Source of the DNA: an uncultured Candidatus Actinomarina sp. | Lineage (GTDB): Bacteria > Actinomycetota > Acidimicrobiia > Actinomarinales > Actinomarinaceae | Assembly: GCA_902521955.1 (NCBI GenBank) | Contig: CABYTP010000004.1 | Location: forward strand, 21,969-85,968 | DNA length: 64,000 nt | Direction of reading: 5' to 3' | Part shown: positions 1 to 64,000 of the stretch, piece after piece | Numbering within the stretch: position 1 is the stretch's first letter | Layout: each line of letters opens with the position of its first letter | The notes under the pieces: generated by a model | Told to the model about the DNA's origin: nothing | Databases searched by the model: none | What the model saw: only the letters and a program-made list of their open reading frames with translations | Position numbers and translations under genes: made by a program

Positions 1-903
1 TCCAGCCCATAAGATTGGTGTATTTGCAAAATATCCTCCACTTATTTGTTGATTTAGATAAAGACCAATTGCAATAGTTCCAGCAATGCTGACTAGTGCA
101 GTAATTAATACTTGACCAGGTGTCATTAGTCCTACTTGAATTACTCTACTTCCACCGTTGAATGGGCTCGCCACTTTGTTTATTTCATCAGCATTTGATG
201 TGTGATCAAAGTAATCATTAGATGCATTCGTAGCTACTTGAGCCAATGATGCACCAGCTAAAACAAGCCAAAACATCTTCCATGACCAAGATGAATCAAA
301 ACCTGAATCTTTGAGATCGCTCCAAGCTACAGCCGAACCAATAAAGATAGGAGCAAAAGTAGCTGTAAGAAAGGGAGCACGGATAGTCCTCAACCAAAGA
401 CCAATTCTTTTCAATCCTAGTTTGAAAGCCATTTTTACTGCAGATGTTTTGTTGGATGGAATAGTTTTCCATTCAAATTTTTCTTCCTGATAGAAATTAA
501 CATATTTAATTGTTGTAGGTTTCACTATGTAATATCCAACAACATCATTTGCAATAAGAAAGTCATCTTCCATAAATTCTTTGAATGCATCTGTAGTTTC
601 TAAAACAAGGTTGTAAGCTTTTTTCTTTTCTTCCTCATCTTTTATTTTGTAACACTCCCCATCAATTTGTAAGCCTTCAATTCCTTCTTGGCCTTTTGGC
701 CATATTACAACGTGAACACGTGGGTTTAACCTTATTTGTTCAGCTTTTCTTGTTGGGTGGAATGTGAAGAATACTAAATCTTCACCATCTCTACTAAAAA
801 ATACGGATGCACCAGAGGAGTTACCTCCGACACTAGTAGCAATAAACATTCGATCAGCTGAATCTAATACATTCTCTATTTTTTTATCTAAAACATCACT
901 CAT
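1..903 (-). CDS. 5'-partial CDS (start at 903, runs off the window). N-terminal PNPOx-like split-barrel (FMN/F420-binding type) domain fused to a UbiA-superfamily prenyltransferase, MenA-like.
   Basis: Manual minus-strand translation: MSDVLDKKIENVLDSADRMFIATSVGGNSSGASVFFSRDGEDLVFFTFHPTRKAEQIRLNPRVHVVIWPKG... continuing into TM segments with the Asp-rich motif NASNDYFDHTSNADEINKVASPFNGGSRVIQVGLMTPGQV, which fits the MenA NDYxD...D...R.GP.R pattern. No stop is reached before position 1. Confidence 0.55.
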   Translation of the reverse strand, partial: MSDVLDKKIENVLDSADRMFIATSVGGNSSGASVFFSRDGEDLVFFTFHPTRKAEQIRLNPRVHVVIWPKGQEGIEGLQIDGECYKIKDEEEKKKAYNLVLETTDAFKEFMEDDFLIANDVVGYYIVKPTTIKYVNFYQEEKFEWKTIPSNKTSAVKMAFKLGLKRIGLWLRTIRAPFLTATFAPIFIGSAVAWSDLKDSGFDSSWSWKMFWLVLAGASLAQVATNASNDYFDHTSNADEINKVASPFNGGSRVIQVGLMTPGQVLITALVSIAGTIAIGLYLNQQISGGYFANTPILWAG

Positions 904-981
904 AGATTAAACACTAATATGCTTGTGAAATAATGCACAAAGTCCTTTAGATTATTTTTTAAATATTTAAATCATTTATGA

Positions 982-2757
982 TTGGAATACATGTTTAAAA
1001 TCTTTAAAACGCCCGAATTTAAAAAAGCTGTAAATTTTTATAAAGATGGCATAAAAGAAAATAGAAAAAGCTTTGTTATTTCGATGGGCTCAGCTGTGGT
1101 ATGGTGTTTTCTTATTGTTATTCAGCCTTACATCATTAAAAGAATTATTGATGATGCAATTGTTTTAGAAAATAGACAAATGTTAATTATATTAATTTCT
1201 TTCATGTTGATTGCAGGGTATTTACGTGCCTCAGCAATTGGAATTAGAAGATATTTCTCAATGCATGTTTCATTCAATGTTGAAGCGGGAATAAGAAATA
1301 GAATATTTACTCACATGCAGAAGTTGGCATACAATTACCATGATAAAGTTCCAACTGGTGAACTAATGGCAAGAGCTTCGAGTGACGCCTCTCAAGTAAG
1401 ACTTGCCTTTGCAATTGCACCATTAGCTACTGCAAACATATTACTTCTCATTATCCTAAGCATTACCTTATTAGGCTTAAGTCTACCGTTAGGAGCTTTA
1501 GTTCTTCTGTCCATTCCTGCTGTATTGTGGCTTGCTTCAAATTTTTCATCAAAGGCATTAGGAATTTCATTAAGAGTCAAAGAAGCAGAAGCACAAATGA
1601 CTACAGAAGTTGAAGAGCAACTTGGAGGTATTAGGGTTGTTAAAGCTTTTGGAAATGAGGACCTTGCTGCATCTAAAGTAGAAACAGCAATTTCAAGTAT
1701 TTATAATACATCGCTTGAATATCTTAATCTAAGAACAAAATTTGTTCCTATGTTTGAATTAATCCCCATGGTGATAACCTTGCTTGTTTTACTTCTAGGA
1801 GGATATTTATCAATAAATGAATTCATAACATTAGGAGATTTCATAGCTTTTACCCAATATGTCTTCTTGTTGTTATGGCCATTACGAATAACAGCGTGGT
1901 TTTTATCTGAGATACCATCAAGTGTAACTGCTGGAAATAGGATTTTAGATTTACTTAATGAGTCACCAAGTATTGTTGATGGCAGTTCAGATGAAACTTT
2001 TCCAGAGACAGGAAATGGAAGTTTAAAATTTTCCAATGTGAATTTTCGCTATGGTGATGACAAGATATTTGACAATTTGTCATTTGAGATAGAAGGTAAG
2101 AAAACAGTTGCAATTGTTGGTTCTACTGGTTCTGGTAAATCAACTTTGGCTTATTTGCTTCCAAGACTTTATGATATTGAATCAGGAAAAATTGAAATTG
2201 ATGGGGTTGATATTCATAACGTAAAACTTGATGAATTGAGATCACAGGTAAGTCTTGCTTTTGAAGAAAGCTTTCTTTTTTCAAACTCAGCTAGAGAAAA
2301 TATTTCACTTGGATCAGATAAAGCTTCCCAGGATCAGATTGAAAATGCTGCACTTATTGCCAGAGCACATGAGTTTATAGCTCAGTTACCTGAGTCATAT
2401 GAAACAAAAGTTGGTGAAAGGGGTTATGGACTTTCTGGAGGACAGAGACAGCGAATTGCTCTAGCACGAGCAATATTACGTAAACCAAGAATTTTAATAC
2501 TTGATGATGCTCTATCTGCTGTTGATGCCTCTACCGAAGAACAAATCAGAAGTGAACTTAAACAAGTCATGTCAAACATGACTACGTTAATAATTACAAA
2601 CAGGGTTCCAACTATTGAGCTTTGTGATGAAGTTATATTTCTTGAAAATGGACAAGTTAGAGGACAGGGTAGCCACAATAAATTGATTGAAGAAATTGAA
2701 AGTTATAAATCATTATTTTTAGAAAGTCAGACAAGTGGTTCTAAAAATGACAGATAA
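982..2757 (+). CDS. ABC transporter, fused permease/ATPase (type I exporter half-transporter), subunit 1 of a heterodimer
   Basis: 591 aa with six N-terminal TM helices. Walker A GSTGSGKST and canonical signature LSGGQRQR. Walker B is ILILDDA, with Asp in place of the catalytic Glu. Confidence 0.85.
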   Translation: MEYMFKIFKTPEFKKAVNFYKDGIKENRKSFVISMGSAVVWCFLIVIQPYIIKRIIDDAIVLENRQMLIILISFMLIAGYLRASAIGIRRYFSMHVSFNVEAGIRNRIFTHMQKLAYNYHDKVPTGELMARASSDASQVRLAFAIAPLATANILLLIILSITLLGLSLPLGALVLLSIPAVLWLASNFSSKALGISLRVKEAEAQMTTEVEEQLGGIRVVKAFGNEDLAASKVETAISSIYNTSLEYLNLRTKFVPMFELIPMVITLLVLLLGGYLSINEFITLGDFIAFTQYVFLLLWPLRITAWFLSEIPSSVTAGNRILDLLNESPSIVDGSSDETFPETGNGSLKFSNVNFRYGDDKIFDNLSFEIEGKKTVAIVGSTGSGKSTLAYLLPRLYDIESGKIEIDGVDIHNVKLDELRSQVSLAFEESFLFSNSARENISLGSDKASQDQIENAALIARAHEFIAQLPESYETKVGERGYGLSGGQRQRIALARAILRKPRILILDDALSAVDASTEEQIRSELKQVMSNMTTLIITNRVPTIELCDEVIFLENGQVRGQGSHNKLIEEIESYKSLFLESQTSGSKNDR

Positions 2758-4468
2758 TGTTTTTTTACGATCAATTAGGTTAGTTCCTGAAATACGAAGA
2801 CCTTTTCTTTGGAGCTCTTTAATCGCAATGGCTGGTTCTGCTTTAAGGATGGTTGGTCCGCAATTGATATCAAGGGGTATTGATGAGGGTGTTTTAAAGT
2901 CTAATTACTCGTACTTGTTAGAACAGAGTCTTTATTACTTTATCACATTAGTTCTACTCTATTTTGTTGCGAGCAAAGCTCTTCTTGCAATTGGATTAGT
3001 TGGTGAATCTTATGTTAAAAGTGTAAGAGAAAAATTATTTAGACACCTCTCTTCTTTAGATATTAGTTATTTTGAAAAAAATAAAACTGGCGTTTTGGTT
3101 GCTCGTATGACATCAGATATGCAGAGTTTAAATGAATTTGCTCGTGAAGGTGCAAGCAGTGTAATTACGGCTTTACTTACTATTTTTGGAGCTACAATTG
3201 CTGTATTTCTAGTAGATGCCCAATTAGCACTACTATCATTTTTGATTTTGCCATTACTGGGTATAGCGACGCGAATATTTCGTAGTCATGCTGATAAAGC
3301 TTATTGGTCAATACGTGAATGGATTGGTCAAGTCCTTTCATCTCTTCAGGAAGGTATTTCAGGAGTAAGAATTATACAGGCGTACTCAGATGAAAAAACA
3401 CAGTTCGATAGATTTAAAAATGTAAATGATCAGCACTTCAAAGCTAATATGCAATCTGCAAAAAACATTGCTATCTACTTTCCTTTTTTAGAAATTACTA
3501 GAGTGACCTCTATTGCTGTAGTTATTTGGTTTGCTTCAATAAGAATCAATGAGGGATCTTTATCTGTTGGTGAATTGGTAGCGTTATTGTTTTATCTAAA
3601 TTATTTTTTTGATCCCCTTATTCAACTTTCGTTTAACTATGATGTACTTCGTTCGGCAGGGTCTTCTATGAAAAAAGTATTTTCAATATTAGATGAAGAA
3701 CAAGTATTAAGTAAGACAGGTGATATCGAACCTAAAATGGAATCAAACAAAGTTATTGAATTTACAAATGTAGATTTTTCTTACGGTAGAGATACAGTCT
3801 TACACAATGTAAACATTTCAATTAACAAAGGAGAAAAGATTGCAATTGTAGGCGAAACTGGAGCAGGTAAAAGCACGATTGCAAAACTAATACTTAGATT
3901 TTATTTACCAACTAAGGGGGATGTAAAATTCTATGGTGAATCATCTAAAGATGTTACACAAAGATGGGCAAGGAAAAACATCGCCTATGTTCCTCAAGAA
4001 AGTTTTCTATTTAGAGGGTCCATTAGGGATAATCTAATTTATTCAGATCCAGAAAATATAGAGTTAGAAAAAGAACTCGCTGAAATAGGTGTTTTACAGT
4101 GGTTTGATAGATATGAAAATGGATTAAACCAAAATGTAGGAGAGAGAGGTTCAAATGTTTCTGCAGGTGAAAGACAATTCATAGCATTACTGAGAGCAGT
4201 TCTTGCTAGGAGACAAATTATTGTCTTTGATGAAGCTACAGCAAATTTAGATATTGAATCTGAAAATTCAATTCTTGAGGCAACGGATACGCTTTTAGAT
4301 TACCAAACATCAATTGTTATAGCTCACAGACTAGAAACCATATTAAATTCAGAAAAAATTATTGTTATGGATGAGGGTAAACTAGTTGGATTTGATAACC
4401 ATAAAAATTTATTAAACACAAATGATATATACAAAGACCTTTTTTCAGCATGGGATTTAGTTAACTAG
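2747..4468 (+). CDS. ABC transporter, fused permease/ATPase, subunit 2 of a heterodimer
   Basis: Walker A GETGAGKST, degenerate signature VSAGERQF, canonical Walker B IIVFDEATANLD. The ATG at 2747 overlaps the upstream stop (ATGACAGATAA). The track's alternative GTG start is at 2735. Confidence 0.85.
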   Translation: MTDNVFLRSIRLVPEIRRPFLWSSLIAMAGSALRMVGPQLISRGIDEGVLKSNYSYLLEQSLYYFITLVLLYFVASKALLAIGLVGESYVKSVREKLFRHLSSLDISYFEKNKTGVLVARMTSDMQSLNEFAREGASSVITALLTIFGATIAVFLVDAQLALLSFLILPLLGIATRIFRSHADKAYWSIREWIGQVLSSLQEGISGVRIIQAYSDEKTQFDRFKNVNDQHFKANMQSAKNIAIYFPFLEITRVTSIAVVIWFASIRINEGSLSVGELVALLFYLNYFFDPLIQLSFNYDVLRSAGSSMKKVFSILDEEQVLSKTGDIEPKMESNKVIEFTNVDFSYGRDTVLHNVNISINKGEKIAIVGETGAGKSTIAKLILRFYLPTKGDVKFYGESSKDVTQRWARKNIAYVPQESFLFRGSIRDNLIYSDPENIELEKELAEIGVLQWFDRYENGLNQNVGERGSNVSAGERQFIALLRAVLARRQIIVFDEATANLDIESENSILEATDTLLDYQTSIVIAHRLETILNSEKIIVMDEGKLVGFDNHKNLLNTNDIYKDLFSAWDLVN

Positions 4469-5297
4469 TTTCGTTCTTTAGTCTGTTTTTAGCTATCTCT
4501 ACATATTCTGGATTTAATTCATATCCTATGTAATCCCTATGGAGCAATTTTGCAGCAATTGCAGTTGATCCACTACCTATAAAGGGATCTAAAATTAGGT
4601 CATTTTTAAAGCTGTATAAATTTATAAACCTCTTTGCTAACTCAACAGGAAATGGAGCAGGGTGACCTATTTTTTTTGCCCTAGCTGGATTAATATTCCA
4701 AATTGATAAAGTTGATTCCATAAACTCCTCTTTTTCAATTGTTGGTTCTCCCTTAGTTGAATTTTTCATTGAGTCTTTTGAGAAGACTAAACAATACTCG
4801 TGGATATCACGAATTACTGGATTAGAAGGAGAAAGCCAACTACCCCAAGCGAAATTGGCATTAGCGCCTTTAGATTTCTGCCATATTATTTCACCTCTCA
4901 TCAGAAATCCTATTTCTAGAATTATTTCAATAAAGTATTTCGAAAATGGAATATATGGCTTTCTCCCAAGGTTTGCAACATTTACAACTAACCTACCTCC
5001 AGACTCAGTAACTCTATACACTTCTTCAAATACTTTCGTTATCATTTTCCAGTATTCATCATCTGATAAATCTTCGTCACTATCTTTTCCAATATTGTAA
5101 GGAGGTGAAGTTACAGTCAAAGATATACAATTATCAATTAGTTCATTCATATTTTCCGAACTTTTAGTGATAATTTGATTTCTTAATTTAGATATCTTAT
5201 TTTGATTAATAATTTCTTTTAACTCTTTATCTTGAAATTTAGAAACAAAACCTTTTCTTGAGCCAGATCCAATTTTAAAATATGAAGTTTTTTTCAT
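4461..5297 (-). CDS. DNA methyltransferase, beta-class amino-MTase (N4-cytosine or N6-adenine), with no adjacent endonuclease
   Basis: 278 aa. Motif IV is SPPY (TVTSPPYNIG). The C-terminal motif I is LILDPFIGSGSTAIAA. HPAPFPVELAKRFI matches the MTase catalytic region. Motif IV precedes motif I, which defines the beta class. Confidence 0.75.
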   Translation of the reverse strand: MKKTSYFKIGSGSRKGFVSKFQDKELKEIINQNKISKLRNQIITKSSENMNELIDNCISLTVTSPPYNIGKDSDEDLSDDEYWKMITKVFEEVYRVTESGGRLVVNVANLGRKPYIPFSKYFIEIILEIGFLMRGEIIWQKSKGANANFAWGSWLSPSNPVIRDIHEYCLVFSKDSMKNSTKGEPTIEKEEFMESTLSIWNINPARAKKIGHPAPFPVELAKRFINLYSFKNDLILDPFIGSGSTAIAAKLLHRDYIGYELNPEYVEIAKNRLKNETS

Positions 5298-5328
5298 AAC
5301 TAAATTTTACATCTTTTAAACTAACAAC

Positions 5329-5925
5329 ATGTTAAAGAGATTAAGTTTCGTATTTATAGGATTCTTTATATTAACTAGCATGATTTATCAACCAAACCTA
5401 AATGCTAAACATTCAGAATTTTTAGAATCCATAGTATTTCCAGTAAAGAATATAATGTCTCACTTTTATGATGACTGGGGAGAGATAAGAGGAAATGGAA
5501 AAAGAATTCATGAGGGCATTGATATAAGAGCTCAAAAGGGATCTCCAATTGTTGCAATTGCAGATGGACGTATCAACACCATTTCTTATTCAGAATCTTC
5601 TGGTTACTATATTGCAATAGATCATCAGAATGGGTGGCTTTCTTTATATGTTCACTTAGATGATGATATAAACGGTAATGATAACCTAGGAGGTAGGGAC
5701 ACTGCATTTGCTGATGGTATTTACCTTGGTGGTGAAGTTGTTGCTGGGCAAACAATTGGTTATGTGGGTGATTCTGGAAATGCAGACGGAACAGTTCCAC
5801 ATGTACATTTTGAGGTCAGATATATGGGAAAATCATATGATGTATATGATTACATTAAATCTTCCTGGGAAAGGTTTGAAAGATTTATAAAATTCCCAAA
5901 AAAATTGGGTATCAATTTATTTTAA
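5329..5925 (+). CDS. M23 family (LytM-like) metallopeptidase, secreted or membrane-anchored
   Basis: N-terminal hydrophobic segment MLKRLSFVFIGFFILTSMIY. M23 motifs HEGIDIRA (HxxxD) and HVHFEV (HxH). Confidence 0.8.
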   Translation: MLKRLSFVFIGFFILTSMIYQPNLNAKHSEFLESIVFPVKNIMSHFYDDWGEIRGNGKRIHEGIDIRAQKGSPIVAIADGRINTISYSESSGYYIAIDHQNGWLSLYVHLDDDINGNDNLGGRDTAFADGIYLGGEVVAGQTIGYVGDSGNADGTVPHVHFEVRYMGKSYDVYDYIKSSWERFERFIKFPKKLGINLF

Positions 5926-6351
5926 GTAAATAATTGAATCTTTAATTTCACTAACTTCTTCAAGCTCTAAAACTTTCTCTGTATAATTTCCTTCATCAAT
6001 GTAATTAATATATATAAGGTTTTCTATTGATAAAATTTCCTTCGAAGGCTCTTTCATTGATATCCAAATAATTCTTTTTAATGAAGAATTATGTATTGAA
6101 TTTAAAAATACTTTTCGTAATTCACCGTCTATATCTTCATGATAAATTCCACAATAAGCTCCCTCTGATGCAGTAGAAATGTGACTGTCGTCTTCAATAT
6201 TGCCTATTGCTTTCTTTCCAGGTAGTTTTTCAATAAAATCCATTGGTAATTTGTCAGATACAAAAATTCTCAAATCTTGATTTTGAACATCTAACTTTTG
6301 TAATAACTTTTCATGCTCTTTATTTGTAGGATTTATAAAAATTGCTGGCAT
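5917..6351 (-). CDS. hypothetical acidic protein, 144 aa
   Basis: Clean ORF convergent with the M23 peptidase gene. I recognise no motifs. Codon usage matches the neighbouring genes. Confidence 0.4.
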   Translation of the reverse strand: MPAIFINPTNKEHEKLLQKLDVQNQDLRIFVSDKLPMDFIEKLPGKKAIGNIEDDSHISTASEGAYCGIYHEDIDGELRKVFLNSIHNSSLKRIIWISMKEPSKEILSIENLIYINYIDEGNYTEKVLELEEVSEIKDSIIYLK

Positions 6352-6386
6352 ATTTTTAAGATTAACTCAAAAACAGAAATAAATTA

Positions 6387-6409
6387 AATCAATACTTTTC
6401 CGATTGATT
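6387..6409. promoter_or_regulatory. Candidate operator: inverted repeat AATCAAT-N9-ATTGATT about 25 bp upstream of sufB
   Basis: Read directly from the sequence, 6386-6410. It lies in the 81-bp divergent intergenic region before the suf operon. Confidence 0.3.
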
Positions 6410-6432
6410 CAGTACCTTATTATCATAAGAGT

Positions 6433-7842
6433 ATGGCAAATGTTGAAATTGATTTAGGTAAATATTCATTAGGTTGGTCTGATCCTGAAAAGAACGTATT
6501 TAAGCCTGAAAAGGGATTAAATGAAGACATAATACGTAAAATGTCTGAGATAAAGGAAGAACCCGAATGGATGCTTGATTTTAGACTAAAAGCATATAAA
6601 AGATTTTTGGATAAACCTATGCCCGAATGGGTTGCAAAAGAAAAATTAGATTCTCTAGATTTTGATGATATTTACTATTATATAAAGCCTACAGAAGATC
6701 AAGCTGACTCATGGGATATGGTTCCAGATGAAATTAAGGAAACTTATGAAAAACTTGGAATTCCAGAAGCTGAAAGAAGTTACTTGGCTGGTGTTACAGC
6801 TCAATATGAAAGTGAAGTTGTTTACCACAGAAATAGAGAAGACCTTGAACAACTCGGAGTTATTTTCTGCGATATGGATACAGCAGTCAGAGAATATCCT
6901 GAATTAGTCAAAGAATATTTTGGGACTGTAATACCTCCTGGTGATAATAAATTTGCTGCACTAAATTCAGCAGTATGGTCGGGTGGATCGTTTATTTACG
7001 TTCCTAAAGGTGTTCATATTGAAGACCCTCTACAAGCTTATTTCAGAATTAATGCTGAAAACATGGGTCAGTTTGAAAGAACATTAATTATTGTAGACGA
7101 AGGAGCATCTGTTCATTATATAGAAGGATGTTCTGCACCTGTTTACACAACAGATGCTCTTCATTCTGCTGTTGTTGAAATAATAGTTAAACCTTCAGGT
7201 ACATGTAGGTATACAACAATACAAAATTGGTCTAACGACGTTTTCAATCTTGTTACAAAAAGAGCGCAAGCTTTTGCTAATGCAACAATGGAGTGGATTG
7301 ACGCAAATATTGGCTCTTCCCTAACTGTTAAATATCCATCCGTATATTTAATGGAACCTGGTGCCCATGGTGAAGTATTATCCGTTGCTTTTGCGAATGC
7401 AGGCCAACACCAAGATACTGGAGCAAAAATGGTACATCTTGCACCAGATACAACTTCATTAATTACATCTAAATCAATATCTAAAGGTGGGGGTAGAGGA
7501 GCATATAGAGGTTTAGTCAAAGTAGAAGATGGAGCTGAAACAGCAAAGAGTTTTGTAAGATGTGACGCATTAATTCTTGATGATGATTCAAGATCTGATA
7601 CTTACCCATATATGGAAATTGAAGAGGCATCAGCTGAAATCGGCCATGAAGCTACGGTATCAAAAGTAGGTGAAGATCAATTATTTTACCTAATGAGTAG
7701 AGGGCTTTCTGAATCTGAAGCAACATCTATGATCGTTGCTGGTTTTGTTGAAGAATTTACAAAAACTCTACCTATGGAATATGCTATGGAGTTCAACCAA
7801 CTAATTGAATTAAATATGATTGAAGCCGGCGCAGTCGGTTAG
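6433..7842 (+). CDS. sufB: Fe-S cluster assembly scaffold protein SufB
   Basis: 469 aa. Conserved SufB blocks: ...[15 protein letters not shown]... and ...[23 protein letters not shown]... Confidence 0.9.
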
Positions 7843-7857
7843 TAATTAGGACAACTC

Positions 7858-9015
7858 TTGAACACTAATTTATTTGAAAAAAAATTAGAATCAATGTCGT
7901 CTAGTGATTTTAATAAAATTTCTGCAAAGGATGAAGACTGGAAATACTTAGGTAAGAAAATCTTTGAACTTAATGATATTGAGATTGGTAGTACTAAAGA
8001 AATACAACAGTCTGATAACTCAGATATAGATTTTAATGGCTTCTCTTACATTGTTAATTCTGATAAGAAACATGTAAAAATAACCGATATCAACGATATC
8101 AGTGAGCCATTAATAGATAATTCCATAAAAAGGCCATTTGATAAGTTCAACATTGAACAATTTGAAAAAGTAACTGGTGGATTTAGAATTGACTTTCAAG
8201 ACGATGTAGATGAATATTGTACAGTTAATTTTCAGTCAGATCAGAATTCCATACCTTATGTTGGAATATGTGTAGAAAAAAATAAAACTGCAAAACTGTA
8301 CTTGAACCTTAACAATTCCGTAAAAGGAAATGTGTATCCAATAATTGAATTATCTTTAAAAGAAAATTCTAATTTAGAAATTATACTTTCGGTGACAAGT
8401 CTAGAAGATGTAAACATTGCAAACTCAATATATGCAAAAGTGCTTAAAGATGCCAATTTAAAGATACACACTATAAGTATGGGGGGTGAGCTTTCACGTT
8501 CTAGAATTGATATCGATTTGATTGGAGATGGCTCAGGATTCTACTTAGATGGAGTATATTTTGGTGAAGGCGCACAAACACATGACAGTAGGGTATTTGT
8601 AAACCACCTAGGAAAAAATACAAACTCAAATATGATTACAAAGGGCGTATTAGGTGGTAAAAGTAGTTCAATCTTTACAGGAACAATTCATATAGCTGAG
8701 GGTGCAGTAAAAACTGAATCACATCAGGAGAATCGAAATATTTTGCTTAGCGAAGAAGCAACCGCACAATCGGTACCTAACTTAGAAATACTTTGCGATG
8801 ATGTTATTTGTAGTCACGGCTCTTCTGTTGGGCCAATTGAAGAAGAAATATATCACTATGTAATGTCTAGAGGCATAAGTAAGATTGATGCTGATAAAAT
8901 GCTAATTAAGGGTTTCTTTAATGAAATCATCAATGATTCCAGCTGGAATATAATTCATGACAATGTTGCAGATATAATCGAATCAAAATATACAAATATT
9001 TCAAAAGGTAAGTAA
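7858..9015 (+). CDS. sufD: Fe-S cluster assembly protein SufD
   Basis: SufB/SufD-family beta-helix protein immediately after sufB (EDWKY near the N-terminus, C-terminal SufBD domain). The track start is TTG at 7858. An in-frame ATG at 7894 is an alternative. Confidence 0.8.
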   Translation: MNTNLFEKKLESMSSSDFNKISAKDEDWKYLGKKIFELNDIEIGSTKEIQQSDNSDIDFNGFSYIVNSDKKHVKITDINDISEPLIDNSIKRPFDKFNIEQFEKVTGGFRIDFQDDVDEYCTVNFQSDQNSIPYVGICVEKNKTAKLYLNLNNSVKGNVYPIIELSLKENSNLEIILSVTSLEDVNIANSIYAKVLKDANLKIHTISMGGELSRSRIDIDLIGDGSGFYLDGVYFGEGAQTHDSRVFVNHLGKNTNSNMITKGVLGGKSSSIFTGTIHIAEGAVKTESHQENRNILLSEEATAQSVPNLEILCDDVICSHGSSVGPIEEEIYHYVMSRGISKIDADKMLIKGFFNEIINDSSWNIIHDNVADIIESKYTNISKGK

Positions 9016-9333
9016 ATGGATAAAATTAAAACTTTGAAAACTTCAGATTTATCATTAAATAGTTCAATAGTTATAAATCTTGGTGATAAGCAAATTGCTT
9101 TATTTAACTATGAAGGAGAATATTACGCATTAGATGATATGTGTTCTCATGCTGAGGCAAGCCTTTCAGAAGGAGATGTCTATGATTGTAAAGTTGAATG
9201 CCCACTACATGGTGCAGAATTTGATTTGAAGACGGGTGATGCAGTTACACTACCTGCAACAAAACCAGTAACTAAATATAAAGTGAACGTTGAAGATGAC
9301 TATATTTTCTTAGAAATGAAACAAGATGCTTAA
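9016..9333 (+). CDS. Rieske [2Fe-2S] ferredoxin-domain protein inside the suf operon
   Basis: 105 aa. Rieske ligands CSHAE (CxH) and CPLHGAEFDL (CxxH). Confidence 0.8.
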   Translation: MDKIKTLKTSDLSLNSSIVINLGDKQIALFNYEGEYYALDDMCSHAEASLSEGDVYDCKVECPLHGAEFDLKTGDAVTLPATKPVTKYKVNVEDDYIFLEMKQDA

Positions 9334-10024
9334 ATTAGAAAACTTAACAGCCTCTATAGGAGATGTTCAAATATTAAAAGGAATAGATTTGGAAATAAAA
9401 CCTGGAGAGCTACATGCAATTATGGGTCCAAATGGTTCAGGAAAATCTACATTATGCCATGTTGTTATGGGCAATGAAACCTATAAAGAACAGGGAAAAA
9501 TTCTTATTGAAAGCAGTGACGTATCTGGACAAAAACAGATTGAGAGGTCTAATGCTGGTATTTTTCAATCATTTCAATATCCAGTTGGCCTACCTGGTGT
9601 AACCTTAAGGGAATTTTCCCAAAATATAAACCAAGATTTAAACAATGAAGAAATAGACAAGCTAGCTGAAAAATTTAGTGTAAAAGAATTTTTAGACAGA
9701 GAAGTTAATGTTGATTTATCTGGTGGAGAAAAAAAACGATGTGAACTATTTCAAATTGCTTTAACCAGTCCCAAAGTTGCTTTACTAGATGAAATAGATT
9801 CTGGTTTAGATATTGATGCAATTAAATCTGTTGCTGAATTAATTAATGCTAATAGAGACAAGAATACTTCGTATTTAATTGTTACACATTACAGCAGAAT
9901 CCTAAAATATCTTGATGTAAATAAGGTTCACATCGTTGTTGATGGAGAAATTGTAAAATCAGGTTCTAAAGAACTTATTGATGAAGTTGATTCTGATGGA
10001 TACACTCAATATCAGGGAAAGTAA
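9326..10024 (+). CDS. sufC: Fe-S assembly ATPase SufC (copy 1)
   Basis: Walker A GPNGSGKST, signature LSGGEKKR, Walker B LLDEIDSGLD, H-loop VTHY. Confidence 0.85.
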   Translation: MLKLENLTASIGDVQILKGIDLEIKPGELHAIMGPNGSGKSTLCHVVMGNETYKEQGKILIESSDVSGQKQIERSNAGIFQSFQYPVGLPGVTLREFSQNINQDLNNEEIDKLAEKFSVKEFLDREVNVDLSGGEKKRCELFQIALTSPKVALLDEIDSGLDIDAIKSVAELINANRDKNTSYLIVTHYSRILKYLDVNKVHIVVDGEIVKSGSKELIDEVDSDGYTQYQGK

Positions 10025-11397
10025 TGACAGAAAAATTCAGAACTGAATCAGATTCCATGGGGGAGTTCCAAGTTCCTATAGATGCAAAATTTGGTGCTTC
10101 GACTGCAAGAGCTACTGATAATTTCCCAATTTCAAATTTACGTTTTTCTAGAGTATTTATTAGATCTCTTGGAGAGATTAAAAAAGCTTGCGCAGTTGTA
10201 AATGAAAAAAATAACTTAATAGATAGTAAATTGTCACAAGCAATAATTGATAGCGCACAAGAAGTAATAGATGGGAAGCATGATAAAGATTTTGTTGTTG
10301 ATATTTTTCAAACAGGATCCGGCACATCAACGAATATGAATATAAATGAAGTTATTGCAAACTTGGCCTCAGAAAAAATTGATACAGAAGTTCATCCAAA
10401 TGATCACGTAAATATGAGCCAATCATCCAATGATGTTATACCTACAGCTACAAACCTTGCATCGTTGCTCTCTATTGAAGAAGATGGTGGTTTATTAGGT
10501 CATTTAAATAATATGAATAAAGCTTTCAACAGCAAAGCCAAAGATTGGGCTGAAGTTTATAAAAATGGTAGAACACATTTAATGGACGCCACTCCAGTTA
10601 CTCTTGGACAAGAATTTGAGGGCTATGCAAATTTAATTGAGAGTAGGATAAAAGATATAAAGAATTCTCTCCACGGCGTTAGAGAACTTCCTATTGGTGG
10701 TACTGCTGTTGGAAGTGGTATAAACGCACCTAATAGTTTTGGTTCTGATGTCGCTATTGAATTACAAAAGGCATTAAATATTAATTTTCGAGAAGCTGAC
10801 AATCATTTCTCAAGACAAGGTTCACGTGACGAAATAGTTCAACTTTCAGGTAGTTTGAAAACATTGGCTTCATCATTATTTAAAATTGCTAATGATATTA
10901 GATGGATGGGAAGTGGGCCCATATCTGGATTAAATGAATTAAAAATTCCAGCACTACAACCAGGATCCTCAATAATGCCTGGAAAAGTTAATCCTGTAAT
11001 TCCTGAAATGATGATGCAAGTTTGTGCTCAAGTCATTGGAAATGATGTAGCTGTTACATTTTCAGGAACTAATGGAAATTTTGAGTTAAACACTATGTTG
11101 CCTGTAATGGCACATAATGTTTTAGAAAGTATTGAATTGTTAACTAATGCCATAAAGGTATTTAACGAAAAATTATTAATAGGATTAGAACCTAATACAG
11201 AAAAAATGGAATCAAATACTCAGAAAAATCCAATTTTAGTGACTGCTTTAGTTCCAAAACTGGGATATGATACAGCAGCTGAAATTGCTAAAGAATCTAT
11301 ATCCACTAATAAAACCATTAAAGAGATTTTGTTAGAAAGAGAGCTACTGTCTGAATCTGAAATAGATGATTTACTAAATTTAAAAAAATTAATTTGA
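10024..11397 (+). CDS. fumC: class II fumarate hydratase (fumarase C / aspartase family)
   Basis: Family signature GSSIMPGKVNP. 457 aa. The ATG overlaps the sufC stop. Confidence 0.85.
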   Translation: MTEKFRTESDSMGEFQVPIDAKFGASTARATDNFPISNLRFSRVFIRSLGEIKKACAVVNEKNNLIDSKLSQAIIDSAQEVIDGKHDKDFVVDIFQTGSGTSTNMNINEVIANLASEKIDTEVHPNDHVNMSQSSNDVIPTATNLASLLSIEEDGGLLGHLNNMNKAFNSKAKDWAEVYKNGRTHLMDATPVTLGQEFEGYANLIESRIKDIKNSLHGVRELPIGGTAVGSGINAPNSFGSDVAIELQKALNINFREADNHFSRQGSRDEIVQLSGSLKTLASSLFKIANDIRWMGSGPISGLNELKIPALQPGSSIMPGKVNPVIPEMMMQVCAQVIGNDVAVTFSGTNGNFELNTMLPVMAHNVLESIELLTNAIKVFNEKLLIGLEPNTEKMESNTQKNPILVTALVPKLGYDTAAEIAKESISTNKTIKEILLERELLSESEIDDLLNLKKLI

Positions 11398-11828
11398 TGA
11401 ATAAAAACCTTGCTATCGCCTCTGATCATGCAGGTTTTAAACTAAAGCAGTTTTTAGTTGAAAATCTTAAAGAGTTAAACATAAAAGATTTTGGTACAAA
11501 TGATGAAGAAAGTTGTGATTTTCCAGACTTTGCTTCAAAAGTTTGTGAATTTGTTTTACATGATACTTCTTTTAGGGGGTTACTAATTTGTGGTAGTGGT
11601 GTTGGTATGTCGATTGCTGCAAATAAAATCAAAGGGATTAGAGCTTCAAATGTAACTAATGAAGATATGGCAATACAGAGTGTGGAACACAATAATGTAA
11701 ATGTTTTATGTTTAGGGTCAAACAATGTAAGTAAAGCCGATTCTTTAAATATAGTATTAAGTTTTTTGAATTCAAAAATGTCAAACGAAGAGAAATATCA
11801 GAGAAGAATAAATAAATTAGAAGATTAA
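11397..11828 (+). CDS. rpiB: ribose-5-phosphate isomerase B (RpiB/LacAB family)
   Basis: LAIASDHAGFKLKQ and CGSGVGMSIAANK motifs. The ATG at 11397 overlaps the fumC TGA. The track's TTG alternative is at 11394. Confidence 0.8.
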   Translation: MNKNLAIASDHAGFKLKQFLVENLKELNIKDFGTNDEESCDFPDFASKVCEFVLHDTSFRGLLICGSGVGMSIAANKIKGIRASNVTNEDMAIQSVEHNNVNVLCLGSNNVSKADSLNIVLSFLNSKMSNEEKYQRRINKLED

Positions 11829-12181
11829 ATTGATATCTGCCAAATAGCCTTTATCCACTTGTCTTTAATCTCATTTCTGGCAAATACAACTATGCCAATA
11901 GCTCCTTCTTCATAGACTTCCCTCATAGAAGTTCCAGTAGTGTAAACATCATCAGCTATTAATAAAGGATCTTGTTCATTATTAGTACAGTAAGGCTTTA
12001 ATGCTTTTTCAAATGGTATTCCACCTCTGGGTATTCCTTTAACATCTCTAAAGGTTAATCTCTCACTCACAATTTTTGCCAGAGCATCATAATCACCATC
12101 TGTTAGAGCATCGCACTCTACTTTCCAAGTTAAAGGAAGACCAGCATGAGAAATAAAATCTTCTTTTATAAATAAATTCAT
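11825..12181 (-). CDS. minimal type-I phosphoribosyltransferase, OPRTase-like (118 aa), last gene of the pyr operon
   Basis: PRPP-binding motif LLIADDVYTTGTSMREV. Sits at the operon position where pyrE would be, but lacks the usual N-terminal hood region. Confidence 0.45.
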   Translation of the reverse strand: MNLFIKEDFISHAGLPLTWKVECDALTDGDYDALAKIVSERLTFRDVKGIPRGGIPFEKALKPYCTNNEQDPLLIADDVYTTGTSMREVYEEGAIGIVVFARNEIKDKWIKAIWQISI

Positions 12182-12855
12182 ATCAACTTTCTTAATTTTA
12201 ATGGATTAAAACAAACAGTTCCAAAACTAACATGATCTGCTCCAATATTTTTATAGTACTCTATATCTTCATTAGAATCTATGCCCCCACCTGCAATAAT
12301 CTCTATTTTGGGAAAATTAGATTTTAAGTACTTTATAAATTTTGTTGTATAGGGTATTAATTCTTTTCCGCTTAGGCCACCCTTGTCAACAGGAAGTGTG
12401 TTACATGCATGAATTTGTTTAAACTTAAACGTTTCAATGAACTTGTCTAATTCTTTAAAAGTTGTAACAGGTGAAATTTTACCTATAAACCATTCTCTTG
12501 TATCTGGAGCAAATTCTTCAATACCCTCTGTATAATGTTTGTCTATATTAGGACATGACATATTGATTTCAATATTAAAATTTTCTGGTATTTTTTCAGC
12601 AAATATTTTCCAATCATCTTTTTCAATTCCTGCGATAGAAAATACCTCATCCCCTCTATATTTAGTAATCCCATATTCAACTCCAGGATTTCTAAGTCCA
12701 ATTTTGTTTACCCATCCCTTTTTTGTATAACGTAAAGTTTTAGCAATTTGAATGATTCGCCCAGTTCTCTTCTCGACAGTCCAGCTACCAGAAACAGAAA
12801 TCGTATTCTTAGTTTTTACATAATTACCAAAAGGTGCAGCAATAAATTTTTTCAT
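12178..12855 (-). CDS. pyrD: dihydroorotate dehydrogenase-like protein, unusually short (225 aa)
   Basis: Dihydroorotate dehydrogenase (DHOD) motifs NKIGLRNPG (N..GL.N.G), NMSCPNI (catalytic Cys loop) and C-terminal FMN site IAGGGIDSNED. About 80 aa shorter than class-1 DHODs. Confidence 0.6.
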   Translation of the reverse strand: MKKFIAAPFGNYVKTKNTISVSGSWTVEKRTGRIIQIAKTLRYTKKGWVNKIGLRNPGVEYGITKYRGDEVFSIAGIEKDDWKIFAEKIPENFNIEINMSCPNIDKHYTEGIEEFAPDTREWFIGKISPVTTFKELDKFIETFKFKQIHACNTLPVDKGGLSGKELIPYTTKFIKYLKSNFPKIEIIAGGGIDSNEDIEYYKNIGADHVSFGTVCFNPLKLRKLI

Positions 12856-13490
12856 ATGTTTAATTCATTTATTACATAGTCAAGATTATTTCTAATAGAT
12901 CTCCCCATAACAATATAAGAAGCTCCATCAGCTATTGCTTTTTCTGGTGTAGTTATATTCTTTTGGTCATTCGATAAATCATCTTTTAATCTAATACCTG
13001 GACTTACAATTAAGTCAAAAATATTAATTGATTTAGTTATTTCTGATGGTGGGCAAATTACCCCATCTACGTTCGATTCTTTTGCTAATTCAAATTCTAA
13101 ATGCACCCTTTCACTTGTTTCTTCATCGATGGCTTTACTAGTAAGAGCTGAACTGACTCCAAGTAATTTTAAGCTTTCTTTTTTATTTAATGATGCTTCA
13201 TACAAAGCCTCTTGAGAGGATGAAATGTGAATAGTTAAGTAATCAGCTCCTATATTTCCGGCACTTTTTGTTGCTTCCTTTACAGTATTAGGAATGTCGT
13301 GAAGTTTTAAATCAAGGAATACATTCCAACCTTCCTTTTTAAGATGAGTTACAACTTTAGGACCTTCTGATATAAACATTTCGAGGCCTACTTTCACTCC
13401 ATAAATTTTATTTTTTAATTTTTTTAATTCAAATTCAAATTCATTTAACGATTTGCCATCTAATGCAAAAAATATTGGTTTAACTGACAT
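12852..13490 (-). CDS. pyrF: orotidine-5'-phosphate decarboxylase
   Basis: [13 protein letters not shown] (D.K..DIPNT active-site motif). ATG at 13490 ([12 protein letters not shown]), 21 nt inside the track ORF. Confidence 0.8.
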
Positions 13491-16400
13491 TTTGTATTGC
13501 CTCCATATCATCTAACGTATTTTCTTGTTCTGAAAATGCTTTTATAAAAGCTTGGGCTTCTCTAACTGATGAGACTACAGCAACTCCTGTCTCGTGAGAC
13601 AGTCTTCTAATCTTCCAACCATCTGTATATTCATTTGCAAATGTTGGGGTATTGATTACTAATGAAACTAAATTTTCTTGAATAATTGTAAGAGAGGTTG
13701 GTGATTTATCATTTGCTCTACCGACAATCGTTGAAGAAATATTATGCTTTTTCAGATAAGCTTCTGTCCCTTCAGTTGCAAAAATTTTGAAACCAAATTC
13801 AGAATAATTTTTTGCAATTTCAACAAAGTTTGGTTTTTCTTTGTCACTTAGTGATATAAAGACACCTTTTTGTTTTTTATTAATTAAAACTCCCGCTGCA
13901 GCATAAGCTTTATTAAGCGCAGTTCCAAAATTTGATCCAATTCCTAAAACCTCACCGGTTGCTTTCATTTCAGGACCTAGCATTGTATCTTCTGCGGGAA
14001 ATCTTGACCATGGAAAAATCGCTTTTTTAATAGCTATTTTTTTTGTTGAACCATTCAAATAATCAGTTTCTTTTTTTACAAAATCCAAAGAATGACCAAG
14101 CATTAATAAGGTACCAGCTTTAATTATTTGATTTCCAGTTACCTTTGCAACAAAAGGCATTGTTCTTGATGCTCTAGGGTTTGCTTCTAAGATATATAGA
14201 GTATCTTCTTTCACTGCAAATTGAATATTCAAAAGCCCTTTAACATTTAAAGCTTTTGCTAGCTGTATACTTTTTTGTTCAATTTCATTAATAATTTTTT
14301 TGTCAATACTAAAAGGTGGAAGGACTGCTGTTGAATCTCCACTATGAACACCCGCTGGCTCTAGGTGTTCAAGGACTCCAGCTATGAATACCTCTTTACC
14401 ATCAGATATTAAATCTACGTCCACCTCCACTGTATCTGTTAAAAATTGATCAACAAGTAATGGACCAGAATTAAAAGGATTACCATCGTCATCTGCGCTT
14501 GCTAGTATCGAAAGATAATTTTTTAGTTCAGTATCATTTTGCACTACTCTCATTGCTCTTCCGCCTAATACATAGCTTGGTCTTAATAGGACTGGATATC
14601 CAATTCCATTTACGGAATCTATAAGTTCATTTTCATTTGAAGCAATTTGTGAAATTGGTTGATTAATATCTTGTGATTCACAAAGTTTTTGAAATAAGTT
14701 ACGATCTTCTGTTGCATCAATAACTTCTAATGATGAACCTGCAATATTATATCCAGCTTCGTGTATTTTTTTTGCAAGTTTTAGTGGAGTCTGTCCGCCA
14801 AGTTGAATGATTACTGAATCAGGTTGCTCTCTTTTTAGTACTGAACTTACTTCATCCCATGAAAGGGGTTCAAAATAAAGCTTGTCGGCTGTGTCATAAT
14901 CAGTAGATACAGTCTCTGGATTAGAGTTTATCATTATTGATTCATATTTGTTTTCTTTAAGTGATTCAACCCCATGAACACAGCAGTAGTCGAATTCAAT
15001 TCCTTGACCAATTCTGTTTGGGCCCGAGCCAATAACAACAACCTTTTTGTTATTGGAAGTATGATCGTCATCTTCTGATCCATTAGTTGAGTAGAGGTAT
15101 GGAGTTTTCGATTCAAACTCAGCAGAGCAAGTATCAACTAATTTATAAACTCTATTATCTTTAAGACTATTTTTTTTATCTTTTGAATCTAGATCCTCAT
15201 CTGTCCAACCTAGCATTTTCAGTATTGATGTGGGGGTAGATTCTGGAGTAACGTTAAAACTTTTTTCTATTTCATTTAAAAACCATACATCAATACTTGA
15301 AAGATTTGCTATTTTTTCAATATCCCAATTTCTGCGTATTCCTTCAAGAATTGCAAAGATTCTCCTCGGTCTGGGTGTCTTGATTTCTTCTTCTAAGTGT
15401 GCTTTTGATAAATTAATAAAACGATTATCTATATTTCTTATTCCAGTTTTTCCAATTTCAAGAGATCTAATCGCTTTTGTTAAACTTTCTGTGAATGTTG
15501 ATGCTATTGACATTACTTCACCCACACTTTGCATCGATGTGCCTAGAACATCATCTGTAGATGGAAATTTTGGAAAGTCAAACCTGGGAATTTTCACAAC
15601 AACATAATCCTGAACAGGCTCAAAGCTAGCTGGAGTAGAGCCAGTTATATCATTTTTAAGTTCTGTTAAGTTATATCCTACTGCAAGTAATGCTGCAAAT
15701 TTGGCAATTGGAAACCCTGTGGCTTTAGATGCTAGAGCTGATGACCTGGAAACTCTCGGATTCATTTCAATTATTCTTCTTTCACCATTTAGTGGATTAA
15801 CAGCAAATTGTACATTACTGCCACCTGTTGCGATGCCTATAGTATCGAGACAGAGTAACGCCTCATCTCTCATTTCTTGATACTCTTTATCAGATAAGGT
15901 TTGGATCGGGGCAATAGTTATCGAGTCACCTGTATGAATTCCCATAGGGTCAAAATTTTCGATTCCACAAACAATTACGCCATTACCATCTTGATCTCTC
16001 ATAACTTCAAGCTCAAATTCTTTCCATCCATAAACAGATTCCTCAATCAAGACCTCTTGTGTAGGGGATGCATTGAATGCTTCTTTTAGTTTGCTATTTA
16101 AATCTTTTTCGCTTTGTACTAATCCAGTTCCACCACCTCCAAGAATATATGAAGGCCTGAGCATAAGAGGATATCCTATTTTCTTACTAACATTAATTCC
16201 CTCTTGAATGGATCTGACATATTCTGCTTTGAGGGTTTTAATACCAACATTTTCCATTGCATTTTTAAATTTCCATCGATTTTCTGCAACTTCAATAGAT
16301 TTTGATGAGGCCCCTAATAGTTTTATATTATTTTGTGCGAAAATATCACTCTCATCTAGTTCCATTGCGAGATTCAGTGCTGTTTGACCCCCTAAAGTTG

Positions 16401-16662
16401 GTAATACAGCATCAGGTTTTTCAATTTCTATTATTTTTTTAAGAAATTCAAACGTTAATGGCTCTATGTATGTTGCATCTGCCATTTTTGGATCTGTCAT
16501 TATTGTTGCTGGATTCGAGTTTACTAATATAATTCTGTACCCTTCATTTTTTAAAGCTTTTGCAGCTTGTGATCCTGAGTAGTCAAACTCACATGCTTGA
16601 CCAATCACTATGGGTCCTGATCCAATAATTAGAATGCTCTTTATTTCTTTATTTTTTGGCAT
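13480..16662 (-). CDS. carB: carbamoyl-phosphate synthase large subunit
   Basis: 1060 aa with duplicated ATP-grasp halves, plus oligomerisation and MGS-like domains. Typical CarB N-terminus [30 protein letters not shown]. Confidence 0.95.
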
Positions 16663-17749
16663 ACTGTTCTTCCATCATTTCAACAAAAGGGTTAAATATT
16701 TGTAATCCATCAGATGTTCCTGGACCAGATTCAGGATGAAACTGAACAGAGTATGCCATTGAATCCCATAGGCTAATACCTTCATTACTACCATCATTTA
16801 AATTACTTGCATAATTTTCTATATTTCCAAAATCTTTGTGTACTAAATTTTCATCAAATTTTTCTACTGCAAATCCATGATTTTGGGCAGTTATTAATGC
16901 TTTTTTAATTCCCTTGATTTTTACAGGATGATTAGAACCATGATGTCCAAACTCCAATTTATTTACCTTTAGTCCGCAGGCAAGGCTTAATATTTGATGA
17001 CCTAAACAAATTCCAAATATCGGTATTTTGCCTATTAAGTTATTTATCATTTTTATTACATTTATAAGAGATCTTGGATCACCTGGACCATTTGAAATTA
17101 AAAGCCCTTTTAGATTCATTGAGAGAATATCTTCTGCAGACGAATCTGGTTTTATAGATACAACCTGATAATTTAAATTTTCTAAGACATTTACAATACT
17201 CTTTTTGGCACCCAAATCTAATATACCAACCTTCCCCTCTGGTGCATTGCTACTGATGTCTAAATTTCCAGCTGTTAAGGCAGAGTCGTCTCCTAAAATG
17301 TTTGTCGCAGAATTAAGTAACTCAAGTAAATCATTTTTATCAATGTCTACACCCAAAGCATACATGCTAGTTCCACGATCACGTAAGTATTTAGTAATCG
17401 CTCTTACGTCAAACCCTCCACTGAATGGAATCTCATATTCAGCTAACCATGAAGTAAGAGCTTTTTGAGATCTCCACGAAGAGGGAGAATGACTAAATGT
17501 ATTTCCTACTGCAGCTTCAATCTTTGGTTTATTCGATTCAAAATCAATTTCTGATAGACCATAATTTCCTACATGAGAAGAGGTGAAGGTTACAATTTGA
17601 TTTATATATGATGGATCACTTAAGATTTCAACGAACCCTGTCATTGCTGTATTAAAAATTAACTCACCCGTTGCTGGTTTAAAAGAATATTCTGACCAAC
17701 CAGTGAATTCATCTCCATTTTTATTTACAAGTAAGGTTTTTTTATACAT
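16649..17749 (-). CDS. carA: carbamoyl-phosphate synthase small (glutamine amidotransferase) subunit
   Basis: GATase catalytic triad region GICLGHQ and the CarA N-domain. ATG at 17749 (MYKKTLLV). Confidence 0.9.
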
Positions 17750-18800
17750 ATAAATCAACTTTCTTGATACTCACCTCAAAATTTTCAAATGCTGAATTTT
17801 TATATTCAGATTTAGTATTAAACAATTCTGTTACTTCAATCCATTTATTATGAAATGGTTCATTTATTTCATAACCCAGATTATTCAAAATTTCCCTGGG
17901 CTTGTCTACTAGGAAAACTATTAACTCATCTAATGTAAAAATGTTCGAGGAATATAGAGCTGGAAAAGCAGATTCAAGTCCTACAACACCTCGAGCTGCT
18001 TCTTTAAATTTTATATTCTTAGCCACTTCAGGGTGAGGAGCGTGATCAGTTGCGATAGCATCTATTATTCCAGTCTTAAGGCCGCTGATGAGAGATTTCC
18101 TATCTTCTTCAGAACGAATTGGAGGATACATTTTGTATTTTCCATTTGTTATATCTAAATTTTCATTATTGATAAGTAAATGATGGGGAGTTACCTCAGC
18201 AGTCACAGGTAATTGTTTATTTTTGGCCTGTTCAATTAATTCAACACTCTTTCTCGAAGAAAGGTGTTGAGCATGGTATCTAGTATTATATTTCTCAACT
18301 AAGTCAAGATCTCTTTTAAGTATTTCAAACTCTTCTGAGTCGGGAATTAATATTAGTTCACTTGAATTACTGGGTGGAGCTATATCACCAGGATTTGAGA
18401 AGCAGCTTTTTTCACAGTGTTGAAAAATTGCCCCACCTAATTCTGCAACTATCTTGAATGCTTCATCTGCTAGTGAGTCTTCTATTAAAGATTTGCCATC
18501 ATCTGAAAAAATTGTAATTCCATTTTTAATAAATGACTTAAAATCTACTAGCTCTTTTCCATTTAGATTTTTTGAAAGAGCACCAACCCTGTGAACATTT
18601 AAGTTTAATGAGCTATCAATTTCTATTGCATAATTGAGTGATTCAATATCGTCAATTACAATTTCAGAATTAGGCATTGCTAATATATCCGAGTACCCAC
18701 CATTAAGTGCTGATTTTTCAATATCTTTTGCTGGGAAAAATGATTTATCAGGATACCTTGTATGTGTATGTAAGTCTAAGAACGCGGGAACTTTTATCAT
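17742..18800 (-). CDS. pyrC: dihydroorotase-like amidohydrolase
   Basis: Metal-binding DLHTHTR near the N-terminus and a later DHAPH. Its position between pyrB and carA matches actinobacterial pyr operons. 352 aa, short for PyrC. Confidence 0.7.
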   Translation of the reverse strand: MIKVPAFLDLHTHTRYPDKSFFPAKDIEKSALNGGYSDILAMPNSEIVIDDIESLNYAIEIDSSLNLNVHRVGALSKNLNGKELVDFKSFIKNGITIFSDDGKSLIEDSLADEAFKIVAELGGAIFQHCEKSCFSNPGDIAPPSNSSELILIPDSEEFEILKRDLDLVEKYNTRYHAQHLSSRKSVELIEQAKNKQLPVTAEVTPHHLLINNENLDITNGKYKMYPPIRSEEDRKSLISGLKTGIIDAIATDHAPHPEVAKNIKFKEAARGVVGLESAFPALYSSNIFTLDELIVFLVDKPREILNNLGYEINEPFHNKWIEVTELFNTKSEYKNSAFENFEVSIKKVDLYV

Positions 18801-19699
18801 ATGAGCTCAAGTACGAACTTGTAAGCCGCAATTCTTGATCCAATTCCCAAATGAAGTTGTTCTTGGTACTTAAATTTATTATGAAGAGATGCTTCTTCAG
18901 ATATTTCAATCCCTACATTAATTGGCATGGGGTGAAGCACTATTAAATCATCAGGTGAATTATCTAGAATATCTTCACTGATTTGAAAATGTTTTATATA
19001 TTGTTCAAAATTAAATTCTTTTATATCTTTAATTCTTTCCTTTTGTACTCTAAGTAACTCAATAGCACTTGTATTGCTTACTACTTCATCCCAAGAGTTA
19101 TATATCTGTAAATTACTAAGATCATCAGGTAATAATTCATCACTTGCGTAAATACCAACTTTAAATCCTAATTTTTCTAAAAGCTCTCTTCCTGATTCAA
19201 AAACTCGAGAATGTTTTAAGTCACCAACATATGTAATTGGTATATCTCTATCTAACTTATTAAATTTTTGTAAAGTTGCAACGTCTATAATCGCCTGAGT
19301 CGGATGTGAGCTATTTCCAAAACCCGCACTAATTACTGATAAATCATCTATTTTTTCGTAGTCTTGAAAATTATTCTCTTTTGTCCTTATCACTAAAACC
19401 TCAATACCTAAAGCTTTGTAAGTTTCTATTTCATGTTGTAAATCTTCACCTTTAGATTTTGCAGAAATAAGATCAGTCATTTCTACTATTTCTATACCTG
19501 ATTTTTTAGCTGCTAATGAAAAAGAAAGCCTTGTTCTGGTTGAACCTTCATCAAATTTTAAAAGAGCATATGAATTGACTTTCTCAATATTATTATTTTC
19601 TATTTTTAGTGTTGTATCAATTAGTTTTTCTAACTCCTGTTTCTCTATGTTTTTAAAATTTAAAAAATGCTTCATTTTATGTAATTTCAATCTTGTCAA
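18797..19699 (-). CDS. pyrB: aspartate carbamoyltransferase catalytic subunit
   Basis: STRTR motif (GSTRTRLSF) and HPMP (HPLP-type) motif. Confidence 0.9.
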   Translation of the reverse strand: MTRLKLHKMKHFLNFKNIEKQELEKLIDTTLKIENNNIEKVNSYALLKFDEGSTRTRLSFSLAAKKSGIEIVEMTDLISAKSKGEDLQHEIETYKALGIEVLVIRTKENNFQDYEKIDDLSVISAGFGNSSHPTQAIIDVATLQKFNKLDRDIPITYVGDLKHSRVFESGRELLEKLGFKVGIYASDELLPDDLSNLQIYNSWDEVVSNTSAIELLRVQKERIKDIKEFNFEQYIKHFQISEDILDNSPDDLIVLHPMPINVGIEISEEASLHNKFKYQEQLHLGIGSRIAAYKFVLELI

Positions 19700-20183
19700 T
19701 ATTGTCGATTTCTTCTAAAAATACTGATACATAGTCATTCTCATTTGTAGGAATATTTCTTCCAATAAACTTTGGAGATATAGGTAACTCTCTATGTCCT
19801 CGGTCCACTAGACATAAAAGTGAAATTAGTTTCGGTCTTCCAGAGTGCATTACAGCTTCGATAGATGCTCTGAGCGTTCTTCCTGTATAGATTACATCAT
19901 CAATTAAAATCACATCTCTGTCTTTAGGATTAATTTTTAATAATGTTTTTTCAATATCTTCATTGATGTCATCTCTAAATGGAATATAGTCTACAGTATC
20001 TAAGTCATGAGAAAAGTTAAAATTTTTTAGATTATCGGATATTCTTTTAGCAATTAAATCACCTCTTCTTGGAATGCCAATTAAAAGGGGATTATCGTGT
20101 TGGGACTCAGTAATTTCTTTACTAAGACGAAAAAGAATTTTTTCTATTTCCAAACTATTCCTTCTGATACTCACAGGTATCAA
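19677..20183 (-). CDS. pyrR: pyrimidine operon regulator / uracil phosphoribosyltransferase PyrR
   Basis: PRTase loop ILIDDVIYTGRTLRA and N-terminus LLIGIPRRGD. There is no in-frame ATG, so the start must be TTG at 20183 or another non-ATG codon. Confidence 0.8.
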   Translation of the reverse strand: MIPVSIRRNSLEIEKILFRLSKEITESQHDNPLLIGIPRRGDLIAKRISDNLKNFNFSHDLDTVDYIPFRDDINEDIEKTLLKINPKDRDVILIDDVIYTGRTLRASIEAVMHSGRPKLISLLCLVDRGHRELPISPKFIGRNIPTNENDYVSVFLEEIDNIDKIEIT

Positions 20184-20230
20184 TTAAAGCTCTACCTATA
20201 TTACCAAAATTCCTTATTAAATATTGAGGA

Positions 20231-21175
20231 TTATCTATTTTCTCTAAAAAATGGAATACCGATATTTTTTGGTGCACCTGTATCACCATTCTTAAAGATT
20301 GTTAAAAGAATCAAAACAATTATAGTTATTACATACGGAGTGATCTTGACAATATATGGACTCATTTCAAAGCCATATGTTTGAAGCCTTGGTCCAAGAG
20401 CTTCAAGAAAACCAAAAAGAAGTGCACCAAAGGCTGTTCTGTAAGGCTTCCAACCACCAAAAATTACAAGTGCAAGAGCTATCCACCCTCTTCCCGAGGT
20501 CATTCCATCAGTCCAATAAGGTACGTAGCTTAAAGTAAGATATACTCCAGATAGTCCTGCAAAAGCTCCGCCAACACAGGTAGCGATAAATTGTGTCTTA
20601 CCTATTTTTAAACCCATTGAGTCTGCCGATTTTAAATCTTCACCAATAGCTTCTATTCTTCGTCCAAACATTGTTCGCTTTAGTACAAAAGCCGTAACAA
20701 TCATCAAAATAATCGCAATATAAAAAATAATGTTTTGACCAAGAATAATTTCTAAAATATTTGAAGGATTTTCTATATCAAAAACGCCTTCGAGTTTTGT
20801 ATTTAGTTTTTTACCAACATATTTTTTACCAATCAATGATGACAGTGATAAACCAAGAATTGTGAGAATTAACCCAGAAACTGTTTGGTCTTGCTTCAAG
20901 ATGACAGTCACGAAGGCGTGGATAGATGAAAATAATGATGCACTTACTATACCTACCAGGATTGAAAGAAATAAATTCTCAGTATTTATCGCAGTAATAA
21001 ATCCTGACACAGCACCAATTGAAATCATGCCTTCAACGCCCAAATTTAAAACACCTGATTTTTCAGCAATCAGTTCACCTAGTGCAGCAATAAAAAGCAG
21101 TGTCGCAGCTTGTAGGGTTGCATTTATGAGTCCCAAAAATTGTACATCAATCATCTTTAACTCTTTTAATTTCAT
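20231..21175 (-). CDS. ABC transporter permease (BMP/nucleoside-type importer)
   Basis: Polytopic membrane protein with a ...SGVLNLGVEGM... entry typical of BMP-family permeases. Start uncertain (track 21196; in-frame ATGs at 21175 and 21154). Confidence 0.7.
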   Translation of the reverse strand: MKLKELKMIDVQFLGLINATLQAATLLFIAALGELIAEKSGVLNLGVEGMISIGAVSGFITAINTENLFLSILVGIVSASLFSSIHAFVTVILKQDQTVSGLILTILGLSLSSLIGKKYVGKKLNTKLEGVFDIENPSNILEIILGQNIIFYIAIILMIVTAFVLKRTMFGRRIEAIGEDLKSADSMGLKIGKTQFIATCVGGAFAGLSGVYLTLSYVPYWTDGMTSGRGWIALALVIFGGWKPYRTAFGALLFGFLEALGPRLQTYGFEMSPYIVKITPYVITIIVLILLTIFKNGDTGAPKNIGIPFFRENR

Positions 21176-22205
21176 ATGAAAAGAAGAATTGGGCAATTAA
21201 CGCACCAAAAAGTGTTGTTGCTTGTATGATATCTGAAATATAGGAACTTACACCTATAGTTTGTATAACTGAACCTCCAATTGCTAGCGCTCCAAAGAGT
21301 GACCCAACTAAAAATATACCAAGAGGCCTCATCCCTGTTATTGCTGCAACAATGATTGCTGTATATCCAAAGCCTTGTGAAATGCCTGTTGAAACTCTAT
21401 GAGTCTGACTTAATAGCTCAATAGCACCTGCTAAGCCTGCAAAACCTCCACCAATTAACATTGCGACAAAAGATTTTTGCTTAGCGCTAATACCTGCATA
21501 AACAGCTGTAAGTGTAGAACCTCCAGCAATCCTCATTTCATATCCAAAAACAGATTTATCTTTTATATAATATGCAATCAAAGTAAATAGAATGCAGATT
21601 AAAAAACCTGAACTCAGTTTTCCAACTACTGTGGGCAAATAAACAGATTCACTAACGTAAGCTGCAGCTGGAAAATTTAAAGAGTTTGGATCTTTCCATA
21701 CTCCGTTTATTAAATATATTGTTAGCCCAAAAACTATGTAGTTTGTTAATAGAGTTGTTATTATTTCATTTACACCAAATAGCACCTTTGATAATGCTGG
21801 CAAAAAGATACAAATAGAACCACCAATAAAACCAGATGCTAATAAAAGTAGAATGTATAAATATGAGTTTTCAATTGAAGTATTAATATAAACAAAATTT
21901 AATGCGATAGCACCAAAAAATATCTGCCCTTCTGCTCCTATATTCCATAGTTTTACAGAGTTTATTATTGCTATACCCAATCCAGCCAATATCAATGGGA
22001 TAGCTTTATTTAATGAGTTACTTAAACTGTTGACACTACCAATAGATAATTTGAGCATTAATGAGAATACATCAAATGGATTTTTGGATTGAATTAATAA
22101 AATAATCGAACCAATAACTATCGCTATCAAGAACCCAATCAGAAATGAATAAAATGTAGCAAGTTCATTTCTATAAAGTTTTTTTGAGATTATAAATTTA
22201 TTCAT
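21147..22205 (-). CDS. ABC transporter permease (BMP/nucleoside-type importer)
   Basis: 352-aa polytopic membrane protein. Overlaps the ATPase gene stop by 8 nt. Confidence 0.75.
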   Translation of the reverse strand: MNKFIISKKLYRNELATFYSFLIGFLIAIVIGSIILLIQSKNPFDVFSLMLKLSIGSVNSLSNSLNKAIPLILAGLGIAIINSVKLWNIGAEGQIFFGAIALNFVYINTSIENSYLYILLLLASGFIGGSICIFLPALSKVLFGVNEIITTLLTNYIVFGLTIYLINGVWKDPNSLNFPAAAYVSESVYLPTVVGKLSSGFLICILFTLIAYYIKDKSVFGYEMRIAGGSTLTAVYAGISAKQKSFVAMLIGGGFAGLAGAIELLSQTHRVSTGISQGFGYTAIIVAAITGMRPLGIFLVGSLFGALAIGGSVIQTIGVSSYISDIIQATTLFGALIAQFFFSYEIKRVKDD

Positions 22206-23691
22206 TTATACCAGCCATTGCAAGTCCTATATTTTCAACAGTTGCTAATTCAGTCTCAATTTCTGTAATTACCTTACCTTCATACATAACTATTAATCTG
22301 TCAGAAAGTTTAAATAACTCATCTAAGTCTTCAGAAATTAAAAGTATTGCTGACCCCTTATCTCTTTGATCAATAATTAAGTTATGTATTGAGTCGACCG
22401 CACTTACATCCAAACCCCTAGTAGGTTGAGCTGCAATAATGACATCTGGATTTGAGATCAGCTCTCGCCCCATCAAAAGTTTCTGCATGTTTCCGCCTGA
22501 TAATGTTGAAATTTCAGCTTTTATATCTGGAGCTTTAATTGAAAATTTATTAATTAGGTCATTTAATGAATTTAACAAAACGTTTTTTGATAAATGAGGT
22601 CCGAAGCTTGCTTGAAAATATTCCTTAATAGCTGAATTATCTAAAACTGAAACTCCTGGTGCTAAACCTACGCCGAGTCTATTTTCAGGTATATACGAAA
22701 GGTTTAATTTTTTTCTTGATTTTACCCCTTTACCTGTAACATCTTTTGTTTTAACAATGACCCTTCCCTCGAAATCTTTGATAATTCCACAAATAATATT
22801 TGCCAATTCAACTTGACCATTTCCTGAAACACCAGCTACTCCTAAAACTTCACCTGATTTTATCTCTAATGACACATTTTGAAGAGTTTTTATATCTTGC
22901 TCACTTGTAAATGAGATATCTACAGCTTCTAACTTAGTGTCACCTTTAAAATTATTTTTATCAAATTTTGACGTCTTTACTTCACCCATCATTAGTTCAA
23001 TTAGTTGGGTATCTGATACTGCTTTAGTATCTAAATCTTTTGCAACCATTTTGCCGTTCTTCATTACATAAATAGTTTCAGTAAAATCTTTGATTTCTTT
23101 TAATTTATGAGTAATTAATACAATAGTTTTTTCATCTTCTTGTGAAAGAGTCTCCAAAGATTCTTTTAGCTGAACTGTTTCCTGAGGGGTAAGAACAGCT
23201 GTCGGTTCATCAAGCAGCATTATTGAACTATTATTAAAAATGAGCTTCATGATTTCTACTTTTTGCTTCTCTCCAACTGATAACTCTGAAATTGGTGTCA
23301 TGGAATTTAGATTGAGTGCAAAAATATCTGAATATTTTGCAAATGCTTCATTAAAGTCATTTTGATAAATATTTGACTTGGATAAAGTTAAGTTGTCTTT
23401 AATTGAGAAACTATCAATAAGTCGGAATTCTTGATGTACCATTCCAATACCATAAGAAGAAGCTAAATCGGGATTTAGACGCTTAATTAATTGCCCATTT
23501 ATAGTTAAGGTGCCCTTTTCTGGAATATAAATACCTGAAAGAATATTCATCAAAGATGACTTACCAGCACCATTTTCTCCCAATAGCCCATGTATTATTC
23601 CTTTTTTAAGAAAAAAATCAACATCATCTAGTGCTTTTATATTTCCAAAAGATTTGGAAATACCTTTGGCTTCTAATATAGGGTTTTTCAT
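22198..23691 (-). CDS. ABC transporter ATP-binding protein with two fused ATPase domains
   Basis: Two Walker A sites (GENGAGKSS and GVSGNGQ) and two signature-like motifs (LSVGEKQK and LSGGNMQK). 497 aa. Confidence 0.85.
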   Translation of the reverse strand: MKNPILEAKGISKSFGNIKALDDVDFFLKKGIIHGLLGENGAGKSSLMNILSGIYIPEKGTLTINGQLIKRLNPDLASSYGIGMVHQEFRLIDSFSIKDNLTLSKSNIYQNDFNEAFAKYSDIFALNLNSMTPISELSVGEKQKVEIMKLIFNNSSIMLLDEPTAVLTPQETVQLKESLETLSQEDEKTIVLITHKLKEIKDFTETIYVMKNGKMVAKDLDTKAVSDTQLIELMMGEVKTSKFDKNNFKGDTKLEAVDISFTSEQDIKTLQNVSLEIKSGEVLGVAGVSGNGQVELANIICGIIKDFEGRVIVKTKDVTGKGVKSRKKLNLSYIPENRLGVGLAPGVSVLDNSAIKEYFQASFGPHLSKNVLLNSLNDLINKFSIKAPDIKAEISTLSGGNMQKLLMGRELISNPDVIIAAQPTRGLDVSAVDSIHNLIIDQRDKGSAILLISEDLDELFKLSDRLIVMYEGKVITEIETELATVENIGLAMAGINE

Positions 23692-23702
23692 GTTAAGTAA
23701 AA

Positions 23703-23734
23703 TTAGACACTCCAGTAAAAACTGGAGTGTCTAA
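23703..23734 (-). terminator. Perfect 14-bp stem / 4-nt loop hairpin between the substrate-binding-protein gene and the ATPase gene. Followed by UUUU on the transcribed strand.
   Basis: TTAGACACTCCAGT-AAAA-ACTGGAGTGTCTAA read directly. On the minus strand the U-tract runs into the ATPase start codon. Confidence 0.5.
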
Positions 23735-23745
23735 AAATCAAATAG

Positions 23746-24753
23746 TTATGGATTAACAGTTCCTATAACATTATCGATGAACTCTTCTTCAACTATTGGC
23801 GGATCATAAGAACCACTAATAATCTCTTCAGTTCTATCTGAAATTAAGCTTGCTGTTTCGGTAGGAACATCAGATGTTAGCTCATAAAGTGAGACTAAAC
23901 CTGTTTCCATTCCTCCCCAGTAAGCTTCAGCAACAAATTCATCATTAATTATAGATTCAACCATTTCAACATAATACGGACCCCAGTCCCAGACAGGCGC
24001 TGTTACGAAAGCTCCAGGAGCAGCATCTTGTCCATATGCAGTATTGTAAGATATCCACTTTGCACCGGCAGCTTCTGCTGCAATACCTGTAGATGGTGAA
24101 TCTTGATGTTGTGCTAATACGTCTACTCCAGTTTCAAGTAGTGCATTAGCAGCTTGTGTTTCAGCTTCAGGACCAAACCATGTAAATGTCCAGACAACCT
24201 CAACGGTTGCATCTGGGTTTACTTCTTTTACTCCTGTAGCAAAAGCATTAATTCCTCTGATTACTTCAGGAATGGGAAACGCAGCAACATAACCTATTTT
24301 GTTAGATTCTGTCATTGCACCTGCAGCTAGTCCTGAAAGATATCTTGGTTGATACATTTTTCCAAAATAATTTCCAAAGTTTGTATCATTTTTAAGATAG
24401 CCAGAGCAATGTAAGAAAATGACATCTGGATATTCTTCTGCCATTTCAGCCATTGCATCTAAATAGCCGAAAGTTGTTCCAAAAATTATATTGTAACCTT
24501 GTTCAATATAAGCTTCAGCAACTGTCCTGAATTCTGTAGCATCTTCTGGAACTAGCTCTGTATAAGCTGTCTCAATCCCAGTTTGTTCTACAAGATATTG
24601 TCTTCCTACATCATGTGCTTGTGACCAACCACCGTCGTCTGCTGGTCCTACATACACAAATGCAGCTTTGTAATCGTCTACGTCTGCGGCTCCCCCGCAG
24701 GCCATAGCAAGAATACTGATAATAATTAGGCCTACCGCCCAACTTCTTCGCAT
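23746..24753 (-). CDS. BMP-family (PnrA-like) ABC substrate-binding lipoprotein, probably for nucleosides
   Basis: Lipobox ILAMACGG. BMP-family blocks (GYVAAFPIPEVIRGINAF, DVLAQHQDSP). Strong SD AAGGAGG before the ATG. Confidence 0.85.
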   Translation of the reverse strand: MRRSWAVGLIIISILAMACGGAADVDDYKAAFVYVGPADDGGWSQAHDVGRQYLVEQTGIETAYTELVPEDATEFRTVAEAYIEQGYNIIFGTTFGYLDAMAEMAEEYPDVIFLHCSGYLKNDTNFGNYFGKMYQPRYLSGLAAGAMTESNKIGYVAAFPIPEVIRGINAFATGVKEVNPDATVEVVWTFTWFGPEAETQAANALLETGVDVLAQHQDSPSTGIAAEAAGAKWISYNTAYGQDAAPGAFVTAPVWDWGPYYVEMVESIINDEFVAEAYWGGMETGLVSLYELTSDVPTETASLISDRTEEIISGSYDPPIVEEEFIDNVIGTVNP

Positions 24754-24888
24754 CCTTACCTCCTTTTCATGATTTCATTATAGAACAAGCTCTTGTTACG
24801 CTATTTGTTTTGAAACGAAATGTTTTTTAAAATATTTTATTTTTTTCATGTTCACTTTTGATACTTTGATAAAATTAACTCTTACAAA

Positions 24889-25353
24889 ATGGAAAAATTA
24901 ATTTATACATGGAAAGAGCAAATTTCTGATACAAATAAAATTTGTAATCAAATTGAAAAGGATGAATTTACTCCTGATGTAATTGTTGGGATAAGTAGAG
25001 GTGGATTAATTCCAGGTGTTATGATTTCTCACAAATTAAATGTTCCATTTAAACCAGTCCATGCGTCCACAAGAGACTTTCCTCATTGGGAAAATTACTT
25101 ACCAAAACCAAATGATTCGAAAGTTTTAATTGTTGATGATATATGTGATAGTGGCGAAACATTTGAAAAGCTGTCTCACTATATTAAAGAAAACATAAAT
25201 CATGAATGTGATGTGAGGTTTTCTGCTTTATGGTGGAACAATGAAAGTGACTTTGAACCACATTATTATACGAGAGATCACGCTAAAAATACAGACGATG
25301 TATGGATAGTTTTTCCACACGAAAATTGGTGGGAAGAGGGATCAATCAGCTAA
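24889..25353 (+). CDS. gpt: xanthine-guanine phosphoribosyltransferase-like PRTase
   Basis: 154 aa. Gpt-like alignment: Y.TW, GISRGGLIPG, VLIVDDICDSGET, C-terminal W..P. Confidence 0.65.
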   Translation: MEKLIYTWKEQISDTNKICNQIEKDEFTPDVIVGISRGGLIPGVMISHKLNVPFKPVHASTRDFPHWENYLPKPNDSKVLIVDDICDSGETFEKLSHYIKENINHECDVRFSALWWNNESDFEPHYYTRDHAKNTDDVWIVFPHENWWEEGSIS

Positions 25354-25755
25354 TTTTTTTGAAAATTCTTTGATTGTTTTTAACATACTAAAAGCACCAT
25401 TTCTTCTTGCAGGGCTCAAAATAACACCTAACTCAAATTCCTCCATTAAGTCAATTTCTGAATCAGCAATATCCTGAGCAGATTCGTCAGAGTAAATTGA
25501 TGCAATTAACGTAACAAGACCTTTGGCAATTAAGGCGTCGGAGTCACTCTTGAAGTGAAGCTTTTCTTCTCTTTCTTCAGGGACTAACCATACTTGGCTT
25601 TGGCAGCCATTGACTTTAAATTCATCAATTCTAAGTTCTGTAGGAAATTCTTCATTTAGTTTTGCTTGTTCAATCAAATACTGATATTTTTCTTGCGGAT
25701 TTGGGAAAAGAGATAGAGTCTTTTTGTATTGTTCTACTTTTGCTTCAATACTCAT
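25342..25755 (-). CDS. sufE: cysteine desulfuration sulfur-acceptor SufE
   Basis: 137 aa. Conserved NGCQSQVWL (G-C-x-S-x-V-W active Cys loop). Confidence 0.75.
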   Translation of the reverse strand: MSIEAKVEQYKKTLSLFPNPQEKYQYLIEQAKLNEEFPTELRIDEFKVNGCQSQVWLVPEEREEKLHFKSDSDALIAKGLVTLIASIYSDESAQDIADSEIDLMEEFELGVILSPARRNGAFSMLKTIKEFSKKLAD

Positions 25756-25757
25756 AG

Positions 25758-26978
25758 TTATCTTAAAATTTTTAAACTTTCTTCAATTGCATTAGCTAAA
25801 GTGTCAAAATCTTTTTCATCGTTATATATATAACCTGTAGCTCGAAAAGTAGCATCTATATTTAATTTCCTATGAAAAGGTTGCACACAATGATGTCCTG
25901 CTCTTACGGCAACCCCAAATGTATCCAGCATTAATGAAATATCCGTAGCATGCACTCCATTGACACTCATTGCGAAAGTACACCCAGCATTTTCTGAATC
26001 TGTATGGATAATATTTATCCCATTAATATTTTCTAGAGTATTTTTTGCATAAAGTCTTAAATGATCTGAATGTTTTTGAACCTCAGCCATTGTCAAATCT
26101 GATAGATAATCAACAGCAGCGCCGAGGCCAATTGCTTCTACATACGGAGGTGTGCCTGCCTCAAATTTATGAGGAATTGGTGCCCATGTAGCTTTATCAT
26201 AAAACACCTCTTCAATCATGTCTCCACCTCCGTAAACTGGATCCATTTTTTCAAGAAGCTCTTTCTTACCCCACACCACACCTATTCCAGTTGGACCCAA
26301 CATCTTATGCCCAGAGACACATAAAAAATCTATACCTAGATCTTGGACATCGACTTCTCTATGAGGTACCAATTGTGCTCCATCGAGAATAAATAAAGCT
26401 TCAGTTTTGTTTTTTATAAGTTTGTTTATCTTTTTTATGTCTGGCAACATTCCAGAAATATTCGATTCTCCCACCAAAGAAACTATTTTTGTATTAGTTG
26501 TTAGTTGATTCTCTAGGTGGTCCATATCTAAGTTAAAATTTTGATCAACATTTATATATTTAATTACTAGTCCGTATTTATCTGCAGCCATCTGCCATGG
26601 GATTATATTGGCGTGATGTTCAATTTCTGAAAGGAGGATTTCATCACCTTCTGATAAATCTTTACATAAGGAATTAGCAAGTAAGTTGAATCCCTCCGTA
26701 CAGCCTTTAGTAAAAATAATTTCTTCTGGTAAATTTGCATTTATAAAGTTTTTAAATTTATTTCTAACATCTTCGTATTTAGAAGTTGTCTCAGATGACA
26801 ATACATATGTACCTCTATGCACATTTGCATTATTTTGTTTGTAAACTTCAGACATAGAATCTATAACTATGTTAGGTTTTTGAGATGTGGCACCTGAATC
26901 AAGGTACGTAAGCTCCTTTCCATTAATCAATCTTTGAAAAATAGGGAAGTCTTTTTTGATTTCACTTACTTGTTTCAT
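25758..26978 (-). CDS. sufS: cysteine desulfurase SufS (class V aminotransferase, group II)
   Basis: PLP-lysine region SGHKMLGPTGIGVV, HHANIIPW, and active-site Cys loop RAGHHC. Confidence 0.9.
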   Translation of the reverse strand: MKQVSEIKKDFPIFQRLINGKELTYLDSGATSQKPNIVIDSMSEVYKQNNANVHRGTYVLSSETTSKYEDVRNKFKNFINANLPEEIIFTKGCTEGFNLLANSLCKDLSEGDEILLSEIEHHANIIPWQMAADKYGLVIKYINVDQNFNLDMDHLENQLTTNTKIVSLVGESNISGMLPDIKKINKLIKNKTEALFILDGAQLVPHREVDVQDLGIDFLCVSGHKMLGPTGIGVVWGKKELLEKMDPVYGGGDMIEEVFYDKATWAPIPHKFEAGTPPYVEAIGLGAAVDYLSDLTMAEVQKHSDHLRLYAKNTLENINGINIIHTDSENAGCTFAMSVNGVHATDISLMLDTFGVAVRAGHHCVQPFHRKLNIDATFRATGYIYNDEKDFDTLANAIEESLKILR

Positions 26979-27700
26979 ACGTATGATTCATAACCTTGTT
27001 CTTCAAGCTTATTAGATAATTCTAATCCCCCTGATTCCACAATAGCGCCATCAACAAAAACATGAACAACGTCAGGTTTTATATATTGAAGTAACCTCTG
27101 ATAATGTGTTACAACTAGATATCCTTTATCTCTTGTTTTTAATTTGGATACACCTTCACCAACTACCTTAAGTCCATCAACATCCAGCCCTGAATCAGTT
27201 TCATCAAGTACCGCTAATTTTGGATTGAGAACTGCAAGCTGCAATATTTCGTTTCTTTTTCTTTCGCCCCCTGAGAATCCTTCGTTCAGATATCTATCAG
27301 CAAAATCTACCGAAAGCCCTAACTGCTCCATAGCTTCTGCGACTTTTAAGCGAAGTTCTAATGAAGTGTATTCTGTTCCTTCAATATTTGTTAATGCTGT
27401 TTTAAGCATATTCACAATTGTTACACCTGGTATAGATTCTGGATATTGAAAAGCTAAAAACATACCAAGCTTTGCTCTATTATCAACTGGCTCTTCAGTT
27501 ATGTCATTTCCTTCAAATACAACACTTCCTTCTGTAATTTCATAAACTGGATTTCCCATAATTACATTTGCTAAAGTTGATTTTCCTGAACCATTAGGCC
27601 CCATAATTGCATGAACTTCACCTGGATTAATATTTAAATTAACACCTTTTAATATTTCTACACCTTCGACATTTGCATGCAAATTTTTAATTTCTAACAT
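26975..27700 (-). CDS. sufC: Fe-S assembly ATPase SufC (copy 2)
   Basis: GPNGSGKST, FSGGERKR, VLDETDSGLD, VTHY. ATG at 27700 (MLEIKNLHAN). The track ORF extends 27 low-complexity codons further upstream. Confidence 0.8.
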   Translation of the reverse strand: MLEIKNLHANVEGVEILKGVNLNINPGEVHAIMGPNGSGKSTLANVIMGNPVYEITEGSVVFEGNDITEEPVDNRAKLGMFLAFQYPESIPGVTIVNMLKTALTNIEGTEYTSLELRLKVAEAMEQLGLSVDFADRYLNEGFSGGERKRNEILQLAVLNPKLAVLDETDSGLDVDGLKVVGEGVSKLKTRDKGYLVVTHYQRLLQYIKPDVVHVFVDGAIVESGGLELSNKLEEQGYESYV

Positions 27701-27775
27701 ATATCTATAGTAATTCTGATTGAAAACAACTTGAATATGATTAGCGAAATAAAAATAAAAAATTACAATTAGATA

Positions 27776-28897
27776 ATGCAATTTACACTAAGTGATATAC
27801 AAAACGAAATAAAAGAGAATTCAACTAAATTACTTAAAGAGAATATTGATTTACTTGATACGATACAAAAAGTGGATGAAAATTGCAGGATTGATGAAAA
27901 TATTTGGAAGCTCGTATTAGAACAGGGTTGGTTAGCTCTTGATGTTCCTGAATCAGATGGAGGTCTTGGTTTCTCTTTAACAGATACTGCAATTCTTTCA
28001 GAAGTGCTTGGGTACTACATGCCAATAGTCCCTGTGTTTAGCTCAGGAGTTGTTTTTAAGAATTTAATTTTAAATTCTAAAGATGATATTAAAAATTTAA
28101 TTCTTCCAGAAATAATTACAGGTGACAAGATTGGAACTTTTGCAATATATGAAAATGACAAATATTTAGTTGATGAGGACAATACACATACAAATTTAGT
28201 TGAGAGTAGCGATGGGTATGTACTTAATGGAGTAAAAAAATATGTAATGTTTGGAGATGTCTCAGATTATTTTGCAGTAATGGCAAAACATAATAAATCT
28301 TTGAAGATGATCTTACTTTCAAAAGATACAGAAGGCTTGGATATCAAAGAGACAACATCATTAGATCAAACTAGACCAATGTGTGAAATTTCCATGTCAG
28401 ATATAAAAATACAAGAAAACGACATAATGATTGATCCTTCAGAAACATCAGATGTATGGGAAAGAGTTAAAAATATTTCACTCAGTTTTCTAGCAATGGA
28501 ACAAGTGGGAGGCTCTCAAGCATGTCTTGATATGTCGACAACATACGCAAAAGAGAGAATCCAATTCGGAAGACCCATAGGATCATTTCAAGCAATCCAA
28601 CATATATGTGCAAATATGTTACTTCAGTTGGAAAGCGCTAAATCCGTAGCATACAGTGCAGTAAGAACAGATTTAAGTGATGGCCTAGAAATGGAAATGA
28701 GTTCCTTAATAGCGAAATCATATTGTTCAGAGGTTTTTAACAAATTAGCTGGTGACAATATTCAAGTGCATGGAGGAATAGGGTTTACCTGGGAACACCC
28801 TGCACATTTATATTTTAAAAAAGCAAAATCAGATTCACTACTTTTAGGAACACCAAAAATAGCAAGAGATAGAATTGCTGAATTATTGAGTCTCTAA
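27776..28897 (+). CDS. acyl-CoA dehydrogenase family protein
   Basis: 373 aa. ACAD C-terminal helical domain ...QVHGGIGFTWEHPAHLYFKKAK... Confidence 0.65.
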   Translation: MQFTLSDIQNEIKENSTKLLKENIDLLDTIQKVDENCRIDENIWKLVLEQGWLALDVPESDGGLGFSLTDTAILSEVLGYYMPIVPVFSSGVVFKNLILNSKDDIKNLILPEIITGDKIGTFAIYENDKYLVDEDNTHTNLVESSDGYVLNGVKKYVMFGDVSDYFAVMAKHNKSLKMILLSKDTEGLDIKETTSLDQTRPMCEISMSDIKIQENDIMIDPSETSDVWERVKNISLSFLAMEQVGGSQACLDMSTTYAKERIQFGRPIGSFQAIQHICANMLLQLESAKSVAYSAVRTDLSDGLEMEMSSLIAKSYCSEVFNKLAGDNIQVHGGIGFTWEHPAHLYFKKAKSDSLLLGTPKIARDRIAELLSL

Positions 28898-29088
28898 CTT
28901 GAATAGACTAAATAGATTTGAACATCATAGATATGTTGGTCTTAGGTTAAACATGAAGGTTTATGATTGTGACAATCAGTCACAGTTCGATCAACTAAAT
29001 AATAAAATAGGTGATAGTGACTACCTGGGATTAAATTTAATTCAATCCTTTTCACCGGACTCTGTAGACGAAGCTAAAAATAGGGGTT

Positions 29089-30054
29089 TCAAACCTGCCT
29101 AGTTTTTGACCAGTGAGAAACTTTATGCACTTCTTCTTGCTTGACCTTTCCTAAATTTTCAAGATATTTTAGGTGAGCCATCGTTTCTTGGAAAGCTAAT
29201 CGCAAATTCATATCATCTAACTTTCTTGGAAAGACATTATTTACCATTTCCCATCCAGTAAAACTTTTCTGTTCTAATATTGTTAAGATTTTTTCAGAAC
29301 GTCTCTTATGATGAAGTTTCATTTGCTTTATTCTATTATGTGGTTCTGAAATTAAATCACCATGACCGGGTGCAATAATATCATGTTTGATTTTGTCAAC
29401 TTTGTCTAAAGATTCTGTATATTTTGCCAACATATCACTGTCTTTACTTTCAGTTGGAATAAATGGCGTAATTTTTGGAAGTATATGGTCTCCAGAAAAT
29501 ATAATTTTTGAAGCTGTATCGTGTAATGAGATTTCAGTAATGTCATGACCTGGTGTAAATAACGTTTCTATATCTCGATTAAGGTTTTTTATTTTCCCTT
29601 CTTTAAGGAGAACATCAGGTTTACTTACTTTCCCCGCATAAACAGGTGTTTGTATTTCAGAAATACTATTAACGAAACTTTTTGGGGCACCTTGTGTAAT
29701 TGCATAATCTTTTAGTTCTTTAAATCGAATAGTCCAATCATTGTATTTGTTTAAATAATCAATTGAATTTTCATACAAAGCAAATGGAATACCTTCCTCT
29801 CTTATTTTTTCAGATAAACCTATATGGTCAGAATGCATATGGGTACCAATTAGTAATTTGATTTCATTGAACTTTATATCTATTCCACGAAGCTTTTTAG
29901 AAAGAAGTTCAAAATAATGATCTCCATTAACCCCGCAGTCAATCATAATAAAACCATCTGTGTCATCTATTAAATACACATTTACAAAACCTGGAGAGCT
30001 CCAAGGAAGTTCTAAAGGTATATGGTATATCCCGTCTTTTATTTTTAATGTCAT
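29089..30054 (-). CDS. MBL-fold metallo-hydrolase
   Basis: HxHxDH motif (GTHMHSDHIG) and later His/Asp ligands (TPGHD, APGHGD). Confidence 0.7.
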   Translation of the reverse strand: MTLKIKDGIYHIPLELPWSSPGFVNVYLIDDTDGFIMIDCGVNGDHYFELLSKKLRGIDIKFNEIKLLIGTHMHSDHIGLSEKIREEGIPFALYENSIDYLNKYNDWTIRFKELKDYAITQGAPKSFVNSISEIQTPVYAGKVSKPDVLLKEGKIKNLNRDIETLFTPGHDITEISLHDTASKIIFSGDHILPKITPFIPTESKDSDMLAKYTESLDKVDKIKHDIIAPGHGDLISEPHNRIKQMKLHHKRRSEKILTILEQKSFTGWEMVNNVFPRKLDDMNLRLAFQETMAHLKYLENLGKVKQEEVHKVSHWSKTRQV

Positions 30055-30308
30055 AAAATTAGAACGTTATTAGCCATATGCCAAAAGATACTAATATGAA
30101 TAAACCTGTTATCAATGAGGCAATTATTAAATGTCTAGTTTGCATAGTTACATTGTAACGATTTTAAACGCAATCTTAATTTTGAACTTTATCTAAAGTT
30201 TAGTAAATTGAAGGGTGAAAATAACAATAATCATTTTTCTTGGGAACCCCAAAATAGAATGTAGTTATTATCTCGATTAGATAGAGACCCTATCTGGAAA
30301 GAGGTAAT

Positions 30309-31673
30309 TTGAAAAAATTAACCATAATTGGTGGAGGTCCGGCAGGATATGCTGCTGCTCTCTATGCAACTAATTTCGATATAGAAGTTACACTGATTGA
30401 GTCAGATACTCTAGGTGGAACCTGTTTAAATCGAGGTTGCATACCAGCAAAGTACTGGCTTCATGTAGCTGAACTTAATCACGAAATAGATACCTCAAAC
30501 GAATTTGGTATTGAAATTAAAGATAAAAAAATTAACTGGCAACAAACTGCCCAGAAGAGATTTGATACTGTTAATAAATTAGTTAGTGGTATTGGAATGT
30601 TACTTAAGTCCAAAAAGGTAACAGTAGTAGAAGGCTGGGGGTCAATTAAAGATAAAAATACAGTAAATGTAAAAAAGCAAGATGGTGATGAGGTTGATAT
30701 TTATTCAGATTTTATTCTTATAGCAACCGGATCTAAACCACGAGAAATACCAAATATTAATGTTGATGAAAAATTTATTATTACATCTGATACAGCACTG
30801 AATTGGGAAGAGCCACCAAAAAAAGTTTGCGTAATTGGTGCAGGAGCAATTGGTTGTGAATTTGCCAGTCTGTTAAATGATTTGGGTTCGGAAGTTACAG
30901 TCGTCGAATTAGCAAAAGAAATACTTCCAGGCTTAGATAAAAGAACATCAGGCGAGCTAAGAAAACAACTTACTAAACGTGGTGTTGATTTCAAACTATC
31001 CACTTCAGTGACAGAAATAAAAGATTCAAAAGTAGTTTTCTCAGATGAAGAAAAAGCTGAATTTGACTGTGTACTAGTTGCCGTAGGTAGATCTCCACTT
31101 ACTGAAAATATTGGAATAGATCAAAACGGCATTAAGTCAAGTAACGGTTACTTGGAGGTAAATTTAGAAACTCTTCAGACTAATGTATCAAATATTTATG
31201 CTTTGGGGGATATAGTTTCTGGAACTCCTCAACTTGCACATGTTGCTTTTGCAGAAGCAATTAGTGCTGTTACCCATATTGCTACAGGTAAAAGTAGTCC
31301 AATTAATTACAAAGCTATACCGTATGTAGTCTATACAAGACCGGAGCTTGCTGAAGTAGGTATAAACTCTGACACAGCTAAAGAAAAAGGTATAAACATA
31401 AAACAAGCTCAACATAGCTTTGCAGGTATAGGTAGGGCATTAATTCAAAACCAAAACCAAGGTATCGTTAAAGTTTACTCAGAAGAAGATGGACCTATCA
31501 TTGGGGCAAGCGTTTGTGGACCTGCTGCTGGAGAGATGATACATGAACTTATGTATATGGTAGGTTGGGAAGCCTTACCAAGTGAAGCTTCAGAATTCAT
31601 ACATGCACATCCAACATTGAGTGAAGCTATTGGAGAATCATTATTAAGTTTGAATGGTAGGGGGTTACATTAA
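30309..31673 (+). CDS. lpd: dihydrolipoyl dehydrogenase (E3)
   Basis: Redox-active disulfide GGTCLNRGCIPAK, two Rossmann GxGxxG sites, and C-terminal dimerisation HAHPTLSE. Forced TTG start. Confidence 0.9.
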   Translation: MKKLTIIGGGPAGYAAALYATNFDIEVTLIESDTLGGTCLNRGCIPAKYWLHVAELNHEIDTSNEFGIEIKDKKINWQQTAQKRFDTVNKLVSGIGMLLKSKKVTVVEGWGSIKDKNTVNVKKQDGDEVDIYSDFILIATGSKPREIPNINVDEKFIITSDTALNWEEPPKKVCVIGAGAIGCEFASLLNDLGSEVTVVELAKEILPGLDKRTSGELRKQLTKRGVDFKLSTSVTEIKDSKVVFSDEEKAEFDCVLVAVGRSPLTENIGIDQNGIKSSNGYLEVNLETLQTNVSNIYALGDIVSGTPQLAHVAFAEAISAVTHIATGKSSPINYKAIPYVVYTRPELAEVGINSDTAKEKGINIKQAQHSFAGIGRALIQNQNQGIVKVYSEEDGPIIGASVCGPAAGEMIHELMYMVGWEALPSEASEFIHAHPTLSEAIGESLLSLNGRGLH

Positions 31674-33679
31674 TGCAGATTGAAAAAATTACACGTAAAG
31701 GGTATTCAGCATCGTTATCTAAAGATCAGCTGTGGGAGATTTATAAATCAATGAAAACCCAAAGGTTACTCGAAGATAGATTACTGAAGATGTATAAAGG
31801 TGGTCAATTAAGTGGAGCGGTATATCCAGGTATTGGACAAGAGGCTTCAATGGCTGGAATAGCAGCTGGAATGAATGAAAAAGACATTTTCGGAGGTACA
31901 CATAGAGATCTTGGAGTACAAATTAAAAAAGGGGTAACTCTTAAAGAAATTGCACTGAATTTTTTCGGTAAACATGATGGACCATCAAAAGGCAGAGATG
32001 GAAATAGCCACTTCGGTGTTGTTGATAAAGGAACTTTAATGGTCGTCTCTCCTTTGCCTGATTCAGCACCAGTTGCTGTAGGTTGGGCACTTGCCTCTCA
32101 ACAAAGTGGATCTGGTGTTGTCGCTGTGGCAAACTGTGGTGAAGGAGCAACAGCTACTGGAACTTGGCACGAAAGCATCAACATGGCAGGTGTATTAAAT
32201 CTCCCAGTTGTATTTACTGTTCAAAATAATCAATTTGCTTACTCTTCACCAAATGAAACTGAGTTTGGTACTCCAAATGTTGCTGACCGAGCAGCCGGTT
32301 ATGGAATACCGGCAAAAATTATTGATGGAAATGATATTTATGAAGTTATTGATGTCATGCATGAAGCATGCGAAAGTGCAAGAGAAGGAAACGGTCCATC
32401 TTTAATTGAATTAGTAACGTTTAGACATTATGGTCACGCTGGTCATGATCCTGCTGAATATGTAAATGAAGAAGTTAGAGATTTTTGGATGAAGAGAGAC
32501 CCAATTGCCAGATTTGAAGACTCCTTGGTTGAAGAAGGTTTATTTTCAACCGAACAGTTTGTAAGCTTAGCTGAAGATTTAGAAGCTGAAATAAGAGAAG
32601 CTTTAGAGTGGGCTAAAACTCAAGACGACCCGGATCCCATTAATGAAGTCGAAGATATGTTTGCTGACAGAACAACTCCAACTATTTCTAATGATGAATC
32701 TGATACAAAAACAATGAATTATATAGAAGCAATAACAAATGGATTAGATGAGTTGATGGAAAATGATGAAAATGTATTCATGATGGGCGAAGACATTGGA
32801 GTTTTTGAAGGTGCATTTAAGGCAACGAAAGGTTTGTTTAATAAATATGGGCCTTTCAGAGTTATTGATACATCAATTTCTGAAGGAGGGTTTACGGGTG
32901 CTGCTGTCGGGGCAGCTCTTGCTGGTAAAAAGCCAATAGTTGAATTACAATTTTATGATTTTGTGTACCCCGCTCTTGACCAGATTACAACTGAAGCTGC
33001 TAAGTACTACTGGAAAGCTGGTAAATCTGTACCAATGGTTGTTAGAGGCCCTACTGGTGCTGGAACTCGATCTGGACCCTTTCACTCTATCAGTCCAGAA
33101 TCGTTACTGGCACATCATCCAGGTATAAGAGTTGTTGCTCCATCCAATCCATATGATGCAAAAGGACTTTTGGTTGCAGCTGTTAATGACCCTAATCCAG
33201 TAATGTACTTAGAACACAAAAAGCTTTATAGAAAACCTGATTTGAAAATGGAGGTTCCACTGGGTCTTTATGAAGTAGAGATTGGTAAAGGAAAAGTAGT
33301 TAGACAAGGTACAGATATAACATTGGTTACTTGGTCTGGAATGGTACCTGTTGCTAATGAGGCTGCTGAAGTTCTCTCGAAAGAAAATATTTCAGTTGAA
33401 GTAATTGATATAAGAACAATTGTTCCACTTGATGAGGAAATAATTTTAAGCTCTGTTGAAAAAACATCTAATTTGTGCATCTTGCAAGAGGATGTACCAT
33501 TTTCATCAATTGCTTCTGAAATTTCTTCAGTAGTCGCTGAAAAAGGTTTTTGGAATCTTGATAACCCAATACTTAAGGTAACTCCTCCAAATACCCATAT
33601 ACCTTTTGCACCTGTTTTAGAAGATGCATTTATTCCTAGTGTTGAAAAAGTGGTAAAAGCCCTGAAGGAATTACAATAA
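31673..33679 (+). CDS. 2-oxoacid (pyruvate/branched-chain) dehydrogenase E1 component, with alpha and beta subunits fused in one polypeptide
   Basis: 668 aa. The N-terminal half has the E1-alpha thiamine pyrophosphate (TPP) motif (GEGATATG...N-x29 region, VVFTVQNNQFA). The C-terminal half is E1-beta/transketolase-like (NYIEAITNGLDE..., GEDIGVFEGAFKATKGL). The ATG overlaps the lpd stop. Confidence 0.8.
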   Translation: MQIEKITRKGYSASLSKDQLWEIYKSMKTQRLLEDRLLKMYKGGQLSGAVYPGIGQEASMAGIAAGMNEKDIFGGTHRDLGVQIKKGVTLKEIALNFFGKHDGPSKGRDGNSHFGVVDKGTLMVVSPLPDSAPVAVGWALASQQSGSGVVAVANCGEGATATGTWHESINMAGVLNLPVVFTVQNNQFAYSSPNETEFGTPNVADRAAGYGIPAKIIDGNDIYEVIDVMHEACESAREGNGPSLIELVTFRHYGHAGHDPAEYVNEEVRDFWMKRDPIARFEDSLVEEGLFSTEQFVSLAEDLEAEIREALEWAKTQDDPDPINEVEDMFADRTTPTISNDESDTKTMNYIEAITNGLDELMENDENVFMMGEDIGVFEGAFKATKGLFNKYGPFRVIDTSISEGGFTGAAVGAALAGKKPIVELQFYDFVYPALDQITTEAAKYYWKAGKSVPMVVRGPTGAGTRSGPFHSISPESLLAHHPGIRVVAPSNPYDAKGLLVAAVNDPNPVMYLEHKKLYRKPDLKMEVPLGLYEVEIGKGKVVRQGTDITLVTWSGMVPVANEAAEVLSKENISVEVIDIRTIVPLDEEIILSSVEKTSNLCILQEDVPFSSIASEISSVVAEKGFWNLDNPILKVTPPNTHIPFAPVLEDAFIPSVEKVVKALKELQ

Positions 33680-33683
33680 AGTA

Positions 33684-34973
33684 ATGAGTCAAATAGTGAC
33701 AATGCCACAGCTTGGCGAAACAGTAACAGAAGGTACAATTCTTCGTTGGTTAGTTAAGGTAGGTGACGAAGTTAAGGAAGATGATCCAATATTGGAAATC
33801 TCTACTGACAAAGTTGATACAGAAGTACCCTCACCATTTAACGGAACAGTCAGTAATTTATTAGTAGAAGAAGGTGAAACTGTAGAAGTAGGCGCTTCTC
33901 TGCTTGAATTGGATGGAGATAAAACAAATACAAATGATACTCCTCTAAAAGAAGAGCCAAAAGAAGAAACAAACGAAGAGAATGTGCAAGATACAAGTCC
34001 TAAGGTTGCTGAGGTACAAAATCATAATATTTCGAAGACACCTAATGAGAAACAAAATCTTAAATTATCACCTGTTGTCAGAAAACTTGCTTCTGAACAT
34101 AATATAGATATAGAAAAAGTTCAGGGTACCGGTAAAGACGGAAGGATTAAAAGACAAGATATTGAAAAAATTATTTCATCAGGTCAGGGTATGATTTCAA
34201 CAGAAAAAATTGCTGAACAGCCTCCACAAGAAAAAGAGAAAGAAATGTTAACTAAAGAGTCTTCAAATAATATTTCAAGACTAAGGAAAAGAATTGCTGA
34301 AAACATGATTATCTCAAAGCAAACTTCAGCACATGTGATGACTTCTATTGAGGTAGATTTTGAGAATATTGAAATTGTAAGAGCAAAACATAAAGCAAAA
34401 TTTAAAGAAGAAAATGGCTTTTCATTAACTTACCTACCTTTCATCTCCCTTGCTACTGTCTCAGCATTGAGGGAGTACCCCGTAGTAAATAGTTCTTTTG
34501 ATTTAGAAAACGGCTTACATGAAATTCATAACCATATCAACTTAGGAATTGCTGTTGACTTAAATCAACAGGGATTATTGGTCGGCACTTTGCAAGAGGC
34601 TGATTCGTTTAATTTAAAAGGGATAGCAAGAAAAATTTCGGAGACTTCCAAATTACTGAGAGATGGAAAATATGGCTTAGATGATGTAAGCGGAAGTACT
34701 TTTACTATATCTAATAATGGGTCATTTAATTCATTTTTAACATCCCCAATAATCAATCAACCAAATGTTGCAATCCTTTCAACAGAGTCAGTAAAGAAAA
34801 GACCAGTTGTTGTTCAAGCACAAGATGGATCTGATTCTATCGCAATAAGACACACGGGTATTTTGAGTATTACATGGGACCACAGGGTATTTGATGGTTC
34901 CGTAGCATTATTATTTCTTAATTTTATTAAGGAAAGGTTAGAGAATGCTGATTGGTCACAGGAATTAGATTGA
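33684..34973 (+). CDS. dihydrolipoamide acyltransferase (E2)
   Basis: Lipoyl domain (EISTDKVDTEVPSP), a long Ala/Pro/Glu-rich linker, a peripheral subunit-binding domain, and the catalytic C-terminus with DHRVFDG. Confidence 0.85.
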   Translation: MSQIVTMPQLGETVTEGTILRWLVKVGDEVKEDDPILEISTDKVDTEVPSPFNGTVSNLLVEEGETVEVGASLLELDGDKTNTNDTPLKEEPKEETNEENVQDTSPKVAEVQNHNISKTPNEKQNLKLSPVVRKLASEHNIDIEKVQGTGKDGRIKRQDIEKIISSGQGMISTEKIAEQPPQEKEKEMLTKESSNNISRLRKRIAENMIISKQTSAHVMTSIEVDFENIEIVRAKHKAKFKEENGFSLTYLPFISLATVSALREYPVVNSSFDLENGLHEIHNHINLGIAVDLNQQGLLVGTLQEADSFNLKGIARKISETSKLLRDGKYGLDDVSGSTFTISNNGSFNSFLTSPIINQPNVAILSTESVKKRPVVVQAQDGSDSIAIRHTGILSITWDHRVFDGSVALLFLNFIKERLENADWSQELD

Positions 34974-36598
34974 GAACTCTCAATACTCGGTGGCTTGGAA
35001 AATTACCCTATTCGGAAGCTTACGACCTTCAGTTGGGAATTCATAGATCAGTTTCACAAAACAATAGTAATGATGATTATTTATTGCTTCTTGAACATGA
35101 TGGGGTTATAACTTCAGGACGTTCTGCAAAGAAGAACAATTTACTAGTCTCTGAAGAAGAGCTTAGTACTAGGGGTATAGATTTTTTTGAAACTGATAGG
35201 GGAGGAGACATTACCTATCATGGCGAAGGTCAATTAATAGGTTACCCAATTGTTAGGCTTTCTGATCCAAAAAAAATACTGCCCTTTGTAAGGTCATTAG
35301 AAAATGTAATCATTGATACTCTAAATGAATTTTCTATAGATTCCTTTACCAAAGAAGACAATACAGGTGTTTGGACCTCTGCTGGTAAAATTGCTTCGAT
35401 TGGAATCAAGGTTAGTAAGTGGACTACTTATCATGGTTTTTCATTAAATATTTTTGATAATCTGGAAGGTTTTAATTTGATTAACCCATGCGGTAACGAA
35501 TTGGAACAAATGAGTTCTATTCATCAATTTAATAACAAAATTTCTTTCGAGGATGTATCAAATGTAATTTCTAAAAATTTTGAGAACATTTTCAATTATG
35601 AAAAAATAGATAAACAGTTTTCTCAATTTACTCCTAAACAACTAAAGACAACTAAAGAATTTAATATTGATGAAATGGTTAAAAGGGGAGTGTTTAAACC
35701 TAATAAAAATATTATTCCAATAACCATAAGGGGAGTATTACCAAATGAACCCAGAAGGCCTGAATGGATGAAGGTTAAAGCAAACTTAGGAAATGATTAC
35801 ATAAGTTTGAAAAACTTATTAAGCGAAAAAAAATTAAATACAGTATGTGAAGAAGCTTCTTGCCCAAATATATATGAGTGCTGGTCAATGGGAACCGCAA
35901 CATTCATGATAATGGGTGATGTTTGCACACGAGCTTGTGGCTTCTGTGATGTTAAAACTGGTAAGCCAGGTCAACTTGATTTAGATGAACCAACCAGGGT
36001 TGCAGAAAGTGTTAAAGCTATGCAGTTGTCACATGCTGTTATTACTTCCGTTAACAGGGATGACCTTGATGATGGAGGATCATTGTTTTTTGCAGATACA
36101 ATTCGCGCTGTAAAAGAATTAAACGAGAAATGTAATGTCGAAGTCTTGGTTCCAGATTTTAAAGGATTGAGGTCAGCAATAGATAATATTCTTTTTGCTG
36201 CTCCTGAGGTATTTAATCATAATTTAGAGACAGTACCAAGACTACAAAGGGAAATAAGAACTGCGGCGTCTTATGGAAGGTCATTGTCTCTTCTCGAATA
36301 TGTTAAGCAGCAAGGATTTATGGGAAAAACTAAAACCGGATTAATTGTTGGAATGGGTGAAACTAAAGATGAAGTTATTTCAGTTTTGAAAGACCTATCT
36401 AAAATTGATATTGATATAGTTACTATAGGTCAATATTTAAGACCAACAGCAAAACATAGACCAATTGATAGGTATGCACCAATTGAAGAATTTGAAGATT
36501 ATAAATTACTTGGTGAGTCATTTGGTATACCACATGTTGAATCCGGTCCACTTGTAAGATCTTCATATCATGCAAAAGATTCTTTTGCGTCTGCTTAG
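34952..36598 (+). CDS. fused octanoyltransferase LipB / lipoyl synthase LipA
   Basis: 548 aa in one frame. The N-terminal half is LipB-like (LLLEHDGVITSG, RGGDITYHGEGQLIGYPIV, K in KISFEDV region). The C-terminal half is LipA with both radical-SAM cluster motifs (CEEASCPNIYECW and CTRACGFCDV). Forced non-ATG start: TTG at 34952 or 34970. Confidence 0.75.
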   Translation: MVTGIRLRTLNTRWLGKLPYSEAYDLQLGIHRSVSQNNSNDDYLLLLEHDGVITSGRSAKKNNLLVSEEELSTRGIDFFETDRGGDITYHGEGQLIGYPIVRLSDPKKILPFVRSLENVIIDTLNEFSIDSFTKEDNTGVWTSAGKIASIGIKVSKWTTYHGFSLNIFDNLEGFNLINPCGNELEQMSSIHQFNNKISFEDVSNVISKNFENIFNYEKIDKQFSQFTPKQLKTTKEFNIDEMVKRGVFKPNKNIIPITIRGVLPNEPRRPEWMKVKANLGNDYISLKNLLSEKKLNTVCEEASCPNIYECWSMGTATFMIMGDVCTRACGFCDVKTGKPGQLDLDEPTRVAESVKAMQLSHAVITSVNRDDLDDGGSLFFADTIRAVKELNEKCNVEVLVPDFKGLRSAIDNILFAAPEVFNHNLETVPRLQREIRTAASYGRSLSLLEYVKQQGFMGKTKTGLIVGMGETKDEVISVLKDLSKIDIDIVTIGQYLRPTAKHRPIDRYAPIEEFEDYKLLGESFGIPHVESGPLVRSSYHAKDSFASA

Positions 36599-36617
36599 AT
36601 TCTTATATACTTAATCT

Positions 36618-38531
36618 GTGTTTGATAAAGTAACAAAATCCATTAGAGTCCTTTCTGCTTCATCTGTCGAGAAAGCAAACTCTGGACACCCCGGTATGCC
36701 ATTAGGAATGGCAGATGTAGGAACTGTGTTATTTAAAAATTTTTTAAAAATTTCTAATAGAAATCCTAATTGGATAAATAGGGATAGATTTGTTCTTAGT
36801 GCTGGACATGGGTCAGCATTGCTATATAGCTTACTGCATTTCAATGGTTTTAAGATTTCTATTGATGACATGAAGAATTTCAGACAATTAAATTCTAAGA
36901 CTGCTGGCCACCCTGAGCTTGATGTAGGTATTGGAATTGATATAACAACTGGACCTTTAGGTCAAGGTTTTGCGACAGGAGTTGGTCTTGCCCTTGCGGA
37001 GACATATTTAACAGATATTTTTGGAAATGAAATCATCGATCATTACGTATATGGAATAGTTTCAGATGGTGATTTAATGGAAGGTGTTTCATTTGAAGCT
37101 GCTGAGTTAGCAGGTCTCTGGAAACTAGGAAAATTGATTTATATTTTTGACGATAACAATATATCTATTGATGGGAATGTAGACAAGGTATCCGTCACAA
37201 ATCAAAGTGCAAAATTCCAATCACTAGGTTGGCATGTTCAAGAAATAGATGGACATGATGAAAATCAAATTATTAATGCCGTTAATGATGCACAGGACAA
37301 CACTTCAAAACCATCTTTAATAATTGCGAAAAGCACAATTGGAAAGCATTCTCCTAATAAGCAAAATACTAGTGGAGTACACGGTTCCCCTTTAGGCAGT
37401 GATGAAATGGAGCAGTTCTTAAATAACTTAGGTTGGACAGGGGATGCATTTGATCATCCGCAAGAAATTTACGATTATTTCAATAAAAAAAGAGACATTG
37501 ATAATACTAAATATGATGAATGGGCATCTTTACTTGAAGAAAAGTTGACTACTGACAATGATTTTGCTGATTTATGGAATGAATTTAATAATAAAAAAAT
37601 TGAATTTAACCATTCTCTAGGTAAAGACAAAAAAGCAACAAGGGTGACAGGAAGCGAGGTTTTAAATTCCATCGGAGAGTCAAATAGATTTATACTAGGA
37701 GGATCAGCAGACCTTGCTGCTTCAACTAAACAAATAATCTCAAATTCAATTTATTCACATGAAAACAGAAGCGGTCAGTCAATTGAGTTTGGAATTCGTG
37801 AACATGCAATGGCAGCAGTCGTAAATGGGATTACTTTGCATAGTAATTTAATTGGGTACGGGTCAACATTTTTAGTGTTTTCAGATTACATGAGACCAAG
37901 CATAAGACTTGCATCCCTGATGAATCTTAATTCTGTATACATTTTTACTCATGATTCAATTTATCTTGGTGAAGACGGCCCTACTCATCAACCTATTGAG
38001 CATTTAATGAGTTTAAGACTTATACCAGGACTAGATGTTATTCGACCAGCAAATAGCATAGAAGCAGAATATGCTTATCAATATATTTTTACCAAAGGTA
38101 ACAATCCCAAATCTCTTGTGTTGACACGACAGTCGTTAGATTATATTGAAACTAATTTGAGCTATAAAAATTTTCAAGATGGAGCTTATGAGTTAATCAA
38201 AGGAGATGATCTTACAATATTTGCTTCTGGATCTGAAGTAAATTTAGCAATTGAGGTTTCTAAGAAGTTAAAAAATAAGTCTGTACAAATTATAAGCACT
38301 CCTATTTTGAATCAAATTAATACCAACACTCTTGAAAATCTAAAAATAAATGAGTTTGTCTTTACTCTAGAACTTGGTCGCTCTATTGGCTGGCAGGATT
38401 ATATTGGAAAAGTAACAGAAAGTTTTAGTATAGAAACCTTTGGTGCGTCAGCTCCATTAGAAGATTTAACAGAATATTTTGAATTTAGTTCAGAAAAAAT
38501 AGCTGAGAAAATTTTACAATATATAAGCTAA
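36618..38531 (+). CDS. tkt: transketolase
   Basis: N-terminal ANSGHPGMPLGMADV, TPP-binding GDG region (SDGDLMEG), 637 aa. GTG start. Confidence 0.9.
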   Translation: MFDKVTKSIRVLSASSVEKANSGHPGMPLGMADVGTVLFKNFLKISNRNPNWINRDRFVLSAGHGSALLYSLLHFNGFKISIDDMKNFRQLNSKTAGHPELDVGIGIDITTGPLGQGFATGVGLALAETYLTDIFGNEIIDHYVYGIVSDGDLMEGVSFEAAELAGLWKLGKLIYIFDDNNISIDGNVDKVSVTNQSAKFQSLGWHVQEIDGHDENQIINAVNDAQDNTSKPSLIIAKSTIGKHSPNKQNTSGVHGSPLGSDEMEQFLNNLGWTGDAFDHPQEIYDYFNKKRDIDNTKYDEWASLLEEKLTTDNDFADLWNEFNNKKIEFNHSLGKDKKATRVTGSEVLNSIGESNRFILGGSADLAASTKQIISNSIYSHENRSGQSIEFGIREHAMAAVVNGITLHSNLIGYGSTFLVFSDYMRPSIRLASLMNLNSVYIFTHDSIYLGEDGPTHQPIEHLMSLRLIPGLDVIRPANSIEAEYAYQYIFTKGNNPKSLVLTRQSLDYIETNLSYKNFQDGAYELIKGDDLTIFASGSEVNLAIEVSKKLKNKSVQIISTPILNQINTNTLENLKINEFVFTLELGRSIGWQDYIGKVTESFSIETFGASAPLEDLTEYFEFSSEKIAEKILQYIS

Positions 38532-41497
38532 CAGCCGGTATAAGATCTCATTTCTGATTTTGTCCTATTTCCAGCAACACCATCTGGAATTAAACCAACT
38601 TTGCGTTGGAAAGCTTTTATAGCTTCCTTAGTATATGAACCAATTTCTCCATCAATAATTCCAGGATTAAATCCATTGTTTGCTAAATAGGTTTGGATGT
38701 CTGCAACTGAATCTAGTTTTGCATTTGAGTTATCTCTGGCAATACAAACATTTTGATTTCTACATCCTGTATACGCCCTCATAGCATCTTTAGTTTTATT
38801 TCCCACTATCCCATCAGCGAGTAAGCCATTTTCTTTTTGAAACTCTATAACCGCATTTTTAGTTTTTGGTCCTGTTTGTCCATCAATCGGTCCAGGATTA
38901 AAACCATTGCTAGATAGAAACTGCTGCACATCTAAAACAGAATTTATTACTAAGGATGTATTATCTTTTGGTACGCAAGCATCATTACCTGCATTAGGAT
39001 TTGCCACAGCAGTAGCACTTGCTTCTACAACTTCAGAACCATTTGCGGTCCAGCCTTCTTGGAAGGCACTACTTGAAAATAAGTCGCTTGATATTAATGA
39101 TTTACTTACCAATTGATTTACTATATAGGCAACTTCTCCAATAGAAATATTTCTACTAGGACAAAACTTATCTTGAATGGAACTACAAGCAGGAATTACA
39201 TCATTAGCAGCAAGTACATTGATTTCATTAGTCCATTTACTCGCCCCTTCATCAGAGTACTTGTCTATTGAGCCAGATAATTCAGTTGTTGAACCCGCTT
39301 TGATAGATTTTATAACCATACACGCAAACTGATCTCTAGCTACAGTTTCAGTTGGCTGAAACTGAAAAGGACTCCCAATACAAACTTGACTACCATAATA
39401 AGGAATTGCATTTATTGCTTTTTGATAAATGCTCTGGTCGTCATCACTATAAGCATTAGGTGCATCTAAAGAAACACCACCAATTGTTGCGACAATAGCC
39501 GCGGCTTCTTCCCTTGTTAATGTTTTAGCTTGGCAAGCTGATGAAGTTTCATTACAGTTGTTTAACAACCCCGCTCCAGATAGTAAGTTCAAACCGGCAG
39601 TTGAGGTGGCATATTGAGCTACATCCCCTGTAGAAGTAGAAGATGAAGTACCGGTTGAAGAGGACACAGTTGAGGTATTTACCGTTATAGGTCCAATTGA
39701 AAGATTTGATATATCAGATTGGCTGGAAGTTTTAAAGTAATGTGAAGTAAATCCTAATTGAGATTTAATATTTCTTCCAGATTTTGTAACAGTTTTTGAT
39801 GAGCCATTCTTAAATCCTTTCATTGTGACTTCAACAGCAGCACCTGACTCAGCAACAGATGAAACGTAAATATCAGTTATTGAGTCAAAACATGGCGTAT
39901 CACCACATAGGATATTTTTTGATAGTTGGTAACCAGAGAAATCATAAGACCAAGCAGCCTTACTATTACCAACTCTGTTGTCTACTGACCATGGATCATC
40001 TACTGTTTGAAGATAGGGCCATACCGTTGCTGACCCAAAGCCTACTGCATTATTGTTTGTCTTTCCCCCAGTCGAGGAAGAGTAAAAAGCTTGGATTACA
40101 GAGCTTTGTGTATAACCACCATTATAAGTTATGACTTTACCAGAAGTGTTATTGACAGCTTGTACCCAGTTTGGACCTGCTATTTCTTTAAGGTATCCGT
40201 AATAATATTGACTTGATGCAGTTGATCCGATATGACACCAGCAATAAGCTTGCCTCGATGCTGAAAGCCCTGCGTCAAGTGAAGTTGTTTGAGAAGGAAT
40301 ATTTTGCTTTAAGTATTGATAAACAGCATAACTTCTTCCAACTAAAGCCTGTGCCTCAAGAGCTTTAACATTCCAGTGAGAAGGCATTTCAGCTAAGCCG
40401 TATAAATACTTTTCTATGTTTACTGACAGCGAAACATGGAAGCCGGAAGAAACATTTTTGGACCTTAATTTTAAAACTCCATGTTTGTGTTCGCGCGGAC
40501 CAACTCTTATCCTTCCACCTTCCGACCAACTAATTCCAATATTACAACTTGCTGTTGATCTATTAACTAAAGGATGTCCATTAAAATAACATCCATTTCC
40601 ATTTGAAATAATATTTACAGTTGCACCTCCACTGATTTTTAATGGCCCGAATACTGATTCACATGGTCCATCAGAAGCTGCTTCAGATTTAATTTTATTA
40701 AGTGTATCAGCATCAATACTTCCAGATTGTGAAATTCCAACTGATGCTTGATAATTTTTTAGCGCATTTGAAGTTTTGTCACCAAATGCCCCATCCACAG
40801 GTCCAGGTTCAAATCCTCTTGAAGTTAAGAAAACTTGGACACCAGCTGTATCTGAAAGCCCATCTTGGCAAATAGAAAGAATAGGAGGGCTTGATGAAGG
40901 AAGAGTTGTTAGATTTATACTTTTAGCATTTCTTGCTAATCCAACCCAAAGAGCATTACTATCTGTTGCTATTTCAGGTGAGGACAAACTAATTTCAGAT
41001 AAATTTTCAACATTAGTGTCTGTAAAATAATAATCTACAACTTCATTTGAAGTACATGAGCTCGTATTACTACAAAAATTTGCACCAAGTTCTGTTAACC
41101 CTTTAGCTCCATATTGACTCAGCCCCACTCCGTGCCCCCATCCACTACCTGTGAAAGTAAATGAAGTTGTACTAAAGGCTCTCATAGCTTGCTTAGTTGC
41201 AGGTCCTACAACTCCATCGGCAGAGAGTCCAACTGTTTTCTGAAAACTAATAATTGCATTATCAGTTCTTGAACCGCTGAGTCCATCTATTGGCCCAGGA
41301 TTAAAGCCATTACAGCTTAAAAAAGTTTGAATATCTAAAAGGTTATCAAGAGGAGCAACAGCATTGTCTAAGCATCTTAACTGAGCATCATATTTTATTT
41401 CAATAGCACTTGCTTTTTGATTTGATGCTGAAAAAGGTATGAAGAAAATAAGAAATAAAGTAAATAAAATAATGTTTCTGAAATACCCCTGTTTCAT
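38528..41497 (-). CDS. secreted SpoIID/LytB-domain protein with five peptidoglycan-binding (PGBD-like) repeats
   Basis: Signal peptide MKQGYFRNIILFTLFLIFFIPFSA. SpoIID signature GSGWGHGVGLSQYGA. Five repeats of the form Q.FL...GFNPGPIDG..G..T..A...FQ...GL..DG..G..T, two at the N-terminus, one in the middle and two at the C-terminus. Confidence 0.7.
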   Translation of the reverse strand: MKQGYFRNIILFTLFLIFFIPFSASNQKASAIEIKYDAQLRCLDNAVAPLDNLLDIQTFLSCNGFNPGPIDGLSGSRTDNAIISFQKTVGLSADGVVGPATKQAMRAFSTTSFTFTGSGWGHGVGLSQYGAKGLTELGANFCSNTSSCTSNEVVDYYFTDTNVENLSEISLSSPEIATDSNALWVGLARNAKSINLTTLPSSSPPILSICQDGLSDTAGVQVFLTSRGFEPGPVDGAFGDKTSNALKNYQASVGISQSGSIDADTLNKIKSEAASDGPCESVFGPLKISGGATVNIISNGNGCYFNGHPLVNRSTASCNIGISWSEGGRIRVGPREHKHGVLKLRSKNVSSGFHVSLSVNIEKYLYGLAEMPSHWNVKALEAQALVGRSYAVYQYLKQNIPSQTTSLDAGLSASRQAYCWCHIGSTASSQYYYGYLKEIAGPNWVQAVNNTSGKVITYNGGYTQSSVIQAFYSSSTGGKTNNNAVGFGSATVWPYLQTVDDPWSVDNRVGNSKAAWSYDFSGYQLSKNILCGDTPCFDSITDIYVSSVAESGAAVEVTMKGFKNGSSKTVTKSGRNIKSQLGFTSHYFKTSSQSDISNLSIGPITVNTSTVSSSTGTSSSTSTGDVAQYATSTAGLNLLSGAGLLNNCNETSSACQAKTLTREEAAAIVATIGGVSLDAPNAYSDDDQSIYQKAINAIPYYGSQVCIGSPFQFQPTETVARDQFACMVIKSIKAGSTTELSGSIDKYSDEGASKWTNEINVLAANDVIPACSSIQDKFCPSRNISIGEVAYIVNQLVSKSLISSDLFSSSAFQEGWTANGSEVVEASATAVANPNAGNDACVPKDNTSLVINSVLDVQQFLSSNGFNPGPIDGQTGPKTKNAVIEFQKENGLLADGIVGNKTKDAMRAYTGCRNQNVCIARDNSNAKLDSVADIQTYLANNGFNPGIIDGEIGSYTKEAIKAFQRKVGLIPDGVAGNRTKSEMRSYTGC

Positions 41498-41527
41498 GTA
41501 ATCATTTTAGATATATTGGAAAATATT

Positions 41528-41908
41528 TCATATTCCAGCATTTTTTTTCCAATTTTTAAACATAGTAATTCCAGAAATGTAAAGCAAATAAGTAATAAAA
41601 ATTAAATAAGTAACTGGGAAAAGTTGACCTTTATAGTCTGAGAAAATACTAGGAGGTAAGAAAGATAGGCTTAAAAACAAAATCACACCAATAATTTTAT
41701 TATTAGTTAATGCATCTAGGGCTAATATGATCATGAAAAAATACATTATAAAAGTTATAAAAAATTGAGTACTGAAGAGTCTAATTTCATCAGAACTATT
41801 AAAAAAGCTAACAAATAATAGAAACAATGGAGTAACAATTAATGCATTTTTATAATTAGTTTTTACTAGTGAGGCAAACATACCTATTATTGTAAAGAAT
41901 ATATGCAA
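41528..41908 (-). CDS. small hypothetical membrane protein
   Basis: 126 aa with about four hydrophobic helices. Start ambiguous: TTG at 41908 or ATG at 41881. Confidence 0.35.
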   Translation of the reverse strand: MHIFFTIIGMFASLVKTNYKNALIVTPLFLLFVSFFNSSDEIRLFSTQFFITFIMYFFMIILALDALTNNKIIGVILFLSLSFLPPSIFSDYKGQLFPVTYLIFITYLLYISGITMFKNWKKNAGI

Positions 41909-42565
41909 TTGAGTGAATTTACTTATGTCTTTTTAATATTATGTGTCCCTTTTATTGGGTATATTGTTAGTACTACAAATCCAAAGAAAGGTTTTACAAT
42001 ACTTTTTAGTTCAATAATTTTTTTTGTAGTCTTCATTAATCAATCTATATTTACTTTTTTAGGAATATTATTTCTAGGCCTATATGCAAATTTACTACAT
42101 AAAAAGGAAAGAAATTATATTTTACTTTTTTCAATCACAAGTTTCTTCATTGGTTCATTTAATTTTGTCGGACTAGAGCTTTTAAAATCAACTTTACCAA
42201 TCCTTTTAGTATCATCAGTTTTTTCACTCATGATGATTGGACACTGGTTTTTGGTAGATCCCACAATATCTAGAGTTGGTATGAAAAATATTGCAATATT
42301 TTCTACCTCTTTATCCTTAGGCCTCTCAGTTCTTGTGTTTTTTGATTTTTACGAAAGTTCATCGGATCTGTTTAACCTTCTTTCTAACAGTGTACTAAAT
42401 AATGTAATGGTGTTTCTTTATATATCTGCTGCGATCTTATCTTTTGGGTCATTTAAGTCTCTACAAGAGAAATCGTATACGGGTGTTATGGCAAGTACAG
42501 GTTTAAGTTATCTTTCATTAATTGTGTCATTGGGTGCTTCTGGTACATTAATACTTTCTATTTAG
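41903..42565 (+). CDS. hypothetical polytopic membrane protein
   Basis: 220 aa with about six or seven hydrophobic segments. Divergent from, and overlapping the start region of, the previous gene. Confidence 0.4.
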   Translation: MQLSEFTYVFLILCVPFIGYIVSTTNPKKGFTILFSSIIFFVVFINQSIFTFLGILFLGLYANLLHKKERNYILLFSITSFFIGSFNFVGLELLKSTLPILLVSSVFSLMMIGHWFLVDPTISRVGMKNIAIFSTSLSLGLSVLVFFDFYESSSDLFNLLSNSVLNNVMVFLYISAAILSFGSFKSLQEKSYTGVMASTGLSYLSLIVSLGASGTLILSI

Positions 42566-42580
42566 CATTATTCTTAGAAA

Positions 42581-43123
42581 GTGAATATTTACACAAAAAA
42601 AGGTGACCATGGAGATACAAGCCTTTTATATGGTGATTCTGTATCGAAAGATGCCGTAGCACCAGAAGCCTACGGTTCAGTTGATGAGCTTGTAGCTTCC
42701 CTAGGTTTAATCAGAGCAGAATTAAAACTACCAACTGATATTAAAGCAATCATTTTACGTATTCAAAGAGAGCTCTTTATAGTTGGCGCTGAATTAGCGA
42801 CTGATAAATCAGAAAGAAAAAAGCTCTCCGCGGGAAAAACTTTGGTAACCGAAGAGATGATTATAAACCTTGAAAAAGATATAGACAATTTAACTGAAAA
42901 AAATGGCCTACCAAACTTCTTTGTTGTGCCAGGTGAAAATATAATTTCTGCAAAACTAGATTGGTCTCGAGTTGTTTCTAGAAGAGCTGAGAGAAAATGT
43001 GTAACTTGGTATAAAACCCTAGACATGAGTGACTCTAAAGTACTAATATATCTAAATAGATTATCTGACTTATTGTGGATGATGGCGCGAGACTTTGAAA
43101 AGGATTGGACACCAAGTAACTGA
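42581..43123 (+). CDS. PduO-type ATP:cob(I)alamin adenosyltransferase
   Basis: N-terminal IYTKKGDHGDTSL matches the YTRTGD.G.TSL PduO/MMAB motif. 180 aa. GTG start. Confidence 0.75.
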   Translation: MNIYTKKGDHGDTSLLYGDSVSKDAVAPEAYGSVDELVASLGLIRAELKLPTDIKAIILRIQRELFIVGAELATDKSERKKLSAGKTLVTEEMIINLEKDIDNLTEKNGLPNFFVVPGENIISAKLDWSRVVSRRAERKCVTWYKTLDMSDSKVLIYLNRLSDLLWMMARDFEKDWTPSN

Positions 43124-44496
43124 TGACTGAATTAAACATCTTATTTTTAAATGATATAAATAATGAAAAACTTTTAACATATTTTATAAGTGATGATGAA
43201 ATAAAAGATTATTTTAATATTCATAATTTCAATGGAAAAAAGAAGGAAATTCTTTTAGTTCCAAAACAGTACCTAAAAGATTCAAAGGACACATTGCTTA
43301 TTTCAACTACAGATATAAACAATGATTTCGACGCTTGCTATTTAGGTGCTATTGCCAGGGCCAAAATTAATCTAAACTGTACTATTACTTATGACACAGG
43401 CCTTGTTGACTTTTCACAGGTTGATCTATTCACTCTCGGAATGTTGTTGTCAGGTTATAAGTTTGATAAATATTTAAATAAAAAAAATGAAAATCAAAAA
43501 ATAACTTTTGATAAATCAATTGTTAGCAGTGAACAAGAAGTAACTAGAGATGCAATCTTTTTTGTAAGAGATTTAGTAAATACACCTACCCTTGATAAGA
43601 CACCGGAGTTCTTTATCGATGAGGTTAAAAAACTCATACAAAATGACGACATTAGCTTAGAGATTCATAATAAAGAATGGCTTGAAAACGAAGGTTTTGG
43701 AGGTGTTCTTGGTGTTTCCCAAGGTTCAGCAAAAGAACCTTATTTACTAGTAGGTGAATATAACAAATCAGCCAAATTTAAAGTTTCAATAATTGGAAAA
43801 GGAGTTTTATTTGACACCGGAGGTTATTCACTTAAATCTCCATCTGGCATGGAGACGATGAAAACAGATATGGCTGGCGCCGCGACTGCTTGGGGAGTAA
43901 TCAAACTTGCAGCATCATTTAAATTAGACATAGGTGTAAAGGTCTTCACTCCTCTTGTTGAAAATATGGTAAGCAGTACTGCCATCAGACCAGGTGATAT
44001 TCTTACAATGCGAAATAAAAAAACTATAGAGGTTTTAAATACGGATGCAGAAGGTAGATTAATTATGGCAGATGCACTTGCATATGCATCGGAAGAAAAC
44101 CCAGACCTTCTTTGCGATGTCGCAACACTGACAGGTGCCTCTTATGTAGCACTAGGGTTAGATATTGGTGCTGTATTTTCAAATGATATGTCTATTGCAA
44201 ATAATTTTGTTGATGCAAATATAAACGGGGTAGAGTCATATCATGCTCTCCCTCTATACAAAAACTATAAAAAATTAGTAAAGTCTGATATTGCAGATCT
44301 AAAAAATACAGGTGGTAGGTTTGGTGGAGCAATAACTGCAGCTCTGATTTTAGAAGAGTTTGTAAATGATGTTCCATGGATTCATTTAGATATGGCAGGA
44401 CCAGCTAGATCTAGAAACAACGATCCTTTAACACCAACTGGTGGAACAGGTTTCGGTGTTATTGGGTTTATAAATTTTCTAAAAACTCTTTCTTAA
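43123..44496 (+). CDS. pepA: leucyl aminopeptidase (M17 family)
   Basis: M17 signature NTDAEGRLIMADAL. Metal ligands in GKGVLFDTGG. Confidence 0.85.
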   Translation: MTELNILFLNDINNEKLLTYFISDDEIKDYFNIHNFNGKKKEILLVPKQYLKDSKDTLLISTTDINNDFDACYLGAIARAKINLNCTITYDTGLVDFSQVDLFTLGMLLSGYKFDKYLNKKNENQKITFDKSIVSSEQEVTRDAIFFVRDLVNTPTLDKTPEFFIDEVKKLIQNDDISLEIHNKEWLENEGFGGVLGVSQGSAKEPYLLVGEYNKSAKFKVSIIGKGVLFDTGGYSLKSPSGMETMKTDMAGAATAWGVIKLAASFKLDIGVKVFTPLVENMVSSTAIRPGDILTMRNKKTIEVLNTDAEGRLIMADALAYASEENPDLLCDVATLTGASYVALGLDIGAVFSNDMSIANNFVDANINGVESYHALPLYKNYKKLVKSDIADLKNTGGRFGGAITAALILEEFVNDVPWIHLDMAGPARSRNNDPLTPTGGTGFGVIGFINFLKTLS

Positions 44497-47375
44497 GACT
44501 CTTCTTTTAAATTACTTATAACAAAAACTAAAGTATCACCAGTTGTCATTACGGCACCTTGAGAAACATTAGTTCCAATAATTTTTCCATTGCAATTCTC
44601 TAAATCATTTTCTTCAAATTCTTCTTTTATAAAAAGTATTACATTGTTCTCTCTCATGAAATCACGAATTAAGTCTTCACCTTCTTCTGGGGTCAAGGTG
44701 CAAGGAGTGATACTTGGAATTGCAGCAGAAAATTTGTTACCCGATACTTCTAAAATTACCTCAGTTCCTTCAGGATACTCATCACCGTTTTCTAAATCTT
44801 GTGATAATACAAGACCTGGAGCTTCTTCAGATTCAACTAAATTAATAGTTGGAAGTATATATGATGAAAAAGCTATTTCTTCTGCATCAAGTATATTTAA
44901 CCCAATCAACTGTGGAATTTCAATAGTTGGAATTTCATAATATTTTTCTATGTCACTTGGATCTAAAGGCCATTCCAATATTGGCAAATCTTTAACTACT
45001 TCAGTCATGAATTCTTTCCACATTGGTGCAGGAACACGACCACCTGAAACATTTCTAAATATTTCACCTTTTATTTCAACATCTGTAAGAGGTAGCTGCT
45101 CTTCAGCAAAACCAATCCAAACTGATGAAGTGTACTGCGGTATAAATCCGATAAACCAGGCTTCTCTAAATCCTTGGTGAGTACCAGTTTTTCCCGCAAT
45201 TTCCCTATCCTCTAAAACAGCTCTAGTCCCAGTTCCATATTGTGCAGCAACTTCTAAAGTTTTTCTTACCGCAGCAGCAGCACCTGGATCAGGAATACTT
45301 ACTCGCGGAGACACAATATGTTTGTAAAGAATATTTCCTTTATCATCTTCAATTTTCTCAATTAAATATGTAGGAGCAAGCACACCATTGGTTGCAAAAG
45401 AAGAATAAGCTGAAGCAATTTCGATTGGCGTAACTGCACCTGCTCCTAAGGTTAGAGATATAACTGGGTCTAACTCAGATTCAATACCTATACGCTTTGC
45501 AGTAGAAGCAAGTTTTTCACCTCCGAGTTCAGAAGCTAATTGAGCAAAGACTGTATTAATAGATCTTCTTGTTGCCTCTTCAAGTGAAATCATTCCTGAT
45601 GTGTCGAGCAATTTAATTGATCTGTTATATTCTGCTTTGTCTTGGCATGGTTTAAATATAAATTGTGTCTCTGAATCCGTATCTATTTGTATTAAGTTTT
45701 GTTGGTACTCAATTAAATCAAGATCGAAAATTATTGTCTGCCCTTCAGGAATCTCTTCACCCTCTTCTAATTCTCTATAGATAATTAAGTTTCCTTCCTC
45801 GTCATACTGACCCAATGCTTTACCAATTTCCATCATTTTTTCTTCATCTGTTTCAAATTCTTCTAGATTTAGACCAAGTGGAAATTGTTTAATAAAATCT
45901 TTATTTTTTAGCTCTTCTATGTGAAAGTCAAAACATTGAAGTTCGATAGATCTATCTTTTGCATCAATTTTATTTAGGTATCTATCTGCTGTTATTGATG
46001 TACCATAGTTTCTCACAACCCACTTTTCTCCAATTCCATCTGGAGCACATGGATAACCACAGTTTATTTCCACCGGACTTCTTGAATCTCTGTAGCTGTA
46101 TAATTTTGCGCCTGATTCTAATGCAGCCAAAAGAGTAATAGGTTTAAACGCTGATCCTGGATTTCTCTTTCCTTGAGTAGCTAGGTTATATTGTTCTTCC
46201 TCAAAAGGTATTCCAGAAGACATTACTTCTATTGCTCCAGTAAAATTATTAATTAGGGTAATAACACCGGTAGGACGAGGTTCATCTGGGTCTTCTTCAT
46301 TGGAATCTGATGGCACCCATGTATTTAAAACTTCATTTGCATGTTGCTGTAATGATAGATTGAGGGTTACATACACTTTTAAACCACCGCCACCAAAGCA
46401 AGTTGTGTCATCAGAAGGACATCCAAAAACTGCTTTTTTTCTATCCTCTTTAGTATTTCCTAAAATAGCAAATTCAGGATCATTTAGTAGTTGTCTTTTT
46501 ACTTCAGCAACAACATGTTCAGCTTGGGCAACAAAATTTTTACTTTCTTTTACATTCAGTGGAGCAAGCTTTGCTGACCTGGCTTGAATATCTACAATAA
46601 AGCCTTCTTTGAGCATTATATTTATTACATCATTTCTTCTTTCCAATACTCGGTCAGGATATTTTCTTGGATTGTAATAAGCGGGGCTTCTGATGATGAC
46701 TACAAGTGTTGCAGCTTCATCTAAAGTTAACTCTTCTACAGTTTTATCAAAATATTCAAAAGCAGCTGACTGAATGCCATATGCACCTGCTCCCCAGTAG
46801 ATAGAGTTAATGTAATATTCTAAAATTTGATCTTTTGTGTATCTTCTTTCTAGCTCAGCTGCAACAACTGCTTCAGCAACCTTCCTTCTAATTGAAATCT
46901 CGTCACCAACAAATGATTGTTTTGCAACCTGGGAAGTAATTGTAGATCCACCACGTGTAACACCTCTTAAGTTATCGAGTACCGCACTAAGAATCGCAAT
47001 AAAATCTACACCCTCATGTTGATAATAATTACTATCTTCTGCTGCTAATAGGGTATTAACAACAAAAGGAGGAACTTCACTTAAAGCAATTGGGTCACGG
47101 TTTAATCCATCATGAAGCTCATCAAGAATCTGATTATCAGAAGTATATATTACGGAAGGTTCCGACAGTGATACAAAATTTAACACCATACCTTCAGCTC
47201 TTGGAAGAAATTTCTCTTCAAGGTCTGTAACGATTTCCATTCCTGACTTAATGGGTAAGAAAACAAAGAAACCAACCCATGCTGCAAACATAAAACTAGA
47301 TAGCAAAAGTAAGAACCCTGCTACATATCGAGAACCAAATCTTGATTTGTTTTCTAAATTATGGATTTGTGCCAT
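44493..47375 (-). CDS. class A penicillin-binding protein (PBP1A-type, GT51 transglycosylase plus transpeptidase) with C-terminal PASTA repeats
   Basis: TM anchor. GT51 motifs EDSNYYQHEGVD and GGSTITSQ. Transpeptidase SxxK (PGSAFKP), plus SxN and KTG (KTGT) motifs. Two PASTA-like repeats at the C-terminus. Confidence 0.85.
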   Translation of the reverse strand: MAQIHNLENKSRFGSRYVAGFLLLLSSFMFAAWVGFFVFLPIKSGMEIVTDLEEKFLPRAEGMVLNFVSLSEPSVIYTSDNQILDELHDGLNRDPIALSEVPPFVVNTLLAAEDSNYYQHEGVDFIAILSAVLDNLRGVTRGGSTITSQVAKQSFVGDEISIRRKVAEAVVAAELERRYTKDQILEYYINSIYWGAGAYGIQSAAFEYFDKTVEELTLDEAATLVVIIRSPAYYNPRKYPDRVLERRNDVINIMLKEGFIVDIQARSAKLAPLNVKESKNFVAQAEHVVAEVKRQLLNDPEFAILGNTKEDRKKAVFGCPSDDTTCFGGGGLKVYVTLNLSLQQHANEVLNTWVPSDSNEEDPDEPRPTGVITLINNFTGAIEVMSSGIPFEEEQYNLATQGKRNPGSAFKPITLLAALESGAKLYSYRDSRSPVEINCGYPCAPDGIGEKWVVRNYGTSITADRYLNKIDAKDRSIELQCFDFHIEELKNKDFIKQFPLGLNLEEFETDEEKMMEIGKALGQYDEEGNLIIYRELEEGEEIPEGQTIIFDLDLIEYQQNLIQIDTDSETQFIFKPCQDKAEYNRSIKLLDTSGMISLEEATRRSINTVFAQLASELGGEKLASTAKRIGIESELDPVISLTLGAGAVTPIEIASAYSSFATNGVLAPTYLIEKIEDDKGNILYKHIVSPRVSIPDPGAAAAVRKTLEVAAQYGTGTRAVLEDREIAGKTGTHQGFREAWFIGFIPQYTSSVWIGFAEEQLPLTDVEIKGEIFRNVSGGRVPAPMWKEFMTEVVKDLPILEWPLDPSDIEKYYEIPTIEIPQLIGLNILDAEEIAFSSYILPTINLVESEEAPGLVLSQDLENGDEYPEGTEVILEVSGNKFSAAIPSITPCTLTPEEGEDLIRDFMRENNVILFIKEEFEENDLENCNGKIIGTNVSQGAVMTTGDTLVFVISNLKEES

Positions 47376-47423
47376 ATAAAAATACTAATCCTTATATGTA
47401 GCAATATTGTACAATAATGAGAT

Positions 47424-48494
47424 ATGGAATTTTCACCTGGCTTAAGAGGAGTTGTAGCAGGAGAAACAGCTATTTCCACAGTTGGAAAAGAAGGCACCTC
47501 TTTAAGGTATAGAGGGTTTGATGCTACTGAACTTACTCAAAATAACACATATGAAGAAGTTGCTTCATTAATCATTACTAATTCTCTTGATGATAAAGAT
47601 TATAAAAAAAGTTTTGCAAAATATTACTTAGAGATAAGTAAAGATACAAATTTAAATAATCTTTTGGAGGAAATAAAACAAAAATTGCACCCCATGGATG
47701 TTGTGAGGACAATTGTTTCATATAAGGGAGAATTGACAACCCTCAGAAAGCAAAAACTAGATCAAGAGGACAAGACAGAACTTTCTTCGAGAATCAATGC
47801 TACAGTTTGCTACATTATTGCTTCGTACCATCAAGAAAGTTGTGACGAATTAGATAGTGAGTATTTAGTAGCCAGTTCTCTATTGCCAAATAACTCATCT
47901 CGGGAGAAACTGGAAGCTCTTGATGATATGTTAATCTTGTATGCCGAACATGGATTTAATGCATCTACTTTTGCTACTAGAGTTACAGCGTCAACTAGAG
48001 CGGATTTAACTGGAGCAATTGTTTCTGGGATAGCTACCTTAAAAGGAGAATTGCATGGTGGCGCCAATGAAAGAGCTGTTGAGTTAATTGATAGTTTTAG
48101 CACAATAGAGGAAACAGAAGTTGGCGTTAAAGCTCTTCTTGATGAAAAGAAAAAAATTATGGGATTTGGGCATGGAGTTTATAAAATTCAAGATCCAAGA
48201 AGTCCAGTTGTAAAACATTGGGTAGAAAAATTAGTAGATACTGATTTCTCAAAAAATAGATTTGAAATAGCAAAAAAGATTGACGAAATAATGGATACTG
48301 AAAAAAATCTTTTTCCAAATGTTGATTTTTACGGAGGTTTACTTTTAGCAGAACTCGGTTTTGAGGTTGATTTATTTACACCAATATTTGTTGCAGGTAG
48401 ATCAGTAGGTTGGGCTGCACATTATTTTGAACAACGAGAGCAAGATATATTGATTAGGCCAGCTGCAAAATATATTGGCCCATCTGAAAGATAA
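47424..48494 (+). CDS. citrate synthase family protein (short type; likely 2-methylcitrate/citrate synthase)
   Basis: GFGHGVYK and DFYGG motifs. 356 aa. Confidence 0.8.
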   Translation: MEFSPGLRGVVAGETAISTVGKEGTSLRYRGFDATELTQNNTYEEVASLIITNSLDDKDYKKSFAKYYLEISKDTNLNNLLEEIKQKLHPMDVVRTIVSYKGELTTLRKQKLDQEDKTELSSRINATVCYIIASYHQESCDELDSEYLVASSLLPNNSSREKLEALDDMLILYAEHGFNASTFATRVTASTRADLTGAIVSGIATLKGELHGGANERAVELIDSFSTIEETEVGVKALLDEKKKIMGFGHGVYKIQDPRSPVVKHWVEKLVDTDFSKNRFEIAKKIDEIMDTEKNLFPNVDFYGGLLLAELGFEVDLFTPIFVAGRSVGWAAHYFEQREQDILIRPAAKYIGPSER

Positions 48495-48497
48495 TTC

Positions 48498-49883
48498 TTG
48501 GATTCAAACAACGTAGCTGTTCAAATCTTAAATTATTTATCGAGACCATTAGAAAATGACGAAGATCATTTTCTTTCAGCAAAATTAGCAATTCTAGATA
48601 CTATTGGGTGCATTGTTCAGGCAAGTAGCTATAAAAATGTTCATAGTTTTGCAGTTGGAGAGACCTCAGTAGAGTTATCTAAAAATCCATTTACAACAGT
48701 TAAAAATTTTAATTCTTTAGTAGATAGTACGTGGTACTTAACTGTTTTAACAAGATGGTTTGATTACAACGATACATTTTTAGCAAAAGAATGGGGTCAC
48801 CCATCTGATAACTTTGGATCAATTTATAGTTTTTTTCAAAAAAATAACAGTTATAAATTTGTTGATTTTACAACTGCTTTAACAAAAGCATATGAAATAC
48901 AAGGCTCACTTTGCTTAGGTACTTCATTAAATAAATTGGGTTTCGATCATGTGTTTTTTGTTAAATTAGCATCTGGATCTGTTTTCTCTTATTTACTGAG
49001 TGACGGAAATAGTGACATTGTCAAAAGAACGATTAACAATATTTTGATGGATGGACCTAGTTCAAGAGCATACAGACACTTTCCAAATGTTGGCAAAAGG
49101 AAAAGCTGGGCAGCAGCAGATGCTTCAAAACGAGGGATTGAACTATCACAAATTAGTCGCACAACAGATGAAGTCTACGATACAATCCAAAATCAAGAAG
49201 ACTGGGGTTTTGAAAATATATTTATGAAAAATTCTGAAATAAGTTTCGGAAAAGACTTAGATGATTGGGTTATCCAAAATGTTTTATTTAAAGTTCTTTA
49301 TCCTGCGGAATTTCATGGCCAGTCAGCAGTTGAAGCTGCAACCCAGCTCAGTTCAGAATTTAACCAAAACAGGGATAAACTCGATAAAATAAATATATAC
49401 ACTCATGAGCCGGCTGTCAGAATTATTTCAAATAAAAAAGAGTTAAAAAATGCTTCTGACCGAGATCACAGCTTAGAATATATGGTTGCCGCAGCACTCT
49501 TGTATGGAGATTTAAAATATGAAATGTATGAGGATAATTTTTCAGGCTTAGCTGAGATAAATGAATTACGAAAGATAATTCACGTACAGGAAGAGCCAAA
49601 ATTTACAGAAAACTACTATGAGTTTTCAAAAAGACATATATCAAATTCAATTGAAATTTTATATAATGACGACACCCGATCTGAAAAAATTACAATTGAA
49701 AACCCTATAGGACACCCATCAAGACGAGAGGAAGCAGTTCCTTTATTAGAAGAAAAATTTATAAAAAATGTGGAAAGCACTTTTTCATTAAAAAAGGCAA
49801 ATAAGGTTTGGAATGAAATTTTAAATATGAAAAAAGATGATGATGTTGTTAAATTATTTTCTATTCTTATAGAAGATGAATGA
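48498..49883 (+). CDS. MmgE/PrpD family protein (2-methylcitrate dehydratase-like)
   Basis: 461 aa. The N-terminal ILDTIGC block and overall length match PrpD. Forced TTG start. Confidence 0.7.
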   Translation: MDSNNVAVQILNYLSRPLENDEDHFLSAKLAILDTIGCIVQASSYKNVHSFAVGETSVELSKNPFTTVKNFNSLVDSTWYLTVLTRWFDYNDTFLAKEWGHPSDNFGSIYSFFQKNNSYKFVDFTTALTKAYEIQGSLCLGTSLNKLGFDHVFFVKLASGSVFSYLLSDGNSDIVKRTINNILMDGPSSRAYRHFPNVGKRKSWAAADASKRGIELSQISRTTDEVYDTIQNQEDWGFENIFMKNSEISFGKDLDDWVIQNVLFKVLYPAEFHGQSAVEAATQLSSEFNQNRDKLDKINIYTHEPAVRIISNKKELKNASDRDHSLEYMVAAALLYGDLKYEMYEDNFSGLAEINELRKIIHVQEEPKFTENYYEFSKRHISNSIEILYNDDTRSEKITIENPIGHPSRREEAVPLLEEKFIKNVESTFSLKKANKVWNEILNMKKDDDVVKLFSILIEDE

Positions 49884-50751
49884 AATTTACTTATTAGTAG
49901 GAGGTGAGGCAACAAGACTTCAGCCTCTCTCAACTGGAGTTCCAAAGGCTTTATTAAAAGTACAAGGAGAAAAAATAATTGATTTAATTATTCAGCGTTT
50001 TTCTAAATTAGGAAATTACAAATTTAATTTAATCTGTTCCGATAAGCATGAAAAACAGTGGATTGAATATAAGGATAGTAGTAAAGATGATATTGAATTA
50101 TTATTTGAAAAAACAAAACTTGATACTGCTGGATACATAATCCAAAATCTAAATTCAATGCCGGATTCTTTTTATTGTATGAATGGTGATTTGTTACTAG
50201 ATATCGATCTACAGGAATTGATTATAGAATCAACAACAATTTCTAATTCACTTATTGGATCTATTGAAGTAGAAGACCCAACCAGATACGGAGTGCTTCA
50301 AGTAACTGAAGAAAATAAAGTTGAACGTTTTATTGAAAAGCCTAATGATGATCGTTTTGGGAAGAAAATAAGCTTGGGTCTTTATCACCTATACAAAAAA
50401 GATTTACAAAAAATTGTTTCAGTCCTTGAAATACCATGCTCTTTTGAACGTGATGTTTTTCCAAAACTGGCAGAACAAAATTTACTCAATACATACACAG
50501 CTATAGGAAAAATGATTGATGTTGGAACAATAGAATCTTATATTTCATCTCACCTAAACGGTGATACTAATTGGATTTCACCGAACAATGTTTCTTTAAG
50601 TAGTTCTGCAAATATCAAAAATAGCGTTGTTTTAGATAACTGTATTATTGAAGATGAAGTAATAATTGAGGATTCAATAATTTCAGATGGATCAGTCATT
50701 AAAAGTGGAAGTGTAATTAGAAACCAAATTATAAGGACAAATTTATTATGA
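49876..50751 (+). CDS. sugar-1-phosphate nucleotidyltransferase with a C-terminal left-handed beta-helix (mannose-1-P guanylyltransferase-like)
   Basis: N-terminal LVGGEATRLQPLSTGVPKALL (GG.GTRL motif). C-terminal hexapeptide-like repeats (VVLDNCIIEDEVIIEDSIISDGSVIKSGSVI). Confidence 0.7.
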   Translation: MNEIYLLVGGEATRLQPLSTGVPKALLKVQGEKIIDLIIQRFSKLGNYKFNLICSDKHEKQWIEYKDSSKDDIELLFEKTKLDTAGYIIQNLNSMPDSFYCMNGDLLLDIDLQELIIESTTISNSLIGSIEVEDPTRYGVLQVTEENKVERFIEKPNDDRFGKKISLGLYHLYKKDLQKIVSVLEIPCSFERDVFPKLAEQNLLNTYTAIGKMIDVGTIESYISSHLNGDTNWISPNNVSLSSSANIKNSVVLDNCIIEDEVIIEDSIISDGSVIKSGSVIRNQIIRTNLL

Positions 50752-51671
50752 AAATAATTGTTACAGGCGGTGCAGGATTTATAGGTTCTCACCTTGTGGA
50801 GTCTTTGTTGAAAGATGGACATGAACTTTTAATTTTCGACAACTTTCTAACTGGAAAAAAAGAAAATTTATTATTTGATGGTAATTTCAGATTAGTTGAG
50901 GATAATTTTGGTTCAAAAGATTCACTATCTTTAATTGAAGATTTTGATCCAGAAGTATGCTTCCATTTAGCTGCACAATCTTCAGTAGTTGTATCAGTTC
51001 AAGACCCCCGTCTAGATTTTGAACATAATATCCTACAACCAGTACAACTTCTTAATACCTTAATTAATTCAAATTGTAAAAAGTTTGTATTCACGTCCTC
51101 TGGAGGAACAATTTTTGGAGAACCTAAAAATATACCTACTACAGAGAGTGACTACTCAAATGAACCAGCTTCTCCTTATGGCGTAGCCAAAAAAAAACTA
51201 AATGAAATTATAAAAATAATGACATTAAATACTAATTTAAGTTATTCAATCTTAAATCTATCAAATGTATATGGGCCGAGACAAGATCCTAATGGTGAGG
51301 CGGGAGTGGTATCTATATTTTCAAATAAATATTTAAATGGTGAAAGGCCTGTAATTTATGGTAATGGTGAACAGACGAGAGATTATATATTTGTACAGGA
51401 TGTCATTTCTGCATTGATAAAATCTTCAAAAATTGATGATGATTTATTTTTAAATATTGGGACAGGAATTGAAACTTCTGTAAATGAGTTAGCTGAATCT
51501 TTAAAAACCCAATTTTCATCAAATTTGAATCCAGTTTATCAAGATGCCAGGGAGGGGGAATTGCAACGTAGTGTACTTGATAATACGAAAGCTAGAAAAT
51601 TATTGAATTGGGAACCACAATACGACTTAAATGATGGCATGCTTGAAGTAAGAAATTGGCTTAAGCCCTAG
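50748..51671 (+). CDS. NAD-dependent sugar epimerase/dehydratase (extended short-chain dehydrogenase/reductase, SDR)
   Basis: TGGAGFIGSHL Rossmann motif and catalytic YGVAKK (YxxxK). Confidence 0.8.
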   Translation: MKIIVTGGAGFIGSHLVESLLKDGHELLIFDNFLTGKKENLLFDGNFRLVEDNFGSKDSLSLIEDFDPEVCFHLAAQSSVVVSVQDPRLDFEHNILQPVQLLNTLINSNCKKFVFTSSGGTIFGEPKNIPTTESDYSNEPASPYGVAKKKLNEIIKIMTLNTNLSYSILNLSNVYGPRQDPNGEAGVVSIFSNKYLNGERPVIYGNGEQTRDYIFVQDVISALIKSSKIDDDLFLNIGTGIETSVNELAESLKTQFSSNLNPVYQDAREGELQRSVLDNTKARKLLNWEPQYDLNDGMLEVRNWLKP

Positions 51672-52366
51672 AGAAAAAAATCTTCCTCATCTTCCCTTAT
51701 TAATTCACTTGCATTCTTTTTTGAATCTTCGTAATTCACACCTCTTACAATTGCAATAGGAACATTTAAAGTCTTTTCCATCACGAGCTCTGCAGCACTA
51801 GCAAGTTCGTCTATCACCGCTATTTCAGTTGCATTTAGCTCATTCTCAAAAGTGTCAGTTTTACCTATGTAGCTTGTAATAGGATTTATACCAGATGAGC
51901 CAATTGCAAAATTTACTTGTCCTTTTCTCCATGCTCTTCCAAAAGTGTCAGAAATAATGACAGCAATTTTCTTTCCAGTTAAATTCTCTAATTTCTTTCT
52001 AAAGGAATGTGCTGACTTATTTGGATCTTCTGGAAGAAGTAATACAGTATTTTTCTCAACATTCGATTTGTCAATACCGGCATTAGCACATATAAAGCCA
52101 TGTTTAGTTTTTGCTATTACTAGCTCACCTCTTTTTCTGACTATACGATTGACTTGACTGTTCAGCAAATCTTCAAAACTATGTTCATCAAGATTTCTAG
52201 ACATTCCTTCACTCTTAGAAACAATTTTCTGTGTAACAACGAATATATCTCCGTCCAAAATTTCTCTACTAGATTTCTTAAGAACATCATGAGTTAGATT
52301 TGCAAGGTTGTCTCCTTCTGAAACTTCAGGTAATCCAGATATTGGAATAATTGTTACTTCACCCAT
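51668..52366 (-). CDS. cofE: coenzyme F420-0:L-glutamate ligase (CofE / FbiB N-domain type)
   Basis: GDIFVVTQKIVSKSEGM matches the CofE core motif. 232 aa with no nitroreductase extension. Confidence 0.75.
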   Translation of the reverse strand: MGEVTIIPISGLPEVSEGDNLANLTHDVLKKSSREILDGDIFVVTQKIVSKSEGMSRNLDEHSFEDLLNSQVNRIVRKRGELVIAKTKHGFICANAGIDKSNVEKNTVLLLPEDPNKSAHSFRKKLENLTGKKIAVIISDTFGRAWRKGQVNFAIGSSGINPITSYIGKTDTFENELNATEIAVIDELASAAELVMEKTLNVPIAIVRGVNYEDSKKNASELIREDEEDFFL

Positions 52367-53255
52367 AATTTAAAATTTTTCTTGCAAGATTTTCCGAGTC
52401 TTTTATTGTCTTAAATAAGATATTTTCTTCTACAGTATTTATTTTCTCGTCAGAATCACCAAAATGTACTATATATTTTTTTCCAATATTTTTGTAATAT
52501 TTTTTGATGCCTTCTATGTCGGGACTGAAGCCAATATCTTCAAAGTTTTTTTTCGACGGACCTTTTATTGCATCATTTCCAATAAATGGACTTATGATTG
52601 TTAGATTTTCATGAGAGATTAGTTCCTTTTTTAACTTACTCAGTGAAAGTATTGGCCCTATAGAAAGAAGGGGGTTTGATGGCCCTATAATTACTATGTC
52701 ACTTGATTTAATTTTCTTAATTGTACTTTGGTTAACTTTTGCTACTCGTGAACCTTCATATATAATGTTTTTAATTCTAGGTTTACCTTTTTTTTCAACA
52801 AAATATTCTTGAAAATCAAGTTTTTTATTATTTTTTGTAATTAATTTTGTACTAACTCGGTCATCGCTCATTGGAATAATTTCACAACTTAATTCAAACT
52901 TGTTTTTAATATTTTTTGTTATTTCAGTCAATGTTTTTCCCTGACTTATCATTTGAGATCTATAGAGGTTAGTTGCCAAATCCCTATCTCCTATTTTGAA
53001 ATCTATATCATAAAATTTTCTAAACTCGTTACTAACTGTGAATTTGTCATTTTTCATACCCCATCCAAATTCCCCCTCAATGCCAGCAAGGTTGTATATC
53101 ACAGTATCAATATCAGGTGATAGAAATACTCCATGAATGTGCTCATCATCGCCAGTATTTACAAGTATTGTTAAATCAATGTTTTCTATTTTATTTAGAC
53201 CCTTGGCAAATTTAGCACCACCAACGCCCCCGCTTATGTAAATTACTTTTTTCAA
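52359..53255 (-). CDS. cofD: 2-phospho-L-lactate transferase (CofD / FbiA)
   Basis: N-terminal YISGGVGGAKFAKGL (SGG.GG.K..GL) and CofD-family length. Confidence 0.8.
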   Translation of the reverse strand: MKKVIYISGGVGGAKFAKGLNKIENIDLTILVNTGDDEHIHGVFLSPDIDTVIYNLAGIEGEFGWGMKNDKFTVSNEFRKFYDIDFKIGDRDLATNLYRSQMISQGKTLTEITKNIKNKFELSCEIIPMSDDRVSTKLITKNNKKLDFQEYFVEKKGKPRIKNIIYEGSRVAKVNQSTIKKIKSSDIVIIGPSNPLLSIGPILSLSKLKKELISHENLTIISPFIGNDAIKGPSKKNFEDIGFSPDIEGIKKYYKNIGKKYIVHFGDSDEKINTVEENILFKTIKDSENLARKILNYG

Positions 53256-53300
53256 TTTTAAGAACCTATAAATTAAGACCTTTCAACTAATATCTTAGTA

Positions 53301-53549
53301 ATGATAGATAAGGACATTCTAGATGGTTTAGCTGAACTAGATGAGGCGGACTTAAAGAGAATTAAACTGCTTGTTGATAATAAATTAAACCTCCATAAAA
53401 ATACAAAAGTTTCATATAGGTCAAAAAATATAAAATGTGGGAAAGAGTCTTGTCAAGCATGTCCACACGGCCCTTATTGGTATGCCGAGTGGACTGAAAG
53501 TGGAAAAAGAAAGACAAAGTATTTAGGAAAAACATTAGATGAATCTTAA
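53301..53549 (+). CDS. small zinc-ribbon-like protein (82 aa)
   Basis: C-x4-C-x2-C-P-H-G-P-Y-W-Y (CGKESCQACPHGPYWYAEW), followed by a basic tail. The stop overlaps the ATG of the downstream membrane protein by 11 nt. Confidence 0.4.
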   Translation: MIDKDILDGLAELDEADLKRIKLLVDNKLNLHKNTKVSYRSKNIKCGKESCQACPHGPYWYAEWTESGKRKTKYLGKTLDES

Positions 53550-55722
53550 AGGTTTCTCTAAGACATTATCGAATACGATCTTATTTTCAATATTGTTAGT
53601 TTTTTTAAGAATTGATCTTGTGTTTTCAGATTCACTTCCAACAGGTGGAGACATGGGTGCGCACATAGTACCAACAAAGTTTTTTGTTTCTGAATTAATT
53701 TCAAACCTGAAGATAAGTGGCTGGTCAAATGATTGGTTCGCTGGATATCCTGCTTATTATTTCTACTTTCCATTACCACCAATTATTGTTGCTATTTTAA
53801 GTCCAGTTTTTCCTTTTGGGATTGCATTTAAAATAATGGTTGTTGCTTCACTCGTTTTACTCGTATTTTCAATTCAGAAATTGATTTCTCAGGAGAATAC
53901 AATTAGTTCACATTTAGGTTTTGCGGCTGGATTGTTGTTTTTGCTAACTGAGTCATTTACAATTTTTGGTGGAAATTTGGCCTCATCATTAGCTGGACAA
54001 TATTCATTCACCTATTCTTTAGCTTTTGGAAATCTTTCAATCTACTTTCTCACAAAATCAAATCTAAAAAATTCTTTATATTACAGCTCTCTTTGTATTA
54101 GTTTTTGCATGTTGTCACACATTATTCCTTTTATTATTTTTATACCAATTTATTCTCTTTACTTTTTGAAAAATAGATCAGAAATTCTTAAGAAAATTTC
54201 CTCATTTTTAATATTCTTATTCTTAACTATTCGTTTTTCGATTTCATTATTTACAAATTTGGAATATACAACGAATATGACTTATTCTCCATATAGAAAT
54301 ATAAGTGATTTGATTAAACCTGATATTTTACCGTTAATTTTATTGTCCGTAATATTTTTACTTTCTGGGCAAAGTAAAAAAGTCTTCAAAAATCTATTTT
54401 CTTTAGAAATGTATTTAATCTTATCTTCTTTTCTTTTATTTTTTTATGGACCCGAGGGCGCTTTGTGGAATGGAAGAGTAGTACCCTTTTTTATACTTGG
54501 AACAATACTCTTTGTGTTTAATTTATTAACTCAAAATATATATTTACTTACTTCTAAATTCCAAGGACATATACTTCTTTCATTAATCTATCTTGTAATA
54601 AGTTTTTTTCTACTTTTTAATTACTACAGCAGATGGAATGATAGATATGAAGTAACAGCTTTATTTATAATTTCTCTATTTTTAATTTTGTATTTTTTCA
54701 ATGTGAATAAATTGAATCAATTATTCTCCTTTTTATTCATCACGTTAACAATTTCTACAGTGAGCTTTTTACCACACTGGCTTAATTGGAACTTCACTGG
54801 TTATGAAGGTAAAGCTGAATGGGGCGAGATAACCTCTCTTTATAATAAATTAAACAATCTTTCTTCTGGCAGGATCATGTGGGAACCAAGTCCAGATTTA
54901 AATAAATATGGTACCCCCATGGTTTTAATGACAATACCGATGTTTACCGACCATGAAAGTGTAGAGGGGTTATATTTTGATTCTAGTATTACGACTCCTT
55001 ACCACTTTGTCACAATTTCAGGTTTGGCTGAACGCCCATCTAATCCCGTTGGTGGACTTAGTTATATAAATGGAAATTTTGATAAAGGTGTTCGATACAT
55101 GAAGCATTTAGGTGTTGATTATTTTATTACATACACAGATTCTATTTCAAATAAAGCAACAAATTCCCCCGAGTTAGAATTCTTATTTGCATCATCTCCC
55201 TTCAAAGTATTCAGGGTTAATTCGGATAAAGTAGAATTGGTTACATCAGAATTAATTAATTTCTCACAACCCTCATTTTATGAGCGGATTTCTAATTCAG
55301 TTTTCAAAAACCCACTTGAAGAAAGCTTCTTCACTCTATCAATGAAAGAGTTTCAGAAAGAGGACAACATCAGAATTATTGACAAATCATCAATAGATGA
55401 AATTCAAAACACACTATCTACAGATGAAGCCCAGCTCAACATTACAGATTTCAAACTCAAAAATAACCAATTAACATTTACAACTAATCAGCCAGGCAAA
55501 TTACATTTAATTAAAGTTTCCTATTTCCCGAACTGGACAATTGAAGACGGAGATGGCCCATACAGAATTACTCCATCATTTATGGCAGTAATTCCAAATT
55601 CTAATGATGTAAAACTTACTTTTGAAACAACAGCTTTAGAGCGATTGTTATCTATATTCTCTTACCTATGTTTAACAATTTCACTACTTTTAATAATCTA
55701 TAGAATGAAAAGACATGCTTAA
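53539..55722 (+). CDS. large polytopic membrane protein with a C-terminal extracytoplasmic domain; candidate GT-C-fold glycosyltransferase
   Basis: 727 aa. At least 13 predicted TM helices over about 470 residues, then a soluble domain of about 250 aa. The first loop is acidic/aromatic (TGGDMGAH...WSNDWFAGYPAYYFYFPLPP). Co-located with GtrA-like and GT2 genes. Confidence 0.5.
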   Translation: MNLKGFSKTLSNTILFSILLVFLRIDLVFSDSLPTGGDMGAHIVPTKFFVSELISNLKISGWSNDWFAGYPAYYFYFPLPPIIVAILSPVFPFGIAFKIMVVASLVLLVFSIQKLISQENTISSHLGFAAGLLFLLTESFTIFGGNLASSLAGQYSFTYSLAFGNLSIYFLTKSNLKNSLYYSSLCISFCMLSHIIPFIIFIPIYSLYFLKNRSEILKKISSFLIFLFLTIRFSISLFTNLEYTTNMTYSPYRNISDLIKPDILPLILLSVIFLLSGQSKKVFKNLFSLEMYLILSSFLLFFYGPEGALWNGRVVPFFILGTILFVFNLLTQNIYLLTSKFQGHILLSLIYLVISFFLLFNYYSRWNDRYEVTALFIISLFLILYFFNVNKLNQLFSFLFITLTISTVSFLPHWLNWNFTGYEGKAEWGEITSLYNKLNNLSSGRIMWEPSPDLNKYGTPMVLMTIPMFTDHESVEGLYFDSSITTPYHFVTISGLAERPSNPVGGLSYINGNFDKGVRYMKHLGVDYFITYTDSISNKATNSPELEFLFASSPFKVFRVNSDKVELVTSELINFSQPSFYERISNSVFKNPLEESFFTLSMKEFQKEDNIRIIDKSSIDEIQNTLSTDEAQLNITDFKLKNNQLTFTTNQPGKLHLIKVSYFPNWTIEDGDGPYRITPSFMAVIPNSNDVKLTFETTALERLLSIFSYLCLTISLLLIIYRMKRHA

Positions 55723-56173
55723 AAAAATAATTGATAAGATTTCTAAAGATGGTTCATTCTCAGAACTTTTTAGGACCTATTTAGTAGGAGCTTTTAATTT
55801 ATTGTTTGGACTATTTTTAGTTTATATTTTTCAATTTATTTTGCTAGATTTTATCAGCTTTCCTCTGAGAACTTACCTAACAAACATTTTCCAATTTATT
55901 GTTGGAGTGATTGTTTCTTATTTTCTTTCAAGAAAATTTATATTTAAATTGAAGTTTAATGATGGAAACTATAAAGAATTTTTTAAATATGTATCTATTA
56001 GCTTTATAAATCTTTTCGTACCCTTATTTGTCTGGTTTTTAATCAATTTATGGAACGAAAATTGGCAACAGAATGAATTATATGTTTTAATAATTACAAC
56101 CTTAATCCATGGATCAATACTTCCACTTAAATATTTAATTTATAAGTTTTTTGTGTTTAAAGATTCCCTGTAA
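55715..56173 (+). CDS. GtrA-family small membrane protein (polyprenyl-phosphate-sugar flippase-like)
   Basis: 152 aa with four TM helices and GtrA-like spacing. Start overlaps the GT-C gene stop (ATGCTTAA). Confidence 0.55.
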   Translation: MLKKIIDKISKDGSFSELFRTYLVGAFNLLFGLFLVYIFQFILLDFISFPLRTYLTNIFQFIVGVIVSYFLSRKFIFKLKFNDGNYKEFFKYVSISFINLFVPLFVWFLINLWNENWQQNELYVLIITTLIHGSILPLKYLIYKFFVFKDSL

Positions 56174-56874
56174 AGGACAAATCGAAGATTTAGTAAACTT
56201 TTAATAGTTCTAGGTATTCTTTTATAGATTACAGAAACACTCGGCCTAATCTCATTAATCTTAGCTGGCACCTCTTTAAACTTTTGTCCACTTTTTTCAA
56301 TTCTAATTAAAAGTTCTGTATCGAAAAGATCCTGTGTTGAAATAACTTTTTGAATATATCTATCAACAGATGTTTTTTTTACACCTTTCATTCCGTGAGT
56401 ATCAGATAGATTGGTTCCAAACAAGATTTTTAATATTATTACAAAAGAGCCTGTTGCAATTTTTCTAATTAACCTCCTACCATCTTCAGATTTAGCCAAT
56501 CTTTTTGATGCTATTATTCCAGAAAATTCACTCTCAAGCCGTAGGCATTCTAATAAAAATTTCTCTGAATAATAATCAATATCAAATGAGATAATAATTT
56601 CATTTGTACAAGCTAAAAACCCTCTTTTTAGTGCTTCTCCATAATTTGGTGTATTGTGTTCAATTAGCCTTATCTTTTTATTTGATTTAGCTATTTCAGA
56701 TGCGATATTTTTTGTATTATCAGTTGAACCATTTTCAGATAAAATTATTTCAAATTGAATATTTGTACGCTCACACATAGACATTACATTATTTAAGGAT
56801 TCTTCAAGTATCTCTTCCTCATTATAAATTGGAATTACTATTGAAAAATTATTAAAGGTAAAGTTTGAATCCAT
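56140..56874 (-). CDS. GT2 family glycosyltransferase, polyprenyl-phosphate sugar synthase type (DPM1/GtrB-like), soluble
   Basis: FSIVIPIYNEEE, SENGSTDNT, DxD (FDIDYY). Confidence 0.8.
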   Translation of the reverse strand: MDSNFTFNNFSIVIPIYNEEEILEESLNNVMSMCERTNIQFEIILSENGSTDNTKNIASEIAKSNKKIRLIEHNTPNYGEALKRGFLACTNEIIISFDIDYYSEKFLLECLRLESEFSGIIASKRLAKSEDGRRLIRKIATGSFVIILKILFGTNLSDTHGMKGVKKTSVDRYIQKVISTQDLFDTELLIRIEKSGQKFKEVPAKINEIRPSVSVIYKRIPRTIKSLLNLRFVLYRESLNTKNL

Positions 56875-56895
56875 GAACAGTACAATAATTGAGTA

Positions 56896-58233
56896 ATGGC
56901 AAAAAATAAACTAGATTTAATTTTTAAATCTTACGATATTAGAGGTGTTTATGGTGACACTTTAACTAATGAAATAGCCTTTAAAATTGGATATACATTC
57001 GCAAACTTTGTTGAAGATGATTCAATTTTAATTGGTCATGATGGAAGAATTTCCCATCAGGAAATGTTAGATGCGATATCTTCAGGAATTATTTCTGCTA
57101 AAAAAAATATAATTTATATAGGTCTTGTCCCGACAGATATTGTATATTCATTATCGGGCCTACTTAGTAAACCTGGCCTTGTTATTACAGCCTCCCATAA
57201 CCCAAAGGAATATAACGGTTTAAAATTATGCAATTCAGGTGCCTTACCAATTGGAGAAAATTCAGGATTAATGGAAATAAAAGCCGCAGTTGAAAATTTT
57301 GATAATCATATAGAAATTAATAATTTCATTAAAGTAAATTCCAATTTAACTGAAAAATATTTTGAACACATGAAGACATTAGTTCAACCCGAGATGGTGA
57401 CTAGTACATTAAAATTTGGTATCGACGGCGGCAATGGAGCAATCGGCTCAGTTTTTGATGACTTAGATAAAATATATAATTTTAATTATTCACCCCTATA
57501 TTTAGAAGTTGATGGCAATTTCCCCAACCATCCTGCTGATCCATCTGATAAGAAAAATTTAGAAGACTTAAAAAATTTAGTGATACAAAATAATTTGGAT
57601 TTTGGCGTCGCATTTGATGGAGATGCTGACAGAGCAGTATTCATTGATGATAAGGGAAATGTAATTTCAGGAAGTATGATGACCACCCTGATATCTGATT
57701 ATCTATCAAAAGAAAATAATAATCTTAAAGTTGTACACAATGTAAATGTCTCACCCCATGCATTAAGCGTCTTGAATGATAGAAATATTCAACTTTATAG
57801 ATGTAAAGTAGGACATTCAAATATAAAAAAAATGATGAGAGAAATTGATGCTGATTTCGGTGGAGAGCATAGTGCCCATTTTTATTATAAAGAAAATTTC
57901 TATGCAGATTCAGCTATCTTAACTTTACTTATATTTATGAAAATTATTTCAACAAAAGAAGAGAAAGTAAGCAATGTTTTTGAAAATTATAAGTTTCCAC
58001 CAAGCTCAGGTGAGGTAAATTTTGTAGTTAAGGATGTGGAGGAATCACTAAGAAATGTCGAGAAAGTTTTTGATGTTGATTTTGATTATTTGGATGGACT
58101 TACTTGCTTTACTGAAAACTATTGGTTCAACATTAGGGGTTCAAACACAGAGCCCAAATTAAGGGTCAATGTTGAAGGGAAATCTGAGAAAGTGATTACA
58201 GAAGTTTTAGAGAAAATATCGAGTAACATTTAG
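56896..58233 (+). CDS. phosphomannomutase/phosphoglucomutase (alpha-D-phosphohexomutase)
   Basis: Active-site TASHNPKEYNGLK, metal loop DGDADR, sugar-binding GEHSAH. Confidence 0.85.
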   Translation: MAKNKLDLIFKSYDIRGVYGDTLTNEIAFKIGYTFANFVEDDSILIGHDGRISHQEMLDAISSGIISAKKNIIYIGLVPTDIVYSLSGLLSKPGLVITASHNPKEYNGLKLCNSGALPIGENSGLMEIKAAVENFDNHIEINNFIKVNSNLTEKYFEHMKTLVQPEMVTSTLKFGIDGGNGAIGSVFDDLDKIYNFNYSPLYLEVDGNFPNHPADPSDKKNLEDLKNLVIQNNLDFGVAFDGDADRAVFIDDKGNVISGSMMTTLISDYLSKENNNLKVVHNVNVSPHALSVLNDRNIQLYRCKVGHSNIKKMMREIDADFGGEHSAHFYYKENFYADSAILTLLIFMKIISTKEEKVSNVFENYKFPPSSGEVNFVVKDVEESLRNVEKVFDVDFDYLDGLTCFTENYWFNIRGSNTEPKLRVNVEGKSEKVITEVLEKISSNI

Positions 58234-58240
58234 ATTATAT

Positions 58241-59239
58241 ATGTTAGATCATGTTCTTAATTTAGGTAATCAGCTAAGTTCAGACTTAGTCAAATCTGAC
58301 AATTTTCCTAAATTTAATTATGATCGGATTTTAGTTGTTGGCATGGGTGGATCTGGTGTTGCAGGCGACGTCCTTAAGTTGATTTTAAATAAGTATTCAC
58401 CTTTAGATATTGAAGTTCACAAAACATACAACATTACAAAAAATCATATAGAAAATAAGCCACTTTGTCTATTCATATCTTACTCTGGAAATACTGAAGA
58501 AACAGTAAGTGCATTAGAGGATGCTATAAAAGGAGATCTAGAATGGTGTGTTATTTCTAGTGGCGGGACCTTATTGGAAATGGCCAAAGAAAATAGTAAG
58601 CCTTATATTGAAGTTCCTTCAGGTCTTCAACCTAGAGCAGCCTTTGGATTAATGACTAAAGCAGTAGCTAGCTTCATTCCAGAATCTTTAGGAGTAAATG
58701 TTGAACAAAATTGTAATGATTCTAGTGTTTATTTAAATGAATTACTTGATAATGAATCTGAAAATAAAATTATCAAAAAAGCTAAAGAAATAGCAAACAA
58801 TATAGGTAATAAGACTGTCATTATTTATGGAGGTACTCAATTAAGCTATCTAGCCTCTCAACGATGGAAAACGCAAATTAATGAAAATGCTAAATCTAAA
58901 TCTTATGTTGGATATATGCCAGAAATTCATCACAATGAAATTTTGTCTTGGGAAGCAAATAAAGATGGATCTAAAAATAATTTTCATTTAATTTTCCTAA
59001 GAGACCAAAATGAACATCCAAAAATTAAAAATAGATTTGAGTTCACTAAAGAAATTATTCCCAAAGGAATTGAGATAACTGAAATTGAAAATATTAAGTC
59101 AGACAATTTAATTAAAGAATTATTTCATCTAGTCTTAATAGGTGATTTGATTAGTGTTTTTATGGCTGACAATTTAAATGTTGATCCATACGATATTGAT
59201 TCAATTGAAAATCTAAAAAATATGTTAAAGGAGAAATAG
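58241..59239 (+). CDS. bifunctional phosphoglucose/phosphomannose isomerase (SIS-domain, PGI/PMI family)
   Basis: 332 aa. SIS fold (ILVVGMGGSGVAGD and a second SIS half). Size and layout match the bifunctional PGI/PMI family. Confidence 0.65.
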   Translation: MLDHVLNLGNQLSSDLVKSDNFPKFNYDRILVVGMGGSGVAGDVLKLILNKYSPLDIEVHKTYNITKNHIENKPLCLFISYSGNTEETVSALEDAIKGDLEWCVISSGGTLLEMAKENSKPYIEVPSGLQPRAAFGLMTKAVASFIPESLGVNVEQNCNDSSVYLNELLDNESENKIIKKAKEIANNIGNKTVIIYGGTQLSYLASQRWKTQINENAKSKSYVGYMPEIHHNEILSWEANKDGSKNNFHLIFLRDQNEHPKIKNRFEFTKEIIPKGIEITEIENIKSDNLIKELFHLVLIGDLISVFMADNLNVDPYDIDSIENLKNMLKEK

Positions 59240-60483
59240 TGTCATCAATTAAAGATTCAAACTTAGCTTCTAAGGGTGCTGAAGAAATAAATTGGGCAAC
59301 TAGACAAATGCAAGTCCTCGAAGAAATTAGTAATGAGTTTGCATCATCAAAACCATTAGATGGGTTAAATATTGGGGCATGTATGCATGTTACAAAAGAG
59401 ACTGCAAATTTGATGATGGCTTTAAAATCCGCTGGAGCAAAGGTTGCATTATGTGCATCAAATCCATTATCAACAAATGACTCAGTAGCTGCTTATTTAG
59501 CTGAGAACGATATTGAGGTTCATGCAATAAGAGGGGTTTCAAATGATGAGTTTTTTAAACATTTAAATTTAGTTTTAGATACAAACCCAGATATTACTAT
59601 GGATGATGGTGCAGATCTAGTTACACTTTTACATACGGATAGATCAGATATATCAGTTCTCGGTTCAATGGAAGAAACTACAACTGGTGTAATTCGCTTA
59701 AAGTCAATGGAAAAAAATAACAAACTAAGATTTCCTGTTGTCGCTGTAAACGACTCTGACACTAAACATTTATTTGATAACAGATTTGGAACTGGTCAGA
59801 GCTCAATGGATGGAGTTGTTCGAGCAACTGATTTGTTAATTGCAGGTTTAAACGTTGTAGTTTTTGGATTTGGAGATTGCGGAAAAGGTGTTGCAGAAAG
59901 AGCATATGGAATGGGAGCAAAAGTTACAGTTGTTGAACCAGATTCAGTAAGAGCTTTAGAAGCACTTATGCATGGGTATGAAGTAAAGAACAGCTTAGAA
60001 GCATCCAAGATAGCTGACGTAATTATCACCGTTACTGGAAATAAGCATGTTCTGGACACTCAACATTTTGATCTTATGAAAACAGGTGTAGTGCTTGCAA
60101 ATGCAGGGCATTTTGATGTTGAAATAAACTTGGTTGAATTAAAAAATCAATCAAGTGAAGTTAACAGAGTAAGAGACCATGTTGAAAGCTATATGTATAA
60201 AGAAAAAGAGATTCTTGTATTAGGAGAAGGTAGGCTTGTGAACCTTACTGTAGCAACAGGTCATCCAGCCTCTGTTATGGATATGTCTTTTGCAAATCAA
60301 GCCCTAGCTGCTGAATGGATTAAAGAAAATTATAAAAACTTAGAATCTAAAGTTTACACATTACCAAAATCAGTAGATCAAAAAATAGCAGCAACTAAAT
60401 TAAAGCTAATGGGTGGTCAGTTAGAAATTCTATCTGATGACCAGCTTAACTATTTAGATTCCTGGGAGTTTGGCACAAGTTAA
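59239..60483 (+). CDS. ahcY: adenosylhomocysteinase
   Basis: NAD site GFGDCGKGVAERA and conserved HVTKETANLM. 414 aa. GTG start with SD AAGGAG 8 nt upstream. Confidence 0.9.
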   Translation: MSSIKDSNLASKGAEEINWATRQMQVLEEISNEFASSKPLDGLNIGACMHVTKETANLMMALKSAGAKVALCASNPLSTNDSVAAYLAENDIEVHAIRGVSNDEFFKHLNLVLDTNPDITMDDGADLVTLLHTDRSDISVLGSMEETTTGVIRLKSMEKNNKLRFPVVAVNDSDTKHLFDNRFGTGQSSMDGVVRATDLLIAGLNVVVFGFGDCGKGVAERAYGMGAKVTVVEPDSVRALEALMHGYEVKNSLEASKIADVIITVTGNKHVLDTQHFDLMKTGVVLANAGHFDVEINLVELKNQSSEVNRVRDHVESYMYKEKEILVLGEGRLVNLTVATGHPASVMDMSFANQALAAEWIKENYKNLESKVYTLPKSVDQKIAATKLKLMGGQLEILSDDQLNYLDSWEFGTS

Positions 60484-60485
60484 AT

Positions 60486-63080
60486 TTGAGTATATTTAAA
60501 AAAGTACTTTCAGTAGGTAGTGGGAAATTAACTTCTGAATTAAATAAAATTGTTGAAGAAATCAACAGCATAGAGTCCTCTATTGAGAAATTATCAGACG
60601 AAGAAATTAAAAGTGGATTTCTTGCATTGTCAGATAAAATTGATGGTACACCTCATAGTATTGAAGTTGAAGCTTTTGCTTTTGTTAGAGAAGCTGCAAA
60701 AAGGTCAATAGGTCAAAGGCATTATGACGTCCAGCTTTTTGGAGGATTAGTACTTCTTAGAAATAAAATCTCTGAAATGAAAACGGGTGAAGGTAAAACA
60801 CTCGTTTCAACCCTTCCTATTTCATTAATGGCGCTTTACAAAAAAGGAGTCCATGTTGTTACTGTTAATGAGTATCTTGCAAAAAGAGATGCTGAATGGA
60901 TGAGCCCTATTTATAACTTTCTGGGTCTTGATGTAGGACTAATCTATTCCAATCAAGAATATTCTGAAAAAATTAATGCTTACAAAAAAGATATTACGTA
61001 CGGAACTAATAACGAGTTTGGTTTTGATTACTTGCGGGACAATATGGCTGTAAATAGTGAACAACTTGTTCAGGGGGATTTATTTTATAGCGTCATTGAT
61101 GAAGTTGACTCAATACTTGTTGATGAGGCTAGAACACCTTTAATTATCTCTGGAAAGGTCGACGACTCAACAAAATGGTATTCAGAGTTTACAAAAATTG
61201 TAAAAGGAATGAAAAATGATATTCATTATGAAATTGATGAAGCAAAAAAACAAGTACATCCAACAGAAGTAGGGGTTGAGTTTGTTGAGGCGAGGCTTGG
61301 AATTACAAATTTGTATGAAAATACACAAACAAATTTTATTCATTATCTAACTGCGTGCTTAAGGGCTAAAACAATTTTTACAAAGGACGTCGATTATATT
61401 GTCTCTAATGGCCAGATCAATATTGTTGATGAATTTACTGGTCGAGTTCTAGAGGGTAGGCGGTATTCTGATGGCCTACACCAAGCTTTAGAAGCAAAAG
61501 AGAATGTAAGAATACAAGACGAGAACCAGACTTTAGCTTCCATCACATATCAGAATTACTTCAGAATGTATGAGAATCTTGCAGGGATGACTGGTACCGC
61601 TAAAACAGAAGAGGAAGAGTTGATTCAAATTTATAACCTTGAAGTAATTGAAATTCCTACAAATGTACCCATTCAGCGCATGGATCAACAAGATGCTGTT
61701 TACAAAACAAATGATGCAAAACTAAATGCTGTCATTCAAGATATTGATGATAGGAACAAAAAAGGCCAGCCGATCTTACTTGGAACGGTTTCGGTAGAAG
61801 CATCAGAAGAGGTATCTAGAAAATTAACATCCAAAGGTATTGTTCACAATGTATTAAATGCTAAAAATCATGAACAAGAGGCAAACATTATTGCACAAGC
61901 GGGAAAATTAGGCGCAGTAACTGTTGCAACGAATATGGCGGGTAGAGGTGTAGATATTAAATTAGGTGGAAATCCGGAAGAGATGGCATTACAGCAACAA
62001 ATTATTGAAAATAAATTAGATGATGAAAATTATCTTGAGCAAAAGATTAAAGAACTTGATAAACAAGTTGAAGTAGAAAAACAAGAGGTTTTAGACCTTG
62101 GTGGATTATACGTTTTAGGAACCGAGAGGCATGACTCAAGAAGAATTGACAATCAGCTCAGAGGAAGGTCTGGACGTCAGGGAGATCCTGGTGAATCAAG
62201 ATTTTATATTTCTCTTCAAGATGACTTAATGAGAAGATTCCAAGGTGAAAGAATTGAATCAATTATGAATAAATTAAATTTACCTGATGAGGAAAGAATT
62301 GAACAATCTATGGTCACAAAAAGCATTGAAAGAGCTCAAGCTCAAGTAGAGTCTTTAAATTTTGAAATTAGAAAGAATGTTCTAAAATTTGATCAAGTTC
62401 TTAATCAACAGAGAGAAGTTATTTACAAATGGAGAAGAGAACTTCTAAGGTCTGAAAGTATTGAAGACTTGATTATTGAATGGTTTAATGATGTAGCTCA
62501 AGTTATAGACTCAAATATTGAGTCTTATAAGCGTAACTATGAAACCATTGAACAATTTGAACAGTTGGTTTCCGATGAGCTTAGTGATCTACTAAGCGAT
62601 ACAGTCAAAAAGGAATTTCTCAATAAACTAGAAATAAATGACAGTCTAGATACTGTTGATAATCTTTTTCTATTGTTCGAAAAAAACAAGTCAAAAGACG
62701 AGGAAAATTTTTGGAAACTTGCACGAGGATCGTCACTGTCTTTTATAGATCAAGCTTGGAAAGATCACTTATCTGAAATGGATTATCTAAGATCAGGTAT
62801 CGGATTAAGAGCTATGGGTCAAAGAGATCCCCTTGTGGAATATCAAAATGAGGGCTATCAGTTATTTGAGGATTTAATAAATAATGTAAAATTTTCAGTA
62901 ATCAGGTTACTTATGAATTTTGATACTACTTTAATTACACAAAGCACAAAAAAAGTCGATAAAGTTAAGACTATTGAGACTAGCTCTGATAAGGTTGGTA
63001 GAAATGACCCTTGCTATTGTGGTTCAGGTATAAAATATAAAAAATGTGGAATGGTAGATAAATGTATAAAGAAATCTTAA
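60486..63080 (+). CDS. secA: preprotein translocase ATPase SecA
   Basis: DEAD motor (TGEGKT, DEVD), preprotein cross-linking domain, C-terminal zinc finger CYCGSGIKYKKC. TTG start. Confidence 0.95.
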   Translation: MSIFKKVLSVGSGKLTSELNKIVEEINSIESSIEKLSDEEIKSGFLALSDKIDGTPHSIEVEAFAFVREAAKRSIGQRHYDVQLFGGLVLLRNKISEMKTGEGKTLVSTLPISLMALYKKGVHVVTVNEYLAKRDAEWMSPIYNFLGLDVGLIYSNQEYSEKINAYKKDITYGTNNEFGFDYLRDNMAVNSEQLVQGDLFYSVIDEVDSILVDEARTPLIISGKVDDSTKWYSEFTKIVKGMKNDIHYEIDEAKKQVHPTEVGVEFVEARLGITNLYENTQTNFIHYLTACLRAKTIFTKDVDYIVSNGQINIVDEFTGRVLEGRRYSDGLHQALEAKENVRIQDENQTLASITYQNYFRMYENLAGMTGTAKTEEEELIQIYNLEVIEIPTNVPIQRMDQQDAVYKTNDAKLNAVIQDIDDRNKKGQPILLGTVSVEASEEVSRKLTSKGIVHNVLNAKNHEQEANIIAQAGKLGAVTVATNMAGRGVDIKLGGNPEEMALQQQIIENKLDDENYLEQKIKELDKQVEVEKQEVLDLGGLYVLGTERHDSRRIDNQLRGRSGRQGDPGESRFYISLQDDLMRRFQGERIESIMNKLNLPDEERIEQSMVTKSIERAQAQVESLNFEIRKNVLKFDQVLNQQREVIYKWRRELLRSESIEDLIIEWFNDVAQVIDSNIESYKRNYETIEQFEQLVSDELSDLLSDTVKKEFLNKLEINDSLDTVDNLFLLFEKNKSKDEENFWKLARGSSLSFIDQAWKDHLSEMDYLRSGIGLRAMGQRDPLVEYQNEGYQLFEDLINNVKFSVIRLLMNFDTTLITQSTKKVDKVKTIETSSDKVGRNDPCYCGSGIKYKKCGMVDKCIKKS

Positions 63081-64000
63081 GCAAAATTACATCCTTTAAT
63101 GAACGCTTGGTTTCTGCCAAGGAGTATCTTTGACTTTGAAAACAAAGTTAAAAAATTACAAGACTTAAATACAGAAATTAATAAAAAAGATTTCTGGGAC
63201 AATACACAAAGAGCACAAAAAATATCGATAGAAGCTTCTTCTGTTGAAAAACTCATTAATACACTTAACAGTCTTGAAACAGAGCTTCAGGAATTCAATG
63301 AATTGGTAAACCTAGTTGATGACGAAGAATTAGACACAGATGAATACTCAAAAGAGATTGTGAGGTTCGAAGAGCAAATCGAAGAGATAGAAGATGAAGC
63401 CTTATATTTTGGAGAATATGATGACCTCAGCGCAGTCATTTCTATTAATGCTGGAGCAGGAGGTGTTGATGCTCATGATTGGGCTGAGATGTTAATGAGA
63501 ATGTATACTAGGCACCTTTCTGACAAAAATATGGATTATGAAATTGAAGAAATTTCCCAAGGTGAAGAGGCTGGCATCAAGTCAGCTTCAATAAGGGTTG
63601 ATTCTTTTAGGGCTTATGCCAACTTAGAAAGTGAACGAGGTGTTCATAGGCTAGTTCGCATAAGTCCATTTGATAGTAACAAGCGAAGACATACTAGTTT
63701 TGCTGGAGTTGATGTAATTCCTTTAATCGAACATAATGATGAAATTAATATACAAGACGATGAGATAAGGGTTGATGTATATAGGTCTTCTGGTGCAGGA
63801 GGTCAACACGTTAACACAACGGATTCAGCAGTACGGATCACTCATCTGGAAACAGGTATTGTGGTAGCATGCCAAGCAGAAAGATCTCAATTGCAAAATA
63901 AAACAAGAGCTTTGGAACTTCTAAAGACAAAGCTGATTTTAAAAAAGCGAGAAGACGACCTTGAAAAATTAAATGATATTAGGGGAGACCAACACGAAGC
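63062..64000 (+). CDS. prfB: peptide chain release factor 2, 3'-partial, with a +1 programmed frameshift at codon 24
   Basis: Frame 0 reads MYKEILSKITSFNERLVSAKEYL, ending at in-frame TGA 63131-63133. Frame +1 continues from 63132 as DFENKVKKLQDLN... and later SGAGGQHVNTTDSAVRITH, the GGQ motif. The ATG overlaps the last 19 nt of secA. Confidence 0.85.
63119..63134 (+). promoter_or_regulatory. RF2 autoregulatory +1 frameshift site: SD-like AAGGAG, then UAU CUU UGA C
   Basis: The sequence aaggagtatctttgac read directly. It matches the canonical prfB shifty site: an internal Shine-Dalgarno, 3 nt, then CUU UGA C. Confidence 0.85.

Follow-up and report, generated by a model that had tools for sequence, protein, structure and literature searches.

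A conserved fusion of a PNPOx-type split barrel to a MenA-like prenyltransferase in Candidatus Actinomarina and other phyla

The locus and its two-domain gene

The window, that is the whole 64,000-nucleotide stretch of Candidatus Actinomarina DNA that was analysed, opens on its minus strand with a frame (903..1) whose translation is free of stops for 301 codons, from an ATG at 903-901 to the left edge; an in-frame TAA just ahead of it, at 909-907, fixes this ATG as the start. Full-length orthologs match this ORF at E values of 1e-192 to 1e-93, far above chance, and P0001 (96% identity) and P0002 (94%) among them are 505 aa long; the closest locus (L006, from Ca. Actinomarina AG-333-E10) has 93.5% nucleotide identity over 6 kb. 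The window ORF covers the 5' three-fifths of the gene for a Candidatus Actinomarina inner-membrane enzyme that is 505 aa long and has two domains: a cytoplasmic PNPOx/GSP26-type split barrel is followed by a short basic linker and a UbiA-fold prenyltransferase with nine transmembrane (TM) helices (Table 1). The single unbroken ORF spanning both domains that an earlier note on this DNA had described is thus genuine and is conserved in relatives; the strings quoted there, MFIATSVGGNSSGASVFF, NPRVHVVIW and NDYFDHTSNADE...SPFNGGSR (the last at nt 219-145), are all found in the translation.

Table 1. Positions of the fusion gene, its parts and neighbouring features in the window
Feature	Position (nt)	Strand	Basis or remark
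Fusion gene	1..903	-	first 301 of 505 codons; about 204 codons lie past the window edge
PNPOx/GSP26-like split barrel, cytoplasmic, probably flavin-binding (aa 1-150)	454..903	-	Pfam, AF2, Foldseek
Motif FFTFHPTRKAEQI (aa 45-57), putative flavin ribityl/phosphate contact region	733..771	-	38-sequence alignment
Variable linker with Lys/Arg-rich helix, leading into TM1 (aa 151-175)	379..453	-	AF2 helix 155-173
UbiA-fold MenA-like part: TM1, TM2, HL2-3 loop, TM3, start of TM4 (aa 176-301)	1..378	-	Pfam, NCBIfam, AF2
First Asp-rich motif and cap loop NDYFDHTSNADEINKVASPFNGGSR (aa 229-253)	145..219	-	read from sequence
Divergent intergenic region, 78 bp, between fusion gene and ABC exporter gene	904..981	.	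ORF map
Two MsbA-like ABC exporter genes, fused permease and ATPase	982-2757, 2735-4468	+	NCBIfam best matches, below cut-off
cofE	51668-52366
cofD	52359-53255

The architecture is widespread. Nearly all of the 120 proteins listed from a set of 339 homologs combine PF01243 with PF01040 in about 505 aa, and the intact fusion occurs in at least 574 species genomes. Carriers include some 40 Ca. Actinomarina assemblies and, with proteins at 50-60% identity, Calditrichota (the cultured Caldithrix abyssi among them), Marinimicrobia, KSB1, Gammaproteobacteria and Anaerolineales. Of the 85 loci fetched, 82 have both domains in one intact ORF of at least 480 aa; contig ends truncate two of the remaining three, and the third (L079) has no ORF in the motif screen, yet is matched over residues 5-505 by tblastn. 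We are practically certain that the fusion is real and conserved, and not an assembly artefact. The earlier note did not know this architecture from characterised MenA enzymes; it is not rare and is already in public databases under automatic names, as with the C. abyssi protein (WP_006929134.1 / UniRef100_H1XXG0). That it is uncharacterised agrees with our literature search, in which no paper characterising a PNPOx-MenA-like fusion was found; papers on Actinomarinales, the sister order UBA5794 and C. abyssi are silent on menaquinone synthesis genes.

On its upstream side the fusion gene diverges from the two ABC exporter genes, which we give as context only. In L001, L011, L034, L043 and L045, the Actinomarina loci with inspected ORF maps, the exporters are arranged in the same way, and a scan of the intergenic region for consensus promoters and terminators gave nothing above background. 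An identification of the exporters as CydDC was rejected, the genes being MsbA-like and under all cut-offs. A DsbB-family gene lies near the fusion in the annotated locus L001, and other synteny around the fusion is lineage-specific, for example pntAB in Calditrichia.

The split-barrel domain and its probable cofactor

The assignment of the N-terminal domain to the PNPOx family of split barrels, first proposed from the letters of the sequence, is supported. PNPOx_N (PF01243) matches aa 5-97 with an E value of 4.7e-10 and 40.3 bits, above the gathering score of 28.1; the domain in the AF2 model of the window fragment (pLDDT 93.7) has the split-barrel fold, with Foldseek TM-scores (to target) of 0.76-0.84 against 2i02, 3db0 and 3ec6; and in profile searches its closest solved relatives are GSP26/COG3871, Lin2891 and PNPOx flavoproteins (3ec6, E 4e-8; 3db0, E 2.8e-7). 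FMN/FAD-binding entries head its fold matches, and four of the 16 NCBIfam matches listed for the window ORF fall on this domain (pdxH, PRK05679 and F420-class PPOX models). Across phyla, mean pairwise identity is 61.6% in the N-terminal domain, as against 56.1% in the membrane domain and 37% in the linker.

Within motif FFTFHPTRKAEQI, residues F45, F46, T47, F48, R52, K53, A54 and Q56 are invariant in an alignment of 38 sequences. The motif aligns to Y82-T83 and S87-R88-K89 of E. coli PNPOx (1dnl/1g76), with F46-T47 opposite Y82-T83 and R52-K53 opposite R88-K89, positions that are FMN contacts in PNPOx structures; the likeness extends over a conserved (F/Y)T and (S/T)RK..Q...NP pattern. Equivalents of the R67/K72-type FMN contacts of PNPOx, by contrast, are absent, and a conserved helical stretch, T104-L116 (TxAFxEFMDDxFL), is additional to what GSP26/PNPOx proteins have. 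Those proteins are soluble, stand-alone and mostly of unknown function, whereas the domain here is tethered covalently to a membrane prenyltransferase; among the representative matches examined there was no true stand-alone copy of it, such matches being frameshifted, chimeric or truncated fragments. On these sequence likenesses, the domain probably binds a flavin-type cofactor.

Heme was considered as the ligand, and a HugZ/HOZ-type heme-binding split barrel was set aside since the domain has no invariant His. The heme-type split barrels 5bnc, 6m0a and 6vna resemble it at the level of fold only (Foldseek), and the profile matches HutZ (3tgv) at E 0.041 and PtHOZ1 (9bl1) at E 0.0042. In the alignment of the domain no His, Cys or Tyr that could serve as ligand is conserved, and the sole candidate is the invariant M111.

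The earlier note had proposed an analogy with the FDOR-A enzymes Ddn and Fqr, in which F420H2 would be the reductant, and had pointed to cofD and cofE; both genes do lie in the window. On that proposal the domain would be an FDOR-type F420H2-dependent quinone reductase, creating in this actinobacterium a physical link between the F420 pool and menaquinone biosynthesis. F420 enzymes do occur in the split-barrel superfamily, quinone reduction is a plausibly shared activity, there are weak sub-threshold matches to TIGR03618 (Rv1155_F420; E 2e-3 to 6e-5 and 18-23 bits, where the cut-off is 79), and the mycobacterial split-barrel entries 1rfe and 3f7e, which are F420 FDORs, are detectable with the domain profile at E 0.004. 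The other evidence goes against it, and we regard F420 dependence as very unlikely. The Ddn family F420H2_quin_red (PF04075) gives no match to the window ORF at E<=1; the F420-dependent PPOX-class models TIGR03618, TIGR03666 and TIGR03667 reach 14.5-23.3 bits against cut-offs of 79-125; the best 50 fold matches of the domain include no Ddn-type structure and none known to be an F420-bound FDOR; and the FMN/FAD-type GSP26/PNPOx relatives match better by four orders of magnitude. The same putative contact residues are found in Actinomarina, Calditrichota, Marinimicrobia, KSB1 and Gammaproteobacteria, and most of these phyla are not known to produce F420. Identity of these residues between proteins that are 50-60% identical across phyla, Anaerolineales included, makes a universal flavin likelier than F420, the presence of cofD and cofE notwithstanding.

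The MenA-like membrane domain and its adjoining methyltransferase

The membrane part has a UbiA domain (PF01040, aa 200-289; E 5.7e-9, 36.1 bits against a gathering score of 34.2), and the remaining 12 of the 16 listed NCBIfam matches fall on it: nine MenA models, which match best, the generic prenyltransferase models PRK05951 and PRK12884, and the GGGP geranylgeranyltransferase model PRK12882. For the full-length orthologs, every significant NCBIfam match of the membrane domain is a MenA model. AF2 gives the full-length ortholog P0001 nine TM helices in a UbiA fold (pLDDT 91, pTM 0.86), and Foldseek matches of this domain include DGGGPS (6m31/7bpu) and UBIAD1 (8djk, TM-score to target 0.64). 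UBIAD1, the human MenA homolog, uses a reduced naphthoquinol acceptor, menadiol; unlike the fusion it is a eukaryotic protein, to which no redox domain is fused, and its regulation works through binding to HMGCR. The basic residues of the linker would fit the cytoplasmic side of the membrane by the positive-inside rule.

Both Mg2+/prenyl-diphosphate Asp-rich motifs are intact, with D230, D233, D239, D383 and D387 invariant and a MenA-like spacing (NDYxD...D, then N.F.D...D...GK.T). The first reads NDYFDHTSNAD at nt 219-187, and in NDYFDHTSNADEINKVASPFNGGSR residues N229, D230, D233, H234, D239, N242, P247, F248, G250, G251, S252 and R253 are invariant; the second, NQFQDxxxDxxxGK, lies past the window edge and is seen in the orthologs (NQFQDAPSDAAVGKNT). 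With MenA (TIGR00751/PRK06080; E. coli MenA, M. tuberculosis Rv0534c) the protein thus shares the fold, the nine helices and these motifs; it differs in the N-terminal domain and linker, about 165 aa, and in an invariant His234, a PFNGGSR loop and C-terminal insertions (W463, P478, Y479, N485, H492). With TIGR00751, whose cut-off is 102.15 bits, the orthologs P0001, P0034, P0046 and P0117 reach 75-81 bits, and with NF004751 (cut-off 264) they reach 102-113. Full-length orthologs fall under all MenA equivalog cut-offs, whereas the nearest stand-alone relatives (P0141, P0156, P0163, P0179 and P0204), at 39-46% identity, pass that of TIGR00751. The membrane domain therefore represents a distinct MenA-like subfamily. 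The earlier note was right to place it in the UbiA superfamily with MenA as the closest family, while its statement that the domain matches MenA was too strong. A quinone-type aromatic prenyltransferase is the likely identity of this domain, and we hold it with good confidence; DHNA (1,4-dihydroxy-2-naphthoate) is a candidate for its substrate.

A UbiE/MenG-type methyltransferase gene adjoins the fusion gene. It follows the fusion stop directly in 38 of about 43 fetched Actinomarina-type loci, with a gap of 0-5 nt or an overlap in the ORF calls, and the other loci end at a contig edge first; in Marinimicrobia-type loci a bona fide Ubie_methyltran gene is downstream in five and upstream in a sixth. 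When the neighbourhoods of 41 loci in other phyla were examined for enriched genes, the UbiE methyltransferase was the one gene that recurred in different lineages. This adjacency in Actinomarina and Marinimicrobia supports a late step of naphthoquinone biosynthesis.

Since every curated MenA equivalog cut-off is failed, the aromatic substrate could differ from DHNA, and the split barrel would then serve to bind or deliver it. Candidates are salvaged menadione (as with UBIAD1, after reduction to menadiol), another aromatic compound, or a ligand of the split barrel itself, either flavin or heme, the latter as in heme O synthase. The invariant features of the family can be read in this way (the His after NDxxD, PFNGGSR and a C-terminal W..PYELL..N..H block), as can the heme-binding split barrels among the fold matches; genes of the DHNA pathway are absent nearby, with no MenB/C/D/E/F or Mqn gene within about 4 kb of the fusion in the 41 loci from other phyla or among the 32 scanned window ORFs; and because Actinomarina genomes are streamlined, salvage is plausible. 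We nonetheless consider an acceptor other than DHNA quite improbable. The orthologs match neither heme O synthase nor any other non-MenA UbiA family in NCBIfam, a marginal ChlG match excepted, the N-terminal domain offers no conserved candidate for a heme ligand other than M111, and the adjoining methyltransferase fits a quinol product.

A possible role in quinone redox chemistry

As a whole, the explanation that we prefer is a two-domain MenA-like enzyme with a built-in flavin quinone reductase, and we give it somewhat less than an even chance. Homology and operon context suggest that the membrane domain joins a naphthoquinol head group, in the simplest case DHNA, to a polyprenyl chain, and that the prenylated product passes to the C-methyltransferase encoded directly downstream. 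The N-terminal domain, holding a flavin (FMN or FAD likelier than F420), may act as a two-electron quinone reductase that keeps the head group reduced, either as DHNA and not its oxidised quinone, or as demethylmenaquinol, or both, for prenylation and for MenG-type methylation. Its task would be that of the unrelated NDC1/NdbB in phylloquinone synthesis, a type II NAD(P)H dehydrogenase that reduces the prenylated naphthoquinone for MenG; NDC1/NdbB is required because MENG strictly prefers a reduced substrate, and where oxygen is present the reduced intermediates may become oxidised (review PMC13452876). The likeness is one of function: NDC1/NdbB has a two-Rossmann FAD fold and is a separate protein.

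The catalytic part of this proposal is put forward tentatively. The split barrel, with its 150 aa, lacks a domain dedicated to NAD(P)H, and the occurrence of the fusion in the anaerobe C. abyssi weakens any rationale of protection against oxygen alone. The sub-threshold MenA scores and the absence of DHNA-pathway genes from the inspected neighbourhoods also count against the preferred explanation. Fairly unlikely is its strongest form, in which the split barrel would be a flavin-dependent reductase dedicated to naphthoquinones and the protein a self-contained machine that reduces and then prenylates, or prenylates and then keeps the product reduced for MenG, with a site that in Actinomarina might also accept F420H2.

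The main rival to a quinone/quinol reductase is a sensor or regulatory module, redox- or ligand-responsive, that gates or allosterically tunes the prenyltransferase without turning over a substrate; the bound ligand could be flavin, heme or a pathway intermediate. The missing NAD(P)H-binding module fits such a role, as does the loss of the TRK motif in the distant fused relatives P0123, P0125 and P0132. Further, of the 122 closest cluster representatives whose UbiA domain is complete, 23 have in its place another N-terminal extension, 120-200 aa long, among them a PAS domain (P0189) and small domains without family assignment (P0147, P0207); such repeated swapping is typical of regulatory domains, and the pattern looks regulatory, not catalytic. 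Set against this, PNPOx-fold domains are mostly known as enzymes or heme/flavin carriers and not as sensors, and no partner signalling element accompanies the domain. Its conservation at 61.6%, putative cofactor contacts included, is compatible with both roles. We judge regulation without turnover to be unlikely, and prefer the reductase. A separate proposal, that the PAS domain of the PAS-MenA relative is a LOV/FMN domain, was rejected for want of an NCRFL-type motif.

In textbook accounts of menaquinone synthesis, MenA stands alone and bacteria have no dedicated redox step, while plants and cyanobacteria need one (NDC1/NdbB). The finding of a highly conserved flavin-type domain on a prenyltransferase in at least 574 species, with Ca. 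Actinomarina and Marinimicrobia, some of the most abundant bacteria of the sea, among them, suggests the hypothesis that these organisms actively control whether the head group is reduced or oxidised while it is prenylated and methylated, or that quinone synthesis is redox-regulated at this step; the cultured carrier C. abyssi makes this testable. If the domain is a reductase, it would be a bacterial counterpart of the NDC1/NdbB step in vitamin K1 synthesis, and by Rosetta-stone logic the large orphan GSP26/COG3871 'general stress' family could be redox partners of quinone biosynthesis. The fusion thus offers a functional lead for these orphan proteins. For annotation, it is a warning that the name 'MenA', transferred by KO, misses a conserved second domain. 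JGI labels the gene MenA.

A conserved two-domain protein

The minus-strand reading frame at the window's edge opens one codon downstream of an in-frame stop and runs for 301 codons with zero stops to position 1, so the fusion gene is truncated by the window edge. Its nearest orthologs, P0001 (96% identity) and P0002 (94%), are each 505 aa, which places about 204 codons beyond the window. The earlier note had described a single ORF passing from a soluble into a membrane domain; the strings that it quoted are present, and both domains score over the Pfam gathering score (table). The window has a GC content of 33% and is 93.5% nucleotide-identical over 6 kb to L006, a Ca. Actinomarina single-cell genome; together these mark its source as Ca. 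Actinomarina (OCS155).

The same unbroken 505-codon ORF is found in about 40 independent Actinomarina assemblies, both single-cell and metagenome, and in 82 of the 85 fetched loci the two-domain ORF is intact and no shorter than 480 aa; contig ends cut two of the others, and in the third, L079, a motif screen gave no ORF and a tblastn match covers residues 5-505. This rules out both an artefact of assembly and a pair of frameshifted genes, and the fusion that the earlier note saw in one gene is conserved in related genomes. Among 5.8 billion proteins searched there were 339 homologs, and of the 120 listed almost all have 486-525 aa with PF01243 and PF01040; when one genome per species was scanned, a relative turned up in at least 574 species. 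The carriers include Calditrichota (among them the cultured type strain Caldithrix abyssi DSM 13497, WP_006929134.1 / UniRef100_H1XXG0), Fidelibacterota/Marinimicrobia, KSB1, Anaerolineales, Gammaproteobacteria such as the Olavius Gamma 3 symbiont, and MAGs labelled Draconibacterium; the family is a large one, prominent ecologically, and its conservation is strong. Public databases already contain this architecture, with automatically assigned names ('UbiA family prenyltransferase', 'DHNA octaprenyltransferase / general stress protein 26', 'pyridoxamine 5'-phosphate oxidase-related FMN-binding protein'), and a literature search found no published description or test of it; it is best classed as an uncharacterised variant of an enzyme of known kind.

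In two of the Draconibacterium-labelled MAGs (L041 and L042, Bacteroidota; match at 6001-7515) the protein is 69-70% identical to that of Actinomarina, much nearer than the Calditrichota/Marinimicrobia versions (50-60%); these identities suggest recent horizontal transfer or mis-binning.

Features of the window (nucleotide positions, or residues of the ORF named)
Feature	Position	Strand	Detail
In-frame TAA	909-907	-	
Fusion ORF, start ATG 903-901	903-1	-	301 codons
PNPOx_N	aa 5-97 of fusion		E 4.7e-10
UbiA	aa 200-289 of fusion		E 5.7e-9
First Asp-rich motif	219-145	-	NDYFDHTSNADE...SPFNGGSR
Two MsbA-like ABC exporter genes	982-4468		
Pyrimidine biosynthesis cluster	12178-20183	-	
Presumed carB	13480-16662		1060 aa
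ORF in pyrimidine cluster	17742-18800		352 aa
E3	30309-31673		
E2	33684-34973		
LipB-LipA fusion	34952-36598	+	548 aa
LplA-B_cat	aa 20-210 of LipB-LipA		
LIAS_N + Radical_SAM	aa 266-482 of LipB-LipA		
cofE (F420-0:gamma-glutamyl ligase)	51668-52366	-	E 8e-59
cofD (2-phospho-L-lactate transferase)	52359-53255	-	E 6e-41

The membrane domain and its relatives

Nine long helices follow residue 176 in an AlphaFold2 model of P0001 (38-sequence alignment as input; pLDDT 91, pTM 0.86), and Foldseek matches this model to archaeal DGGGP synthase (6m31, 7bpu) and human UBIAD1 (8djk). The catalytic motifs are intact, both Asp-rich motifs being kept across orthologs. The earlier note's assignment to MenA stands at the level of superfamily and closest family, but not at that of the curated models: MenA equivalog models are the best NCBIfam matches of the membrane part of the window ORF, and the membrane domain of full-length orthologs matches MenA-type models only, yet every curated MenA cut-off is missed (e.g. 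TIGR00751, 75-81 bits vs 102.15). Stand-alone relatives of about 300 aa with 39-46% identity, found among 1.84 billion cluster representatives, do exceed the TIGR00751 cut-off, and the membrane domain is therefore MenA-like and neighbours bona fide MenA. Judged by its scores under all MenA cut-offs, it is a distinct subfamily, and it differs from MenA in an invariant His234 after the NDxxD motif, an invariant PFNGGSR loop and a conserved C-terminal block (W463, P478, Y479, N485, H492), all its own.

Grouped by N-terminus, the 122 nearest cluster representatives whose UbiA domain is complete comprise 31 PNPOx-fused proteins (8 core members added to the set among them), 68 that stand alone, and 23 whose N-terminal extension, 120-200 aa long, is of another kind or unrecognisable. 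In an approximate neighbour-joining tree most of the PNPOx-fused proteins form one large clade apart from the stand-alone MenA-type proteins, with a second small fused group elsewhere. The 23 include one PAS domain (P0189) and one probable divergent split barrel (P0160; hhalign E 2e-4), at the same position as the split barrel; the N-terminal, presumably cytoplasmic domains of P0147 and P0207, about 145-185 aa, have no family assignment.

The split barrel and its putative cofactor

The N-terminal domain is a split barrel of the PNPOx/GSP26 type, the PNPOx-like assignment of the earlier note holding at both superfamily and closest-family level. A model of window residues 1-158 (pLDDT 93.7) superposes on the PNPOx-like structures 2i02, 3db0, 3ec6 (general stress protein 26) and 3ba3 with TM-scores of 0.73-0.84, and also on PNPOx of E. 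coli, human and M. tuberculosis. Compared as a profile with PDB entries, the domain matches 3ec6 (E 4e-8), 3db0 (2.8e-7), E. coli PNPOx (6ylz/1dnl/1g76; 0.0007-0.001), and Rv2991 (1rfe) and 3f7e (0.004), the last two being mycobacterial split-barrel proteins that we take to be F420 FDORs. The family-invariant F46-T47 and R52-K53 align with Y82-T83 and R88-K89 of E. coli PNPOx, which are FMN contacts in the PNPOx structures; distant fused relatives lack the TRK motif. Heme-binding HugZ-like proteins superpose at fold level, and heme binding is disfavoured by the absence of a conserved His from the domain in the family alignment.

Across phyla, pairs of sequences are on average 61.6% identical in this domain, 56.1% in the membrane domain and 37% in the linker, and by this measure the N-terminal domain is strongly constrained. 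The earlier note had likened the domain to Ddn-type F420-dependent quinone reductases, in an organism that encodes cofD and cofE; both genes are indeed in the window, overlapping by 8 nt, but the Ddn/F420 reading lacks support. Pfam gives the fusion ORF no match at E<=1 for F420H2_quin_red, the family of Ddn, and its matches to F420-class PPOX models are far under their cut-offs. The Actinomarina domain equals those of the other phyla at all invariant positions, so the cofactor should be one common to all these phyla; an F420-specific reading, feasible for Actinomarina only, is very improbable, and FMN or FAD is favoured as the putative cofactor, on general knowledge of F420 distribution.

Gene neighbourhood and possible role

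In two phyla the fusion gene is linked in an operon with a methyltransferase gene of UbiE/MenG type. A methyltransferase of about 207 aa lies directly 3' of the fusion gene in 38 of about 43 Actinomarina-type loci, the contig edge preceding its position in the others; by ORF calls it starts 0-5 nt past the fusion stop codon or overlaps it, and MenG/UbiE models match it best, under cut-off (TIGR01934, 125 vs 158). A clear Ubie_methyltran gene (up to 150 bits) directly follows the fusion in five Marinimicrobia-type loci and lies upstream of it in a sixth. In the 41 loci from other phyla this methyltransferase is the only recurring neighbour of related function and no men or mqn genes adjoin the fusion, nor are any found among the 32 window ORFs scanned.

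UbiA-family topology and the basic linker would place the N-terminus and the Asp-rich loops in the cytoplasm, and hence the split barrel on the same side as the active site. The enzyme probably transfers a prenyl chain to the head group of a naphthoquinol, and the split barrel probably bears a flavin. Our preferred mechanism, put forward tentatively, is that this flavin domain acts as a built-in two-electron reductase, which would supply or keep the hydroquinone form for prenylation and the subsequent MenG step. There is precedent in phylloquinone synthesis, in which NDC1/NdbB is required before MENG and reduced intermediates may oxidise aerobically (PMC13452876). The main rival, that the split barrel is a regulatory or sensor module, draws on the PAS and other domains that occupy its place in related enzymes and appears somewhat less probable than the built-in reductase. 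That the enzyme acts on a different aromatic substrate, or in salvage, seems rather unlikely. The family suggests that quinone biosynthesis has a step, redox or regulatory, that could be put to the test; what the extra domain does is inferred.

In six Calditrichia loci (L002, L051, L054, L056, L073, L080) the fusion is followed by pntA / pntA-4TM / pntB, encoding a proton-translocating NAD(P) transhydrogenase; the arrangement is conserved within this lineage and specific to it, and might hint at NADPH supply or be coincidence. The two exporter genes upstream of the window's fusion gene are divergent from it. A little past the edge of the window, beyond the fusion and methyltransferase genes, the corresponding region of the Actinomarina locus L001 (12149-15608, opposite strand to the fusion) holds thioredoxin/ResA-like, DsbB-family, rhodopsin and photolyase-like genes, a set also present at equivalent positions in other Actinomarina loci; DsbB-family disulfide oxidoreductases are quinone-dependent in known systems.

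Elsewhere in the window, the pyrimidine cluster comprises a short 225-aa DHO_dh-like ORF, pyrF, carA, pyrB, a pyrR-like PRTase, the presumed carB and, where pyrC usually is, a 352-aa ORF with no Pfam match at 1e-5. A further fusion joins a LipB-type octanoyl/lipoyl transferase to a lipoyl synthase in one ORF, directly 3' of the genes for E3 and E2 of a 2-oxoacid dehydrogenase complex.

Follow-up and report, generated by a model that had tools for sequence, protein, structure and literature searches.

A probable three-component-type glycosylation system with a PF10131-related transferase in a conserved cell-envelope gene block of Acidimicrobiia

Introduction

Three-component periplasmic glycosylation systems follow a scheme that has been laid out (PMC11127046, PMC13390465). 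Reviewed examples (PMC11127046, PMC8035078) are GtrA/GtrB/Gtr* in Shigella and Salmonella and CsbB/GtcA/YfhO in Bacillus and Listeria. A GtrA-like protein, Rv3789, also occurs in mycobacteria (PMC11127046).

Here, we analyse a gene cluster in a 64,000-nucleotide stretch of DNA (the window) from Candidatus Actinomarina, a member of the class Acidimicrobiia and not a mycobacterial relative. Candidatus Actinomarina is a very small marine actinobacterium with a streamlined genome of ~1 Mb. The polyprenyl-phosphate-sugar systems of mycobacteria comprise Ppm1 with PMT, PimE and MptA, and PpgS (Rv3631) with Rv3779, and their Aft and Emb enzymes are paired with Rv3789. We know of no module like the present one in the fbiA/fbiB–whiB2–pmmA–manA block of M. 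tuberculosis.

Comparison with described systems

Like the Gtr and CsbB systems, the locus clusters a predicted DPM1/GtrB-type GT2 with a small GtrA protein and a polytopic GT-C bearing an outside domain. It differs from them in that its GT-C is assigned to PF10131 rather than to the GtrII, YfhO or GT136 families, GtrA is dispensable in many relatives of the module, and small Cys-rich proteins precede the GT-C. Its GT2, unlike GtrB and CsbB, lacks TM helices, and the locus is a vertically inherited, class-wide core locus rather than an accessory or phage-borne serotype-converting cassette.

The mycobacterial systems resemble it in being actinobacterial and in combining a soluble or peripherally tethered GT2 synthase, a GtrA-like protein and wall-acting GT-C transferases; profile searches placed the 727-aa protein in none of the mycobacterial GT-C families at the sequence level. 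ArnC and ArnT of the lipid A aminoarabinose system are the best solved matches of the GT2 and the GT-C, respectively, but identity is only ~12%, the pathway genes ArnA, ArnB, ArnD, ArnE and ArnF are absent here, and the host is of Gram-positive type without lipid A.

Gene layout

All open reading frames, coordinates, strands and overlaps of the initial annotation are real, as judged from the ORF list and the sequence of the window (Table 1). The module genes are genuine rather than chance ORFs; each has many conserved homologues.

Table 1. Genes of the locus, in window coordinates, with profile matches
Feature	Coordinates	Strand	Profile evidence
NTP_transferase with short left-handed beta-helix tail	49876-50751	+	PF00483 3.1e-28
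SDR epimerase/dehydratase, GalE-like	50748-51671	+	Pfam Epimerase 6.3e-47
cofE	51668-52366	-	passes equivalog cut-off
cofD	52359-53255	-	passes equivalog cut-off
DUF6788 mini-protein, 82 aa	53301-53549	+	22.6 bits, cut-off 27.2
GT-C-fold membrane protein, 727 aa	53539-55722	+	no Pfam/NCBIfam match
GtrA-family protein, 152 aa	55715-56173	+	GtrA_DPMS_TM 38.5 bits, cut-off 26.1
Soluble GT2, 244 aa	56140-56874	-	Glycos_transf_2 8.6e-22
Phosphomannomutase/phosphoglucomutase (PMM)	56896-58233	+	four PGM_PMM domains
Bifunctional PGI/PMI (SIS + bact-PGI_C)	58241-59239	+	TIGR02128 252.7, cut-off 213.9

The ATG of the GT-C gene (53539) lies 8 nt ahead of the TAA of the mini-protein gene (53547-53549), giving an 11-nt overlap, and the GT-C and GtrA genes overlap at 55715-55722 (read from the sequence as ATGCTTAA). 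The convergent GtrA and GT2 genes share 34 nt (56140-56173), and GT2 and PMM diverge from a 21-bp spacer. Further overlaps in the window join the prpD-like and NTP-transferase genes (8 nt), NTP-transferase and SDR (4 nt), the convergent SDR and cofE (4 nt), cofE and cofD (8 nt), and PGI and sahH (1 nt). Since intergenic spacers in Actinomarinales genomes have a median of 2 bp (PMC7771536), overlapping genes are normal for this streamlined genome and therefore carry little information; the translational overlap of GT-C and GtrA emphasized previously exists but says little about linkage.

The 727-aa protein adopts a predicted GT-C fold

An AF2 model built from a 46-sequence alignment (pLDDT 88, pTM 0.90) shows 13 TM helices, a soluble domain spanning residues ~421-697, assigned to the extracytoplasmic side, and an extra C-terminal TM helix (699-726). 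The best 22 Foldseek matches of the model in the PDB are all GT-C enzymes, led by ArnT (E 6e-8, TM-score 0.53 on the target), and the structural neighbours include AftA, AftD, AftB, PimE and Emb. No transporter structure reached a significant score in these structure searches. The fold thus agrees with the earlier proposal of a GT-C transferase rather than a transporter.

Although Pfam and NCBIfam profiles gave no direct match to the window protein, 24 of its 46 relatives match PF10131, and the full-length relative P0130 scores 83.6 bits with that model. The window GT-C and its nearest relatives (P0122, P0124 and P0126) fall below detection by the PF10131 model, which begins past TM1 and leaves out the invariant Asp38 loop. 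PF10131 members include full-length relatives of the window GT-C with 25-30% identity that score above the gathering threshold, and they share its architecture of a TM domain and part of the soluble domain. Judged from the membership of these relatives, the 727-aa protein represents a divergent branch within PF10131 (PTPS_related), which sits in the Pfam GT-C clan with its function unknown (PMC7801869). The GT-C family put forward as novel is therefore uncharacterized, as claimed, but already catalogued.

Asp38, His194 and Glu449 are invariant among 46 diverse sequences, His42, Lys98, Asn146 and Arg313 are at least 93% conserved, and Asn311 is also strongly conserved; these polar positions lie in outside loops or at the membrane boundary. 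Asp38 belongs to a PTGGDMGAH motif in the first outside loop, just past TM1. GT-C enzymes carry a catalytic acid just after TM1, and Asp38 is a candidate catalytic residue.

The GT2 resembles polyprenyl-phosphate sugar synthases

The GT2 motifs ENGSxD, FDIDY (DxD), SDTHGMK and LFDTE are invariant in the alignment, and a hydropathy scan revealed no TM helices and a single interface-type hydrophobic stretch. Its long-coverage NCBIfam matches are Pol-P/Dol-P sugar transferases, all under cut-off. The best PDB matches of the family profile are ArnC (1.5e-19, residues 4-172), GtrB (1.2e-14) and DPMS (1e-9), and the GT2 shows no greater similarity to Dol-P-Man synthase than to either ArnC or GtrB. 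GT2s encoded beside other PF10131 genes have its DxD, D-x-x-G-x-K and F-D-x-E motifs in common, and one such GT2 (L086) carries a C-terminal TM pair of GtrB/ArnC type. We predict that the GT2 is a polyprenyl-phosphate sugar synthase of the DPM1/GtrB/ArnC type, and its nearest matches, together with the pairing with PF10131-type GT-Cs in distant lineages, uphold the earlier DPM1/GtrB-type assignment.

GtrA and the small Cys-rich proteins

The GtrA protein has four TM helices, scores above the Pfam cut-off and is proposed to be a flippase or helper for a lipid-linked sugar. Directly after the GT-C, a homologue is encoded in all 23 Actinomarinales loci and in 18 of 50 loci from other Acidimicrobiia; it is facultative, being absent within 10 kb in the remaining 32/50.

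The 82-aa mini-protein is predicted to be cytoplasmic and consists of an N-terminal helix followed by C46-x4-C51-x2-C54-P-H56-GPYWY (Cys3His), invariant in the alignment. PF20586 is carried by all 120 of its relatives listed, out of 1304 matches, and searches of the PDB, PHROG and the literature yielded no match. Its gene precedes that of the GT-C in the same orientation in 23/23 Actinomarinales and 45/54 other loci. Most other Acidimicrobiia encode a distinct ribbon of 58 aa (CxxC...CxxC) between the DUF6788 protein and the GT-C. What was initially termed a zinc-ribbon partner is a syntenic Cys3His protein (DUF6788) and no more than a candidate partner of the GT-C, with the other ribbon intervening elsewhere.

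Sugar-supply genes

The best NCBIfam model of the nucleotidyltransferase, an Rv3264c-type Man-1-P guanylyltransferase, reaches 114.7 bits, with its cut-off at 440; the enzyme is possibly a GDP-mannose pyrophosphorylase, and its gene is syntenic in Actinomarinales and two other loci only. The SDR best matches GalE (161 bits, cut-off 262), and its tie to the module is uncertain. PMM reaches 398.8 bits with NF007088, under the cut-off of 618, and is encoded less than 3 kb from the GT-C in all 23 Actinomarinales loci and 39 of 42 others (62/65 in total); the PGI/PMI gene is syntenic in most loci. Both are possible supply enzymes, in a neighbourhood that we take to be ancestral actinobacterial synteny (M. 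tuberculosis Rv3255c-Rv3264c region). Neither the nucleotidyltransferase nor the GT2 reached a specificity-defining NCBIfam model. The genes of the mannose module proposed earlier (PGI/PMI, PMM and nucleotidyltransferase) are indeed there, but mannose is only a candidate sugar, suggested by gene neighbourhood.

Conservation across genomes

Throughout Acidimicrobiia, the genes keep the order Zn-protein, GT-C, (GtrA), GT2, PMM. All 23 Actinomarinales loci and 42 of 50 others have the GT2 gene next to the GT-C gene in convergent orientation; of the 73 loci with enough flank, 65 have GT2 beside the GT-C and 41 have GtrA, the PMM total being taken over 65 loci. The GT-C occurs in at least 551 species-level genomes, and family members are also found in other Actinomycetota and Woesearchaeota. 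Co-occurrence thus extends beyond this genome, with a facultative GtrA, and the label "lineage-specific" proved too narrow: the module belongs to the cofD/cofE...pmm...sahH block class-wide and has been passed on vertically as a core trait of Acidimicrobiia, not a narrow lineage novelty. In a freshwater Ilumatobacteraceae-like lineage, the GT-C lies beside PMM, with no GT2, no GtrA and neither of the small Zn proteins nearby.

Among distant relatives, GT-C and small GT2 genes are paired in 4/6 family contexts, including an archaeon (Woesearchaeota; L084), in which the GT2 lies downstream and overlaps the GT-C; the GT2 is divergent in L085 and L086 and 1.5 kb away in L087. The other two of the six have no GT2 nearby.

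A model of the glycosylation system

The class-wide gene order and the GT-C–GT2 pairs of distant relatives point to a three-component-type polyprenyl-phosphate-sugar system. We consider it likely that the cluster is an extracytoplasmic glycosylation system of this type within a conserved cell-envelope block. The analysis establishes which genes are present and how they are linked, their family relationships, the GT-C fold and the conserved residues, whereas we infer the enzymatic activities, the lipid carrier, the sugar, the acceptor and any part played by the DUF6788 mini-protein. A sugar would be loaded onto a membrane lipid, moved across the membrane and attached to an envelope target; the overall scheme is well known, but the final transferase comes from an uncharacterized family. 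The soluble, peripherally acting GT2 would transfer one sugar from a nucleotide sugar to polyprenyl phosphate at the inner membrane face, with D98/D100 as its putative DxD and GDP-mannose perhaps supplied by the neighbouring PGI/PMI, PMM and nucleotidyltransferase. The four-TM GtrA may help the lipid-linked sugar to the outer face. There, the membrane domain of the GT-C would hold the polyprenyl-phosphate sugar (candidate phosphate ligands, K98 and R313) and pass the sugar, with D38 and H42 of the first outside loop as candidate catalytic residues, to a wall glycopolymer, lipoglycan or protein probably held by the soluble domain (421-697).

Several observations count against this model: the window protein does not reach PF10131, of which no member is biochemically characterized, the GT2 has none of the TM helices seen in GtrB, CsbB and ArnC, GtrA is absent within 10 kb from 32/50 non-Actinomarinales loci, the Ilumatobacteraceae-like lineage has neither GT2, GtrA nor the small Zn proteins nearby, and mannose is suggested only by a neighbourhood that is itself ancestral synteny. 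The GT2 might instead serve another pathway, for example one that makes a cytoplasmic glycolipid or acts on a soluble acceptor, with the donor synthase of the GT-C encoded elsewhere and the neighbourhood reflecting inherited synteny only. Indeed, the block of cofE/cofD, PMM, Trm112p, PGI_C, SahH and SecA keeps its synteny throughout Acidimicrobiia whatever the function of its genes, the overlaps of this genome are uninformative, and one lineage and two of six distant members have the GT-C without a nearby GT2. An inherited actinobacterial block does not, however, explain a pairing that recurs in unrelated contexts and orientations (L084-L087), and the GT2 subfamily carries polyprenyl-phosphate glycosyltransferase motifs; we regard this alternative as unlikely.

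We judge it quite unlikely that the GT-C acts like an oligosaccharyltransferase (OST), ligase or polymerase, moving a pre-assembled glycan, built or primed by the GT2, from a polyprenyl-pyrophosphate carrier to protein or wall. A conserved PxWxxWN(Y/F)xGYE motif right behind TM13, where OSTs have WWDYG, and weak GT2 matches to archaeal AglJ/Dol-P-hexose transferase models agree with such a role. Yet Tyr or Phe stands in place of the WWDYG Asp, Pfam STT3 matches 0/46 family members, and the cluster encodes neither other glycan-assembly glycosyltransferases nor a Wzx-type flippase. As no activity is known for PF10131, the 727-aa protein could also be a transporter, scaffold or pseudo-enzyme retaining a GT-C-like fold, which we find highly improbable: Asp38 is invariant, the seven further polar residues listed above are strongly conserved, transporter structures gave no significant match, and the gene is kept in 1-Mb streamlined genomes.

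A membrane protein of the PF10131 kind with a predicted GT-C fold

Full-length homology to PF10131 members, together with its predicted fold, places the 727-aa membrane protein among GT-C glycosyltransferases of the PF10131 kind. Searched directly, the window protein had no match in NCBIfam or, even at E ≤ 10, in Pfam, and this includes the PF10131 (PTPS_related) model, whose gathering score is 26.4 bits. Among 46 diverse GT-C relatives, by comparison, 24 match PF10131 (best E-value 1.1e-36), and the full-length relative P0130 matches both the window-family profile (1.2e-95, residues 12–722) and PF10131 (83.6 bits); neither the window protein nor its nearest neighbors are detected by PF10131. 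A profile of the close relatives, run against 1.84 billion representatives, delineated a large family of 2813 clusters (50% identity, E ≤ 0.001). The GT-C clan CL0111 includes PF10131, with its function given as unknown (PMC7801869), and our search of the literature on PF10131 found no assigned activity and nothing beyond this clan listing.

Among genomes, the 727-aa gene is matched best by a single-cell genome of Candidatus Actinomarina (93% amino-acid identity). Its close relatives all belong to Actinomarina/OCS155 genomes, and in marine metagenomes, Tara included, the protein is abundant. As the host is a streamlined marine member of the Acidimicrobiia, any comparison with mycobacteria crosses classes.

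An AlphaFold model computed from the 46-sequence diverse alignment reached a pLDDT of 88 and a pTM of 0.90; a first model, based on a shallow alignment of 25 close relatives, had a pLDDT of 53 and was discarded. The retained model predicts 13 TM helices, with a mixed α/β domain at approximately residues 421–697 and the last TM helix at 699–726, forming a polytopic membrane domain with the GT-C fold that characterizes clan CL0111. The best 22 Foldseek matches in the PDB are all GT-C enzymes, including ArnT (6e-8), AftD, PglB, STT3, AglB, AftA, ALG9 and EmbA, while sequence searches of the PDB with the single sequence or a profile returned no match. Transporter structures were not significant in the Foldseek comparison, and we reject a transporter on the strength of the modeled fold. 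The combination of a Pfam PMT/PMT_2 match and a loop-1 Asp–Glu pair that marks protein O-mannosyltransferases (PMT, GT39) was not found in the protein, and Pfam YfhO is matched by one of the 46 relatives (E-value 0.0026) and not by the window protein.

Residues D38, H194 and E449 are invariant across the 46 sequences, and conservation is at least 93% at H42, K98, N146, N311 and R313. D38 sits in a (T/P)TGGDxGAH motif just after TM1 (residues 6–22). The basic N-terminus and basic C-terminal tail suggest an N-in topology, which would make the D38 loop the first outside loop; D38 would then be the conserved acidic residue that clan CL0111 enzymes have in their first extracytoplasmic loop. The catalytic acid of GT-C enzymes such as ArnT, PglB and PMT is located in the first outside loop.

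The adjoining GT2 and GtrA proteins

By homology and motifs, the 244-aa GT2 appears to be of the polyprenyl-phosphate sugar synthase type. A profile of this protein and its orthologues matches ArnC best in the PDB (1.5e-19, residues 4–172), followed by GtrB (1.2e-14) and an archaeal Dol-P-Man synthase (1e-9), and it also matches generic GT2 N-termini such as that of chondroitin synthase. Its long-coverage NCBIfam matches are Dol-P/Pol-P sugar transferases, all below cut-off. The motifs ENGSxD, FDIDY (DxD), SDTHGMK and LFDTE are invariant, and an F-D-x-E motif is present. The GT2 has no TM helices of its own and no C-terminal TM segment, and we therefore liken it to Ppm1 and human DPM1, which are TM-less catalytic subunits, and not to GtrB. 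The GT-C protein may use a polyprenyl-phosphate-linked sugar donor, as suggested by the adjoining GT2 with its resemblance to polyprenyl-phosphate glycosyltransferases. The GtrA-family protein encoded with the GT2 and the GT-C protein, from a gene overlapping that of the latter, contains four hydrophobic segments, and its Pfam score is 38.5 bits (cut-off 26.1).

Organization of the region

The ORFs that the initial annotation had listed for the module were recovered identically (see table), as were its three overlaps (mini-protein/GT-C, GT-C/GtrA and GtrA/GT2). Overlap alone is not a sign of functional coupling, since functionally unrelated neighbors overlap in the window as well (for example, prpD-like/nucleotidyltransferase and SDR/cofE) and in Actinomarinales genomes the intergenic spacer has a median of 2 bp at a coding density of 97% (PMC7771536); we discarded it as evidence on these grounds.

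Genes of the module region and its flanks, as assigned by profile search (window coordinates)
Feature	Position	Strand	Remarks
Nucleotidyltransferase	49876–50751		Short β-helix tail
SDR	50748–51671		GalE-like
cofE and cofD		−	
82-aa protein	53301–53549	+	Weak DUF6788 match
727-aa protein (GT-C)	53539–55722	+	No Pfam/NCBIfam match
GtrA-family protein	55715–56173	+	Above Pfam cut-off
244-aa GT2	56140–56874	−	
PMM/PGM	56896–58233		Four domains
Bifunctional PGI/PMI	58241–59239		Passes TIGR02128
sahH, then secA	3′ of PGI/PMI gene		

The module region has a GC content of approximately 27–33% that runs on into its flanks, and from this continuity, together with the class-wide synteny of the locus, we reject a horizontal island. 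No paralogues of the module genes occur within the window. Consensus scans of positions 49500–59500 yielded promoters at no more than shuffled expectation and no intrinsic terminators. Only 21 bp separate the start codons of the divergent GT2 and PMM genes (56874–56896), whose promoters must therefore be shared or lie within coding sequence.

Conservation across the Acidimicrobiia

In 80 species-level genome loci that carry the GT-C gene, we used tblastn and our own HMM to count neighbors wherever enough flanking sequence was available. The GT2 gene lies next to that of the GT-C protein in 65 of 73 loci, and the pair is kept even in 1-Mb genomes.

Neighbors of the GT-C gene in loci with sufficient flanking sequence
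Arrangement	Actinomarinales	Other Acidimicrobiia
GT2 adjacent and convergent	23/23	42/50
GtrA directly 3′ of GT-C	23/23	18/50
PMM within 3 kb	23/23	39/42
DUF6788 gene upstream, same strand	23/23	45/54

On a 2.6-Mb Acidimicrobiia contig that was annotated independently, the gene order is LCP, UDP-sugar dehydrogenase, cofE, cofD, a 918-aa protein, DUF5719, DUF6788, small ORFs, GT-C, GT2, PMM, Trm112p, PGI_C, SahH and SecA; a second contig with the same DUF6788 protein, L082, adds DUF3499 between DUF5719 and DUF6788. Because the order is conserved across Acidimicrobiia loci, we conclude that the module is an integral, vertically inherited part of a class-wide envelope block, of which Actinomarina has a compacted version. 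The description of the module as lineage-specific is too narrow for a locus that is syntenic across the class.

In the contigs L081 and L082, approximately 5 kb separate cofD from DUF6788, compared with a 45-bp spacer in Actinomarina (53255–53301). This interval encodes the 918-aa protein (no Pfam match), DUF5719 and a 121-aa membrane protein, with DUF3499 in L082; given the 45 bp left in Actinomarina, the block has been deleted or moved as the genome was streamlined. Six related, Ilumatobacteraceae-like freshwater loci (L036, L051, L053, L054, L069 and L075) have the GT-C gene directly upstream of PMM, and none of them has GT2, GtrA, DUF6788 or the 58-aa zinc ribbon of other Acidimicrobiia within 10 kb. 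In L051 the GT-C gene is preceded instead by a DUF3499-like ORF and by an ORF for a 242-aa membrane protein.

Small cysteine-rich proteins

The 82-aa mini-protein, whose gene precedes that of the GT-C protein, consists of an N-terminal helix followed by C46, C51, C54 and H56, which are invariant in the alignment within a CGKxxCxxCPHGPYWY motif; its CPHGPYWY part is invariant throughout. The site is thus Cys3His and not a classical four-Cys ribbon. The window protein scores 22.6 bits against PF20586 (DUF6788), below the cut-off of 27.2, and all 120 homologues among the matches listed for its orthologue in locus L027 carry PF20586. These relatives come from Acidimicrobiia or Actinomycetota and are named solely as hypothetical proteins, and the mini-protein has no PDB relative, PHROG family or literature match.

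A second small protein, a CxxC...CxxC zinc ribbon of 55–63 aa, is encoded between DUF6788 and GT-C in 45 of 57 non-Actinomarinales loci (for example, L081 11052–11228 and L027 9756–9929) and is absent from the window and from every Actinomarinales locus. The stop of its gene overlaps the GT-C start. Its consensus is MxCPxC..DVIEI..LPDG..V.FF.CH.CEEKWW, and Pfam returns weak generic zinc-ribbon matches only (TFIIS, FdhE_central). DUF3499, which precedes DUF6788, is a third Cys-rich protein. These small proteins could act on the TM-less GT2 as tethers or regulators, or else could belong to a neighboring conserved regulatory block.

GT-C/GT2 pairs outside the class

The conserved neighborhood could reflect inheritance rather than function; GT-C/GT2 pairs in an archaeon and at other distant loci weaken this reading. 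Six distant family members outside the Acidimicrobiia were inspected, and GT-C and GT2 are paired in four of these contexts. In the Woesearchaeota locus L084 (8001–10714), a 673-aa PF10131 gene is followed by an overlapping gene for a 231-aa GT2, whose full-length identity with the window GT2 is 30%. At two more loci the GT2 gene is divergently adjacent, one of these proteins having a GtrB/ArnC-type C-terminal TM pair; at another, the GT2 lies 1.5 kb off and PMM is also present. No GT2 was found nearby in the remaining two loci. That the pair recurs in differing orientations and gene contexts speaks for a functional link between GT-C and GT2 and against an inherited neighborhood.

Also in L084, a DUF2079 protein, from what we take to be another family of the GT-C clan, and a second GT2 are encoded a few kb upstream of the PF10131 gene, and a 1770-aa Ig-repeat protein, which could be a candidate acceptor, is encoded downstream of the pair.

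A putative lipid-linked glycosylation system

The best-supported reading of the cluster is a system of the three-component type, which the literature defines as a GT-A/GT2 synthase of a lipid-linked sugar acting with a flippase of the GtrA type and a transferase of the GT-C type (PMC11127046; PMC13390465). Alongside the homology, motifs, linkage and fold observed here, we infer its activities, carrier lipid, sugar and acceptor: the GT2 would charge polyprenyl phosphate, the GtrA protein would assist translocation and the GT-C protein would transfer the sugar outside the membrane. The synthase, flippase and GT-C scheme is already established, and the cluster extends it without adding a new one.

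An oligosaccharyltransferase-like enzyme that transfers a pre-assembled glycan would fit the Foldseek matches to AglB, STT3 and PglB, which are similarities at the fold level only, the match to the AglB C-terminal domain and a WN(Y/F)xGYE motif at the WWDYG position. However, this motif lacks the WWDYG Asp, none of the 46 family members matches Pfam STT3, and Pmt4, AftA and AftD, which use monophosphate-linked sugars, outscore the oligosaccharyltransferases in structure comparison; we reject membership in STT3/AglB/PglB. A protein that keeps a GT-C-like fold but no activity is likewise made less probable by the invariant polar residues.

Mannose is a plausible sugar, since PMM, PGI/PMI and a ManC-like nucleotidyltransferase are neighbors, and we put it forward tentatively, at somewhat less than even odds. 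Three observations weaken the assignment: against the equivalog models for GDP-mannose enzymes, PGI/PMI passes TIGR02128, but PMM (398.8 versus 618) and the nucleotidyltransferase (114.7 versus 440) fall well below cut-off; the GT2 is no closer to Dol-P-Man synthase than to ArnC/GtrB; and the pmm/PGI–PMI neighborhood is ancestral in Actinobacteria (Rv3255c–Rv3264c of M. tuberculosis).

The three-component system proposed here would work similarly to the Gtr and CsbB/GtcA/YfhO systems and to mycobacterial Pol-P-sugar/GT-C pathways. It differs from them in that its GT-C protein belongs to an uncharacterised family, its synthase has no TM helices, GtrA is optional among its relatives and the locus is core and class-wide instead of an accessory cassette.

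A broader reading, which we consider unlikely as a whole, is that a PF10131-type GT-C protein and a dedicated soluble GT2 form the core envelope glycosyltransferase pair of the Acidimicrobiia. Such a pair might make a major component of the wall or lipoglycan or attach it, or might take the place of PMT-type enzymes in general protein glycosylation, and the DUF6788 Cys3His protein and the 58-aa ribbon might be cytoplasmic tethers or regulators of the synthase, by analogy with DPM2/DPM3 and Ppm2. If true, it would define a new CAZy GT family common to Actinomycetota and DPANN archaea.

Candidatus Actinomarina ranks among the most abundant actinobacteria of the sea. A glycosylation module that is core and class-wide offers a concrete handle on the envelope of the Acidimicrobiia, whose aquatic members have a wall composition stated to be unknown (PMC7771536). 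With a single activity assigned in PF10131, thousands of 'hypothetical' membrane proteins would gain an annotation, and a new glycosyltransferase family would probably be established.

Other features of the window

Two large wall enzymes are encoded on the minus strand just upstream of the module region: a 989-aa SpoIID-domain protein with four PG_binding_1 repeats (38528–41497) and a 960-aa class A PBP with a PASTA domain (44493–47375). Directly 3′ of the 2-oxoacid dehydrogenase E3, E1 and E2 genes, a 548-aa ORF (34952–36598, plus strand) combines an LplA-B_cat lipoyl(octanoyl) transferase domain with a radical-SAM lipoyl synthase domain and is an apparent LipB–LipA fusion.
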